Positions 1 through 64,000 of a stretch of DNA of 64,000 bases are shown here, in pieces; position 1 is the stretch's first letter, and each line of letters starts with the position of its first letter. The position numbers were made by a program, and so were the translations under genes. The notes below the pieces were generated by a model. The model had not been told where the DNA came from, searched no databases, and worked only from the letters and a program-made list of their open reading frames with translations. The stretch lies in contig CM097885.1 in NCBI GenBank assembly GCA_044892525.1, positions 12,340,001-12,404,000 of the forward strand, read 5' to 3'. Source of the stretch: Schmidtea polychroa (Eukaryota).

Positions 1-848
1 AGGTTTACATAATACATGCCAAATAAACCTTGTAGATTTGGGATAAAATTTTGGATGGTAGCCAATGTTCAAAATGGATATGTACTAAATGGTTTTCCAT
101 ACTTAGGAAAAGATAATTTACGAACACCATTAACACCTTTACATGAATTGGTCGTTCTGAAGCTTGTTGAACCTTTTTAAGGTTGCGGAAGAAGTTTCAT
201 TTCATTGGCAAAAAAGCTATTAACTAAAAAAACAACATTAGTTGGAACTGTAATAAAAAAGAATTACCAAAAATTGCAAAAGTATAAAAAGATAACATGG
301 CTCGATATGAAACCATTACTATTAAAATCTGATAATATATTTCTCACTATTTACAAATCCTAACCTAAGAAAAAAGTATTACTTCGAAGTTCCAAACATA
401 CAACTGTGAAGATTGCCAACAATTATAAACTTTTCCCAGAAACTGTCGAATTCTATAACAAAACTAAGTTCGCTATTGACTAGACGCTATTGACCAAATG
501 GCTCGCAAGTACAGGGTAAAAGCAAGTTCTCGTCGATGATCATTGCAGATTTTCTAAAATATTTTAGATTTACCAGGAAGCGACGCGTGGAGATTATATA
601 AAGATACTACTGACGGAAATATAACTAGTAAACAATTTTTCTACAAATTATCTGAAGAGCTTGGTAATAAATTTACATATAGCAAAAGATCAAAATCTAC
701 TCATCCAGAAAAATGGAAAATTCTAAAGAAAATATGCAGCGGAAATCCTGTTTAATTGGATTCTGCAATAAAACCAAACAAATTCTATTGGTTTTAAATG
801 CACGAAATATATGTGTGGGAAGTGCACAGCAAAAAAGATTAAGGTTAA
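1..848 (+). mobile_element. Degenerate piggyBac (PGBD-like) transposase, C-terminal half
   Basis: Hand translation with stops and frameshifts gives YMPNKPCRFGIKFW, GYVLNGFPYLGK, TTLVGTV, PETVEFYNKTK, DQMARKYRVKASSRR, and a Cys-rich tail (RKSCLIGFCNK...CTKYMCGKC). It ends in AAGG-TTAA at 841-848. Confidence 0.8.
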
Positions 849-1153
849 TTAAAAATTATCTAAGATCGACCATGCAACAAGATAGGTTAGAGGGGGTGGC
901 TATGTTGTCAATAGAGCAGAATGTAACAAAACAGATAAATTTTGATGATATTATCGAGTAATTAGCAGTAAAATACGTTTACGAAATAAGAATAAAAAAT
1001 ATGTTTATGTATTTATATTATTGAATATATTGAAGAAATAAATATTTCATTAAGTAAATTGATAAAATTATGTTCATGTATAATTTTTTCCTTTTTGGGA
1101 AGGGGCCCTGCATATAATAATTCCCAAGCCCTGCAAAACCCACAGTCGGCCCT
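845..1153 (+). mobile_element. hAT transposon 3' remnant (dimerisation-domain tail plus probable terminus)
   Basis: LIKNYLRSTMQQDRLEGVAMLSIEQ...INFDDII is the hAT C-terminal dimerisation motif. It is followed by a GC-rich end ...GTCGGCCCT resembling the reverse of CAGGGCCG-type hAT termini. Confidence 0.7.
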
Positions 1154-3268
1154 TCATAAACCTTTACATATCTATGAAAAGGATTTTAAAATAGCTCTTT
1201 CGATCTTTTTTGTAGGTATTATTGTAAGGACCCGACTCAGACGAGGGAGATGGAACCCATTACCGGACCCGCATGTCTTCAATTTGTTTATGAGTTTAAA
1301 ATTATTGTTAATTTACACAAATAAACAAAATTTTACATATTAGTCATTTAAAAAATATGTAGGAACGAATCTCTACTAATGGCTTACATGACCACCTGAG
1401 AATATGTATATAGGTTTATAGTTAATAAGTACTTTTGCATTTTAAAATTTTATATTTGGTTGTTCAAATAATGGTTCTTATATCCAATTCTTGAATTTCT
1501 TGTCTAAAACCTGTTAGTTGTAGTTAACCCCATAACCCAATATACGTTATCGTGCATATGCACTCCTACTCCCTTAAATAGCAAAAGTGTTTCAATCTCA
1601 CGAATGGAGTTTCTGCGCACTTGGTCAATGATTTATCGCGCACCTGGGAAATGAATTATCGCGCATCTTTAATTTATTAATTTGCAAATGCTATTTTGAC
1701 TAGTCAGAGGTATTTTTTGGTTATTCTTAATATGGAAACCATATTTTGTTCAGACATCCCATATGAAAAAGATGTATTCTTTGTCGACAAACAAGATTAT
1801 ATACAGAAATCAAGAAAATGAAATTTATTACGGAAGGCAGATATATTTTTCTTGGGTTTTCTTTCACCGATATTTCTGTGACCGGCCTTGAAGGACAATA
1901 CAGATATGTGAAAAAGGATTCATTCTTTATCAATACAGGTTAAAACATGTAGATAGAAAACTGCGCAAAAATTGTAATCGAAGACGTCATGAAACCTAAT
2001 AATTTGCTAGAATAAAGCTGAAAACATAAACGAAGCCATAACAAATAACTCATTCATAGTATAATTATTTTAACACTTGTCAATATATAACACTTTCTGA
2101 TTTGTGGTTTCGCATTGGCGATGATATATGCCATAACGATGACATCTTCATAAACTACCGGAGTTTTCTATGCTGGTTAAAACAAACAATATAGGATCGT
2201 ATGGAATGGGGATTTGAAAAATTTACAGTGAATGGGACGTAATGAGCTGAAATAGTGGCGTTACTGTTAAGATTATAATCTAAATTATTAGTAATAATAA
2301 CTTGATATTGAAGCTAAACTATTTTCTTTATAAATAGATAAATTTACAGGTATTGAAGAAAAGCAATGTTTTTGTTTGTACTCATTCTATTGAAGAAGTT
2401 AGATTTGTGGAAGGATTCTTTCTTTATTATAACTCTATTGGTATTTTTCTTTATTATAGAAGGTATATGCAGTGAGTTTGTGCGAGGATTAATTTCAGAA
2501 CGGACGAAGTCAAGTTTCTGATTTTCGAGTGGACGCAATTTACAACGAACAGGAAGAGGTCGTAGTTTCAATGAAATGATGATATGGTGTGAACGAATTG
2601 ACCTTCAGCGGTTTTTCGTTGTTAGAGTATTTCTCTAAATTAGTGATAGCCATCTTAAGATGAACAGTTTTGGTGGACATTTGAATGATGGCTGACAACT
2701 TAGGAAGGTTATGGATGTCTGTATCGGAGAGTAATGTCTGATTTGCATGTGAGTGTGTCCGGAAAAGGCAAGAACGACAATCAACCAACAAATCGTGAGC
2801 TCAAAGTCTGAACCGAGAATCGGATGATTAACGTCTGCGACACAAAACTTCTACACGAAAGATCGATTTAAAGATTGCAATATGATATTGACTGAAAAAG
2901 AGCCGTGTGTATTGACTGTTCAATATTTCTGATTTTTGGATTTTACAATTGTCATTCTATTATTTGAATGCCATTTGATATTTTTCAAATGTTCAAATTG
3001 AATTCACAATTTACAATGATTTCATTAATTTTTCTGTCTCTTGAATTGAAATATACTGTTGTGCAGTTATGTATAGCGCACCGATGCATACAAAGGTATT
3101 AGCATGTTTTATTTGTGCCAAATACTCAATCCACTACGTATTATGGAAATATTAGTAATTAATTAATTTATTGATTTTTTAATAAAGGTTTTATTATAGT
3201 AAAATATTTTCTCTAAACCGTTAATTTTTTTTAAATTAAAATGTTTATTAATTGAAAATTTAATTAAC

Positions 3269-3339
3269 CTCATTTGAGCGTTTGCTTTGCTGATAATGTT
3301 ACGGATATCATCTTGGGCTTGTTTAACTGTATCGATTTC
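3269..3339 (-). CDS. Tektin, next coding exon
   Basis: A 57-bp GT-AG intron (3340-3396) splices in phase 0 to EIDTVKQAQDDIRNIISKANAQM, then a GT donor. I could not find later exons in this window. Confidence 0.8.
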
Positions 3340-3396
3340 CTAAACAGTATTTTATTATATTTTCGAATAAAGATTATCATTTATATATTTTCATAC

Positions 3397-4119
3397 TCCA
3401 ATTAGTGACTTTTCAACATTGTCGTGGACCAGATCAATTCCTTGCCGTTTTTCTCTCGTATAAAGACATTCTTCTCCAATATGTAATTGGTTTTCTGTTT
3501 CTCCTAACATCTTTTCAGCAACTCTTTTCATTTCATTCAAATTATTGTTTTCTGTGATCATTTTATCGATCTCATCGTCCAGTTCCGTTTTCCAGAAATT
3601 TGTGTCACTCAATCTATCACCAATTTTCTTTCCAACATCTTCTTGGGCTCGCTTTGTTTGGTCGTCTGTTTCTCTTCCTAACCTATTCGTGTCAAATCTT
3701 ATCCTCTCACCATAGTCTCGAACCCGATCAGCAGACTGAAATGTTTTCATAGCTGCTGTCATCCAATCTTTAGGCGTGTACCGAGTATAAAGAGCATTTC
3801 TTGCTGCTGAAAATACCGGAGGTACTTTTAAACCTTCCAATTCTCCTAATGCTGTTTTTCCACAAAGAGGAGCAGTTTGGCTGTTTAGGAGAGAAATGCT
3901 AGGACTTATGTGAGAACTTTTATAAAACGTTGCCGCATTCCAAGGTAAAGTTGTTAATGAACGTTTTAACTGGCTTGGTACACCGTGAGAAAAATCACTA
4001 TTCACATTTTTCGTAAAACATGGAGTTAAGGAACCTATATTCGGTAACTTGGACTCGTTGAAAGGAGGCCTAGGTCCCGTCATATATGTCGCTGTTTGAC
4101 TGTATCCTTGATAATTCAT
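3397..4119 (-). CDS. Tektin (tektin-3/5-like), first coding exon
   Basis: ARNALYTRYTPKDW...RLSDTNFWKTEL...ECLYTREKRQGIDLVHDNVEKSL is the tektin N-terminal signature. The ATG at 4119 follows an acceptor-like TTTTAG; a GT donor follows 3397. Confidence 0.9.
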
Positions 4120-7009
4120 GTCTAAAAATTTATTGTATATAAAACTGAATAACAATTATTCAATTATAATTAAAAAAATTAAAAAGCAAACGAAAATATA
4201 AATTTAATTTAAAAATAGATATCTGATTAATATAAACAAATTCGCTTTAAATAATTTTAATTTTAATTAATTTTTAAAGTATTTGTAGTATTTTTTGAAA
4301 AATAAATTTTTGCATTCATAAAGTGAAGTAATAAATGTTTTTTTGGTAAAATTTTTATAAATCTTTTAAATTTATCTCAAAATTTGAAATTTAATTAAAA
4401 TATAAATTAAATTGAAAATTATAGTAAACTTTAAATTTAAAAGTTGTTCCGAAATAAAAAGTTTATAATATAAAATTCCAGGAACAATTAAGAAAAGTAT
4501 CCCAATAAAACCAAAAATGGTCACTTTTTGTTCAATATTTACAAAAAAACATAAAATTTTTATTTGTTTTCAGCACCTCCTTAGATCTTTCGGAACTGAT
4601 ATTTTCTGTCGATGAAGATGAAAAGTATAATAATTCTTTTTAGTTTTAACATAAAATAAAATATCTCGACTTAAATATGTTCTGATCACTCCAATACAAA
4701 ATTTAACAAGTCTTTCTTTCTCTGCTTTCTACCTGGTTGCATCCTTCTTCTCACATAAAATGTTTTAAAAAACAAATTAACACATTTTGTTTAGAATAAA
4801 CACGTTGGATTTGTGCATCTGGACCAATTAATATTTAAAAAATAATAATTTTTTAATGATGAGTCATCGGATTAGTTTCATCGGATTTGTTTCAATGACC
4901 TTGTTGAATCAATGAATGAGTCATTCTCTTTGTTTAAAATTTGATTTAAAAAAAAAATTTCTAACGGGGGTGGAGGTAGGTGGTCCAGCGGTGACCTAGT
5001 CTGGCCGTGACCAATCCATCTACTAGTAATAATTTATTATTTTGTTGCAATATTTTTATTCTTTTATTACAATTTGATTATTTATAAATAACATTGTTGA
5101 AATTTATTGAAATATGTAATTACTTTGTTGTAATTTAATTAAAAATTTTACAATTTGTTGTAATATTTCATTTTTATTTCCAATATGTTGTGAACTCAGG
5201 AAGACTACTTACTGATACACATTAGCAAATTTATCAAATTGTCAATTAAATCAGAAATATTTTCATTGGTTTTGCCAAATCTATCACGTAGTTTTTTCCA
5301 AATAAAGTAGACAATTATCATAACATTCTTCTCTGTTCGTATCCTTGGCTGCACCGCCCAAAATGTCATCAAGATAATAATGGCATAAGTCACAAAAGTC
5401 ACTGGCCAACGTTGAATTGCAATCAAATGATATAAAGTTGATAATAATGATGTGTATTCTGCTATTTGGAAAATTATGTCTGCTAGACTTTCACAACTAT
5501 TTTAATAAATGTTGTTGTATTTAATGTATTTAATAAATATATTTAGTCATATTTATTTTCACTTTATTAACAAAGAAATTGCAACATTATTGCAAAAGAC
5601 ATGCAAAGTTTAAAAAAGAAAATCTATAAACAAACTTACAATATAATTTTAAAGTATTAATAATGAAGTTAGAAAAAGTTTAATATGATTAATTAATTAC
5701 CGAATTATTTATAGTTTAATCAACATTTTGTTGGCAAAATTAGCAGAAATAGATAGTGTAAAAGTGGAGGACATATTATCGGTTTCAAATGCATTAAATA
5801 TAGGCTAGGTAGCTGAGAGTGAAGATTCAGTAATCTTGGCCTGTACGAAACACAAAGCACAGAAAATTTTACCCAGCTTTGCCATGGCTGTCATTAAAGT
5901 TCAAAATTATACAAATTTCTGGTACACAAACTAACATAAGCATTTGAACCTCAATCATTAATGGTTGATAGTAAGGTCATTTCGCTCCCTCGATGCTTCC
6001 CACCAACCCCCAAGCAATCCTACATCACCGAAATGAAAATTTTTGTTATGCAAACCCACTTCTATAAAAACATTTGCTTCAAAATCTGTGTCTTTCTTGA
6101 CCCTTAAACCCCGTTTTACACTGTACAACGATGATTCACTAGTTTTATTTTGTATTGACTAAGTGGGGTGTTTATATTGACTTTATATTGACTAGGATGT
6201 ACGATGATCAGTGTTGTTGGTAACTACGAAAATGTTGAATTTAACCCAACCGTGGTAAAATATCCACTACATCAACTCTATTATCGTACATTTTGACTGT
6301 TGTTCTTCAAATCGGATGGTCAGTTCCTGTGAGTTTTCTCATTAGTTGATGCTATTTCCCACTCCAAACCTTTGCACAGGGATACGCTCTTTTTCCCTGT
6401 TTCGAAAGTTTTTTTTAAGATCCTTATAATAATAAATGTTGTTCAATGTTAGTGTTTAGAATTTTAGGCAGATATCTACCCTTATTTTCTCGTTTTGAAA
6501 TTTTGATTTTAAGTTTCCTATAATAATGCGAACCAGAGAGGTTTATTTTATTTATCAAGAAATAGCAATTGAACAGGAAAGCTAAAGCAAATGGACTAGA
6601 CCGTGGTAAGCGAGGTTTAGAGGAATACCTATTTATTTGTAGAGTGAAACCAGTAGTAAGCTTTAATTGATTTGATAAATAAGGATAGATATAATAAAAA
6701 TCGATATAGTTACTGATTCAGTCTTCAAGCTTATTAGTAAATACAATGGAAAAGAAATCAGTGGTGAAATTGGAAAAAGAAAGTTCTCATAATTATCAAT
6801 AGGTTTATAATTTTCGACTTTTAGATTTTAGAAATCGGTTGAAACGAGAAAATAAGTACTGAACAAAAGGCTGGATAATGAAAACCCGATGAACTTGGAG
6901 GATCATTTAATTTTAGAAGCAGCTAACAAATTTAATTAGATTTGATTGTTTTCCTTTATAAAAATAAAAATTATTAATTCACGAATCTTGAATTTTTTAT
7001 AGTTATTTG

Positions 7010-7302
7010 TGTAAGGAGTTAGTAAATCTCTATTAAAATTATTATGGTTAAATGGTAGGAGTGAGATCAGTTAGTAGAAATAATTATTTCTGTTAAATTT
7101 GTATATTTAAATTCTATATTAAATTATATCATATTATATTAAATTATATTAAATTAAATCAATTAAATGTATGACCGGTAATTACATTAATATTAATAAT
7201 TATCACGCCTCGGTGTTTAAATATTCTAGTAAACGGCTCAATTTTTGAAGTTGTTATAAAAATAAATGCTTGAAGAAGACTTGAATTTAATTGCGTCTAA
7301 CA
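7010..7302 (+). repeat. 5' LTR
   Basis: TGTAAGGAG...GTCTAACA. I see one substitution relative to the 3' LTR. Confidence 0.95.
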
Positions 7303-8342
7303 TGGCGACCACGACCACGGATTTATTGATAAGCAGACTATTACCTGAGAAATTTCACAAAGGCAATGATTTAGAAAATTTTATCAAGGATTGTCAAAGG
7401 TTTTTTGGCGCGACAAAAACAACAATTAGGATGCAAGTAATATTAACTACAACATTACTTGACAGATCGCTAATGGAAGATTATGAAGCAGCCGAAGGAA
7501 AAACTATGGAAGAGAAACTTCGATATGCATTTTCAAAACCGACATCATTAATGGATGATCTAAAAGAAGCTTTGAGTTATGAACAAGGATCAGATTCAGC
7601 CGAAACTTTTATAGAGAAAATTAAAAAGATGACAAAGAAATTAATAGCGCACAAATGGGATGAAAAAGAAATAGAAAAATGCCTGCTTACAAACTGTGTA
7701 AGAGATCGAGAAGTTAAAAAAGAGATCGAGATGAAAGATTTGAAAACATCAGAAGAAATAAAAGCGACAATAAAGAAATTAGAAAAGGTAAACAAAATTA
7801 TGGGCCATATTAATGTTGTGAAGACTTCACCGGTTGTTCAAAACTACAGAAGCTACAGAGATGTTGCTCAAAGAGGAATGGTAAACGGAAATAATAATTT
7901 CAAGCAGCGAAACGTCAGTAACCGACAATTGGAATGCTGGACATGCAAGAAAACTGGTCATGTGAGTCGAGAATGCCAAATGAAAAAGAAAATGACGTGT
8001 TTTGCATGCGGAGTTGAAGGCCACGTACGGCGAGAATGTTCAACGATTCAATGCCAGAGATGTCACTTACGTGGACATAAGGAGATTGACTGCTATACAA
8101 ATTTGGAAAGAAGGAAGTTTCAAACTAATTCAAACATGAGAAACAATAATTATTATGCCCATCGAACCACAAGCTATCAACAAAAGATCAACAATCCAGG
8201 AAGAACAATTGCAGCAATTGAACCTAATGATGAGACGATGCCACTTGAGTATTCAGATGATGCAGAAGACAAATATGAGGATATTCAGCACCCAAAAGTA
8301 CATGCTTCGACACGGGAGGCAATGATCGGAGCAATATACTAG
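7266..8342 (+). CDS. gag: Gag with three CCHC zinc knuckles
   Basis: CWTCKKTGHVSREC, CFACGVEGHVRREC and CQRCHLRGHKEIDC. Alternative start at ATG 7302. Confidence 0.92.
   Translation: MLEEDLNLIASNMATTTTDLLISRLLPEKFHKGNDLENFIKDCQRFFGATKTTIRMQVILTTTLLDRSLMEDYEAAEGKTMEEKLRYAFSKPTSLMDDLKEALSYEQGSDSAETFIEKIKKMTKKLIAHKWDEKEIEKCLLTNCVRDREVKKEIEMKDLKTSEEIKATIKKLEKVNKIMGHINVVKTSPVVQNYRSYRDVAQRGMVNGNNNFKQRNVSNRQLECWTCKKTGHVSRECQMKKKMTCFACGVEGHVRRECSTIQCQRCHLRGHKEIDCYTNLERRKFQTNSNMRNNNYYAHRTTSYQQKINNPGRTIAAIEPNDETMPLEYSDDAEDKYEDIQHPKVHASTREAMIGAIY
7303..7314 (+). promoter_or_regulatory. Primer-binding site (probably tRNA-Arg)
   Basis: TGGCGACCACGA directly after the LTR; complementary to a ...TCGTGGTCG-CCA 3' end as in metazoan tRNA-Arg(TCG). 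Confidence 0.7.
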
Positions 8343-11065
8343 GTAATTTTGATATTGATGTAAATATTGGTCATAATAATTTTAATAATGTAAATAATCC
8401 TCATATATATAATAATGTAGAACCTTTATGTAATAAAATTTGTAATTTTAAAAAGTTTCCTTTAAATAATTTTAAATGTTATAGTTATTTTAATGCTGAT
8501 CGATCTTTAATAAATAATAATAATAATCCTAAGAATCAAGAAGAGTATAGTAAAATTAAAGAAGCAGAATATAATAATAAAATAGTAAATGAAAAAGTTT
8601 ATAAATTTATTAAGAAGGCAGAAGATAAATTAGAGAGAAAGGAAATTGGGTGGATTAATGAAATATCAGAGGAGCAAAATATTTTCACTAAAGATGAATG
8701 GAAACGACCGAAATTGAGTTATGACAAAATGCAAGGTAGACCGAGTACAACTCTTGAAATTCAGGGGTATAGAATGGAATGCTTACTAGATACAGGAGCA
8801 AGAGTAAATGTAATGGCAGAAGCAGTTGTGGAAAAATTAGTGAATGTGAAAATCATAAAAACAGATGAGATGTTAAGATGTGCAAATGATAGTAAATTAG
8901 AGACAATCGGAAAAATATATATTGATGTTAGAATTGGTAATATGGAAAGAAAAATAACATTTATAATAGTTAAAAATATTGTTCCAGATATAATAGGCGG
9001 AGTGGAATTGCAGAAAGAGTTTGGAATTGAATTAAACTACATCAAGCAAAATGAAGAAGGATATAATGAATTTGTGTGTGAAATAGAAGCTAGATTTGGG
9101 GAAAAGATTACAGATAACGAGAGATGTCAAAAAGCAATAGAAATTCTAAGATTAAACGAAAATAAAAGACTGTTAGAGATTGTTAAAAACAATAAAAGTG
9201 TTTTTATGGCTAATAACTGGGATATCGGATGTACTGATTTAATTGCACATAAAATCATCACAAAAGAAGGGCCAATTATGATAAAACCCAGAAGGCAACC
9301 CATCAATTTAGAGGAGAAAATAAATGCTGCTATAAAAAATTTAGAAAATAATGATATCATAAGAAGATGTAATTCACCTTGGAATACGCCGTTAGTATGC
9401 GTGTGGAAAAAAGACAAAAAAGATATCAGACTTTGTTTAGATTTTAGACAGCTTAATAAGATTACTGGAAGACAAGCTTTTCCTATGCCGAATGTAGAAG
9501 AAATTCTAGATACATTACATGGATCTAAGTACTATAGTTCTATAGACCTTGGGAACGCTTATTATCAGGTGAAATTGGACATAGAATCGCAAGAAAAGAC
9601 AGCATTTTCTACTAAAGAAGGGCAATTTTGTTTTAATAGAATGCCTTTTGGCATTGCGGCGGCACCGGGTACATTCCAAGAATTAATGACAAAAATATTG
9701 AAAGATCTATGGAAAGAAGGAGTTATGGTGTATTTAGACGATATTTTAATTTTTACAAGAACAATTGAAGAACATTACAATGTGTTTGGAAAAGTTCTAG
9801 AGAAATTAAGGGAAGCTAAATTGAGAATCAACCCAGAAAAATGTCAGTTATTAAAGAGCGAAGTAAAGTTTTTAGGGCACATTATTAACAGTCAGGGGAT
9901 TCGGACAGATCAAAGTAAAATTGAGGCTATTAAATCATTTCAGAGGCCTAATTGTATAAAGAATTTGAGAAGCTTTTTAGGTATATGTAACTATTATCGG
10001 AGATTTATTAAGGAATATGCAACAAAATCAAAAGCGCTAGAAAGCATATGTGGAAGCAATAGTGAAAAAATAATCTGGACTGAGGAATGTGAGAAAGCTT
10101 TCGAAGAAATGAAAATGGCGTTGACTACAGCGCCAATTCTCGTATTTCCAGATTTCAAGAAAGAATTCATATTAGATACAGACGCAAGCTTTGATACAAT
10201 TGGAGCTGTATTATCACAAAGAGATGAAATGGGCCATGAACACGTTATTGCATATGGATCCCATGCAATGAGTAGCCATGAAAGAGGATATTGTATAACA
10301 CGAAAAGAGCTTTTGGCTATATATTATTTCTGTTGCCATTTCAACCATTATTTATACGGTAAACGGTTTGTTTTGCGCACTGATCATAAAGCAATAACTT
10401 TTATGTTAACGACAAAGAAGCCGATAACAGCACAGTTCCAAACGTGGATAAATTACTTGAGCAGTTTAGACATAAAAATGGAGTTCAGAAAAGGTACGGC
10501 GCATACGAATGCAGATATGCTGTCTAGAAACACATGCGGCAAATGTGTACAATGTTTGATGGACCATGATAACCCCAAATCAGGGCGATTAAAAACTAGA
10601 TTGTTAACATTGATGACCGAAAATAATGGAAATGAATGGCAAAGAGATAATGCAGAAATACAAGATATAAAAGATCAAATACATGAAAGGAAAAATAATA
10701 AATATATGTTAAAAGGAAATATTATCTATACCAATCAAAACAAAATATGGATACCAGAAACAAAAAGACGAGAAATGATTAAGGAAACACATTTATTATT
10801 ATGCCACGCAGGAGTAGAAAAAGTTATGAAATATATTAGGAACAATTTTGATATGGAAGATTTGCTAAATGAAGTAAAAGAGACTATTTCAATATGTGAA
10901 GCATGCCAGAAAAACAAAGTTTTAACTACAAAGTCAAAAGAAAAAAACCCAAGTAATTCAAGCTTCAGAACCTATGGAGAAAATATACATGGATATTTGC
11001 GGTCCATTAAGAGAAACCTTCAGAGGAGAAAAATATATTTGTGCAATAATCGATCATTACAGTAA
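8279..11065 (+). CDS. pol: Pol: aspartic protease, reverse transcriptase, RNase H, integrase zinc finger
   Basis: LLDTGA protease, YLDD RT, DTDAS RNase H and H...H...CEAC. The reading frame is open from 8279, well upstream of the track's TTG start at 8714. Confidence 0.93.
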   Translation, partial: GYSAPKSTCFDTGGNDRSNILGNFDIDVNIGHNNFNNVNNPHIYNNVEPLCNKICNFKKFPLNNFKCYSYFNADRSLINNNNNPKNQEEYSKIKEAEYNNKIVNEKVYKFIKKAEDKLERKEIGWINEISEEQNIFTKDEWKRPKLSYDKMQGRPSTTLEIQGYRMECLLDTGARVNVMAEAVVEKLVNVKIIKTDEMLRCANDSKLETIGKIYIDVRIGNMERKITFIIVKNIVPDIIGGVELQKEFGIELNYIKQNEEGYNEFVCEIEARFGEKITDNERCQKAIEILRLNENKRLLEIVKNNKSVFMANNWDIGCTDLIAHKIITKEGPIMIKPRRQPINLEEKINAAIKNLENNDIIRRCNSPWNTPLVCVWKKDKKDIRLCLDFRQLNKITGRQAFPMPNVEEILDTLHGSKYYSSIDLGNAYYQVKLDIESQEKTAFSTKEGQFCFNRMPFGIAAAPGTFQELMTKILKDLWKEGVMVYLDDILIFTRTIEEHYNVFGKVLEKLREAKLRINPEKCQLLKSEVKFLGHIINSQGIRTDQSKIEAIKSFQRPNCIKNLRSFLGICNYYRRFIKEYATKSKALESICGSNSEKIIWTEECEKAFEEMKMALTTAPILVFPDFKKEFILDTDASFDTIGAVLSQRDEMGHEHVIAYGSHAMSSHERGYCITRKELLAIYYFCCHFNHYLYGKRFVLRTDHKAITFMLTTKKPITAQFQTWINYLSSLDIKMEFRKGTAHTNADMLSRNTCGKCVQCLMDHDNPKSGRLKTRLLTLMTENNGNEWQRDNAEIQDIKDQIHERKNNKYMLKGNIIYTNQNKIWIPETKRREMIKETHLLLCHAGVEKVMKYIRNNFDMEDLLNEVKETISICEACQKNKVLTTKSKEKNPSNSSFRTYGENIHGYLRSIKRNLQRRKIYLCNNRSLQ
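8291..8332 (+). promoter_or_regulatory. Probable -1 ribosomal frameshift signal between gag and pol
   Basis: Heptamer C CCA AAA in the gag frame, followed after 5 nt by TGCTTC...GAGGCA or GCTTCGA...TCGGAGC stems. The -1 frame is open from 8279 into pol. Confidence 0.75.
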
Positions 11066-11735
11066 ATACATATCTCTAACTCCTATTAGAAAGCAAGATG
11101 AAAATACAATAAAGGCAGTTTTGTTAAATAATTGGATATTGAAATTTGGAGCCCCTAAGGAACTACATGTTGATTGTGGAAAAAATTTCGAAGCAAATAG
11201 CATTAAAGAACTAGCAAAGGCAGCAGGAATTGAGTTGATATTTTCGAGTCCGTATCATCATAATACTAATGGTGTAATTGAAAGACAATTTCGTACTATA
11301 AGAGACTATATTAACGCGTCACTCAGAGAAGGAGTTAAAAAAAGCTGGGCAGAATTAATACCTGATATAGAATACGTTTTAAATGCGACAGCTCAAAAAA
11401 CTACTGGAGTGAGTCCAGCAGAAATTATATTTGGAAGAAAGATTAATAGATCTCAATGGCATAGTAATAATGAAGTGAATAGAAATGAAATCATGCGGAA
11501 ATTAGAGGCTAAAAGACAGCAAGCGAAAGAAATTGGCACAACTAGGCACTTAGAAGTGGGGGACAAAGTATTGGTGAAACAAGAAATTAGAAACAAAGAT
11601 CACGAGAGATATGAAGGACCATACACAGTAATAAAACGAAATCATGAAAGAAGTTATTTATTAACAGACGAAAACGGGAGAAAAATAACGAGGAATATAG
11701 AAAAGTTAAAGCATTTTAAAGAAGGGGGGATGTAA
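10974..11735 (+). CDS. Integrase core and C-terminus (frameshifted from pol at the A-run 10941-10947)
   Basis: YMDICGP, IIDHYSKY, HVDCGKNF and NGVIERQFRT. Removing one A restores KSKEKTQVIQASEPMEK. The stop lies inside the 3' LTR. Confidence 0.9.
   Translation: MEKIYMDICGPLRETFRGEKYICAIIDHYSKYISLTPIRKQDENTIKAVLLNNWILKFGAPKELHVDCGKNFEANSIKELAKAAGIELIFSSPYHHNTNGVIERQFRTIRDYINASLREGVKKSWAELIPDIEYVLNATAQKTTGVSPAEIIFGRKINRSQWHSNNEVNRNEIMRKLEAKRQQAKEIGTTRHLEVGDKVLVKQEIRNKDHERYEGPYTVIKRNHERSYLLTDENGRKITRNIEKLKHFKEGGM
11718..11730 (+). promoter_or_regulatory. Polypurine tract
   Basis: AAAGAAGGGGGGA abuts the 3' LTR. Confidence 0.9.
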
Positions 11736-12023
11736 GGAGTTAGTAAATCTCTATTAAAATTATTATGGTTAAATGGTAGAAGTGAGATCAGTTAGTAGAA
11801 ATAATTATTTCTGTTAAATTTGTATATTTAAATTCTATATTAAATTATATCATATTATATTAAATTATATTAAATTAAATCAATTAAATGTATGACCGGT
11901 AATTACATTAATATTAATAATTATCACGCCTCGGTGTTTAAATATTCTAGTAAACGGCTCAATTTTTGAAGTTGTTATAAAAATAAATGCTTGAAGAAGA
12001 CTTGAATTTAATTGCGTCTAACA
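11731..12023 (+). repeat. 3' LTR
   Basis: Direct repeat of 7010-7302. Confidence 0.95.
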
Positions 12024-14929
12024 ATTTGTATAAAACATTTTTACTAACAGTAAATTAGTAGTTGATGTAAATGAATAAAAATCAAATTTTTATTGGTCTC
12101 AGAGAGAAAACGGACATGAACAATAGACGCATTACTTTCATTATCATTAGATATTTTAATTTTACTTAACTTTCTTCTTTTGCTAAAATAAATGACAGTA
12201 GTATTGTCATATGAGCTTTGCATCTAAATTTTAACAAATTTTTTATAGTGGAGCAGATAGAGAAATTTCTCCAAGACGTGGAACATTATACTTCAGAAGT
12301 GGTTCCCCAGTCTGAAAGAGCCAATTCGCTGGCGAGGAAGTGCCAAAGAATTGAAGGAGCCTGGTTCCGACCGGAACATATACGCAAGCTTCATTAAAGG
12401 AATATTGGGTCAAAGATCAGTGTACCACCAAGGACCCAAAAATTATAGTTAGGGAGCAATTACAGAAAATTATCGATTTGAGAGTCGCAATTCATACCGA
12501 TGCCAGAGTAGGACGAATACCGACGCATTCTGAGCCAAAGCTATTCCCAACCATAGTAGCTCTGATCCTAAGGATTCCATTAGCAGTATTAGTACCGACC
12601 GGGAAATGCGAACGGAAACTCGTGAGAGAAATTAAGGTAGTTTAGAAAGAATTATAGGAAAAATAATCAACAAATATATTTTTGTGAATAAATTTATATT
12701 TAATTATTGATGATATTTACATTTTTATATTAATAAAATATTTTATTCTTACATTTTGTTTGACTTTGTACTTATTAAGTAGCATAAATAATTAATTAAA
12801 TTGAAAAGATTGTCTCTTTTAAGGTGTCAGTCATATTAAAGTTAGTAATTTAGAACTATAGGTTGATTAAATTATGACACCATTATCATTTTGAAGACAA
12901 AGAAAGTTACCGCCTTCATTAAAATGTTTAACTTTGCAATGAATTTGAAATAATAAATAAATTAAATGAAACATTTTGTAAAATAACGAGCAATATAATA
13001 CAAATGATTATAATCTGATTTTGTCAACATTATCGCAGATGATTCGATAGGAAATATGTAGTCGTTCTGTTTAGAATTCGTTGAATCGAAATTTCTTATT
13101 ATAGAATTTGAGGTAGACTGAGACAATTAGGAAATTGAATACATAATAAAAATGAAAGGACAAGAGAAAAAACAAGAGAAACAACACTTTCTATAGTAAC
13201 ACTTTCTATTCATTAGGAAAAAGTATTGGGCAGTGAGATTAGGTCTTTAGAGGACTAATAAATACTCTTGGGACCCTTTTTGGGAGAAACTTTTAATTTC
13301 TCGAAAAGCCAGAATTATTCTCACGTTGGGAGCTCTTTCTTTTCTGAAATTCGATTCATCCACTTTTATATTGAATTTTGTGGTTGTTCTTGTAAAGAAG
13401 TCCTAAAGAAAAAAAGATAAGGCGTCAACGAGAAGAGTTAACTGGTCACGATTATAATTTGATATCATGTTTATATGTTAATCAATTCTGATTTAAATGT
13501 TGGTAAGTATCTAGAAATTTTTAAGCCAGGACAGGTTTTTCTGGACCTCAAGAGCTTTAAACTCTGACAATTTTAAACTAAATCCAGTTTTATGATATTC
13601 TCTGGAGTTTATTGCGTATATGATTATTACTTTATTTAGTCAAATCTTAAAATTATTTAAGTTTGTATTTTTTAATTCTTAATTAATATTCATTTTACAT
13701 TTCACTATTCTTAAAGTAAGTTAACTTGTTTAAAATATAAAATCTCTTTAAAAGCAAATTGTTTAAATTTTATTAATTATATTTTTAAAAACTTGAAATA
13801 ATTTATTCTTTATTTTATTATAAAATTTTACAGTAATATGTTACATAGACTTATTTCAAAATTTCCAAGCAATTTGAGTTAATTTTTTCAATTTTAAAAT
13901 TTATCCATAATGTTTTATTTAAGTTAAAAGATATCTCCTTAGCCCTGGCTATTCTTGTGATTCTATATGGAATAATCGACTTAATTGTGTTGAGTGCAAA
14001 TTATCAGCAAGTTCGTATATTAATACACATTATCACTGTTATTTAACGTTCAGATGATTTGGCTATTCACTTACAACAACATTTATCAGCTGATTTACCA
14101 ATTTCTCCAATAGATTTTGATATTGTAATTTGTAGATTTTGTTTTTTAGCATTCTTAAATTTTATTTAGTTAATGAATAAAATTAATGAAATTGATATAA
14201 GAAATTTAAAGTTTGTCGTTGATATAATAAAAAGGTAAATATTTTTAATATTCAGCGAGTTTTGGTAATAATTACGTTATTTCATATTTAAAAATTAAAC
14301 TTTAAAAAGCTCTAATTCGCGTATAAATTGAATAATATTTCCCCATTTTGAAATTGTCAGATACGATTTAGATATGATAATTGCATCATTGCATTTATAA
14401 TTGGAATTTTGGTCAATTTAGACTAAACGAGATAATGCGAAATATATAATTGGAAAATTTTAAAAAAGGAATTTATTGATTATTTTAATTTCTCTATTCT
14501 TACGACTGTGGCGGGTTATCGGATTAAATGATCGGTGGTTATGTGAGTGGATAATTTGTTTAACATTTGATTTATTCATGATAAATGATGGTAACCAGCT
14601 AGGTTATCTATGAGGGGGGGGGCGATAACCACTTATACCTTATCATTAATCACTGACTCAATCTTTTGCCTGTGTATCATTAAATGTTTCTAATAAGGAT
14701 TCTACAAATTTAAAAACGGTTTATTGACAACATTTTTACGTTTATGATCATTTCCACTTATTCTACCAGATAATCCTCACTATTGATTGATTTAAATATT
14801 CTTAGGCATTTTATGGAGGCTGTAAAAGTCCTTGTGTTTATTAGCGAATGTATAAAATCTACCAAAACTGTCTGATACACAATTCTCTGTACATTAAATG
14901 ACGAAAGATTTCTATACATTTTTATAAAT

Positions 14930-16980
14930 TTTTAATTATTAAATTAAAAAAAGGTACTTCAAAATATGAATAAAATTTTATTTACTATATATTATAAATA
15001 TTATATTTTAAAATGATTAATACATTTTTATATATAATAAAAAATATTTATTAATTTAAAATAAAAAATTGTTTTATTAATTAAATATTTTAAGTAATTT
15101 TTTTAATGATTAAATTAAAAAAATACTTCAAAATTTTGTTCACCATCTATTATAAATAATCTTAAAATACTTTTAATTAATTATTTATTTAAAAATTATT
15201 AGTACATTTTTATATATAATTAAAAAAAAGTATTAATTAATTTCAACTAAAAATATTATTTTATACATTAAATATTATAAGTATTTTTTTAATTAAATTT
15301 TAAAAAAATACTTTGAATAAAAATTTTTGTTTACTATATATTATAAATAAATTTTTTAAATATAATTAAAAATGATAATTAGATTTTTATCTTTAATTAA
15401 AAAATTATTAATTAATTTTTAAAAAAAATTTCATTTTATACATTAAATATTATAAGTAAATTTTTTAATTATTAAATTAAAAAAATGTTTCAAAATTTTG
15501 TTTACTATACTTTATAAATAAATTTAAAATATTTTTAATTAATTATTTAAAAATTATTAGTACATTTTTATATATAATTAAAATAAAGTATTAATTAATT
15601 TCAACTAAAAATATTATTTTATACATTAAATATTATAAGTATTTTTTTAATTAAATTTTAAAAAAATACTTCGAATAAAAATTTTTGTTTACTATATATT
15701 ATAAATAAATTTTTTAAATATAATTAAAAATGATAATTAGATTTTTATCTTTAATTAAAAAATTATTAATTAATTTTTAAAAAAAATTTCATTTTATACA
15801 TTAAATATTATAAGTAAATTTTTTAATTATTAAATTAAAAAAATGTTTCAAAATTTTGTTTACTATACTTTATAAATAAATTTAAAATATTTTTAATTAA
15901 TTATTAAATTTTTAAGCGTTATATATTATAAATATAATATATAAAAATTTTCCATTATATTTAATTAATTATTTATTTATTTAAAAATATTAATTATATT
16001 TATTTATTAAAAAGTATTAATTAATTTCAAATAAAAATATAATTTTATACATCAAATAATATAGGTATATTTTTAATTAAATTTAAAATATACTTCAAAA
16101 TTAAAATAAAATTTTGTTTACTATATATTATAAATAAATTTTTTAAATATAATATTTAAAATGATAATTAGATTTTTATATTTAAATAAAAAATTATTAT
16201 TTAATTTAAAATAAAAAAATCGTTTTATACATTAAATATTATAAGTAAATTTTAATTAATTAATTAGTTAATTCAAAATTATTCTTATTTATTAAATTAT
16301 TTAACTACTTGAAATAATAAATATATATTTTTGTGCATTTTATATATTATTATGAATATTATAATAATTAAGTTAAAAAGTACTTAAAAATATGAATAAA
16401 ATTTTATTTAGTATATATTAAAAATAAATAATACATTTGTATATATAATAAAAAAAATATTTATTAATTTAAAATAAAAAAAATAGTATTATTAATTAGA
16501 TATTTTAAGTAATTTATTTAATTATCAAATTTTAAGAAAATGCTTCAAAATTTTGTTTACTATATATTATAAATTAACTTATAATATTTTTAATTAATTA
16601 TTGAATTTTTAAGCGTTATATATTATAAATATAATATTAAAACAATATTCATTATATTTAATTAATTATTTATTTATTTAAAAATTATTTTACATTTTTA
16701 TATATAAATAAAAAATAAATTTTTTAAATATTTTTCATAGAATTAAAAAAAATATTAATTAATTTAGAATAAAAATACCATTTTATGCATTAAATATTAT
16801 AAGTAAATTTTTATATATTAATTTATTTAACTACTTGAAAAAATAAATATATTTTTGTGCATTATATATATTATTATGAATATCATTATAATTAAATTAA
16901 AAAAATATTTCAAAATATGAATAAATTTTGTTTACAATATATTATATATAAATATTTAAAATAATTATTAAATTAATTAT
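14930..16980. repeat. Extremely AT-rich tandem repeat, period about 360 bp
   Basis: AGTACATTTTTATATATAATTAAA...CAACTAAAAATATT recurs at about 15201 and 15559, with more diverged copies on either side. Confidence 0.8.
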
Positions 16981-17284
16981 TAATATTTTATGCATTTGTT
17001 ATTCTCAAAACATTTAATCTTCATCAAATTCAACATTGATTATCCGTTGAGGTCTTATCGATATTGGTCAGAGTTCTGTCACTATTCTATCTTTCATTTT
17101 CTACGATTTTAAAGATGTAATTCTCATTTTATAATCAATTTAGAAAAGTACCATATATAAATAAGTAATATAGAGTTTGGGTTGGAAATGAACTATTATA
17201 TTTCTAATGGATGATATTAGTTTAAAAATAAAAAAGTTAATCGTAAGATTAATTTAAAATGTCTAGTAAGAATTGAAGACTAAA

Positions 17285-17443
<159 letters not shown>

Positions 17444-17559
17444 CCTTTGGAATATAAGCTCTTTAATCAGTCAAATTTAAGCTAGCCTGTGAAATTTTAC
17501 TCTTAAACAACAGTTAAATCTTTCACCTCGCTCTTTCCCACACGAAAATGACTCAACTT

Positions 17560-18296
17560 TGATAGCTCTTAAATTTTGACCCTTCACCTACTTTTTAACT
17601 GTACCCATCATTTCCATCATAAAATGGCTATACATCAACCCGTTACATCACAAGCCCATTTGGATTTTACTTACTCTTAAAATTTGAACCTTCCACCATC
17701 TTTTTACGGACTATTCATCATAAAATGACTCTAAATCAACTTGTCCCATCAGGTGTCATTTTAAATCTTATTTTCCATTACGTTTGAACTTTGCACCATT
17801 TTTATACAGACTATTCATCATTGAATGACTATAAATCGTCCTAACGCTTAAAATTTACCCTTTCATCACCTATACCTAACACTACCCATCATTTCCCATC
17901 ATAAAATGACTCTAAACCAACCTGTCCCATCAGGTGTCATTTTAAATCTTACCCTAGAAATCTAAACCTTGCATCATTTTTTTAGATTATTCTTCACAAA
18001 TAACTAAATAATGCGAACACTTCAACTACTTTTTAACACTGCTCATCATTTCCATCATAAAATGACTATAAATCAACCCGTTCCATCACAAGGCCATTTC
18101 GATTTTATTTACTCTTAAATTTTGAACCTTGCGCCATCTTTTTACGGACTATTCATCATAAAATGACTCTAAATCATCATAACCCATTTAACTACCTTTT
18201 AACACTATACCCATCATTTCCCATCATAAAATTATTAAATCAACCCGTGTCATCACAAGCCCATTTGGATTTTACTTAATCTTAAAATTTGAACCT
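17560..18296. repeat. Diverged tandem repeat
   Basis: CCCATCATTT(C)CCATCATAAAATGACT(A/C)TAAATCAAC and TTTGAACCTT blocks recur several times. Confidence 0.7.
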
Positions 18297-18985
18297 TATT
18301 TTTGTTATTTATAATATTAATATTTTATTAAATTACGTGTATATATATATTACTGACAAATTATAAGTAAACTATTAAGTTAAATCTTTTTATAATGGAA
18401 AATTAAAAAAGATCAATGATGACAATACATGATAAAAACTAAAACCTAATTGATTATTCTAGACTATGTTACCGATTCTTGCCCATTATATTCGTAAATA
18501 CATTTTTAAAATACACTCACTGGTAAGTTTGTTGATGAGATTATATAATACGGATCGATCAGAATCCGTAATTTACCGCCACATATCTAGAATCATCGTT
18601 CAAATACAAATTTACTGATTCTCTTACTTAATTGTCATATCCATATAAACGTTAATATATAAAAACTTATTGTTTTCGCGTGATTTCTTTCAATCATATT
18701 GTCTAGCTATCGTCGAACACAATCATCACAAAAGGTATTCGAATCATCGTCTCATGCTGCAATACGGAATCTCATAGAGATTACGGCGTTCAGTCAAATA
18801 ATGGATTTTATTAAAAATCGAGTTTGTTGACAGTTGACAGTAACCGGAGTAACTTGATAATAATAATACTAATCTAGGAAACATCGGGGATATTTCTTGA
18901 TGAGGTCAGTGTTAATATACTCCTCGATCAATTCATAATTAAAAAACAATGGGAAAATGCCTTTTTCACTAGTGTTGAATGGGTT

Positions 18986-19435
18986 TTGCAGGACTGTCTC
19001 ATCGATAGCAAATTGGCTATTCCGTTGTGTCTTATTTCGTGTTTAAATTTCTGGAAAGAGTCCTTGTGGAAATATGAGCCTCCTGAAGTTAAACCATCAA
19101 AAGAACCGATTGAATATAAATGGATTCCGTATGTAAAACCGAATGGTTTCGATGATCACTTTGATCTCTGTAAGAATTGCCATAGGAAGAGATTATTGGG
19201 GAAATGCATTTCGATGTTGATTGGGCATTTGGATAGAATTATCGATAACAAGCAGGACATTGGCCGAGTGAATTATTTCAAAAATAATCTCAGTTTACTC
19301 GGATTGGCTTTGCATGAAAAGCTAGATTTACTGTTAATAACAATGGAAACTTGGCTCGCTAATGATGATGTAAAATTGAACTTAGATCTGGTAATTAAGG
19401 CTCTGTGGAAATGTTATCATTGGCATTGGATTTAG
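18986..19435 (+). CDS. Unknown ORF or exon (149 aa)
   Basis: Open frame with coding-like composition, preceded by acceptor-like sites. No family recognised. Confidence 0.35.
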   Translation: MQDCLIDSKLAIPLCLISCLNFWKESLWKYEPPEVKPSKEPIEYKWIPYVKPNGFDDHFDLCKNCHRKRLLGKCISMLIGHLDRIIDNKQDIGRVNYFKNNLSLLGLALHEKLDLLLITMETWLANDDVKLNLDLVIKALWKCYHWHWI

Positions 19436-19649
19436 ATTGCCATCGTAACTGAGTTGATTTCGAATGTTGAGCGCACTATTCCCGATAATCCCGTCCCGCA
19501 CCCGACATTTACCGAGGAAAAGGTTACAGAAACAATAAATAAATTCCAGGTAAATGAACATTTCACTTATCAAATTATTACACTAACGTTCTAGTAAAAT
19601 TATAAATTTTTTATTCAAAATTTAATTTTTCAATTTTTCATTGTTTTAT

Positions 19650-20938
19650 TATGAATTATTAATTATTATTGTTATTAATTTTTATTGATATTATTATTAA
19701 TTATTTTTGGTATCATTATTATTATTATTATTGATATTTTTATTATTATTATTGATATCATTATTATTAATTATTATTGGTATTATTATTATTATTATTA
19801 TTGATATTTTTATTATTATTATTGATATCATTATTATTAATTATTACTATTATTAATTAATATTATTGTTGGGGTTATATAATAATTAAAAGTAAAATTG
19901 AATTATATTTGTAATTAAACGAATGAGAGAAGTGTAAGACTGGTCAGGGAGAGAATCGACAATGCGAAGAAATAAAATGGGTAAAAAGGCTCGAGAAGGT
20001 ACATCAGTATATGGGAAATGCACAAAAATATGAATTGTGGTAAATCGATAAAAAATTCATAAATTCGAATTAAAGTCTGAAAAAAAGGTCATGGATGGAA
20101 CAGGTAGAGTAATAACATGGTGATAACGGAATTTTCAGAAAGTGCTAGGAAAGGTGAGAAAAGGTGCGTAAAAGATGAAAAACAAATGAAATTATTTAAT
20201 TAATTAGCTAGTAGAAAGAAATCATGAGTTAGGTAAACAAAGAGAATAGTAAACAGAAGGAAAATTTAGGCACATTATCTTGTCACAATGATTAATGGGA
20301 GAAGACCAACAAAAAGATAGTCCGTGCAGAAAGGTACGGGTGGACCATTTTAGGTGACAGCCGAAGCAGATATGTGGAGTCGAATGTCCGGAAAGAGATT
20401 GACTCGGTAATAACCATTTGTCATTCCGATTTCGAAGAGTATAATGGGAAAATCAGATCAAACTGGCATTCTGTCTCAGCTAGGGACACGAAGAAACCGA
20501 GCTTAGGACAATCAGGAAGTTTAGAGAAAACGAAAAGATAAAGTCAGGAGATACTTAGAAAAGTTGAAAATAATTAAATCAAATCTAAAAGAAAAGAGTT
20601 GGTCAAAATAAACCAGTGAATATAAAGATGAATATTAGCTTTTGTCAAGGCATCAACACAAAGTGGAGGATCGGTCAAACTCATAAAATTTTGGTTATTG
20701 ATTATTTTGTGTCGAGAAAAAATACATTTTAGTTTGTTAGTGGTTATTTTCAATTAAAGGGACACGTGGAGGCAGAGGTTACCGACTTGAATTAATAAAA
20801 CCCAAATTGTCATTGATATTATTGTTATTTATTATTGATATTATTTATTGTTATAATTGATATTATTGATATTATTATTAATATTATTGATGTTACTATT
20901 ATTATAGATATTATTATTATTATTATTATTATTATTGA

Positions 20939-20969
<31 letters not shown>

Positions 20970-21070
20970 GATATTGATATTTTTATTATTATTGATACTA
21001 TTAATTTTTATTATTACTTAATATTGATTTAATTATTATTAATAATATTATTGTTATTATTATTGATTTA
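19650..21070. repeat. (TAT)n-type microsatellite split by an insertion
   Basis: TAT/TGA repeats at about 19650-19866 and 20813-21070. Confidence 0.85.
19867..20812. mobile_element. Probable solo LTR inserted in the microsatellite
   Basis: About 945-bp non-coding block starting TGTTGGGGTT and ending AACCCAAATTGTCA. The TSD is not resolvable inside the repeat. Confidence 0.4.
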
Positions 21071-21184
21071 TTTATTCTCGAATTTAATAAACTAATGTCA
21101 ATAATTTATTAAATTTATTGATTTCTCAATGAGATAAAATCTTGATTTGAACTGATCAAACAAATGTAAATTCAGGATTTAGTA

Positions 21185-21589
21185 ATGAGATATAAATCCA
21201 AACAACTTGTTGATGAACAAGATCTCGTTAATAACAGTTTGGATTTTCTTTCAAGTCAACTAGACAGACTTAGTAGGGATGAGGAGGACCTTGTTGCTGG
21301 AAAGTATGAGAAATTCAATTCCAATCGAGGCGTTGCATTTGAGAAGGAGAAATTAGTTATTGCTAGAAAAGAAATCCTCAAAGAATCCAAAGCCAAATTA
21401 TTAGAATTAACCAATCAGGAGGAATATATCAAATACTTTGAGAAAATGCCGGAAATCATGCGTGAGGCCTGGATGGCTCAGCGCACAATCAAAGAAAAGG
21501 CATTTTCATGTAAGAAAGCTAATCTGGAGAATTTGGAAAATCTAGAAAAGAAGAGCAAACCGAAATTTGTTGTGCAATTTGAACCATGA
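21185..21589 (+). CDS. Unknown coiled-coil ORF (134 aa)
   Basis: ATG-initiated, E/K-rich helical composition, flanked by repeats. No family recognised. Confidence 0.4.
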   Translation: MRYKSKQLVDEQDLVNNSLDFLSSQLDRLSRDEEDLVAGKYEKFNSNRGVAFEKEKLVIARKEILKESKAKLLELTNQEEYIKYFEKMPEIMREAWMAQRTIKEKAFSCKKANLENLENLEKKSKPKFVVQFEP

Positions 21590-21619
21590 AATTTGTTGTT
21601 ATAAATGCATTTTCTTAGT

Positions 21620-23540
21620 AAAAGTAAAAATTTCTAAAAAAAATTATAAATCAAAAGCACTAATTTTTCATAATAAAAGTACAAATTTCTAAAAAATAAT
21701 AGTAAAAAATTATAAATTAAAAACACAAATTTTTCATAATAAAATTCAAATTTCTAAAATTATTAATTAAAAGTACAAATTTCTAAAAAAAATTATAAAT
21801 AAAAAGTACAAATATTTCATAATAAAGGTAAAAATTTCTAAAAAATAATAGTAAAAAATTATAAATTAAAAACACAAATTTTTCATAATAAAATTCAAAT
21901 TTCTAAAATTATTAATTAAAAGTACAAATTTCTAAAAAAAATTATAAATAAAAAGTACAAATTTTTCATAATAAAAGTACAAATTTCTAAAAAATTATAA
22001 ATAAAAAGTACAAATATTTCATAATAAAGGTAAAAATTTCTAAAAAATAATAGTAAAAAATTATAATTTAAAAACACAAATTTTTCATAATAAAATTCAA
22101 ATTTCTAAAATTTATTAATTAAAAGTAAAAATTTCTAAAAAAAATTATAAATAAAAAGTACAAATATTTCATAATAAAGGTAAAAATTTCTAAAAAATAA
22201 TAGTAAAAAATTATAATTTAAAAACACAAATTTTTCATAATAAAATTCAAATTTCTAAAATTTATTAATTAAAAGTAAAAATTTCTAAAAAAAATTATAA
22301 ATAAAAAGTACAAATATTTCATAATAAAGGTAAAAATTTCTAAAAAATAATAGTAAAAAATTATAATTTAAAAACACAAATTTTTCATAATAAAATTCAA
22401 ATTTCTAAAATTTATTAATTAAAAGTAAAAATTTCTAAAAAAAATTATAAATAAAAAGTACAAATATTTCATAATAAAGGTAAAAATTTCTAAAAAATAA
22501 TAGTAAAAAATTATAATTTAAAAACACAAATTTTTCATAATAAAATTCAAATTTCTAAAATTTATTAATTAAAAGTAAAAATTTCTAAAAAAAATTATAA
22601 ATAAAAAGTACAAATATTTCATAATAAAGGTAAAAATTTCTAAAAAATAATAGTAAAAAATTATAATTTAAAAACACAAATTTTTCATAATAAAATTCAA
22701 ATTTCTAAAATTTATTAATTAAAAGTAAAAATTTCTAAAAAAAATTATAAATAAAAAGTACAAATATTTCATAATAAAGGTAAAAATTTCTAAAAAATAA
22801 TAGTAAAAAATTATAATTTAAAAACACAAATTTTTCATAATAAAATTCAAATTTCTAAAATTTATTAATTAAAAGTAAAAATTTCTAAAAAAAATTATAA
22901 ATAAAAAGTACAAATATTTCATAATAAAGGTAAAAATTTCTAAAAAATAATAGTAAAAAATTATAATTTAAAAACACAAATTTTTCATAATAAAATTCAA
23001 ATTTCTAAAATTTATTAATTAAAAGTAAAAATTTCTAAAAAAAATTATAAATAAAAAGTACAAATATTTCATAATAAAGGTAAAAATTTCTAAAAAATAA
23101 TAGTAAAAAATTATAATTTAAAAACACAAATTTTTCATAATAAAATTCAAATTTCTAAAATTTATTAATTAAAAGTAAAAATTTCTAAAAAAAATTATAA
23201 ATAAAAAGTACAAATATTTCATAATAAAAGTACAAATTTCTAAAAAATTATAAATTAAACACAAATTTTTCATAATAAAATTCAAATTTCTAAAATTATT
23301 AATTAAAAGTACAAATTTCTAAAAAATAATAATAAAAAATTATAAATAAAAAGTACAAATATTACAAAAATTTCTAAAAAAATTAAAAATGAAAAGCACA
23401 AATTTTTCATAAAATTCAAATTTCTATAATAATTCTAAAAATTTAAAGTACAATTTTCTAAAAATTATAGTAAAAAAATTATAAATTAAAAGTACAAACT
23501 TTTCATAATTAAACTACAAATAAAAATAATACAAAAATTT
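21620..23540. repeat. 150-bp satellite array
   Basis: ATAATAAAGGTAAAAATTTC recurs every 150 bp (22021, 22171, 22321...). About 8 identical central units with decayed edges. Confidence 0.95.
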
Positions 23541-26500
23541 ATAAATTAAAAGTGCAATAAAATCGGAATTGGGCTTCTTTTGTCCGAAGTCTACGACTTC
23601 AGAATTCCTCTTTGCAATTTCTCAATGAACATCACTCGATTTGGAGTCTTATTGAAATCTTTGTCTTTGGTCTTTTTGTAATTAAAACTTCATATGAATC
23701 AGTCAGTTTATGCATCACTAAGCTAATTCAGTAACAAAATTCCTAATGTTTTACAGTGCTTATATTCGCTATACTCGGCTCTATCTATTATGAGATTATA
23801 TGATTTAATTACCTTAGTCTGAGTTAAACTAAATTGTATATTGAAAACGAGATCAATATAAATGGTCTCAGTTAATTACGACTTCAAGGGTGGCAATTAG
23901 TTCAAACTATTTGATCTAAAGAGAATTAAAACAGTGCGAGGCGGGTGTTGTGACTCGTCGTTAAGGGCAAAGTCCATATAAAGGTTAACCCTCAACTCGC
24001 AATTTAAGGTCAAATTTTTAAAAATTTCCCTAAATCCATTTAACGAATTACTTTTTTGAAAATTGTTCAAAGTCTTTCTAATACTACGTTTGTATAGCAA
24101 GAGTCTTTGTTACTCATGTATTTGTATTAAACACTAAGGATAGAATAATATTAATCGTTAAGCAACAGGAAATGCAGAAAATATTAGAAAAAGAATCAAT
24201 ATTTAAGACAATTATAAAAGTTTACATAGAACTTTCAACGTTATAGAATATAGAATACACCAGAGTCTCTTTTTACAAGGTCTTTTTTACACGGTTTTGA
24301 AAAATATTTTTATTGAAAACGATTCCAATTTTGAGCGAGGTTTCTTAAATTTCTTAATTCTGCTGTTATTGGATCTAATCTACGAAAATGCTTTTTTTTC
24401 TTTGTTAGTAATTTTTTTACATTATTTTTAACACGATTTATTTAAATTTACACGGTTTTTTTTACACGATTTTTTTTTACACGGTACCTATTAGGTAAAA
24501 TAATTTTACGAAGATAATAATTAAAAAAAAGAGGCCCCAAGGAAATTATAGAGAAAATGGTACTTCCGTGTTATCTTACCCCCAAAAATTAAATTTAAAA
24601 AGAACACAATTATTATATTTATTTTCTAAATCACAGTTACAAACTCAGCAAATGTTTGTAAAGAGTTTGTAAATGGTCACAATGTCGTTGAGAATAGTGT
24701 CGAACACATCGGCGATGTTGCTTAGAACACGTTCGCGCCACAGAAATCACAGATAGCCTTAATAATTTCATGTTCAAAAATGTTCAATAACGTCATCAAT
24801 AATGTATTCTCTCAATTTTAGAATTGTAAAAACTAAAAATTTGTTTGAAAATAAGGAATTGCGTATCATGCAATGATTTAATTATATATGATTGGATCAT
24901 CAATTTCAATTTTTACTTTTAATTGAAACGAAATCATGTTCAATGGTTAAAGGCATAAATCCTATTCAGCCCAGCCACTGCACACACTTGCAAGTTAATC
25001 AAAATCAAATATGTCTTGACTTACGAGGAGTGATGCAGTTCTACTGCACTGTTCAACGGTAACTTCTTGTATCCAGTGTGGGAAAGGTCGGACTGTCCTG
25101 ATGCTCGGTTCTCTACAATTGGGAAACTTGCTCTTCTTTGTTGCATGCTCACGATAGGTAAGGCAGCGGAATTTAACCGACAAGGTTAATTTATATAGAA
25201 GATCGGGAATCACTTCGAGATTTTTAGTTTGGTTGTTTTTCTAAATTTATTAGCACATAACATTAATGCTCGTCACGCTAGTATTGTAATGGTAATCGAC
25301 TTAGGCCACAAACCTAAATTCAACATTTAAACTACATTGTTTTTTCTATATAGAGCTCGTTCTCCTAATGTACGATAGGCAATGGTAGCTAGCACCTAAC
25401 ATTTAACAAATTAGAATGAAAAATGGCATCGTTGTAAGAAATTTAGAATCCCGAAATCGTATCAGTCAAGCGAATAGCGCAGATTAAAGTCATATAGACC
25501 AGATAATCATGCTTAAATAAATCTAAAACAAGTGCAGATTCCTGCCCAGATTTTGGATAATATTGATCATTGTAGGAAATCTAAAGATCAATTTTCAAGG
25601 ATCCCTGCCTAAATCTTTTACAGAGAACATTATTATAGGACAATAAAATCAAACCTTCAAAACGGAAAAATAAGGTTGGATCCCTTCTCAATTTGAGATA
25701 CTGGACTTCACATATTTTATTTTGACGAAACACCAAATAAGAATAACTGAAACATTAATTAACTCAATAAGTCTAATTTAACGAAAACAGTAAATCCAAA
25801 TAACAATCGATAAGAATGAAACGAATCACTGAGTCTCGAAGTTGGTAATTCACGTAGATGATGATTCCCAAAAAAGCTTGCTTCCTCTTCTTCGAGTAGT
25901 CGGTCCAAGTCGAATGTCATTCGGATTACCTCCTCTATGGAGTTCCTTTGGCAAGAATAACCCTAAACCTTTGGCCGGCCTTATCGTACATAGCGGCGAT
26001 TAAGCTGAATGCGGCTTTAGCATTGCATGCGGTCAAGAGTGCCTCGGCTTCTGTCTGCTTCGTTTTTCTCTTTTTAGTCCGTTTCGCCCGCGATTATTGT
26101 TTTCGTTACGATTTTCACGGGGCTTTATGCGGACTCCTTCCTTCCAATCGGAGCGGTGGGCGCGTCTGAGGTGGGGCGCGACAGATGCAGATGCCACGCA
26201 CCCCTTGCAGGCCGTACTTGAGGTAGTACTCATGCCCTCGGCCCGATGATGGCGGGAAATTGATTGTCCTTATTCGATACGGGGATATTGACGATTTGGT
26301 GGTTGATTTAAGATTAAGTATATACTTTATGGCGCGCTTGAGACGACTCCTTCAACAATGGGAGTTACGCTCGACTTTCCTCTAGTAAACGATCTCGACA
26401 GTGTTCGAGTGGCAAAATCTTTTTGTTGACTTCTTTCATCTGGCCGGGGTTAAACCACGTGCCCTCCAGATGACCTATTTTTTTCATGAGGAGTCCAATT

Positions 26501-27844
26501 TCTATCTCCATTGATCGGATGATTGCGTTTTTATTTGACCACAAGAAGCAGGGTTTCAGATTTACTTTCGGCGTTGAACTGATGGTCATATTTGAGAACT
26601 AAAAATTCCATATATTAACAATAAAATGATCTTAATGTCTTTGTTACAGAAAGATGAGATTAGGAATGGCAAAGTGAAGTAAAATTATAGTAAAGACGCC
26701 TAAGTGATGATCTTAGTATAATGAGTAAGTTAAATTTAAGGTAACCAATTTATCATGTTGGCATACACTTTTAAGGGTTTAATATATGACGCGCAATAAA
26801 ATTGCCAATGCCTTTATCATTCTTTAAAATAACTTATTTTAACATTTCAGTGTTAAATCATATATTCCCATATGGAGGGTTCCAAGTTAAATCTAATTGT
26901 ACACTACTTCAATGAATTTACTGTGAGTTCGGGTCAAGATTTTTATCTAAAACCAAAGGTAAATGCAAGACTGATAGAACGTCGCATTTACTGTTAATGA
27001 TGCTTTGCTTTCGCTTGAACCCCTGTCCTTAAGAACTAAGTTCAATTGAAAAAATAAAAAAAATTCACGGTCTGTCTCAGAAGTTCTACTTAAAATTTGA
27101 TTTTGTTTCTACAATTCGGTTATTCATATTAGTCAAGGTCTGGTGAGTGTCACTCTAGATATAATTTTATGGACTGATGAGTGATCATGTTCGTTCTTGA
27201 AATATTGTGTGTCGTACTCTTGATCTCAATTTCCTACCTGTTTTATCATGTTCGATTTAATAACAGTGTAATCGGGATCTCATAATCAAATTTATTCTCT
27301 ATCGTACGTAGGCCTACAAGGAGTACCTCTGTTTGTAGTGAACAGAAGCATCTATACACCAAACACAACTGAGAATCGTTTCCTATAATAAAACAAAAAA
27401 ATCAATAATCTTACATTATAGAAACATACATACTTACTTTGATTTCACGTTGATGTTCTCATTTAGAGTGCAGTCAGATACATTTTATACTATAGAAATC
27501 TGAAGAATGGAAGAAAAACTAAAAACTACACACAAACATAACACATACTAAAAGGCACATACAAACTTTTGATTCGTAGAAATGTAACGATGAAATACGT
27601 TTCTATAATAATTCTATTTTAGACCATATTTAGAAAGAAAAGATCGTTGAAAATTTTTTATAATATATTTTTAATGAAATTTTCAAGAGCAGATGAATTA
27701 GGCTCAATGTCTTTTCAATCCAGATTTGCTTTCCTGAAAGAAGCTCCTCATATTGAGCTCAGAAAAAAACATTACAAAAATTATTTCATTCATATTCGGC
27801 GATTTTTCCCAAAATGTTTTAGAAAAATAAATTTTTGGTAATTG

Positions 27845-28472
27845 ATTTATTTAATTATAATTAAAAACATATCTGACTCACAATTTTTCGAAATAATTCC
27901 AAAATACTTAAAAATAAATGTCATCAACTTCCTTAAAAACCCTGAAAAATAATTAAAAATAATATATAATTATATTGTTGATTAAAAGTAATATTTAAGA
28001 ACTTGAATAATGATCTCATATCTCATATGGATCAAAATTCGAGTCTTAAAATTTACTTTAAATAAAAAAAAATATCTTGAAAGCCATTTGTAAAATGGCT
28101 AAAATACATAAATGATTTCCAAAATATATAAATAATGAGACATGATAAATTGATAAAGATGATTTTACAATTACAACCAATTAAAATTGGTAAATAAACT
28201 GGTGAGTGAATTTACACGCCAACCACCACTATAAAGAACTTATCTCAGTGGTGTTTGGTGTAATATGAGTTGCTGTGTACAACCAATTATCGAATTTTGA
28301 TCCATATAAGATCATTCAAGAAATTCAAGCTTTTAAATATTACTTTTTATCAATATTTTTTATTATAAATTATTTATAATTAAATTTCAAGTTTTTTAGT
28401 ATTTTTATAAAGTTATTTGGAATAATTTCGATATAATATAAGTCAGATATATTTTTAACTCTAAATAAATAA
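27845..28472. mobile_element. Foldback/MITE-like element with about 200-bp imperfect inverted arms
   Basis: CATATCTGACT...TCGAAATAATTCCAAA and ATATGGATCAAAATTCGA are mirrored by TCGAATTTTGATCCATAT and TTTGGAATAATTTCGA...AGTCAGATAT. Confidence 0.65.
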
Positions 28473-28583
28473 AGTAATCTCTAAACACACTTCTCATTTT
28501 TACCAAAGATGCAAAGAATTTTGTCATGTTCTATTAAAAAACTAATATTACATTTATTAAAAATTGAAGATAATCTTATGAAA

Positions 28584-30375
28584 TGTTGGGTTATTGAGTT
28601 GGTGACAATATTTGTAAAGTCAAACCTTTACTCTGCCTCCAAAGCGTGTTTATTAATTCGCAATTCAACACTCTCGAACACAATAAGCTTTATTAATATC
28701 CACACGTAATAGTACAAATTTCAATTACAACCAATTAACGCAGGGCTTATTTCGACACTACGTGAAGAATAGCCCTTTCTGTAACAACAACAATAATCAC
28801 TAGCCGTCAACTACTCAATTACAGAATATGTTAATCGATTGTTCTATTTGTTTTGACCACACTGCAATGTACTGTTATATATTTTATTTATTTTTAAACA
28901 AGGTTTTGCGACGCCTTGTTATTTTATCGAGTGTAGGCCGCAATGGCAAATGAGTAAAAAATACTATATAGCGATAATTTACCATAATAAATTATCGCTA
29001 TACAAATATCGACAAAAAGAAAAAATCAATAACTATAGGAGAAAATACAACTGAAATTAACCAAAAAAATAACGATAGAAATAGCTTTAAAATAAAATCG
29101 ACAAGACTAAAATAGAATAAAAGACGAAGATCTTAATAAATAGCTGCAATAAAAGAAAGCAAAAGATATCCGAAAACAAAATATCCTTCAAATTTACCTA
29201 TATTCGAAACTAAAGAAAACAGAATAGCAGAATAAATGACAGAAATAAAAGAAAGCAAAAGATATCCGAAAACAAAATATTCTTCGAATTTACCTATATC
29301 CGAAACTGAAGAAAACCAAAATACCCTTCGGATTAATTTATATCCGAAACCAAAATATCCTTCGGATCAATCTATATTCAGAACTAAAATAAACTAAAAT
29401 ACCCTGAGGACTAAATTATAATCGAGACTAAAGGAAACCTAACTATCCTGAGAATAGAATTATATTCGAAACGAAGTCCATATAAGTGCGTATTATTTTA
29501 TTTATTTTACTAATAAAAGTTGTTATTGTTTGGTATCCGTTATTGTTAATTTATTATTGTATTTTTATACATTCCTACATACATTCACCCCAGCTGTCCC
29601 GAGACAGTTTATTTACTGGAGACTCGGCTGGGTACTACCATATTTCTTACAGCATTCACGAACATAAGTACAAGCATAATACATATAATATAAGACAAAT
29701 ATAATACGCACAAATATAATAGGAACCTCTTAACACACACAATTTATTTATTCCACTTTTACTTTATATTCAATTTTATAAAAGATTCTTGTCACTTCTC
29801 TTTTCACTCAGTCTTGATTCCCCCTATCAACTTATTCGTCTCTAATTTTACTCTACTTTTTGTCTCTAATTTCGTTCTGTTTTCGTTCTATTTTGTTCTA
29901 AATCTGTTCTAAATTTGTTCTCAATCTGTTCTGATTTCTCGTCCACCAGTTTTCTTTTATATAGTTGTTTGGTTTGTGGCACTGGCGATAGATTCTGTTT
30001 ATCATTTTCTTTTTCCTCTACATCAGACTTATCTCTGACAGATATCAAATATTTTTTCATTTTCCTTTTTTTGTTAAGCCACCTTCTCCCGACAATTTCG
30101 CTATCTTTGACAAGCTGTCAAGATACGACTTTTTCCCTTATTTTGTTTTTCTGGAATTTGAAATTCCACCTTCATTTGTACTTCTTAATTAACAATGACC
30201 TTTGTTTTAATTTCTTGTTTGTTTCCTTTTTTTGATTTATCTTTCTTATTTTTAATTTCTTTTTACTTCTGTTTTCTTTTCTGAGTTCTCATAGCTCGTC
30301 CAATTTGTCATGACGATCTTCCCCCAGGTAATTAATTAATTAATTTTGTTATTTTTCATTTAGGTATCCTCAACA
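28584..30375 (-). mobile_element. Solo LTR, family A (interrupted by a nested insertion)
   Basis: TGTTG...CAACA termini and 4-bp TSD GAAA. It is the reverse complement of 32339-33233 once 28863-29740 is removed. Strand is relative to that copy. Confidence 0.8.
28863..29735. mobile_element. Nested 873-bp solo LTR, family B
   Basis: TG...CA ends and 5-bp TSD CACAC. The empty site is visible in the sister copy at about 32960. Confidence 0.85.
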
Positions 30376-30479
30376 GAAATAATGTCTTTATTATCTATAC
30401 AACTCAAATTTGAGTTTTCGGAATTTTCGTCAAATTTTTTCGGTCATTTTTTTCTAAAAATTTCTAAATATGTCAGTAA

Positions 30480-30834
30480 ATGATTTATTATAGTGCGTTT
30501 ATTCATTACAGCAATTCTACATATCGAAATTTTTGAATACATTGTTTACTATGTGTTGTATTTGTGTGTGTCAGTTTATTTTTTCTACCACTTTCTTATT
30601 TTTTATTTTAAATGGGTGTGTTCATTGCAATGCTGAAAATCATCACATAGGTAAGTTTGTATGTTTATATAATATACACGTATTGATTTTAGTTTTACAT
30701 TATAGATGCGTTTGTTCACTGCAAACAAGTGTATCTCAATGTGCATTGCAATTTTGTATGATATCTTTATAATGATGATGCTTTCGACGATGGAGATTTG
30801 TCCAAAAAATAATAAACGCACTATAATAAATCAT
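30480..30834. mobile_element. MITE-like element
   Basis: 24-bp inverted repeat ATGATTTATTATAGTGCGTTTATT / AATAAACGCACTATAATAAATCAT. Confidence 0.5.
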
Positions 30835-32338
30835 TGAAATTCTCTACGACTATCTTGTTATACGAATAGAGGGGACAATTGCTGGGATATTGTCGAAGTT
30901 GATGGACTGTAGAGGTGGAAAATGAAATTTTGTTGTGTTCGATGCGACGAACTGCTGGCTATTATTCTATTAGTCTCGGCGGTACAGATGAAATAAAGTG
31001 CTCAGTCTTGGATTCAAATATGTTACGAATATTTCCCGTGACGAAAAATAAATGAACGCCTTACGGACATTGCCAATCGCTTTACTCGTACCATTCGTGT
31101 GTGTCTCGATATGCCAATCTCTCTGATATTCCAGCATTCTATCCAATCAATCCTCATGATTATTTCGAGTTCACTTCCATTATTCTCCTACAACCTATCC
31201 GTGATCGACTCATCGGAGGCCCTCCAATCAACGTAGTGAATGAAATACATCATCGAACCTTCTGCTAAAAAGGCATTAATCCTCTTCACACTCTTGGTCA
31301 AGCTAAAATTTCATCAGTACTGTACCCATTAACAAAACAAAATGGTTATAAATTATTATTATTATGGTGAGAAAAAAGAACGACGAAAATTTTTAAAAAA
31401 TTTTTAATCAATTTCATAGATATACATAGATAATATAAATTAAATCTAGAAAACTGAAATTTACCATTAGTTGCGATAAACTGTAATGATTGGATAGCTA
31501 TTCCGAATTTGAATAGGAGTGACTTGCTGAGTATGGCAACTTATTCGAAAATTAATAGTGGCTAATAAGTTTTGAAAATAGTTGTTGCTTGATTTTGTCT
31601 AATGAGTTTAGAAAAATTAGCAGTAAAGTGTCCAACTGAGAGGGACCTATATATAGTGTTTTGGGTAAACTTTCAACCAATCAGGATCAAGTAAGTATGT
31701 TAGATTTTTTCAATTTATTTTAGGTATCAATTCCAATCATTTTGATTGGTTAATTTTTTAATTTTTGTTTAATTTATCTGATTTTTATTTAAATAAATTT
31801 ATTTTCCTCGATCCTGATTGTTTATAACGCGTTGTGTATCCCTTCTCCTTTTTGGGATAATTTCTGTATTTATGTCTTTTTTTCGAGTTTATTCTTTTCC
31901 TTTTCACGCTATTTAACTTATGTAACCTGTTCTTTTTAATTTCTTCAAAAATATAAAACATTAAAAATTTAAAAAAAAAATATAAAAATTTTATAAATAA
32001 AAAATAAAAATTTGATGAAAAATATAACTTTGAAATTATTAACTTGAAATTATTATTAAAATTTGAAACACCACTAATTATTTGTATGGTCATGTATTAC
32101 AGGCTGAGAAATTTATAAGAAAAACAAGAGCTAAAAATATTTTATGTCACACTAAATATATTCGATCTTACCTTGCAAAATGAGTACAAAGACTCCCAGC
32201 GAAAAATACTCATTTTAAAATGAGAAAATTTAGGCCTTAAAACAGTGGTTCTTAAACACCAGTTTATATAAGTCAGTAGAAATGGAAACTTCAATGTGTG
32301 TGTGTGTGTGTGATTGGCAGAGAACAAATAAATACTAA

Positions 32339-33233
32339 TGTTGAGCATACCTAAATGAAAAATAACAAAATAAATAAATAAATTATCTGGGGAAGATCGT
32401 CATGACAAATTGGACGATCTATGGGAACTCAGAAAAGAAAACAGAAGTGAAAAGAAATTAAAAATAAGAAAGATAAATCAAAAAAAGGAAACAAACAAGA
32501 AATTAAAACAAAGGTCATTGTTAATTAAGAAGTACAAATGAAGGTGGAATTTCAAATTCCAGAAAAACAAAATAAGGGAAAAAGCCGTATCTTGACAGCT
32601 TGTCAAAGATAGCGAAATTGTCGGGAGAAGGCGGCTTAGCAGAAAAAGAAAATGGGAAAATATCTTGACATCTGTCAGAGATAAGGCTGATGTAGAGGAA
32701 AAGGAAAATGATAAACAGAATCTGTCGCCAGTGCCACAAACCAAAAAACTATATAAAAGAAAACTGGTGGACCAAAAATCAGCACAGATTGAGAACAAAT
32801 TTAGAACAGATTTGGAACAAAATTAGAACGAAGAGTAGAGCGAAAACAGAAACGAAATTAGAGACAAAAGAGTTAAAAGGGGGAACCAAAACAGAGTGAA
32901 AAGAGAAGTGACAAGAATCTTTTATAAAATTGAATATAAAGTAAAAGTGGAGTAAATAAATTGTGTGGTCAAAGCAAATAGAACAATCGATCAATATATT
33001 CTGTAATTGAGTAGTTGACGGCTAGTGATTATTGTTGTGGTTACAGAAAGGGCTATTCTTCATGTAGTGTCGAAATAAGCTCTGTGTGATAAATTGGTTT
33101 ATAGTTAATTGGTTGTAATTGAAATTTGTACTATTACGTGTGGATATTAATAAAGCTTATTGTGTTCGAGAGTGTTGAATTGCGAATTAATAAATATTGT
33201 CAAAAATATTGTCACCAACTCAATAACCCAACA
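32339..33233 (+). mobile_element. Solo LTR, family A
   Basis: 895 bp, TGTTG...CAACA, flanked by CTAA/CAAA (imperfect 4-bp TSD). Confidence 0.8.
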
Positions 33234-33473
33234 CAAATAAATAAATAATAAATATTAATTCCTCGATGTAGTTTGCAAGTTTTTTCAAAAATATTTTTTA
33301 ATAAAAAACAATATTATCACAGGTCCGCGTAAAAAAGGCAATATTTTGCGATAAGTATTGGATTGAGAAGCGGTGGTTTAAAACAATAAAACGCTTCGAA
33401 ATTTAAAATTATGAAAAATGTAATAAAATAAAAAATCCATTAATTTATAAAATAAAAATATTTGCAGTCAATA

Positions 33474-34424
33474 ATGAAAAAAATAATCAAATTATCCAAA
33501 GTACTCATTACAAAAGACGCCATTTCAGAAGTTGATATCCACCTAGAACGACGTCAGTTAATCTGGGCATGGAAGAAAGCTTTGTTTGGGAAATTATTTG
33601 TATCGGTCATTCTATTGCTCCTTTCTCTCTCTCATGTGTTATTCCTACAAAAACTCACTAAAACCTTTAAGAAATATTGTCCATTCTACATGCGACAAAA
33701 ACCTTTGGAAATGGAAGTAACAGAAAGCGCACACAAAACATGCAAAGTTCAAAATATTGTCATATCTGCCGTTGCCTTTTTGATGGTTCTGTTTGTTATT
33801 TTAATTTTGACCTGTGCAGGCCTTTTTGACAATATAACAAAACAATTGTTTTTCATTGATAAAAACCATATCAATGTGGCGGGGCTATTCGTGTCGACAT
33901 ATATTATTAATATTCAACAATCATGGGGATTCAAACTGTTACTTATTTACTATTATAACTTTTATTCAGTTCTTGTATTTCAATTGTTAATATCTTCCTG
34001 CATGGTGGTCATGAATCTGAATTTTTGGCCTGGCCTTATTATATTTTGCCGGCTTATTCCGGGCAATTACACCGTCAACAAATTCCTAACAAGTGATGCT
34101 TATCATCCATATGAAAACTTATTGGAACAAAAACTAATTATGGAATTCAAATCTTGTGAAGACCCTTTATTCAATCATACAGCATATTCTCTGGTCGCGG
34201 TGGCGGTCGTTTCTATTATTATGGCAATACAAATGATTTTTCAAGTCAAACTTGTTTATATGACTGATAGGTTCATTGAAAATTTCTCCAAACTGATTCA
34301 TGGCTTTGACGGTAAAGCTAAATCTTTGCGTGACAAATATATTCGTCAAGCATTGGAAGATAAAGAATTTATAGAACAATGCAAAAACCTTCAGAAATTT
34401 AATGCTCAAAATCCTTTTATTTGA
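33474..34424 (+). CDS. Intronless predicted four-transmembrane protein of unknown family
   Basis: Long ORF in AT-rich DNA. First ATG at 33474 follows an acceptor-like TTTGCAG. Four hydrophobic segments, with Cys pairs in loops 1 and 3. Confidence 0.7.
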   Translation: MKKIIKLSKVLITKDAISEVDIHLERRQLIWAWKKALFGKLFVSVILLLLSLSHVLFLQKLTKTFKKYCPFYMRQKPLEMEVTESAHKTCKVQNIVISAVAFLMVLFVILILTCAGLFDNITKQLFFIDKNHINVAGLFVSTYIINIQQSWGFKLLLIYYYNFYSVLVFQLLISSCMVVMNLNFWPGLIIFCRLIPGNYTVNKFLTSDAYHPYENLLEQKLIMEFKSCEDPLFNHTAYSLVAVAVVSIIMAIQMIFQVKLVYMTDRFIENFSKLIHGFDGKAKSLRDKYIRQALEDKEFIEQCKNLQKFNAQNPFI

Positions 34425-35012
34425 CATCCTATGTAATAATGTATTTTATTATTTTGGAAAAGGAGTTTGCAATTTTACATTTGGTTAGACTATGAAATTA
34501 TAAGTAGAGGTGAATTTTTTATATTTATAAAAATAAATCTAGTAATGGAGAGGCATAATTGGAAGCCGATACTTCAAGGGTAGGAAATTTAGATTATTCG
34601 ACAATTTCACTGTAGAATCTTATCAAATATGCAATTGTGCACGTGAACCAAAATATAAAAGGAATTGGATACAATGAATGACATGTGCCGCGTCAGATTT
34701 CTGTTTGTAAAATAACACGATTAAACACCATATGATATCAAATAAAAACCTTCTCTGACCGAAAGAGAATTCACCTTCATTGGATCCAATTCAAGAGCCA
34801 GAAAAATTAACGAAATCATTGTAAATTGTGAACAAAATTTGAACATTTGAAAAATATCAAATGGCGTTCGAATAATAGGACGACATTTGTAAAATCCAAA
34901 AATCAGAAATAATGAAAACAAAATTAGAAGCTTCTTTTTTGAGAATTTCAATTTCGGCAAAACGTAGTAAATTATAAAACTCAAAATGACAAAAAATTAC
35001 AAAAGATGTATT

Positions 35013-35640
35013 TGTTGAGGATATCTGAATAATAAATAATATGAAAAATAAATAAAATTACACGGGTGAAAATCGTCATGACAAACGGGACGATCTATGG
35101 GAACGCAGAGAAGAAAACTGAAGTTAAAAGAAGCGAGAGATAAATCAAGCAAAAGAAAGCAAACAAGAAATTAAAACAAAGGTCGTCATTAATTAACAAG
35201 TACAAAAGGAAAAAAGTGAATTTCAAATTAAAAAACAAAACACGAAAAAAAAATTTTATTGACAGTTTGTCACAGATTTCAAAATTTAAAAGAAAGTCGG
35301 GCTAATAGAAAATAGTAAAAAATAAGGCATATCTCGACATCTGTCAGAGATAAGGTAAGGACAATTAAAAATGCGGAAAGAAGAATAATAGAAAAACAAA
35401 ATTATCTCAAGTACCACAGTTGTAAGAAACTATAACAAGGGATGCCGAGACCAGACAGAGTAGAAAAGAGTTTAAAAAGGATTTAAAAAGAGTGTTAACG
35501 AGTTTAATAAAAGATTTTAGGGGTCAAAGAGAAATTTGAGTTTGGTTTGAATTTAAAGAAGTTAAGAAAAGAAATTTGATATTTATAATCTTTGTAAACT
35601 TAATATAAAAGTGGAGGAGTGAATAATTGTACACTTGACA
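35013..35640 (+). mobile_element. Diverged, truncated family-A-related LTR
   Basis: Starts TGTTGAGGATA and shares ATCGTCATGACAAA, GACGATCTATGGGAAC and GACATCTGTCAGAGATAAGG with 32339-33233. Confidence 0.7.
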
Positions 35641-35736
35641 ACAGAAATCTTTATTGATAATCACAAATAAAATTTCTCTTTACACTGACAATCTATTCAA
35701 CACCCTGCTTGGTTACAATACAATGCTTATTACAAC

Positions 35737-36315
35737 AGTAGTGTATATAATGGGAACACCGGCTCACCCTACCCATCTAAGGTATTTACTAATTTTCAAT
35801 TTTTATATTTTTTTTCCACTGTCCTCTCAACAGTTTTTTTTGATCCGGATCATTTTTTCATTTATCAATTTTAACCTCTTTAGTTTATCGAATCTCTTCG
35901 AATATACAAGCTGGCCATACATCAGAATCAATTCGATAATAGCAGCACGCCTTATTATTCACTTCTCGCTCGAATACGATTTCATCGGCGTTTTAAGCGT
36001 CCTGCTCGAAAGTACAAATGAATTCGAAAGTGAATCCGAAAGAGGTCCGAAAACCACCAAGAAATATGTCGAAATAAATGTGCACATTATGGGATCGATC
36101 CGGGGTGTGTTCGAAAGACTGTGGCGATAGTTACCAGTTCGCCACCACACTCTGTTCCAATTATTTTTTCTTTCACATTTATGTTTAAAAATTAATTAAT
36201 TAATAAAAAAATAAAATATACAAGATGTTTTTCCTAAGATACCCACACTATATATATTTTCAAATTTTTAATATTATTTGATGTTGAAAAAAAACTAATT
36301 TCAGTTGGGATTTGA
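35737..36315 (+). repeat. Diverged orphan Maverick terminal repeat
   Basis: Begins AGTAGTGTATATA; 35810-36315 is homologous to 42825-43360. Confidence 0.75.
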
Positions 36316-38477
36316 ATAGGTAATTAGGGGCTCCTTGCCAAAATAACCCCCTCCCCCTTCGAGGGGTCTGCGACAACTTATGATTACGCAATTGCGGCAA
36401 CTTATTTTTTTTGCTTTCAGGGATTTTTAGTACAAATTTTTTTTTCAGACCATAGTGAAGAGGTCTCGATTGATCTAGGGATTTTCAATACAAAAATTTT
36501 TTTCACTACAAAAAGGCGGTCTTCAATACAAAAGCCGAGGATTATTCAGACTATAGTGAGCGGGTCTCGATGGTCCTGGGATTTTCAATACAAAGATCCA
36601 AGGATATGTCAGTATTATTTGGCTGGGTCTCCTTGGTTTTGGGATTTTCAATACAAAAAAGGATTTACACTAAAAAAACATGGTAAAATTTTAAATTAAA
36701 GCAAATTAAGGGTCTAAATTTCCAATTTAAGTAAATTATGGGCTAATTAAGTAAATTAAGGTTCAAATTTTTAAATTAAAGTAAATTATGGGTCTGAGAT
36801 TTTTCAATTAAATTAAATTATGGTCAAAAATTTTAAATTAAAGTAATGAATGGGCTCAAATGAGTAAATTATGGTCTAAAATTCCAAATTAAAGCAAATT
36901 ATGGTCCAAATTTTTGAATTAAAGTAATCAATGGGTTCAAATAAGTAAATTAAGGTTTAAAATTTAAAATTAAAGTAATAAATGGGCTCAAATAAGTAAA
37001 TATAGGTTCAATTTTTAAATTAAATTAATAAATGGGTTCAAATGAGTTAATTGTGGTCTAAAATTTTTGAATTATAGTAAATTAAGGTTCTAAAAAATTA
37101 AATTAAAGTTAATTAAGGTTCAAATTTTAAAATCAAGTAATCAATGGTCAAAATTTTTAAATTAAAGTTAAATAAGTAAATTTAAGTAATAATTTTTAAA
37201 TAATTAAATTAAAGTAGTGTAATAAGTAAATTCAAGTAAGATTTTAAAATTTATTAACAAAAAGTTTGAATAACCAACAGCTACTGAGAAATAAAATGTT
37301 TTAAGATAATTTTTAATGAAAAATTTTATGGAATATTTTTCAAAGACAAATTTTAATAATTATATTTAATAATAATAATAATTCAACAACAAACCAACAA
37401 TCAGATACCAACTACCAAGTACAAGATACTAACAACTTAGTATCATCAACTAGTAACTTACGAACACGTATTTACAACCAGATACATACAATTAGAATCT
37501 AACAACCAGACACCTGCTACCAAGTACTTACAAGCAGCAACTAGGTACCAGATACCAAGTACTTACAACCGACAATAACCAAGTACTAACAACCGACAAC
37601 AACCAAGTACTAATTATTTACAAACTTCGACTACATACCTGCTACCAAGTACAAAATACCAAGTACAAAGCACTGTCAACTAGATACCAAGTACTTACGA
37701 CCAGATGATCACATGAAATTATTGGTTAAATATGTAAATATAGGTTATATTTGGTTGTTAAGTAAATTATGGTGTAAAATGTTAAATTAAGTAATACAAG
37801 GATAAATATATAAATAAAATATAATTAGGTAAATTAAGAATAAGTAAATTAAAGTTAAAAATTTTAAATAAATTAAAGTTTAAAAATTAAAATTAAAGTA
37901 AGATTTTAAAATATTTAAATTAAAGTAAAACAATAAATAAATTAAAGTAAGATTTTTAAATTTATTAACAAAAAGTTGGAATAATACTCAGTGTTTGAGA
38001 ATTAAAATTTTTTAAGATAATTTTTATGAAATAAAATTTTTTTAGTTAATATTTAATAGAAATTTTTGAAATAATTTTTTAAACCAATTTTTAATGGAAA
38101 TTTTTATGAAATAATTTTTAAAGATAAATTTAGATGCAAATTTCAATGATAATAATAATATTCGTAATGATAAAATAATAATAACAATAATAATAATTAT
38201 ATTAATAAAAATAATAATACTAATAATACAAATAATACTAATAATTCAACAATCAGATACGAACAACCAGTTACTAAATATTTTTAACCATGCGCTATCA
38301 AATAAGTTTCAAATACTTACAACATGATTCCATGTACTAACTAACTCTCAAAGAACTAGATACCTACAACAACCAACTAAATATTCTTCGATGTATTATA
38401 TCAAATGCTTTTTAAATTATTATTTTTTAATTACAATCAGCAGAAAAACCTTTTCTAAATGTCTAAATTTAACAAAA
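36316..38477 (+). repeat. Composite repeat unit (minisatellite-rich), diverged copy of 41116-42474
   Basis: Same order of blocks: TTTGCTTTCAGGGATTTTT, GGGATTTTCAATACAAAA repeats, AAATTAAAGTAAATTATGG repeats, (AAT)n, and ACCAAGTACT repeats. Confidence 0.75.
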
Positions 38478-38794
38478 ATGATAGAATTTCATCAAAGTAG
38501 GTAGTTAGGAGCCCGCTGCAACAATTAATAATAGCAATATTTATTTTAAATTTTGAGTTTTAGAAAAATCTTTTAATTATTTTTAAATATTTTTTAATTA
38601 TAACTGGTTGTAGATTTTATTTGATGGATAAATTTAATTTTTCAATGCAACTACTTGGTTAAATTGTGCAGTAATATATATTTTTAATTTCGAGTTTTAG
38701 AACAAAAATTTAATTATAACTGGTTTTATCAATAGATTTTATAAATTGTTTAGTTATTTGATTTTATAAGATAACGCCAATCAAACATTCTTTT

Positions 38795-38833
38795 CACGAT
38801 TAATTTCGACAGTTTTCCTGTCATCATCAGGTG
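38795..38833 (-). ncRNA. Minimal type I hammerhead ribozyme
   Basis: CAC-C-CTGATGA core overlap, stem II GACAG-GAAAA-CTGTC, GAAA, short stem III, TC, then GTG closing stem I. Confidence 0.75.
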
Positions 38834-39022
38834 GGATATAGTAACTCATTAAATTAAGGATTTTAAACAAATTTAATTATATATAAAAATTTATTTTCAT
38901 TTTATAAAAAAATATATTATTTTTTTTAAATTTTAACATTTAAAATTTAATTTAATAATTTAAAAAATTTTTATTAATTATTTAATTTAACACAACAATC
39001 AATAGATACAATACACAAAAGC

Positions 39023-39870
39023 TTATTTAAAAACACTCAACACACAAGTATTTACTGCATTCTGCACATTAATTTTCGGATTCAATGATTTTATCAACAA
39101 CGCCTCACAAATCACACGTTCCCAATAATTATCGAAGTTTTTTAATAAAATTTTAAAATCAGACATGCCTATTTTAATCTTACAGCCCTTATTGTGCTCA
39201 CAATATGGGTCAAAGCCTTCGGTCTACAATGTTCTCGAGCTCGAATACAGAGATGACGAGAAGTCTCTCCAATGTATGTGGCAGTACACCCATTACATGT
39301 AAACTGATAACCGAGATCGGAACACAATTCAACCGGAGTTTTTGACTTATTAATAAACATATTGCGTACTTTCCATGAAGTTGACACTATCCTATAGTTT
39401 AAATTCCCTAACTGCTTTCTTATCTTCACTTTATAATCCTTAAAACGTTCTGAGTACGGGAATACTAACACAAATTTAGGCTAATCATCCTTGCTCACAC
39501 TATTTAATATATTTAACTCATCAGACTCACACATCTCAACAACATCACACCCAGATTTTCTCAAACATGGATCCTTAGGATTTTTAATAAATTTATCAAG
39601 AGTCTCTTTCACAATAATTATTAAAAAGGATTTTGAATAACCGTTCTTCATTAACAATTCAACCAATATGTCAACACCTTTTACTGAATTTTTAAAAGTA
39701 GAAGATAAAGACCATACACGATAAATCAACCCCTTCACCATATTTCTTTTATACTTGAATTCACAAAAACTTTCGGAAGAAGTATAGAGACCAGTATCAG
39801 TTGGTTTTCTATAAATCTCTGTCTCATAGTATTTCTCTTTGCGTTGTATTAACAGATCAAAGAAAGCAAT
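39023..39870 (-). pseudogene. Penelope RT C-terminus plus GIY-YIG endonuclease
   Basis: TEIYRKPTDTGLY, LLMKNGYS, LGYQFTCNGCTATYIGETSRHLCIRAREH, and after a frameshift ICEALLIKSLNPKINVQ. One internal stop. Confidence 0.88.
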
Positions 39871-39981
39871 CATATTGGTGAGCACAATAAGGGCTGTAAG
39901 ATTAAAATAGGTATGTCTGATTTTAAAATTTTATATAATTAAATTTGTTTAAAATCCTTAATTTAATGAGCTATTATATCC

Positions 39982-40020
39982 CACCTGATGATGACAGGAA
40001 AAGTGTCGAAATTAATCGTG
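39982..40020 (+). ncRNA. Minimal hammerhead ribozyme (inverted pseudo-LTR copy)
   Basis: CACCTGATGATGACAGGAAAAGTGTCGAAATTAATCGTG, with one stem II mismatch. Confidence 0.7.
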
Positions 40021-40820
40021 AAAAGAATGTTTGATTGGCGTTATCTTATAATTAAATCATTGCCATGTATGTTTAACTATTTATTTGATTTTAGTGAAAT
40101 ATTTGTGATAATAGGAATTAAAGATATAATTATAGTCATTTAAAGGGATTTTAAGGAATCTTATTAGACTGAGGAGAATATATGATCTTTAAAAAGTACT
40201 TATCATTAAAATATCAATCTTTAAATATTGATATATTTAGGGGGAAAATGATTCTTTTTAGATGATTTTAGTGGAGAATTCGCTTGAATATACCAATTAT
40301 TTTTATTTAAATGAATTTACTGCTTTATTAGATGTTATCATTAGTCTCTTTTGGAATTTAATGATAATTATTTTTATTGAAGATTGCCGACTTTGATAAT
40401 TGTAATGAATTTATACTGATTTTTTGAATATATTGAGCAATCAGTCAATCAATTTGAGTACATGTATTACTTTTAAAAAAATAATTAAAATTAATTTATT
40501 CAATCTAAATCAATTATCTACTAGATCTTATTTATTAACGTAGTTGATTCATATTAACTTGAATGATTAGTATTTTTTTATTTACTGGATTATTAATGAT
40601 TAGAATTTAAAAGTTTTTCTTGTCCATTAATTACATTTTTATGATATTTATTTTGAATAATTTAAATTTTTACAATTATTTAATCAATTTTTACCAAGTT
40701 ATTGAGACCTTGAGTTCAATTAAATTTTCATCCAATTTTTTCAAGTGAAGTGTGTTTTCTTTTAAAGATCAATTTGTTAGTACATGGTAACTAGTTAATT
40801 GGTAGGTGAGGGTTGAGTGT

Positions 40821-40878
40821 GACCAATACTCTTACGACCAGTACCCTTACGACTAATACCATTACGACCAGTACCCTT
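40821..40878. repeat. 15-bp tandem repeat, about 4 copies, followed by a small hairpin
   Basis: GACCA(A/G)TACCCTTAC repeats, then TCGGA-TAAAC-TCCGA at about 40897-40912. Confidence 0.7.
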
Positions 40879-41115
40879 AGAGGGTCAAAACATCCTGTCG
40901 GATAAACTCCGAGTATATATAATAAAATGAATCAATAATAACTATTTATTGAATGCAATTTTTACATTGCAATAATAAGTCAGTAGTAATCAATTAAAAG
41001 AAGAATGTTTTTTAAATTAAAATTCTATAGTTTTTCATTGTCATTTTATTTAAATTATTTTGAATTGCACGGTTAGTTTTAAAGTGGTTGAGTTGACAAT
41101 TATTTATTTTTGATG

Positions 41116-42154
41116 AGTAGGTAGTTAAGAGCCCGCTGCAACAATTGGGGGGGGGGGGTAAAATTGTTGCAACTTTTTATTACCCAATTGTTGCAACTCA
41201 CATTTTTTGCTTTCAGGGATTTTTGGTCCAAATTTTATTTATCAGACTATAGTGAGGGGGTCTCCTTGGTCCTGAGAATTTCAATACAAAAAAAATTTTT
41301 TTCAATAGAAAAAGGATGTCTACACAAAAAATCAGTGGTAATTTAAGGTCTCAGGATATTTTCAATACAAAAATCCGATTATCACTTAAAAAGCATAGAA
41401 TATTCGAATTAAATTAAGGTGGGTCTCCTTGGTCCTGAGAACTTCAATAGAAAAAGGCGGTCTACACTAAAAAAGCATGGTAATTTAAGGTCTCAGGATA
41501 TTTTAAATACAAAAAGGCGGTCTACACAAAAAATCAGTGGTAATTTAAGGTCTCAGGATATTTTCAATACAAAAATCCGATTATCAATAAAAAAGCATGG
41601 AATTTTCACACTATAGTGAGGGGGTCTCGATTGGTCCTGGGATTTTCAATACAAAAAGGCGGTCTTTAATAAAAAGCATGGTAATTTAAGGTCTCAGGAT
41701 ATTTTCAATACAAAAATCCGACTACCACTAAAAAAGCATGGATTTTTCTAGGCCAATTCAGGTGGGTCTCCTTGGTCCTGAGAACTTCAATAGAAAAAGG
41801 TGGTCTACACTAAAAAACGTGGTAAATTTTTCAATTAAAGTAAATTGTGGGTCTAAAAAATTGAATTACAGTAAATTATGGTCCTAAAAAATTGAATTAC
41901 AGTAAATTATGGTCCTAAAAAATTAAATTAAAGTAAATGATGGTCCAAATATTTTAAATTAAAGTAAATTATGGTCTAGATAAGTAAATTAAGGTTCAAA
42001 TTTTTTAACTTAAAGTAAATTATGGTCCTAAAAAATTAAATTAAAGTAAATCAAGGTCCAAAATTTTAAATTAAAGTAATGAATGGGCTCAAATAACTAA
42101 ATTAAGGTTCTAAAAAATTAAATTAAAGTTAATTAAGGTCCAAAAATTTAAATG

Positions 42155-42204
<50 letters not shown>

Positions 42205-42474
42205 TTAATAATAATAATAATTCAACAGTTACCAACAATCGGTTACTAAATATTTTTAACTAGGTGCTAACAAATAAGTACCAAATACTTACAACTAGAT
42301 ACCAAGTACTAACTAACTCTCAAACAACCACATACTTACAACTAACTACTTACAATCAATTAAATATTCTTCATTGTATTTTATGAATTGTATTTTTTTA
42401 AATTAATTTTTTATCTATCTTCAAAAATATATTTAATTACAATCAGTAGAAAAACCTTTTTAAATTTAACAAAA
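41116..42474 (+). repeat. Composite repeat beginning with a Maverick-like terminus AGTAGGTAGT
   Basis: The first 30 bp are repeated at 38496; the body is homologous to 36316-38477. Confidence 0.6.
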
Positions 42475-42475
42475 T

Positions 42476-43375
42476 TAACCAAAACAGCCCTCCCAACAAA
42501 AACATACCTCCATTACGCTTAAACCATTAGAAAAACAACATAAAACCTATGTTTTTATAGTATTTTAACCCCATATTTTAAACAACAACCACCCTTAATC
42601 TTTAAAACCTCAAACTCAAAAGCTTCAAACTAAAAAGAGAATAGAAAAGAAAATGGCATTATGAAAAAGTTAGAGGGCTATTTGGGATAGGGCTATATAC
42701 ACACTACTTTTGATCGCAATCAAACTCCGGAGTTGATCTTTATCAGATTATTGATTTTAAATTATATAAATTAAAAAATAAATGAAAAATAGTAAAACTG
42801 CTCTGAGGGGACAGTGGTATTTTTTCTTTCACTGTCCCCTCAACAGTTTTTTTGATCCGGATCATTTCAACCTCTTTCGTTTATCAAATCTCTTCTAATA
42901 TACAAGCTGGCCAGACTCATACATCAGAATCAATCCGATAATAGCAGCACACCTTATTATTCGCTTCTCGCTCGAATACGATTTCATCGGCGTTTTAAGC
43001 GTGCTGCTCGAAAGTACAAATGAATTCGAAAGTGAATCCGAAAGAGGTCCGAAAACAACTGAGAAATAAATGTGCACATTAAAGAATCGATCCGGGGGTG
43101 TTCGAAAGACAGGTGGCGATAATTACCGGTTCGCCACCATCACCCGTTTCAATAATTTTTTTTTCATATTTATGTTTAAAAATAAAATAATTAATAAAAT
43201 AAATAAAATAAATAAAATAAATAAAATAAATAAAATAAATAAAATAAATAAAATAAAATAAAATAAAATAAAAATAAATAAAATAAAATATAAATCTAAG
43301 ATACCCACACTATTATTTTCAAATTTTTAAAAAAAAAAACTAACCACAGTTAGGATTTGAACCACCATCCATTTG
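42476..43375 (+). repeat. Left terminal inverted repeat (tip missing, inner end fused into pPolB)
   Basis: Reverse complement of 58320-59185 and of most of 60083-60970. Confidence 0.9.
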
Positions 43376-46300
43376 TTATAAATGTACAGAATAATGATAA
43401 CAAATGTTTCATCTGGTCAATACTTGCACATTTACATCCTCAAGAATCAAACCCCCAAAGAGTTTCAAAATACAAACAATATGAAAATGAATTAATATTT
43501 CCCAAAGGATTCAAACATCCAATGAAACTAGAAGACATTCCAAAATTTGAAAGTTTAAATAATCTTAAAATTAATATTTATGAACGTGTTAAAGGGAAAC
43601 ATGTTAATAGCAGAGAAATTATTCCAATTTATATTTCAGATTATGAAGTTAGAGATAACGAACCCCAGGATAACACTAGGGAGATATATCTTTTAATCTT
43701 GGAACAACAAAATAATCAACATTATGTTTTAATAAAAAACTTTCAAGCTTTTACATCACCAGAGAATCCAACTAGTGGAGGAGGAACATGTAAAAGATGT
43801 CTTCATTATTCAACAACTAAAAACTCTATGATTAAACATACAAGATTTTGTGAAAAAGATGATCCAGCTTTAATTAAAATGCCTGATAATCCCAAGATGT
43901 ATTTTAAAAACTTTTCAAATTTACTACAAACAGTAGGAGTGCTTCATGGGGACTTTGAATCTATAAATCGTAAACAAGATTTGGTTAAACAATATTTAAA
44001 AATAATAGAAAAAAATAAACTCATGGATTCCTGGAACTCCTCAGGAGAGAAGATGAAACCAGAGAGGATGAAAGCCTTTCTAAGAAAAAGGAATAAACCT
44101 AATAGTGTTAAAAAAACTAAACAATTACCATCTGCTTATAAATTATTATTTAAAAGTAATTATCCTGAACTCATAGAATCTAGAGAATATACATTTCGAG
44201 GAATTTCAGAAACAGAAGTCTTGAATCATTTTACTAAAAGTATAAATGATCTAGAACATGAAATATTTAAAGTATTAAAAACAAACTATCCTCAAAATAT
44301 TTCTAATCAACAACAACAAGAATATGAAAACACTTCCAACTGTTGGATGTGTAAACAACCATTTGAAGAGTCTCCGAATATAAAAGTCCTCGATCATGAT
44401 CATTTAAAAAAGGAAAATAATTATCGAGGAGCAGCTCATAAAAATTGTAATCTTAATTGTCATACTCCTAAATTTGTACCTGTTATATTTCATAATCTTT
44501 TTGGTTATGACATACATCTATTTATTAAACATTTAGCAGCAAATGCTAAAAACTCTTTCAAAGTTATCGGCTTAACAAAGGAAAAATATAAATCAGTTGA
44601 ATATGGGAAATTAAAATTTATAGACTCGTTAAACTTTCTTCAAATGTCTCTAGATGGAATAGCTAAAACAATGAAACCAGAAGATTTTAAAATCACTCGA
44701 GAATTCTTGGAAAAAAATAATATTCCTCTAGAAGAATATCCTACATGTTTAGCAAAAGGAATATATCCTTATGACTATGTTGACTCGTTTGAAAGATATA
44801 ATGAAACAAGTCTTCCTAGCCAAGAAGATTTCTATTCACAACTTCAAAAAAATCATATTACAAATCAAGAATATTCTCGAGCAAATAAAATGTGGGAATT
44901 ATTCAAGTGTAAAACTTTAGGAGAATATACAAGTATGTATTTATCCTTGGATGTTTATATTCTAGCAGATTGCTTTGAAGAATTTACAAAATCTTTTGTT
45001 CTTAAACCTTACAATTATATAACAGCACCCTCTTTTGCTTGGGATACTTTATTATATACCATTTGGACTTCAAATATAGAAGAAGCTGATAAAATTATAG
45101 ATCTTTTAACTAACCTCGATATGTTTAATCTAATTAAAACAAACATTAGAGGAGGAGTCTCTTCAGTAATGGGGAATAGAGAAATAAAAGCTAGAAATGC
45201 AATAACTACTAGCAGAATGCTTTCAAAGACCTCTGATCCATATATAAAAATTAACAATGAGGAATTAAAAGAAATATTAGAAACAATGAAAAATCCTATA
45301 TTTATACTTTATATAGATGCAACAGCTTTATATTCAGGAATTATGACTCAATATTTACCAATGAGTGATTTCACTGAAATAGAGAACCCAACAGATGACC
45401 TTATGAAAGAAATACTTTCAACATCGAAAGATTCTCCAATAGGTTACTTTATAGAATGTGACCTCGACTATCCAGATGATATAAAATCAGGAACAAGATA
45501 TTTTCCTTTAGCTCCCATAAGAAGAAAGATTGATATCAACGAACTCTCTGAATGGCAAATCTCACAAGATAAACCTCCAACAATGAAACTTCTTTGTGAT
45601 CAAACAGATCGAAGGTTTTATCTTTGTCACTATAGACTCCTCCAATTTTATCTCTCACGAGGAATGATATTAAAAAAGTTCATAGTGTCATAAGATTTAA
45701 ACAAGCTCCATTCATGAAAGCTTTTATCGAGGAGAACATTAGGTGTCGAAACATTGCAAAAAGAGAAGGTAACCTTTTTAAAGATAATAATTATAAACTT
45801 TTAAACAATTCAGTCTTTGGGAAAACAATGGAGAATGTTGATAAATATACTCATATTGAACTCCTAACTAATACTGCCAAAGATATTAAGCGTTATAATC
45901 GCATGCTAGGAAAGCCTACATTTAAAAACGCACAAGTATTTTCTGAAAATCTTACTGCAGTAGAATTAAAAAATTATGAGAAAACATATAACAAACCAAT
46001 ATTTATAGGGTTTACAATTTTAGAACTTTCAAAATTACAAATGTATGAAACATATTATAACATCTTACAACCTATATACGGAGCAAATATATCAATGCAT
46101 GCAATGGATACAGATTCAATGTTTTTAACAATAAGAACTCATGATTTACAAAAAGATATGAAAGAAAATCCTATACTTTCAAATTTAATAAATTCATCTG
46201 GAGAACTATTTTCGTTTAAAGATGAAAAACCTTTTACTCCTATAGAAAATGGAATATTTATTCGTGCTAAACAATATTCATACGAAACATTTAGAAACCC

Positions 46301-46889
46301 TGAATTTATAACTAGATCATTTATATTTAAAACTCCAGAAACAGAAGAAACCATTACACATAGATATCCTATATTTCCTAAAGAAGAAAAACCTGTAAAG
46401 GATAACAGATGTAAAGGAATACAGAGAGTGGTTGCAAAGAATCTTTCTCATCAAGATTATATAGATACATTAAATCCAAATCATAAAGATAAAATTGATG
46501 AAATACATCAACTTAAAAGTGAAAACCATGATATTCACTTGATAGAATCTCAAAAAGTATCATTATCAAATTATGATGATAAGAGATTCATACTAAGTGA
46601 TTTAAAGACAACTCTACCTATTGGAAATAATTTAATCCCTATAATAAAAAATCTAGAAAAGTTGAATAAGTTATATGATACAAAGATTACTGATCTTGAT
46701 GTTTATAATGTTGAAACTATTTATCCCGAGAGAGAAATCGAGAAACCTTTATGTTCTCAAGTTTTTAATCCTATATGTTTAGAACTTAAATATTTTAATA
46801 CTGATTCTGAATATATAAAAGGTCTAAGTGATAAAGAATTTAAAGATCATAAATTAATGATTCATAGGTTGGCTTTCAACCATAACTGA
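43374..46889 (+). pseudogene. polB: Protein-primed DNA polymerase B, left copy (N-terminus deleted, frameshift at about 45675)
   Basis: HGDFES and FHNLFGYD exonuclease motifs, KGIYPYDY, YIDATALYS, KLLNNSVFGK, DTDS, KDE, and a DHDH...RGAAHKNCN endonuclease VII-like insert. Confidence 0.95.
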
Positions 46890-46975
46890 AACCAACGATA
46901 TTTAATAATAAAATGTCGACAATTAATTTAAGCAACTATAGCAACTTGATCTACTTTTTTAAAAATTCATCCATT

Positions 46976-47584
46976 TTATAAGTAAGAATTCTTTAACCAC
47001 TTGTCTCGTTTAATTTTTTTAGAATATTCATTAGTTATAATATTTGCACTTTTTAATCTTATAACCTCATTCTTTATATCTTGTATTATTTGATTTGATT
47101 TCATTATTTCACCATCAGTTAAGATTCCATCTTCCAAAGCTTTTAATTGAAATAAAAATAATTTAGAGATTCCTAATTCTATTGATAAACAAACTTCACG
47201 ATATAAACTTTTCTTTTTTGAAGTATAAGATAATGAAACTATTTCAGTTAAAAAACCATCAGCTACAGAAATACTTCCAAGTATTACTGGCGCAAGTGTT
47301 AAAACTGGTAAAGTTATAGGTAAAATAACTGTTAATATTGCAGATGCAAATCCTAAAGAATAACCTATAACTTTTAAAACTGTATTCCCTTTATTCCATC
47401 TATTTTTAATTTTTTTATGATGCTTTAATAAATCTTGTAAATGTAAGGTTTCTGATTTAAATTCTTTTACTCTCATAATTTCAAGTTCTGTGGGAGCTGA
47501 AGGTCCCGAAGGTCCCGAAGGTTTGGGGGAATAATATCCTGATGACAATTCTGGGTAAACTTTTTCTTCTCTTACTTCTTCCAT
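46976..47584 (-). CDS. Maverick two-TM accessory protein with N-terminal YPxL and PSAP motifs
   Basis: Intact 202-aa ORF with a helical N-region, hydrophobic hairpin, KKK, and a KALEDG..T..E tail resembling a recurrent Maverick membrane-protein family. Confidence 0.75.
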   Translation of the reverse strand: MEEVREEKVYPELSSGYYSPKPSGPSGPSAPTELEIMRVKEFKSETLHLQDLLKHHKKIKNRWNKGNTVLKVIGYSLGFASAILTVILPITLPVLTLAPVILGSISVADGFLTEIVSLSYTSKKKSLYREVCLSIELGISKLFLFQLKALEDGILTDGEIMKSNQIIQDIKNEVIRLKSANIITNEYSKKIKRDKWLKNSYL

Positions 47585-47592
47585 TTTAATAA

Positions 47593-48518
47593 TTAAAAAA
47601 ATAAGATTTTATTATCTGGCACCAATACTCGGATATCAAAAGAAACTCTTGTTGAGAGGATATCTTTATACAATTCTCTCAATGCTTTACGAACTTTATC
47701 AACATCAACCTTTTTTTCATAAAATATTAAATCTATATATTGTACAAGTGTGCTTTTAAAAATAATATTCTTACTTTTAACTTTATGTGTTTTATGTGAA
47801 TCATAAGCACTTATTATAACATCACCCTTTTCAAACTTACTATTATAATCACATTTCACAAACCATTTCATTGTTTGATCATCATCATTAAATAAAAAGA
47901 AATAAGGATCAATAATCTTTACAACCATAAAAACACTCCATTCTTTACTATTTGTTGTTATTAAAGTTGGTTCTATAAAATGTTTATATGTATGGGGTAA
48001 TAATGTTTTATTCTGTTCTAATTCAGCAGCTCTTTTTCTAATACTATGTGTGGTGTTAATGTGTGTTGTATGAGATTCTAAATTTGAAAGTCTTTTATTA
48101 AATGATGTAATCATCTCATTTATTATATTATATATTGTATTAAATTTAGTATTCATAATTTGTTTATCTTTAGAATTTAATATACTAGTATTTAACTTTA
48201 CAACTTGTTCAGTTAACAGACTTTGTAACTTGTCAAATTTATCATTAAATCGTTGTTCGATATTATTAAGCTTTGATTCCATTGAATCAATTTTTGTTGT
48301 TAATGAACTTTCAATTCTTGTTGTTGTTAAATCAGTATAATTTTTATTAGCAGCATCACCTTCATCAATTGGTAAAGATAAATCTTTTATCTTGTGTCCA
48401 TTTAAATTTAAATCTTTCATTAACATATTTATTTTCTGTTAAAGTTAATATTTCTTCTGTATTAAACCCTGTTTTTATTGTTCCACCACCTCTATTACAA
48501 GGAATATAAGAACTCATT
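47593..48518 (-). CDS. Fibre/spike-like protein (likely true start 48518, frameshift near 48420)
   Basis: DLNLNGHKIKDLSLPIDEGDAANKNY is a trimeric fibre/adhesin neck-type motif, followed by a coiled coil. An upstream frame reads MSSYIPC...ENKYVNE. Confidence 0.6.
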
Positions 48519-48541
48519 TATTAATAATTTAAAATGAATCT

Positions 48542-49249
48542 TCAAACCTGTTTCAAATGTAAATACATTGAAATCTCTTCTCCATTAAAATCAATCAATT
48601 CTCCTTCTTGATTAAGAATTTTAAAATTAATATCCGTTATATATTTTCTACATAAAGGTAAATAATTTGGAGGATTCATTCTTTCAACTATTTTATATCC
48701 CATAGGAACTGTGTTTGAGGGAAAGGAATATAAAACATTTGTTTGTTTACCATTATTATAAGAACCTGTTATACAATCGCAATGAATATTTATTGTGTTT
48801 GTATTTATTATTTTTATAATATGTTCTGATGTAACTTCAGGTGTGGTATAATGGTTTTGTGTAAATCCTAAAATTGTTCTAAAGAAACTATTATTTTGAA
48901 AACGAATTCCTATATTCTCTAAAGTCATTATACATTTTGAAGTTGGTAAATCCATTTTAATTTTAATGGCTCCATTTGTTTTTTTAGAAAGTATATTATT
49001 TAAATCTTTTATCTCATAAGCTCCAGGTTCTATTATTACAATAACATTTCCTTTTCGACTAATAATGAATTTATTATTATCTTTAGTTATATTAAAAATA
49101 GTATTATAAGCACAAAACCATAATAGACCTAATTCATAATTTAAATCTTGATCTAATTTTATTGAATCTTGAAAGTTTATAGTAAAGTCTGATTCTTTTG
49201 AATTTATAGATAAAGTTCTTGAATATTTATCTGACATTATGTTTACCAT
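48542..49249 (-). CDS. Minor capsid protein (penton, single jelly roll)
   Basis: SDFTINF..SIKLD...YELGL, IEPGAYEI, IHCDCITGSY.NG..TNVLYSF, YLPL and ELIDFNGE are typical of the Maverick minor capsid protein. Confidence 0.88.
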   Translation of the reverse strand: MVNIMSDKYSRTLSINSKESDFTINFQDSIKLDQDLNYELGLLWFCAYNTIFNITKDNNKFIISRKGNVIVIIEPGAYEIKDLNNILSKKTNGAIKIKMDLPTSKCIMTLENIGIRFQNNSFFRTILGFTQNHYTTPEVTSEHIIKIINTNTINIHCDCITGSYNNGKQTNVLYSFPSNTVPMGYKIVERMNPPNYLPLCRKYITDINFKILNQEGELIDFNGEEISMYLHLKQV

Positions 49250-49290
49250 TTTTTTTTAATTATCTTTCGGAAGGTTGCGAAGCTCCATTT

Positions 49291-49749
49291 TCATAGTAGA
49301 GATTTTAAATCATTATAAATTTCTTGGATTAAGGAAGTGAAACCTTCTCCATTATTCAATCTATACAAAACATATAAGCTTAAAATACCACATATTTTAG
49401 TATTATTGGGTTGAACTTGTAAAGAATTAAAAGTATAGTCCTTCGAGGAACTCTTCGAGAGATAGTCTTCAACTTCTTTAGTGGGTTTAATCCCAAAAGA
49501 ATCAAAGTAGATAGGGACTTCGTCCATATATATACAAGCCCAATGAGATCCTTTTTCATTTGAATTTTGATAATTGATTATTATATTCTTTTGAGTGACC
49601 CTTTGACCTTTGACCTTCGGACCTTTCAATTCATCATTCATTAATATTTTTATTTTTAAATTTAAATAATCTGCATAATCTTTTAAATCAAAATTTGTTT
49701 TTGCATTTATTCCAAATGTTTTTAAAAAATCTAATATTGAAGGAGTCAT
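49291..49749 (-). CDS. Adenain-like cysteine protease
   Basis: GSHW, YFDSFG and QVQ...CG give the His-Asp-Gln-Cys catalytic set. Confidence 0.93.
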   Translation of the reverse strand: MTPSILDFLKTFGINAKTNFDLKDYADYLNLKIKILMNDELKGPKVKGQRVTQKNIIINYQNSNEKGSHWACIYMDEVPIYFDSFGIKPTKEVEDYLSKSSSKDYTFNSLQVQPNNTKICGILSLYVLYRLNNGEGFTSLIQEIYNDLKSLL

Positions 49750-50591
49750 TTTATATACTTATTAAATTTATCTTTTGAAATTATTCCTTGTTTTAACAAA
49801 TCTTTAGAAATCTTTAAAATATCAGAATCTAAATTATTATGTCCTGCTTTTTTAGCTGCTAATAGTTTTCTTAATTCAATAAAAAGATTGATTGGGTTTG
49901 CAGCCACAGGCATCCCCTTACCCTCTGTAACAACATAACCCCTTTCATTTTTATTTAAATAATTCTTTAAATCTTGAATATGTTTTGCTTTAGAACTTCC
50001 ATGTATTAATTTTATTAAGTTTAAATATTTATCAATTTCTTTTTTCTTAACATCATCTGGAAGATATCCAGAAATTAATCCATGAAAACCATCTGAAAGT
50101 TCAATGTCTACACGCTCTCTATTCATAAAAGTATTTGTTGAAATAATCGCTGGATTATTTTTTGAATTTAAATATATATAAAATTTTTGATTATTAATTG
50201 TTATTGTTTGAAAACCTCTAGGATCATAACCTATAGTAGGTATAATTGATGGAGCTAGTGATGTATTAATTTTAAAATTAATTGGAGTCTTTAGAGGTGT
50301 TAATCTTGAAAGAAATTCATCTTCTTCTAAATCAATAGTATTTCTACGTTTTCTTAAACCCATTAATCTTGATAATTCCTTTTTAGAAGGTTCTATAGCT
50401 TTAAGTTCAGGGGTTAGAGGAGCTTCTATAGTTTTAAGTTCCTCTATAGCTTTAATTGTTGGCCCCTGTTGTTGTGTTATTACCTCATTTAATATTATAG
50501 ATTCAGCATGTTGAGTTGTATCTTTTTTATTATATTTATCTTGTTCAGATTGTAATTTTTTTAAAAGTGCTAATCTTTCTTCATATACCAT
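49746..50591 (-). CDS. Conserved Maverick core-type protein
   Basis: C-terminal GKG...NPINLFIELRKLLAAKKAGHNN...LLKQGII matches the recurrent Maverick DP..L..RL..L.A...AGN motif. Confidence 0.7.
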   Translation of the reverse strand: MVYEERLALLKKLQSEQDKYNKKDTTQHAESIILNEVITQQQGPTIKAIEELKTIEAPLTPELKAIEPSKKELSRLMGLRKRRNTIDLEEDEFLSRLTPLKTPINFKINTSLAPSIIPTIGYDPRGFQTITINNQKFYIYLNSKNNPAIISTNTFMNRERVDIELSDGFHGLISGYLPDDVKKKEIDKYLNLIKLIHGSSKAKHIQDLKNYLNKNERGYVVTEGKGMPVAANPINLFIELRKLLAAKKAGHNNLDSDILKISKDLLKQGIISKDKFNKYIK

Positions 50592-50613
50592 TTTTATGGT
50601 ATTAAAAATGGTA

Positions 50614-51211
50614 TCAATGGGGTTCGAAGGGCTTCAAGTATAAACCTTTACCATTTTTAGTTTTACAAAGGCATCCATTCTTTAAAGATTTACATATTTT
50701 TTTTAAATCATCTTTATCATCTTTATGTAGAAATTTGATTTTTTAAAAAATCATTTAAACCTCTACCTTTATAAGGATCAAGATAGAGACCCTTTCCCTT
50801 GGACAGAGTCCCCTGAGACTTTTGACCTTCAGACAGAGTCCCCTCATATGGATTAAGATAGAGGCCTTTTCCCTTAGCTTGCCCTACCTTCTTCATTGAA
50901 TCGATTTCAGTTTGTAGTTTTTCTTTTTCTAGGTCTGTCTTTTGAGATTCTTTAGCTTTTTGAACTGTAGTTGCAATTCCTCCAGCTATTCCAGCAGCAC
51001 CTGATAAACCAGCAATGATTGCAGGTATTAAAGCAGCTAATGGAAGAATGCCACCTTCTTTAGTCGAAGAGCCCTTCAGCTTCGCTCTAACTTGTTCTTT
51101 TACATGTTTTCCAATAAAATATTTCTTACCGTCAATTACTACTGATTTATTTTTAATTGAATTTATTAATTCTTACAAAGATTCTTCAGTAGAGGAACTC
51201 TTCGAGGTCAT
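50614..51211 (-). pseudogene. Adenovirus pX-like virion core/membrane-active precursor (not in the ORF track)
   Basis: Hand translation: KEGGILPLAALIPAIIAGLSGAAGIAGGIATTV plus three GKGLYLxP repeats. TAA at codon 13 and a frameshift near 50740. Confidence 0.75.
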
Positions 51212-51226
51212 TTTATAATAAATAAA

Positions 51227-52038
51227 ATGGATGTACGAAGTCCAATAATTTGGAAACCAATTTTAAATAGACATAAATCTAAATTTAATAATAAAGTATT
51301 TCCTGATAATTTTAGATTATTAATTGTTGGTTCTTCTGGATGTGGAAAGAATGTACTTGTTTTGAAAATGTTACTTGAAGATGGTTTTTTAGATTATAAT
51401 AATTTAATCTTTTATTCTACAACCATAAATCAACCAGAATTACAACTTTTGAAATGTGGATTTGAAAATAAATTAACTAAAAAAGCTATAATTGATATTT
51501 TTAAAAATCAACATAGATGTCCTGAAGAAGTTTTTCAACCTTGTGATATGGTTGATTGGTATAAGGAAAAGATTTTAGAATCAGATATTAGTAATAAAAA
51601 TGATTACATCTGTGAAGATGAGGGGCAGGCAGAGGCGATTCAAGTTTATTCTCTAATAAACCTGAAGATGTTTTACATTGTGATTTACTTCCTAAAGATA
51701 AAAAGAATCTAGTTATATTTGATGATGTTGTTAACATGAAAAATCAAGAGATTCAAAAGAGTTACTTTACACGAGGTCGACATAATAATTGTAATGTTAT
51801 TTATATATCTCAAACATATTATGCTTTAGATAAAAATTCAATAAGAAATAATTCCAATTGTTTTATATTTTTTAAATTAGATCGCTGTGATAAGAATATG
51901 ATTTATAATGATTTATTTTCAAATGTTGAACCTGATAAGAATATGTTTGATATGTTTGTTGATAATCATTGGAAAGAAAAATATAAGTATATTTATTTGG
52001 ATAGAGAAGAAGCTGAAATATGGAAAAGTTTGTTTTAG
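51227..52038 (+). pseudogene. A32/FtsK-type genome-packaging ATPase (frameshift near 51648)
   Basis: Walker A GSSGCGKN, Walker B LVIFDD in the shifted frame, and FTRGRHNN...YISQ. Confidence 0.92.
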
Positions 52039-52049
52039 GGCTTGTCGAC

Positions 52050-52478
52050 TTAAAAATCTGTTTTCTGTAGTTCATTATTATAAAATCTACCTAATATTTT
52101 TTCATTATTTAAATCAAAGATGCTATATGTTATTGGAGTTGTATAATGTATGCTATTTATAATAAAAATTTCATTTGTCCATTTTGCTGTGAATCCTTTT
52201 TCAAATTTATTTTTATATTTAAATATTCTTACTCGGTCACCAATTTTAAACTTTGGTTTTTCAATAACATCATTTTCAATATTTACCACTTTAATGGTTT
52301 CAGGCTTCATGGAAGCATTTAAAGGTGTTAATTTTATAGAACTATGTACATCATTATTATATTCATTTACAATCTTTTGTAACAATTCATTGTTCCATTT
52401 TTGTTTTCCAATAGCCGTAAAATATTTCCACATTTTATTTTTTAATGTTCTATTTAATCTTTCAACCACAACTGCTTT
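52050..52478 (-). pseudogene. Retroviral-type (rve) integrase, C-terminal part only
   Basis: AVVERLNRTLK, YNN.VHSSIKLTP, PKFKIGDRVRI, FEKGFTAKWT.E.F and GRFYNNELQ. It is cut at the inversion junction. Confidence 0.92.
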
Positions 52479-53185
52479 TCAATGGAATCAAAGCTTAATA
52501 ATATCGAACAACGATTTAATGATAAATTTGACAAGTTACAAAGTCTGTTAACTGAATAAGTTGTAAAGTTAAATACTAGTATATTAAATTCTAAAGATAA
52601 ACAAATTATGAATACTAAATTTAATACAATATATATTATATATTATATAATATAATAAATGAGATGATTACATCATTTAATAAAAGACTTTCAAATTTAG
52701 AATCTCATACAACACACATTAACACCACACATAGTATTAGAAAAAGAGCTGCTGAATTAGAACAGAATAAAACATTATTACCCCATACATATAAACATTT
52801 TATAGAACCAACTTTAATAACAACAAATAGTAAAGAATGGAGTGTTTTTATGGTTGTAAAGATTATTGATCCTTATTTCTTTTTATTTAATGATGATGAT
52901 CAAACAATGAAATGGTTTGTGAAATGTGATTATAATAGTAAGTTTGAAAAGGGTGATGTTATAATAAGTGCTTATGATTCACATAAAACACATAAAGTTA
53001 AAAGTAAGAATATTATTTTTAAAAGCACACTTGTACAATATATAGATTTAATATTTTATGAAAAAAAGGTTGATGTTGATAAAGTTCGTAAAGCATTGAG
53101 AGAATTGTATAAAGATATCCTCTCAACAAGAGTTTCTTTTGATATCCGAGTATTGGTGCCAGATAATAAAATCTTATTTTTTTAA
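52478..53185 (+). pseudogene. 5'-truncated duplicate of the fibre-like gene
   Basis: Inverted copy of 47593-48286 with a new stop and a short AT duplication near 52635. Confidence 0.85.
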
Positions 53186-53193
53186 TTATTAAA

Positions 53194-53793
53194 ATGGAAG
53201 AAGTAAGAGAAGAAAAAGTTTACCCAGAATTGTCATCAGGATATTATTCCCCCAAACCTTCGGGACCTTCAGCTCCCACAGAACTTGAAATTATGAGAGT
53301 AAAAGAATTTAAATCAGAAACCTTACATTTACAAGATTTATTAAAGCATCATAAAAAAATTAAAAATAGATGGAATAAAGGGAATACAGTTTTAAAAGTT
53401 ATAGGTTATTCTTTAGGATTTGCATCTGCAATATTAACAGTTATTTTACCTATAACTTTACCAGTTTTAACACTTGCGCCAGTAATACTTGGAAGTATTT
53501 CTGTAGCTGATGGTTTTTTAACTGAAATAGTTTCATTATCTTATACTTCAAAAAAGAAAAGTTTATATCGTGAAGTTTGTTTATCAATAGAATTAGGAAT
53601 CTCTAAATTATTTTTATTTCAATTAAAAGCTTTGGAAGATGGAATCTTAACTGATGGTGAAATAATGAAATCAAATCAAATAATACAAGATATAAAGAAT
53701 GAGGTTATAAGATTAAAAAGTTCAAATATTATAACTAATGAATATTCTAAAAAAATTAAACGAGACAAGTGGTTAAAGAATTCTTACTTATAA
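53194..53793 (+). CDS. Duplicate of the two-TM accessory protein (199 aa)
   Basis: Same as 46976-47584 except for one fewer PSG repeat and one A/S change. Confidence 0.8.
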   Translation: MEEVREEKVYPELSSGYYSPKPSGPSAPTELEIMRVKEFKSETLHLQDLLKHHKKIKNRWNKGNTVLKVIGYSLGFASAILTVILPITLPVLTLAPVILGSISVADGFLTEIVSLSYTSKKKSLYREVCLSIELGISKLFLFQLKALEDGILTDGEIMKSNQIIQDIKNEVIRLKSSNIITNEYSKKIKRDKWLKNSYL

Positions 53794-53879
53794 AATGGAT
53801 GAATTTTTAAAAAAGTAGATCAAGTTGCTATAGTTGCTTAAATTAATTGTCGACATTTTATTATTAAATATCGTTGGTT

Positions 53880-56800
53880 TCAGTTATGGTTGAAAGCCAA
53901 CCTATGAATCATTAATTTATGATCTTTAAATTCTTTATCACTTAGACCTTTTATATATTCAGAATCAGTATTAAAATATTTAAGTTCTAAACATATAGGA
54001 TTAAAAACTTGAGAACATAAAGGTTTCTCGATTTCTCTCTCGGGATAAATAATTTCAACATTATAAATATCAAGATCAGTAATCTTTGTATCATATAACT
54101 TATTCAACTTTTCTAGATTTTTTATTATAGGGATTAAATTATTTCCAATAGGTAGAGTTGTCTTTAAATCACTTAGTATGAATCTCTTATCATCATAATT
54201 TGATAATGATACTTTTTGAGATTCTATCAAGTGAATATCATGGTTTTCACTTTTAAGTTGATGTATTTCATCAATTTTATCTTTATGATTTGGATTCAAT
54301 GTATCTATATAATCTTGATGAGAAAGATTCTTTGCAACCACTCTCTGTATTCCTTTACATCTGTTATCCTTTACAGGTTTTTCTTCTTTAGGAAATATAG
54401 GATATCTATGTGTAATGGTTTCTTCTGTTTCTGGAGTTTTAAATATAAATGATCTAGTTATAAATTCAGGGTTTCTAAATGTTTCGTATGAATATTGTTT
54501 AGCACGAATAAATATTCCATTTTCTATAGGAGTAAAAGGTTTTTCATCTTTAAACGAAAATAGTTCTCCAGATGAATTTATTAAATTTGAAAGTATAGGA
54601 TTTTCTTTCATATCTTTTTGTAAATCATGAGTTCTTATTGTTAAAAACATTGAATCTGTATCCATTGCATGCATTGATATATTTGCTCCGTATATAGGTT
54701 GTAAGATGTTATAATATGTTTCATACATTTGTAATTTTGAAAGTTCTAAAATTGTAAACCCTATAAATATTGGTTTGTTATATGTTTTCTCATAATTTTT
54801 TAATTCTACTGCAGTAAGATTTTCAGAAAATACTTGTGCGTTTTTAAATGTAGGCTTTCCTAGCATGCGATTATAACGCTTAATATCTTTGGCAGTATTA
54901 GTTAGGAGTTCAATATGAGTATATTTATCAACATTCTCCATTGTTTTCCCAAAGACTGAATTGTTTAAAAGTTTATAATTATTATCTTTAAAAAGGTTAC
55001 CTTCTCTTTTTGCAATGTTTCGACACCTAATGTTCTCCTCGATAAAAGCTTTCATGAATGGAGCTTGTTTAAATCTTATGACACTATGAACTTTTTTAAT
55101 ATCATTCCTCGTGAGAGATAAAATTGGAGGAGTCTATAGTGACAAAGATAAAACCTTCGATCTGTTTGATCACAAAGAAGTTTCATTGTTGGAGGTTTAT
55201 CTTGTGAGATTTGCCATTCAGAGAGTTCGTTGATATCAATCTTTCTTCTTATGGGAGCTAAAGGAAAATATCTTGTTCCTGATTTTATATCATCTGGATA
55301 GTCGAGGTCACATTCTATAAAGTAACCTATTGGAGAATCTTTCGATGTTGAAAGTATTTCTTTCATAAGGTCATCTGTTGGGTTCTCTATTTCAGTGAAA
55401 TCACTCATTGGTAAATATTGAGTCATAATTCCTGAATATAAAGCTGTTGCATCTATATAAAGTATAAATATAGGATTTTTCATTGTTTCTAATATTTCTT
55501 TTAATTCCTCATTGTTAATTTTTATATATGGATCAGAGGTCTTTGAAAGCATTCTGCTAGTAGTTATTGCATTTCTAGCTTTTATTTCTCTATTCCCCAT
55601 TACTGAAGAGACTCCTCCTCTAATGTTTGTTTTAATTAGATTAAACATATCGAGGTTAGTTAAAAGATCTATAATTTTATCAGCTTCTTCTATATTTGAA
55701 GTCCAAATGGTATATAATAAAGTATCCCAAGCAAAAGAGGGTGCTGTTATACAATTGTAAGGTTTAAGAACAAAAGATTTTGTAAATTCTTCAAAGCAAT
55801 CTGCTAGAATATAAACATCCAAGGATAAATACATACTTGTATATTCTCCTAAAGTTTTACACTTGAATAATTCCCACATTTTATTTGCTCGAGAATATTC
55901 TTGATTTGTAATATGATTTTTTTGAAGTTGTGAATAGAAATCTTCTTGGCTAGGAAGACTTGTTTCATTATATCTTTCAAACGAGTCAACATAGTCATAA
56001 GGATATATTCCTTTTGCTAAACATGTAGGATATTCTTCTAGAGGAATATTATTTTTTTCCAAGAATTCTCGAGTGATTTTAAAATCTTCTGGTTTCATTG
56101 TTTTAGCTATTCCATCTAGAGACATTTGAAGAAAGTTTAACGAGTCTATAAATTTTAATTTCCCATATTCAACTGATTTATATTTTTCCTTTGTTAAGCC
56201 GATAACTTTGAAAGAGTTTTTAGCATTTGCTGCTAAATGTTTAATAAATAGATGTATGTCATAACCAAAAAGATTATGAAATATAACAGGTACAAATTTA
56301 GGAGTATGACAATTAAGATTACAATTCTTATGAGCTGCTCCTCGATAATTATTTTCCTTTTTTAAATTATCATGATCGAGGACTTTTATATTCGGAGACT
56401 CTTCAAATGGTTGTTTACACATCCAACAGTTGGAAGTGTTTTCATATTCTTGTTGTTGTTGATTAGAAATATTTTGAGGATAGTTTGTTTTTAATACTTT
56501 AAATATTTCATGTTCTAGATCATTTATACTTTTAGTAAAATGATTCAAGACTTCTGTTTCTGAAATTCCTCGAAATGTATATTCTCTAGATTCTATGAGT
56601 TCAGGATAATTACTTTTAAATAATAATTTATAAGCAGATGGTAATTGTTTAGTTTTTTTAACACTATTAGGTTTATTCCTTTTTCTTAGAAAGGCTTTCA
56701 TCCTCTCTGGTTTCATCTTCTCTCCTGAGGAGTTCCAGGAATCCATGAGTTTATTTTTTTCTATTATTTTTAAATATTGTTTAACCAAATCTTGTTTACG

Positions 56801-58182
56801 ATTTATAGATTCAAAGTCCCCATGAAGCACTCCTACTGTTTGTAGTAAATTTGAAAAGTTTTTAAAATACATCTTGGGATTATCAGGCATTTTAATTAAA
56901 GCTGGATCATCTTTTTCACAAAATCTTGTATGTTTAATCATAGAGTTTTTAGTTGTTGAATAATGAAGACATCTTTTACATGTTCCTCCTCCACTAGTTG
57001 GATTCTCTGGTGATGTAAAAGCTTGAAAGTTTTTTATTAAAACATAATGTTGATTATTTTGTTGTTCCAAGATTAAAAGATATATCTCCCTAGTGTTATC
57101 CTGGGGTTCGTTATCTCTAACTTCATAATCTGAAATATAAATTGGAATAATTTCTCTGCTATTAACATGTTTCCCTTTAACACGTTCATAAATATTAATT
57201 TTAAGATTATTTAAACTTTCAAATTTTGGAATGTCTTCTAGTTTCATTGGATGTTTGAATCCTTTGGGAAATATTAATTCATTTTCATATTGTTTGTATT
57301 TTGAAACTCTTTGGGGGTTTGATTCTTGAGGATGTAAATGTGCAAGTATTGACCAGACGAAACATTTGTTATCATTATTTTGTATGTTTATAACATTTTT
57401 AGATTTAAAGGGTGTAGGAATATAAGATTTAGGATTAGGTGGTAATCCTCTCCAATAATCAATCACTAAAGTTTGGAAAGAGTTGAATACTAGGTTTGAA
57501 TCTCCTAATTCATTTTCAACCTCTTCTTGTTTTGCTTCTACTGCTTGAATTATTTCTTTGATGGTTTTATCAAATCCTTTAGTTGAAAATAAATATTTAA
57601 AGGGTATTCCAATTTCAACATCTAAAGGTGTTGTCTTTTCTTCTGCTGCTCGCCAGTATTTTGCTTTGATTATAATTTTATATTTTATAACATTATACCT
57701 TGTCGGTTTATAATTTTTTAAAGCTTCAGTGAAAGAATTTTTAATATTTTTTTTATTTTTATTTATATATTCTCCAGGAGTTATAGGTCCATTGATTTCT
57801 AATTGACATTCATCTACATGATTAAAATCATCCCAGTTATATTTTTCTCTTTCAACATGATCAGGTTCTCCTTCTGAATGACATTCCTCATCGTCAGAAT
57901 TTTGTTTTTTATTTTTACATTCTTTATATGTTCTAAATAATAGAAATTTACTTTTGTTGAAAAGTTACAGTGAGAACATGTAAATATTTCTCTATTTTTC
58001 CCGATACAATTTTCAAAATGTTTATTATATCCAGAATGTAGAAATCTTCCTTTACATTTAGGACAAACTTTTGAATTTGTATCATTAAGATTGTTTTCTT
58101 TTAATAAATGAGCTTTCGATTTTAAGTGAGAAATTAATCCAGTTTTATTTTTAAAAACTTTATTACAAATATTACAATTCAT
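53880..58182 (-). pseudogene. polB: Full-length protein-primed DNA polymerase B with N-terminal zinc fingers, right copy (two single-base frameshifts)
   Basis: The ZnF ORF starting at 58182 joins, via a one-base shift near 57922, a frame open down to 55076. A second shift near 55095 joins 55055-53880. Confidence 0.92.
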
Positions 58183-58271
58183 TTTTAGAAAAAAATTTTT
58201 TATTGGATATCCTGTTTTGATTTTTTATGTTTTTATATTTATTTTCATAATGTGACAGTATAAAAAATAAC

Positions 58272-59204
58272 AAAAATCCAAACCTAGATAGCGCAGTGGG
58301 CTAGACTGGCACAGTGGTTCAAATGGATGGTGGTTCAAATCCTAACTGTGGTTAGTTTTTTTTCAACATAAAATAATATTAAAAATTTGAAAATAATAGT
58401 GTGGGTATCTTAGATTTATAAAGTAGTTGTATATTTATTTATTTTTATTTTATTTTATTTATTTTATTAATTATTTTATTTTTAAACATAAATATGAAAA
58501 AAAAATTATTGAAACGGGTGATGGTGGCGAACCGGTAATTATCGCCGCCTGTCTTTCGAACACCCCCGGATCGATTCTTTAATGTGCACATTTATTTCTC
58601 AGTTGTTTTCGGACCTCTTTCGAATTCACTTTCGAATTCATTTGTACTTTCGAGCAGCACGCTTAAAACGCCGATGAAATCGTATTCGAGCGAGAAGCGA
58701 ATAATAAGGTGTGCTGCTATTATCGGATTGATTCTGATGTATGAGTCTGGCCAGCTTGTATATTAGAAGAGATTTGATAAACGAAAGAGGTTGAAATGAT
58801 CCGGATCAAAAAAACTGTTGAGGGGACAGTGAAAAAAAAAATACAACTGTCCCCTCAGAGCAGTTTTACTATTTTTCATTTATTTTTTAATTTATATAAT
58901 TTAAAATCAATAATCTGATAAAGATCAACTCCGGAGTTTGATTGCGATCAAAAGTAGTGTGTATATAGCCCTATCCCAAATAGCCCTCTAACTTTTTCAT
59001 AATGCCATTTTCTTTTCTATTCTCTTTTTAGTTTGAAGCTTTTGAGTTTGAGGTTTTAAAGATTAAGGGTGGTTGTTGTTTAAAATATGGGGTTAAAATA
59101 CTATAAAAGCATAGGTTTTATGTTGTTTTTCTAATGGTTTAAGCGTAATGGAGGTATGTTTTTGTTTGGAGGGCTGTTTGGGTTAGGGCTATATACACAC
59201 TACT
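58272..59204 (-). repeat. Terminal repeat A (pol-proximal end)
   Basis: Ends ...TATATACACACTACT, which is 5'-AGTAGT on the minus strand. Confidence 0.9.
58282..58363 (+). ncRNA. tRNA-like Pol III-type unit 1 (inside terminal repeat A)
   Basis: A box TAGCGCAGTGG (58289), B box GGTTCAAATCC (58332), T8 terminator. Confidence 0.6.
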
Positions 59205-59327
59205 CATGAGTAAATTCTTTATTATAATCAAGATTTAATTTATTTTTTTCTTGAATTTTTATATTATTCATTTTTATATATTAAAATTTACACACACAAA
59301 ATAGGATTAATTAAATATATTAAGTAA

Positions 59328-59409
59328 GCCATTATAGCGGAGTGGGAATAGGCTTCAATTTTATCACCGGGAGTACCGGGTTCAATTTTCGATTTTGGTC
59401 AATTTTTTT
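59328..59409 (+). ncRNA. tRNA-like Pol III-type unit 2
   Basis: 73 nt, with A box TAGCGGAGTGG starting at position 8, a degenerate B box GGTTCAATT, partial acceptor pairing and a T7 run. Confidence 0.5.
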
Positions 59410-59571
59410 CGATATTTTTTTTTCAACGGAATCTGATTCAGCCTACTGATTTTAGTATATATTTAAATTTTCAGATGGATCTGAGTGGTAGTTGTCGAGA
59501 AAATGAATAATTAATTATTAATTTCATCAATAAATAGTCACACATTAACAACTTATTTTATATTGAGTATA

Positions 59572-59652
59572 GCTCTAATAGCTTAGTGGTAATAGCACTC
59601 GACTGCATTGCCAATACCAATGGGTTCAAATCCCATTTCGGTCATTTTTTTT
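59572..59652 (+). ncRNA. tRNA-like Pol III-type unit 3 (tRNA-Cys-like)
   Basis: 73 nt, with A box TAGCTTAGTGG at position 8, D stem GCT/AGC, CT-GCA loop, perfect T arm ATGGG-TTCAAAT-CCCAT and a T8 run. The anticodon stem does not pair. Confidence 0.62.
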
Positions 59653-59807
59653 CAAAATTTTTTAACGAAATATTGATCAGCATACTCGATTTAGTACTTG
59701 TACAAATTTTCAAGGTGATTGGTCAACGGCAACTCTTGGAAATTTAAGATCAAAAACGTTTTAACTACCAAAAATTAATATATCCAATAAAAAAAATATT
59801 TATAAAA

Positions 59808-60050
59808 ATGGATGAGTTAAAAGAAAGAATGAGAAATGAATTGAATGAAGTTAAACATAAGAGAATGAAAAGAAGAGAAGAAGAACCATTAGAATACATC
59901 AAAGAGTTGATGGTAGATAATGAAAAGTATCGACATTTTTATATGAAGGCTGTAGATGTTGCTGATATAAGATTGAAGAAAATGAAACAATTACAGGAAA
60001 GAGTTAAAGAACTTGAATCGATTATTTATATGAGAAAAATCCTAACCTAG
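59808..60050 (+). CDS. Small coiled-coil Maverick ORF (80 aa)
   Basis: ATG ORF ending at the inner edge of terminal repeat B. It shares a 31-nt upstream motif with pPolB. Confidence 0.6.
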   Translation: MDELKERMRNELNEVKHKRMKRREEEPLEYIKELMVDNEKYRHFYMKAVDVADIRLKKMKQLQERVKELESIIYMRKILT

Positions 60051-60990
60051 ATAGCGCAGTGGGCTAGACCGGCACCGTGGTTCAAATGGATGGTGGTTCA
60101 AATCCTAACTGTGGTTAGTTTTTTTTTTTTTTTTAAATTTGAAAATAATAGTGTGGGTATCTTAGATTTATATTTTATTTTATTTATTTATATTTTATTT
60201 TATTTTATTTTATTTATTTTATTTATTTTATTTATTTTATTTATTTTATTTATTTTATTTATTTTATTTATTTTATTTATTTTATTTATTTTATTAATTA
60301 TTTTATTTTTAAACATAAATATGAAAAAAAATTATTGAAACGGGTGATGGTGGCGAACCGGTAATTATCGCCACCTGTCTTTCGAACACCCCCGGATCGA
60401 TTCTTTAATGTGCACATTTATTTCTCAGTTGTTTTCGGACCTCTTTCGGATTCACTTTCGAATTCATTTGTACTTTCGAGCAGCACGCTTAAAACGCCGA
60501 TGAAATCGTATTCGAGCGAGAAGCGAATAATAAGGTGTGCTGCTATTATCGGATTGATTCTGATGTATGAGTCTGGCCAGCTTGTATATTAGAAGAGATT
60601 TGATAAACGAAAGAGGTTGAAATGATCCGGATCAAAAAAACTGTAGAAGGGACAGTGAAAAAAAAAAAAAAAAAAAAAACACCACTGTCCCCTCAGAGCA
60701 GTTTTACTATTTTTCATTTATTTTTTAATTTATATAATTTAAAATCAATAATCTGATAAAGATCAAATAGCCCTCTAACTTTTTCATAATGCCACTTTCT
60801 TTTCTATTCTCTTTTTAGTTTGAAGCTTTTGAGTTTGAGGCTTAAAGATTAAGGGTGGTTGTTGTTTAAAATATGGGGTTAAAATACTATAAAAGTATAG
60901 GTTTTATGTTGTTTTTCTAATGGTTTAAGCATAATGGAGGTATGTTTTAGTTGGGAGGGTTGTGTTGGTTGGGTATATATACACACTACT
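60035..60990 (-). repeat. Terminal repeat B (direct repeat of A)
   Basis: Near-identical to 58272-59204, with an expanded (TTTTATTTA)n and a deletion of about 50 bp at 60765. Ends CACACTACT. Confidence 0.9.
60045..60134 (+). ncRNA. tRNA-like Pol III-type unit 4 (copy of unit 1 in repeat B)
   Basis: Same A and B boxes as unit 1, followed by a T16 run. Confidence 0.6.
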
Positions 60991-61048
60991 AATTTACATC
61001 CTTTTTCACAATTGATAAATGTAAATTTTTCATTAAAAATCATTACAT

Positions 61049-61362
61049 TGGTCAATCTGTACTTGATCTATCTAAACTTAGAATGTATGAATTGCAATAT
61101 AAGGATCTGGAAACATTTCGTAATGAGTTTAATTGTAAAATTAATATCGTTGCGGGTGATACGGATTCTTTTTTCCTCGAAGTCATTAACTGTAAACTTG
61201 AGGTTCTTTTACCTTCAATGATTCGAGATAATTTATTAGATACTTCCAATTACAATAGTTGTCATTCCTTATATAGTAAGAACCTTGATTCAGTCATTGG
61301 AAAGTTCAAAGACGAGAATAAAGGTCTTAAATATAAGGAGTGGGTTTTTCTTAGACTTAAAG
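61049..61362 (+). pseudogene. Fragment of a pPolB palm from a different Maverick family
   Basis: SVLDLSKLRMYE...AGDTDSFF...DTSNY...VIGKFKDE...FLRLK. The sequence is unlike the resident polymerase. Confidence 0.85.
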
Positions 61363-62220
61363 GGGTTGATTTATCGTGCATGGTCTTTATCTTCTACTTT
61401 TAAAAATTCAGTAAAAGGTGTTGACATATTGGTTGAATTGTTAATGAAGAACGGTTATTCAAAATCCTTTTTAATAATTATTGTGAAAGAGACTCTTGAT
61501 AAATTTATTAAAAATCCTAAGGATCCATGTTTGAGAAAATCTGGGTGTGATGTTGTTGAGATGTGTGAGTCTGATGAGTTAAATATATTAAATAGTGTGA
61601 GCAAGGATGATTAGCCTAAATTTGTGTTAGTATTCCCGTACTCAGAACGTTTTAAGGATTATAAAGTGAAGATAAGAAAGCAGTTAGGGAATTTAAACTA
61701 TATGATAGTGTCAACTTTAAATAAGCTTTTGTGTATTGTATCTATTGATTGTTGTGTTAAATTAAATAATTAATAAAAAATTTTTAAATTATTAAATTAA
61801 ATTTTAAATGTTAAAATTTAAAAAAAATAATATATTTTTTTATAAAATGAAAAAAAATTTTTATATATAATTAAATTTGTTTAAAATCCTTAATTTAATG
61901 AGTTATTATATCCCACCTGATGATGACAGGAAAACTGTCGAAATTAATCGTGAAAAGAGTGTTTGATTGGCGTTATCTTATAAAATCAAATAACTAAACA
62001 ATTTATAAAATCTATTGATAAAACCAGTTATAATTAAATTTTTGTTCTAAAACTCGAAATTAAAAATATATATTACTGCACAATTTAACCAAGTAGTTGC
62101 ATTGAAAAATTAAATTTATCCATCAAATAAAATCTACAACCAGTTATAATTAAAAAATAATTAAAAATAATTAAAAGATTTTTCTAAAACTCAAAATTTA
62201 AAATAAATATTGCTATTATT
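61357..62220 (+). mobile_element. Inverted duplicate of the Penelope fragment and its flank
   Basis: Reverse complement of about 39380-39737 joined to about 38530-39030; the GIY-YIG part is deleted. Confidence 0.88.
61914..61952 (+). ncRNA. Minimal hammerhead ribozyme
   Basis: CACCTGATGATGACAGGAAAACTGTCGAAATTAATCGTG with an intact 5-bp stem II. Confidence 0.75.
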
Positions 62221-64000
62221 GCTTGAAATTTAACTGTACAATATAACCGAGTAGTTGCATCCTTTTTATACGGAGTGTACAATATATTGTACACAGTTTT
62301 GTGTGCTGAATATCTGTTGTACCTTTTCGAAAATATAATGTGAGAAGTACTTTTTAAGAAAATTGAAATTTGTTCTAGTACACTTTAATAATTTTGGCGT
62401 CATATAGTGACATTTTCAGTATTTTTCAGTTGATTGGTCTAGATAATTAATTTACCCACAGAATTAATTCCCGAATGAAAGGGATAGAAAGATTAAATTT
62501 ATCCATATTTCTTCAAATGATCATTTTTACCGGTATTCAACCGAGTTAATTACTAATTAAAATCACCTGATAGATTTCTCCCAATAAAGATCAATTTTCT
62601 TTAGTCGATGTTTTAAATCAATATTTCTCAACTTTTGTCATTGTCCATCTAAATAAAGATAAAAATAATTTAAAGTTGATATCAATTCCAATTATCTGTA
62701 AATATTTCATTGTCAAAACCAATTAAATCGATCATTACCAATACTTAATAAAATAATGTTCTAAACCATAAATCTAAATTAATTTACTGTGCATTAGTCA
62801 CAACCTAATAAAACGATATAATTTCCCATTATTATTGATTCATAACTGACTGATGTATTGCAATTTCCCTTAAAACATTGATATTTTTACCAACATCATC
62901 CTTAAAATATCATATATTCCCACCTTATCCTATCCCTCATTAAATCCAACCGATTATATCGACTTAAAAGATCATATTTTCCCATCTAAACCGATCCCTC
63001 ATTAAATATTTCTACCCTTTAAACTTCTAACCGACTATATCCCTTAATTCTACCCACTTGAAGTTATATTCTCCCTTAATCAATCAATCCTATTAAAATC
63101 CATAGAGAACCTAAAAAATATGACTTTTTATTAAATTTTATAGACACCAGACATTCTTCTATTGAAATAATTTAGAAGCTAAATAATAATAGCCCACTAA
63201 AAGATCAAATTTCATTATTTTCTACAAATATTTCACCCACCAAACACCTAACTAGAGATGATATATAATGATTGATCATAATTCTTTAGCGATTCAGCCA
63301 ATTATTTTCAAACAAATATAGCAAACTAAATTTCAGTATACCTTACAATAATTTTCAAGTAATTATAATGTCCTAGATAAAGTTAACTGGTTTCTTAGCT
63401 TATGTTTTTTAAAAGTTCATCAATGTGTAAATATTCTTAGAAAATTATTGGGAAAAAAAATTAGTCAAATGCATTACAAAGTCATCAAAAATTAAACCTA
63501 TTACTTGATTATTAACCTAACAGTCATTAAAAATTATTTTTTATTTAAAATTTAGCAAATTATCAAGAAATTCAATTAAAATCACCATTAAAATTTTAAT
63601 TTTTAATCAATCCACATGAAATTCGTAAAATTATTTAGTCAAATTCAATATCATTACAAAGTCATAATCAACAAAATTAATCCTATCATTATTAACCTAA
63701 CTATCATTAAAAATAATTTTTTTAATTAAAATGAAAAAAAACAAGTCAATAAAAAAATACAGCAAATTATCAAGAAATTAATTAATTTTATCTTAGAACT
63801 AACTTTAAATTTTTAAATATTCATTCAATCAATATGAAATTCATTAAAATGATAGAAATTCATAAAAATAATAGAAATTCACTAAAATGATAGAAGTTCT
63901 CGAAAATGATAGATATTTACTAAAACCATCAACTCTAAAAATTACCAATGAATACCTTAAACAACAAATTTGCCTAAATATTCATTCAAATTAAAGCATT

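Follow-up and report, generated by a model that had tools for sequence, protein, structure and literature searches.

We analyzed a 64,000-nt stretch of a Schmidtea polychroa contig (the window), which holds an element that is of Maverick/Polinton origin, as identified by pPolB, integrase, packaging ATPase, protease, penton, and terminal inverted repeats with an AGT-type end. The element extends from 42476 to 59204 (16.7 kb), and the features within and around it are as follows.

41118 to 42475, plus strand: left flank, a tandem-repeat-rich element similar to 36318-38497, ending ~20 nt before the end of the 36318-38497 copy
42476 to 43373, plus strand: left terminal repeat, without ~19 terminal bases
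43354 to 46889, plus strand: pPolB, left copy, 5' end missing, in two frames split near 45678
43374 to 43411, plus strand: 38-nt patch adjoining a 924-nt deletion; its 4 substitutions comprise 2 synonymous and 2 Ile/Val changes
43374 to 48286, plus strand: left arm as first described (self-BLAST)
46976 to 47584, minus strand: 202-aa ORF with hydrophobic stretches ("2-TM" gene), with a mirror copy at 53194-53793
47593 to 48426, minus strand: 277-aa ORF (candidate "fibre" gene), spanning the core into the left arm
48287 to 52477, no strand: core, 4,191 nt, single-copy within the window
48542 to 49249, minus strand: penton (minor capsid protein), AlphaFold2 pLDDT 87.9, Foldseek best match mavirus penton (E 1.8e-11)
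49291 to 49749, minus strand: adenain-like protease, from ESM Atlas features only
49746 to 50591, minus strand: 281-aa ORF with no Pfam match, perhaps PZ-like
50723 to 51172, minus strand: small ORF remnant, 149 codons between stops
51227 to 52038, plus strand: packaging ATPase in two frames split near 51644, with Pox_A32 on both pieces, one above cut-off
52050 to 52480, minus strand: integrase C-terminal part, last 142 codons only, DDE triad without its first two acidic residues
52478 to 52480, no strand: junction, 3-nt microhomology TTC
52478 to 57395, minus strand: right arm as first described, with a fibre-like piece containing a stop, the 2-TM ORF, and pPolB in two frames
57396 to 58319, minus strand: right-only stretch of 924 nt, comprising the zinc-finger/pPolB 5' end (frame break near 57922) and the inner terminal-repeat edge
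58272 to 59204, minus strand: right terminal repeat, AGTAGT terminus at 59204, repeated internally in inverted form at 58953
59205 to 60034, no strand: right flank, belonging to the end of a sibling element and carrying tRNA-like units plus a 100-codon ORF, covered in all four sequencing runs
60035 to 60991, minus strand: second terminal repeat, oriented like the right repeat and 2.1% diverged from it
60993 to 61359, plus strand: piece of another pPolB, which lies directly against the second terminus and shares 31% identity with the element's pPolB

Self-BLAST of the window bore out the original prediction of near-identical inverted arms around a core of about 4.2 kb. Specifically, 43374-48286 matches 57395-52478 at 99.29% over 4,927 columns, with 12 mismatches, 2 gaps, and E = 0. 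The predicted arm length of ~4.9 kb described the similarity itself but fell short of its extent: the inverted arms continue beyond 43374 and 57395 to the Maverick terminal repeats (42476-43375 matches 59185-58320 in the inverted sense) and measure 5.8 to 6.7 kb. The left arm lacks a counterpart of 57396-58319, which holds the polymerase 5' end, as well as the ~19 terminal bases. The outer part of its terminal repeat resembles the right repeat, and the inner part resembles the second repeat at 60035-60991. Both ends of the element derive from one terminus, around a single-copy loop, and the inverted homology stops at the element ends, with no duplication of host flank. In layout, junction, gene loss, and divergence pattern, we observe an already damaged Maverick in which the part beyond mid-integrase is replaced by a mirror copy of the polymerase end.

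As predicted, most of pPolB is duplicated in the arms, but its 5' end is found only on the right. The gene matches PF03175 above cut-off (Pfam) and is 46 to 50% identical to a 1,341-aa relative across the relative's length, in separate frames. Mirror copies of the genes labeled 2-TM and fibre are also present, but the labels gained no support (no Pfam match above cut-off), and the stop codon in the right-arm fibre-like piece was absent from the first description. For the protease, the ESM Atlas features (0.97) come with clusters that carry Peptidase_C5 on 13 to 62% of members, and a comparison with PDB sequences returned no match. The integrase piece shares 92% identity with residues 317-463 of a 463-aa relative that bears rve, which speaks to origin only; the window holds no part of the gene outside these residues. 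Judging from the lack of room and of any Pfam match, the major capsid gene is gone, and the longest open stretch in the core is 295 codons.

The gene set (pPolB, integrase, ATPase, protease, and penton) and AGT-type terminus are like those described for Maverick/Polinton elements, as are the terminal repeat of ~930 nt and the span of 16.7 kb, compared with 16.9 +/- 1.7 kb in intact vertebrate elements (PMC8097293, PMC10748475). Inverted arms of 5.8 to 6.7 kb are unlike the 46 to 1,447 nt given in the same two sources. Also unlike intact Mavericks, this copy has a cut integrase, several frame breaks (in pPolB and the ATPase), no major capsid gene, and no readable target-site duplication, and it is not an intact autonomous element.

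Nested Maverick pieces are abundant in the region. The flanks of the two ends are unrelated to each other, and the element interrupted on the right does not resume in the left flank. An uninterrupted form of the right flank, which was seen in contigs from one sequencing run (X7), is absent from the window. The same flank has an Rfam tRNA match (59572-59644, 32.4 bits); ARAGORN found no tRNA. The 6-mer beside 59204 is absent from 42300-42500, although the left end has lost its terminus. A search for polymerase homologues returned no near-identical sibling that could point to the source of the 38-nt patch. That the arms are haplotype variants of one copy is improbable, given the unrelated flanks at the two ends.

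Of the two core boundaries, the left one is a native adjacency and the right one a novel junction. The boundary at 48286/48287 is native because the 277-aa ORF continues across it. The integrase had been predicted to be cut at a 2- to 3-nt TTC microhomology, and the overlap proved to be exactly 3 nt (52478-52480). A match of this length is weak, as 246 of ~9,900 sites offer an equal one, and extended pairing over 20 to 25 nt at the junction is equaled by 15% of sites, which is no better than chance. As read evidence, we used contigs of four of 24 sequencing runs (X1, X2, X5, and X7) aligned to the window. Contigs of X5 and X7 diverge from the window after 52480, and no contig bridges 52478 among the best 32 of 107,499 pieces and the best 15 of 286 joints. 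Nor do the best 24 of 3,111 loose ends or the best 12 of 41 indel rows bridge or exclude the junction. The junction is neither supported nor contradicted by reads. Its exact pattern had 0 matches in JGI metagenomes and IMG/VR, where the host is not expected, and three queries found no related loci in viral contigs. Six metagenome contigs carry related sequence but, at 1.1 to 1.7 kb, are too short for gene order.

The few substitutions and indels anticipated between the arms were all mapped, namely, 12 substitutions, a 9-nt PSG repeat unit, and a 14-nt AT duplication. Four substitutions cluster in the outermost 38 nt, a feature that the first description lacked. The inner arms differ at 8 of 4,866 columns (0.16%), compared with 6 of 714 (0.84%) in the outer repeats (Fisher P = 0.005), such that the outer arm ends are about five times more diverged. 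Six of the eight inner differences are nonsynonymous, where 74% would be expected without selection, and the arm differences thus look unselected. Across the four runs, 20 to 36% of the aligned family contigs are only 90 to 95% like the window. Against this background, both arms carry the same letter at 10 of the 11 variable sites checked, among at least 14 listed (the letters come from the best 40 of 455 rows, and three single-contig rows in the AT repeat were set aside). At 53657 and 56824, the letter common to both arms has zero depth in all four runs, and the one at 56824 alters a residue conserved in three of four homologues. At 59054, the letter common to both terminal repeats makes up 1.6% in X1 and is absent in X2 and X5. 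From these sequence comparisons, the arms look like copies of one already decaying template.

We found no signs that the palindromic form multiplied in the contigs of the four runs, JGI metagenomes, or IMG/VR. The zero-depth letters at two sites argue against amplification of the palindrome, with the caveat that contigs drop rare variants.

The palindromic relic is probably real and is so far a single instance. A misassembly, whether from a fold-back chimeric read or because two loci or haplotypes of a high-copy family were wrongly joined, is improbable. It would account for a junction that lacks a bridging contig among those listed and a match in JGI metagenomes or IMG/VR, and very high family depth eases misjoins. 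However, the right side has 924 nt and a terminus, and the left side has the PSG unit and other repeat lengths, each without a counterpart. The differences consist of substitutions and repeat units, all 16 homopolymers of 6 or more are identical between arms, the first difference lies ~80 nt from the junction, and the flanks are unrelated. A simple read artifact is unlikely, in line with the original view. Furthermore, polishing with family reads would not leave shared letters that are absent from family contigs. We regard as very remote a larger chromosomal inverted duplication (~38.5-62.2 kb) that included host DNA and later eroded. Two Penelope-like pieces (38527-39735 and 61360-62220) lie in opposite orientation and, like the outer terminal repeats, differ by 0.8% (7/863). 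However, they have different outer flanks, each has sequence missing from the other, and a 27-nt motif occurs on both sides of the left one. The remaining flank DNA shows no match between the two sides.

Fusion of two sibling copies, which was part of the original prediction, is a serious rival with the same junction geometry, although we judge it unlikely. Here, two very recent tail-to-tail sister copies of the same defective lineage would have undergone one TTC-joined deletion that took the right part of one, the intervening DNA, and most of the other. Such a deletion would explain why the flanks are unrelated, why the arms end at termini, why no target-site duplication is seen, and why the rest of the nested elements on the right is missing, and it fits a region with many nested Maverick pieces. 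Long palindromes are stabilized by asymmetric central deletion, which also counts in its favor. In Caenorhabditis elegans, several Polinton copies per locus, with rearrangement between copies, have been described (PMC11414722). Yet the explanation needs the two closest relatives (0.16% apart) of a very large family to be inverted neighbors, local hopping of Mavericks was found in none of the literature consulted on them, and the left-end patch would still be required.

The explanation that we favor, as modestly probable, is a microhomology-primed U-turn by which one Maverick copy, defective beforehand, was duplicated. A strand begun at the polymerase end would have stopped or broken inside the integrase gene at 52480, and its last three bases would have paired 4.2 kb behind on the same molecule (48284-48286). 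From there, synthesis would have turned back, copying the fibre-like, 2-TM, and polymerase genes before reaching the terminal repeat, giving a product with two polymerase ends, ~6.7-kb arms, and a 4.2-kb loop. Without a usable integrase or major capsid gene, this product would have been mobile only with a helper. Each arm would then have decayed independently. At the left end, a single repair, probably with another sibling as donor, would have deleted 924 nt and introduced sibling-type letters next to the gap. This second event is needed because the outer repeats are more diverged than the inner arms. In favor of the account are the single novel junction, the low and seemingly unselected divergence of the inner arms, the letters common to both arms, and inverted homology that stops with the element; the weak 3-nt match and the lack of a bridging contig among those listed count against it. 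We infer the single template, the order of events, and the donor repair.

The U-turn could have taken place in either of two settings. One, which we entertain tentatively, is an excised element that replicated with a helper's pPolB and then integrated (copy-back). Against this setting are the unreadable target-site duplication, a left flank that does not continue the element interrupted on the right, and a template that was already dead. The other, a somewhat doubtful prospect, is the chromosome, with a fold-back resolved on a neighboring inverted sibling. A few-kb spacer (4,191 nt) with 3-nt inverted microhomology, a feature of chromosomal fold-backs, is present, and synthesis may have switched to a sibling close to where the arm ends. 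In the work on phi29 polymerase, inverted joints are primed by 2 to 21 nt, mostly within 10 kb; its authors ruled out hairpin or simple template switching as major routes and favored priming on other displaced strands (PMC1855051). Yeast fold-backs are described as mostly resolved on homologous repeats, often oppositely oriented on the same arm (PMC7467729, PMC10622511), and human fold-backs as having a median spacer of 3,428 bp and 2 to 8 bp of microhomology (PMC3907307). The original reading of a copy-back, defective-interfering-like genome fits the geometry, but a chromosomal fold-back or sister deletion gives the same junction, spacer, and microhomology, and spread was not seen. Given the damaged template, the diverged outer ends, the unreadable target-site duplication, and the lack of visible multiplication, that reading is no more than a candidate.

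Other systems share parts of this layout. Butterfly polintons, with gene-containing terminal repeats of ~2 kb, also duplicate core genes inside extended inverted ends; they are reported as full-length, multicopy, and mobile, and they duplicate hexon and adenain (bioRxiv 10.1101/2025.02.07.637071). Unlike them, the element described here duplicates the polymerase end, loses genes, and was seen once. Palindromic derivatives of adenovirus and of yeast linear plasmids are comparable copied-back panhandle forms. In copy-back defective viral genomes, one end is likewise copied back onto the other, forming a helper-dependent panhandle with a single-copy loop; these are described mainly for negative-strand RNA viruses (PMC13506859), and the likeness here is one of sequence layout. 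With human and yeast chromosomal fold-backs, the element shares a few-kb single-copy spacer, few-base microhomology, loss beyond the break, and perhaps resolution on repeats (PMC3907307, PMC7467729, PMC10622511), but its duplicated DNA is confined to the element and ends at or near the termini. Literature searches, which covered articles without their supplements, listed no published account of palindromic or copy-back Mavericks.

The replication mode of Mavericks has been inferred from genes and end motifs (PMC8097293). It is conceivable, though we think it unlikely, that this relic preserves in the germline a copy-back defective genome, which a Maverick's own strand-displacing polymerase produced and the integrase of a helper inserted, and that Mavericks breed defective-interfering parasites of genome-like length (~17.6 kb). 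If the element arose by chromosomal fold-back or sister deletion, it would be an ordinary accident in a repeat-crowded region and an example of Mavericks seeding rearrangements. If it is a copy-back product with private markers, the replication model would become testable in existing assemblies, where recurring junctions with target-site duplications would indicate free, linear, strand-displaced replication and a route to palindromic freeloader elements. The relic may show how palindrome-shaped freeloader elements originate.

The two arms of the element match each other far beyond chance (E = 0). As the original prediction had it, 43374-48286 and 52478-57395 are reverse complements of each other (99.29% identity over 4,927 columns), and the few differences expected between the arms came to 12 substitutions and two indels. 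The core, put at about 4.2 kb, measures 4,191 nt and occurs once in the window. The predicted extent holds for the arms but not for the size of the palindrome, since it reaches terminal repeats beyond both arms:

42476-43373, inverted: left terminal repeat, short of about 19 terminal bases; with 924 nt missing in between, it abuts the polymerase directly
43374-48286: left arm
48287-52477: core
52478-52480: junction of core and right arm, inside the integrase gene
52478-57395, inverted relative to the left arm: right arm
beyond the right arm: 924 nt carrying the polymerase 5' end, absent on the left
58272-59204: right terminal repeat, about 930 nt, with the terminus AGTAGT at 59204

The element spans 16.7 kb. 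The core and two right arms would total about 17.6 kb, which falls within the lengths of intact Mavericks from vertebrates (16.9 ± 1.7 kb; PMC8097293). Each terminal repeat also holds, about 250 nt in, an inverted copy of its own terminus (58952-59204 and 42476-42708), and its outer part resembles a miniature element; the second repeat in the right flank, at 60035-60991, has no such internal copy.

The element derives from a Maverick and is not an intact member of the family. In the AT-rich, eukaryotic DNA of the window, it encodes a protein-primed polymerase (PF03175 match; a 1,341-aa relative is 46 to 50% identical), a penton (modeled with a pLDDT of 87.9 and with the mavirus penton as its best structural match, E = 1.8e-11), an adenain-like protease, and an A32-type ATPase. 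The fibre and 2-TM labels proposed for arm open reading frames (ORFs) were not confirmed, as neither had a Pfam match above the cutoff. The integrase piece is 92% identical to residues 317 to 463 of a 463-aa relative; the remainder is absent from the rest of the window, and thus two of three catalytic acidic residues are gone. A full-length family integrase (P0012) carries an N-terminal PF08398 domain, found in many relatives too. None of the scanned ORFs matched a capsid family, and open stretches in the core reach at most 295 codons, so we take the major capsid gene to be lost. A polymerase frame break is common to both arms, and the core ATPase is broken as well. The shared break (45669-45690 and 55079-55100) sits in an A-run, which we take to resemble a slippery site; it may be either a lesion or a state common in the family.

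The element is probably a real, single, broken relic. It had been argued that the palindrome is not a simple read artefact, and the sequence arguments favor this view. Each arm holds DNA missing from the other, the flanks of the two arms are unrelated, and the arms differ by substitutions and repeat units, with homopolymers of at least 6 bases identical in 16 of 16 cases, all of which makes misassembly quite improbable. We compared contigs from 4 of 24 sequencing runs, in which the Maverick family is very abundant and variable. No contig bridging 52478 appeared among the 32 of 107,499 pieces and 15 of 286 joints listed, a result that carries no weight either way. The left core boundary is native, because the fibre-like ORF crosses it without a break, from core to left arm. 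At the other boundary, family contigs from runs X5 and X7 diverge from the window after 52480 (among the contig ends listed) and the arm starts at 52478, an overlap of 3 nt that bears out the predicted 2- to 3-nt microhomology in the integrase. The site itself is nothing special; three or more terminal pairs are available at 246 of about 9,900 positions, and over 20 to 25 nt, about 15% of positions pair as well as the junction.

Between the inner arms (43412-48286), 8 of 4,866 columns differ. Six of these differences are nonsynonymous, one of them a stop, matching the expectation without selection. Among the 11 of 14 listed variable arm sites that we checked (three single-contig AT-repeat rows were left out), both arms carry the same letter at 10. 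At 53657 and 56824, the shared letter has zero depth in all four runs, and that at 56824 changes a residue conserved in three of four homologs. Together with the arm-shared frame break and the broken ATPase, these letters suggest that decay of the template had set in before its duplication or last homogenization. No amplification of the palindromic form was seen in the four runs, whose contigs drop rare variants. The terminal repeats differ at 6 of 714 columns, above the inner arms (Fisher P = 0.005). Four transitions, each of them synonymous or Ile/Val (P ~ 0.02), cluster in the 38 nt beside the 924-nt gap (corrected P ~ 4e-4). At its inner edge, the left repeat is similar to the sibling repeat at 60035-60991. 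One repair event from a sibling donor would explain the repeat divergence, the cluster, and the sibling-like edge. A letter near the terminus, common to both repeats, occurs at 1.6% in run X1 and is absent in X2 and X5, which counts against two unrelated siblings.

U-turn synthesis is our best reading, held with somewhat more belief than doubt. A strand ending inside the integrase gene would pair with a site 4.2 kb behind it on the same molecule, and synthesis primed there would copy outward to the terminus; the same turn would be copy-back on a free element and fold-back in the chromosome. The free-element route is possible, if doubtful, and is favored because the arms stop at the termini, the rare terminal letter is shared, and the length fits. 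With phi29 polymerase, inverted joints were primed by 2 to 21 nt, and that study preferred priming on other displaced strands to hairpins or simple template switching (PMC1855051). The chromosomal route, unlikely taken singly, is favored because the template was dead, the left flank is mismatched, and spread was not seen. In human fold-backs, the spacers have a median of 3,428 bp and the microhomologies span 2 to 8 bp (PMC3907307), a precedent that lowers the odds for copy-back. Yeast fold-backs were mostly resolved on repeats, often nearby in opposite orientation (PMC7467729 and PMC10622511). Deletion between two inverted sister copies would yield an identical junction and account for the flanks in a single event, and in C. 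elegans, clusters of Polinton insertions with rearrangements have been reported (PMC11414722), but the nearest relatives would have to be neighbors, and we regard this origin as unlikely.

On the right, the element is flanked by the end of a sibling in the same orientation, which itself adjoins a fragment of a different polymerase; on the left, its neighbor is a tandem-repeat element. Nonrepeat flank DNA gave no match across the palindrome axis, and no target-site duplication was readable at the element ends, where the left terminus lacks its last bases. Two pieces outside the element (38527-40051 and 61360-62225), presumably Penelope-like from their RT and GIY-YIG-like translations, had no Pfam match; they are inverted and 0.8% apart, and the left one has an inverted end and is bordered on either side by a copy of a 27-nt motif. 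Duplication of this pair across the axis was rejected on their different flanks, and we read them as separate insertions. tRNA-like units with polymerase III boxes lie in the sibling end region (59205-60034; Rfam tRNA at 59572-59644), where two units, 59316-59473 and 59559-59712, match each other at 69%. Inspection by eye places further such units at the terminal repeat's inner edge (58272-58340). Among the joints listed, X1 and X2 contigs join 58202 to 59258, so some copies may carry this sibling end region between their terminal repeat and polymerase. At 35737-38497, a more diverged Maverick-type terminus precedes a gene-less tandem-repeat element, possibly the end of a nonautonomous satellite, that recurs at 41118-42475. 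Elsewhere are a young LTR retrotransposon (7010-12023; LTRs differing at 1 of 293 nt; pol frame change just before the integrase domain), a Tektin-family exon or gene piece (3391-4119), the only host gene identified among scanned proteins, and inverted pairs at 28584-33233 (29736-30375 versus 32967-32339, 91%; 28584-28862 versus 33233-32963, 82%), probably an older element.

The arm observation is confirmed and extended, and its interpretation is partly supported. In layout, the element resembles a copy-back defective genome (PMC13506859); the proposed likeness to defective-interfering genomes stands for shape, with helper-driven propagation and interference as hypothetical traits. Mobile butterfly polintons, with gene-containing inverted ends of their own (~2 kb), have already been described (10.1101/2025.02.07.637071). 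Our literature search, whose coverage omits most subscription papers, found no copy-back or palindromic Mavericks. Palindromic derivatives of adenovirus and yeast plasmids exist. It is conceivable, if rather unlikely, that this element is a mobilized copy-back genome that would link Mavericks to palindromic satellites.

What the first reader, a model, noticed from the sequence alone, without database searches (positions are those of the whole stretch)
58282..60134. Four tRNA-sized Pol III units at the end of a Maverick: candidate VA-RNA-like small RNA system
Seen: four co-oriented units of about 73-74 nt (58282, 59328, 59572, 60045). Each has an A box (TAGCnnAGTGG) at tRNA position 8, a B box (GGTTCAAATCC, degenerate in unit 2), a GGT(C/T)A end and an oligo-T run. 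Anticodon and acceptor stems are broken, so they are not decoding tRNAs, yet promoter boxes, length and terminators are kept across three divergent sequences. One type is built into the terminal repeat itself. Known: adenoviruses, which share pPolB, adenain and pX with Mavericks, make Pol III VA RNAs from tRNA-type internal promoters to counter PKR and RNAi. Inference: this Maverick family may express its own Pol III small RNAs, or use TFIIIC boxes as insulators or origin helpers. I do not know of such a system described for Mavericks.
Basis: partly seen in the sequence, partly recalled or inferred. Interest (0 to 1): 0.85.

Follow-up and report, generated by a model that had tools for sequence, protein, structure and literature searches.

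The report
Maverick ends carry Pol III cluster
A virus-like jumping element with over a thousand copies in this animal genome carries worn-down tRNA look-alikes at its ends that keep only their RNA polymerase III signals, next to a longer, strongly folded unit that likely makes a small RNA of its own, much as adenoviruses and herpesviruses do.

Summary
The four units are real. They are three paralogous sequences (U4 is U1), at least U3 derived from host tRNA-Cys. They are confined to one high-copy Maverick family, not scattered SINEs: 30 of 30 position-ordered U3 hits lay in the family. The tandem of four is a junction of two element pieces; intact elements carry U1 at both ends and an optional U2+U3 cassette. 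Variants shared between copies spare U1's boxes and terminator (1 of 35 columns against 18 of 40), while its 5' end and middle drift and no common fold exists. So the short units look like promoter-terminator modules rather than VA-like RNAs. Transcription is not shown; contigs of runs only guessed to be RNA give a lead. A second Maverick family and 15 metagenome relatives show no such units. This scan noted the same units earlier on other copies in this genome; five literature searches found no description for Mavericks.

The parts
58282..58363 (+). U1: tRNA-sized A/B-box unit at the inner edge of the terminal repeat, two GGTTCAAA copies, T8 run; starts 100 bp from the divergent pPolB ATG (58182)
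   Evidence: 2805 genome matches to a U1 pattern
58518..58870 (+). U5 (not in the finding): structured-RNA candidate in the terminal repeat; A-like box 58525, B-like box 58568 (spacing 43), internal T4 at about 58605, G·U-rich hairpin 58720-58780, final hairpin 58811-58867, then T4/T5; many copies have AATAAA plus an A run near 58795
   Evidence: 2838 genome matches
58257..59204 (+). Terminal inverted repeat of the pPolB end, ending in CACACTACT
59205..59271 (-). First ~22 codons of the double-jelly-roll capsid gene, cut at the junction with the preceding element end
59328..59409 (+). U2: A box, degenerate B box, T7; starts 57 bp from the divergent capsid ATG; paralog of U3 including about 70 nt downstream
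59572..59652 (+). U3: tRNA-Cys(GCA)-derived unit, T8; many copies lack 9 nt just before the A box
   Evidence: 1427 exact core matches
59808..60050 (+). Small coiled-coil-like ORF (80 aa here, 89 aa in other copies), optional in the family, under codon-level constraint
60045..60133 (+). U4: second copy of U1 at the inner edge of the other terminal repeat, T15
60344..60710 (+). Second copy of U5
60035..60990 (+). Terminal inverted repeat of the capsid end, ending in CACACTACT
42476..43375 (-). Truncated terminal repeat of the fold-back arm: a third U5 copy (A-like box 43136) and only the 3' half of U1
43374..58182 (.). Body of the fold-back Maverick copy: two inverted pPolB arms (genes in pieces), minor capsid-like, protease-like and ATPase ORFs

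Best explanation
This Maverick family carries, as fixed parts of its ends, tRNA-derived units that likely recruit TFIIIC and RNA polymerase III, and beside them a longer folded unit (U5) that likely yields a structured small RNA. Shown: U3 descends from host tRNA-Cys; U1-U3 are paralogs; U1 and U5 sit in the terminal repeats pointing outward; selection among propagating lineages keeps U1's boxes and pre-terminator but not its 5' end or middle; selection keeps U5's base pairs on one strand. Inferred: the 73-nt units are transcribed or occupied mainly for their effect on the DNA. They would hold the inner edge of the repeat open and act as tDNA-type barriers beside the divergent pPolB and capsid promoters, so their number can vary (1-3 per end). 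Their terminators would stop read-through into U5 and host DNA. Inferred with less support: U5 is read by Pol III from its own A/B-like head, passes a weak T4, and gives a wobble-rich RNA of about 280-350 nt that works in trans like VA, EBER or TMER RNAs (a decoy or substrate for dsRNA-handling proteins, or a replication helper).
For: Family confinement: 30 of 30 first position-ordered U3 matches, 20 of 20 hand-picked divergent U1 matches and 30 of 30 first U5 matches lie in family context. Counts 2805 (U1), 2838 (U5) and 1427 (U3) fit two repeats and one cassette per element, with reversed-pattern controls 0. U1, 60 copies not selected on U1: shared variants in 1 of 35 motif columns (an A>G that keeps TRGC) against 18 of 40 others, p=3e-5; rare variants equal, 32 against 32. 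The same test recovers the codon pattern in the small ORF (2/4/14 by codon position). U3 middle against host Cys middle: score 24, other host tRNAs 10-12, 0 of 2000 shuffles. U5: z -7.4 on the outward strand, -3.7 on the other; of 94 confident pairs, shared variants keep pairing 12 of 17 against 17 of 67 rare ones, p=0.001, with one compensatory change in 34 of 120 sequences; opposite-strand control 4 of 10 against 10 of 52. A generic A/B scan of the window finds 8 hits, all U1-U5 copies at spacing 43-44; shuffles give 0-3 (mean 0.75). Lineages without U2/U3 often carry tandem U1 at a 232-244 bp period. tDNA barrier function needs A and B boxes (passages of PMC7990762); planarian Polintons are piRNA/chromatin-silenced (passages of PMC8532177; relevance depends on the untested host clade).
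Against: No transcript, TFIIIC binding or barrier activity is shown. U2 and U3 have too few shared variants to test box selection, and U2's B box is degenerate. In 11 of 97 capsid-end matches the small ORF, not a unit, lies next to the capsid ATG. U1 also conserves TAGAC, a second GGTTCAAA too close to the A box, and GTTAG, which a promoter role does not explain. U5's boxes each deviate from consensus, its whole head is conserved (so box-specific selection is not shown), it has an internal T4, and 67 of 125 matches carry AATAAA plus an A run, which also fits Pol II. Covariation is mostly G·U to Watson-Crick; RNAalifold finds 1 compensatory pair of 99 and a covariation term of +0.34. Shared variants are not independent events, and copies recombine. 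A second Maverick family (4 copies) and 15 metagenome relatives lack units, although most of those contigs do not reach an element end.
Confidence: 0.5

Rival explanations
1. The 73-nt units are themselves the trans-acting products: tRNA-shaped decoys ending in oligo-U that titrate La, tRNA-sensing or RNAi proteins.
For: Length, start position and T7-T15 terminators are kept. U3 folds better than shuffles (z -3.1) and keeps D- and T-arm pairs. U1 conserves motifs beyond one promoter. Dosage rises by separate routes (U2+U3, or tandem U1).
Against: No shared fold: U1, U2 and U4 at z -0.2, -0.05, -0.8. The seven 5' bases of U1 occur in at least ten forms, and 13 of 30 sampled U3 copies lack 9 nt before the A box. 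U2/U3 are dispensable.
Confidence: 0.22
2. The short units are Pol III modules, but U5 is not a Pol III RNA: it is a Pol II, polyadenylated pri-miRNA-like or piRNA-source transcript, a domesticated SINE relic, or a fold used as single-stranded DNA during strand-displacement replication.
For: AATAAA plus an A run in 67 of 125 matches; SINE-like head-body-tail layout; 60-nt hairpins of pre-miRNA size; imperfect boxes; internal T4; position inside the terminal repeat.
Against: A/B-like boxes at exactly tRNA spacing in every copy scanned. Twelve G·U pairs and strand-specific constraint suit RNA better than DNA. No free copies: count equals U1, 30 of 30 in family context. The A run is absent from 58 of 125 matches.
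Confidence: 0.18
3. The units are neutral captured tRNA pseudogenes or SINE heads that hitch-hike with the element.
For: U3 is plainly tRNA-Cys-derived; the host has large tandem tRNA arrays (1001 Cys matches); U2/U3 are optional; other Mavericks lack them.
Against: Box-specific constraint in U1 (p=3e-5), pairing constraint in U5 (p=0.001), intact terminators, and no scattered copies in 80 of 80 sampled contexts.
Confidence: 0.1

Closest known systems
Murine gammaherpesvirus 68 TMERs (tRNA-miRNA-encoded RNAs)
   Same: Several tRNA-like type-2 Pol III units in a dsDNA virus genome, with hairpins behind a tRNA-like head (PMC8223928, PMC4378190, passages). Clustering at a genome end is recalled.
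   Different: TMER heads fold as tRNA and are joined to pre-miRNAs. Here U1-U4 have lost the cloverleaf and end in T7-T15; only U5 has hairpins, and its head is not tRNA-shaped. No miRNA is shown.
Adenovirus VA RNA I/II and EBV EBER1/2
   Same: Internal A/B boxes, neighbouring units, wobble-rich stems; VA is proposed to derive from tRNA genes (PMC6599070, passages). The carrier shares pPolB, DJR capsid, A32 ATPase and weak pX similarity.
   Different: No Rfam match. U1-U4 are half the size and unstructured; U5 is about twice the size. A GGGU/ACCC pair exists in U5's first stem but shared variants break it. The units sit in terminal repeats. No PKR link.
Bocavirus BocaSR
   Same: Pol III small RNA encoded beside a genome terminus that aids replication (PMC11194592, abstract and introduction).
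   Different: ssDNA parvovirus, single 140-nt RNA; no similarity tested or seen.
tDNA / TFIIIC chromatin barriers
   Same: Function rests on A and B boxes rather than on the RNA (PMC7990762, passages), matching the constraint pattern of U1.
   Different: Known cases are host loci; here the modules travel inside a mobile element. Barrier activity is untested.
tRNA genes of polinton-like viruses, virophages and MELD viruses
   Same: Related elements carry captured tRNA genes and other ncRNAs (PMC12220804 passages; PMC8502044 figure legend).
   Different: Those are ARAGORN/Rfam-callable decoding tRNAs in non-animal hosts; these units fail ARAGORN and have broken stems.
tRNA-derived SINEs
   Same: tRNA-derived head with A/B boxes; U5 has a body and often AATAAA plus an A run (layout recalled).
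   Different: No dispersed copies or target-site duplications seen; counts match element ends; U1-U4 end in a terminator right after the head.

Membership tests
Maverick/Polinton (carrier) | pPolB, rve integrase, packaging ATPase, DJR capsid, long TIRs, 6-bp target duplication | tested here: met
   PF03175 (below cut-off, E=1.4e-5), PF00665, PF04665, PF21738; ~950-bp TIRs with AGTAGT/ACTACT ends; 6-bp duplications in 2 of 3 full copies
Decoding tRNA gene | Cloverleaf with paired acceptor and anticodon stems | tested here: not met
   ARAGORN 0 genes; U3 passes the Rfam score but both stems are broken
Type-2 Pol III gene | A box and B box at tRNA spacing plus oligo-T terminator | tested here: met
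   U1, U3, U4 exact; U2 B box with 2 mismatches; U5 with 1+2 mismatches; spacing 43-44
Type-2 Pol III gene | Boxes under purifying selection | tested here: inconclusive
   Met for U1 (p=3e-5); too few shared variants for U2/U3; not box-specific for U5
Type-2 Pol III gene | Transcribed by Pol III / bound by TFIIIC | not testable with these tools
   Only contigs of runs guessed to be RNA were available
VA RNA | Rfam VA model; ~160 nt with terminal stem, apical stem and central domain | tested here: not met
   No VA hit at E<=5 in 40000-64000; lengths 73 and ~280-350 nt
VA RNA | Conserved GGGU/ACCC tetrastem | tested here: not met
   Absent from U1-U4; present in U5's first stem but broken by shared variants
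VA RNA | Strong, wobble-rich double-stranded fold | tested here: inconclusive
   Met by U5 (z -7.4, 12 G·U of 94 pairs); not met by U1, U2, U4
VA RNA | Inhibits PKR or saturates Dicer | not testable with these tools
   No assay
TMER | tRNA-folded head joined to pre-miRNA hairpins that yield miRNAs | tested here: not met
   U1-U4 end in T7-T15 with no significant hairpin behind U2 or U3 (z -0.1, -0.9); U5's head does not resemble the 13 host tRNA sequences tried
tRNA-derived SINE | Dispersed copies independent of a carrier | tested here: not met
   80 of 80 sampled contexts inside the family; counts fit element ends
tDNA barrier / insulator | Box-dependent block of heterochromatin spread | not testable with these tools
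   Anatomy fits; no assay

The most novel reading that the evidence does not exclude
This Maverick lineage runs its own Pol III programme: tRNA-derived modules that keep its ends open against host silencing, plus an abundant wobble-rich RNA (U5) from both terminal repeats that acts as a VA/EBER-type decoy or a miRNA precursor against RNAi/piRNA defence. That would be a viral-type counter-defence RNA in an endogenous Polinton, and it could help explain a family of over a thousand young copies.
Probability: 0.3. Interest if true: 0.85.

Novelty: new variant of a known kind. Interest (0 to 1): 0.62.

Why it matters
Mavericks are described by their proteins, and how they escape host silencing is open. 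Selected Pol III modules and a structured RNA inside the terminal repeats would give these adenovirus relatives a non-coding layer like that of adeno-, herpes- and bocaviruses, and would show a route from a captured tRNA gene to such a unit. With ~2800 copies per unit the claim is cheap to test by Northern blot, Pol III ChIP or existing small-RNA reads.

Tried and rejected
Expression. No RNA holder listed (no evidence either way). Contigs of 4 runs only guessed to be RNA were laid on 57900-60030. X1, X2 and X7 cover U1 and U5; X10 gave nothing. Summed depth was much higher over 58548-58835 (X1 2356-9592, X2 1240-22150, X7 47-65 from 58620) than over U1 (206-324, 514-1564, 8-9) or the U2/U3 bins (X1 4-17, X2 0-16, X7 0), and fell between 58793 and 58807. 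The tool states that contig depth cannot rank parts and no DNA control was laid, so this is a lead only. The A-tails at 58795-58797 are explained by a genomic A run in many copies, where oligo-dT could prime internally; X2's very short contigs could be piRNA-sized reads. The covered variant lacks U2/U3 (joint 59282 to 59771).

BLAST candidate counts (1707, 6, 744, 888, 0) are not copy numbers and were replaced by pattern counts. The first U2/U3 and capsid variant tables were contaminated by cross-hits; U2/U3 were redone and the capsid control dropped. The loose regex missed U2 and U4 in the window and was replaced. A conserved terminal stem in U1 was considered and dropped: the 5' end varies without matching 3' changes. 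Hairpins behind U2/U3: not significant. Viral contigs: no capsid relative, no U1 or U5 motif. DNA around the 73-74%-identical capsids P0002/P0003 could not be fetched. The host clade was not resolved. Only four host tRNA types were compared, so the source of U1, U2 and U5 is open. No supplementary files were read; the ncRNA tables of PMC12220804 could bear on novelty.

Full report
Observation. A strict pattern hits exactly 4 places in the window and 0 in 200 shuffles. ARAGORN finds no tRNA; Rfam scores only U3, with broken stems.

Carrier. The window is G000:C1:12340001-12404000. Three full family copies (14.4-14.9 kb) have ~950-bp terminal repeats, pPolB, ATPase, rve integrase and DJR capsid; two show 6-bp target duplications. 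In them U1 lies at the inner edge of both repeats pointing outward, and U2, U3 and a small ORF lie between the capsid ATG and one repeat. In the window a fold-back copy ends at 59204 and 59205-60990 is the opposite end of another copy. The tandem of four is therefore a junction, and U4 is U1. U1 starts 100 bp from the divergent pPolB ATG, U2 57 bp from the divergent capsid ATG.

Not SINEs. All 66 best BLAST loci lay in the family, but those are biased to near-identical copies. Exact pattern counts are 2805 for U1, 1427 for U3 and 2838 for U5, with reversed controls 0: two repeats and one cassette per element. The first 30 U3 matches by position (30 of 1427, all in the first 13 Mb of C1, including the window's own) are 30 of 30 in family context. 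Twenty divergent U1 matches picked from the first 100 listed are 20 of 20. The first 30 U5 matches are 30 of 30, 29 with U1's B motif upstream.

Origin. U3's middle matches host tRNA-Cys(GCA) (13 of 14 in the anticodon arm; score 24 against 10-12 for Lys, Arg and Gln; 0 of 2000 shuffles). U1, U2 and U3 align with one another, U2 and U3 also downstream. Only four host tRNA types were compared.

Selection on the short units. I split variants among copies into shared (3 or more copies, inherited through active lineages) and rare. For U1 in 60 copies not fetched by U1, shared variants touch 1 of 35 motif columns and 18 of 40 other columns (p=3e-5); with all 101 copies, 1 of 35 and 24 of 40. Rare variants fall equally on both. 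The method recovers the codon pattern of the small ORF. U2 and U3 (60 and 63 copies) have almost no shared variants, so they cannot be tested, except that 13 of 30 U3 copies lack 9 nt before the A box. U1, U2 and U4 fold no better than shuffles; U3 does. Architecture varies: of 97 capsid-end matches in my loci (biased towards U3, not deduplicated), 60 are U2-U3-ORF-U1-U5 and 17 lack U2/U3; several of those carry tandem U1. This pattern points to constraint on promoter and terminator DNA more than on an RNA shape.

A fifth unit. Earlier scan notes mentioned a folded stretch, which I then tested. 58505-58880 folds at z -7.4 on the outward strand and -3.7 on the other, with 12 G·U among 94 confident pairs. 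In 120 distinct copies, shared variants keep pairing 12 of 17 times and rare ones 17 of 67 (p=0.001); the opposite strand gives 4 of 10 and 10 of 52. RNAalifold on 20 copies returns the same helices but only one compensatory pair. A generic A/B scan of the window gives 8 hits: U1-U4 and four U5 heads, all at spacing 43-44. Against Pol III: imperfect boxes, an internal T4, and AATAAA plus an A run in 67 of 125 matches. U5 has no Rfam match.

Expression is not shown. What searches gave is told under Tried and rejected: contigs of three runs guessed to be RNA cover U1 and U5, which is a lead and no more.

Range. Four copies of a second Maverick family show one recurring weak hit at spacing 53 inside an ORF and no tRNA-like unit. 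Fifteen metagenome relatives show none, but most are short. The feature seems lineage-restricted; one unchecked scan note reports a Pol III-type hairpin in a Polinton of another genome.

Mechanism. Most likely (0.5): U1-U4 are TFIIIC/Pol III modules acting chiefly in cis, as tDNA-type barriers or open-chromatin anchors beside the element's divergent promoters, and U5 is a structured Pol III RNA acting in trans. Family confinement, origin and both selection patterns are shown; binding, transcription and function are inferred. Rivals: short RNAs as decoys (0.22), U5 from Pol II or as a DNA fold (0.18), neutral cargo (0.1).

Literature. Searches for Polinton/Maverick with Pol III, tRNA-like, VA RNA, SINE capture or repeat-borne ncRNA terms (listings and abstract starts only) showed no paper on this. 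Passages were read in PMC8502044, PMC12220804, PMC8223928, PMC4378190, PMC6599070, PMC8532177 and PMC7990762; the abstract and introduction of PMC11194592. Polinton-like viruses are known to carry tRNA and other ncRNA genes. The library lacks most subscription papers and Repbase entries, and no supplements were read. PKR's vertebrate restriction, SINE layout and the A/B consensus are recalled.

Verdict. A real, selected, lineage-specific cluster of Pol III-type units in Maverick ends: a new variant of a known kind, already noted by this scan on other copies. Interest 0.62; 0.85 if U5 proves to be a counter-silencing RNA (probability 0.3).

Noticed in passing
L157:5436-5515 (-), metagenome contig: A related Maverick (capsid 50% identical) carries a hairpin matching Rfam mir-754 (48.6 bits, E=6e-7, below the gathering score of 84). 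miR-754 appears in a planarian miRNA paper (listing only). Some such miRNAs may be Maverick-borne.
   Followed up: partly
window 42476-59204: Fold-back Maverick copy: two near-identical inverted pPolB arms (43374-48286 and 52478-57395) and no capsid or complete integrase gene.
   Followed up: partly
L108-L110 (G000:C1:14263194-14279492): A 16.4-kb, 98% palindromic element with two pPolB copies of the second family lies inside a family-A copy; many pPolB hits of that family come as inverted pairs 5-17 kb apart.
   Followed up: no
window 61083-61717, 38522-39735, 36665-37136, 41200-42400: Fragments and terminal-repeat satellites resembling the second Maverick family flank the element, suggesting nested insertions.
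   Followed up: partly
window 59410-59480 and 59653-59720: The ~50-70 nt behind the terminators of U2 and U3 are more alike than their anticodon-arm regions; unexplained, possibly a DNA motif.
   Followed up: no
window 35916-36150 (-): An isolated, older U5 fragment with its A/B-like head (36144).
   Followed up: no
L076 (G000:C1:269.25 Mb), L220, L243: Host tRNA genes lie in long tandem arrays (Cys period 281 bp, 1001 matches; others 424 and 278 bp).
   Followed up: no
L071:4145-5500 (-): The integrase ORF carries an N-terminal phospholipase-A2-like domain; PLA2-like genes mark Alpha adintovirus virion modules (PMC8502044 passage), where they are joined to pX rather than to integrase.
   Followed up: no
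window 7010-12023: LTR retrotransposon with identical 293-bp LTRs and gag, pol and integrase ORFs.
   Followed up: no
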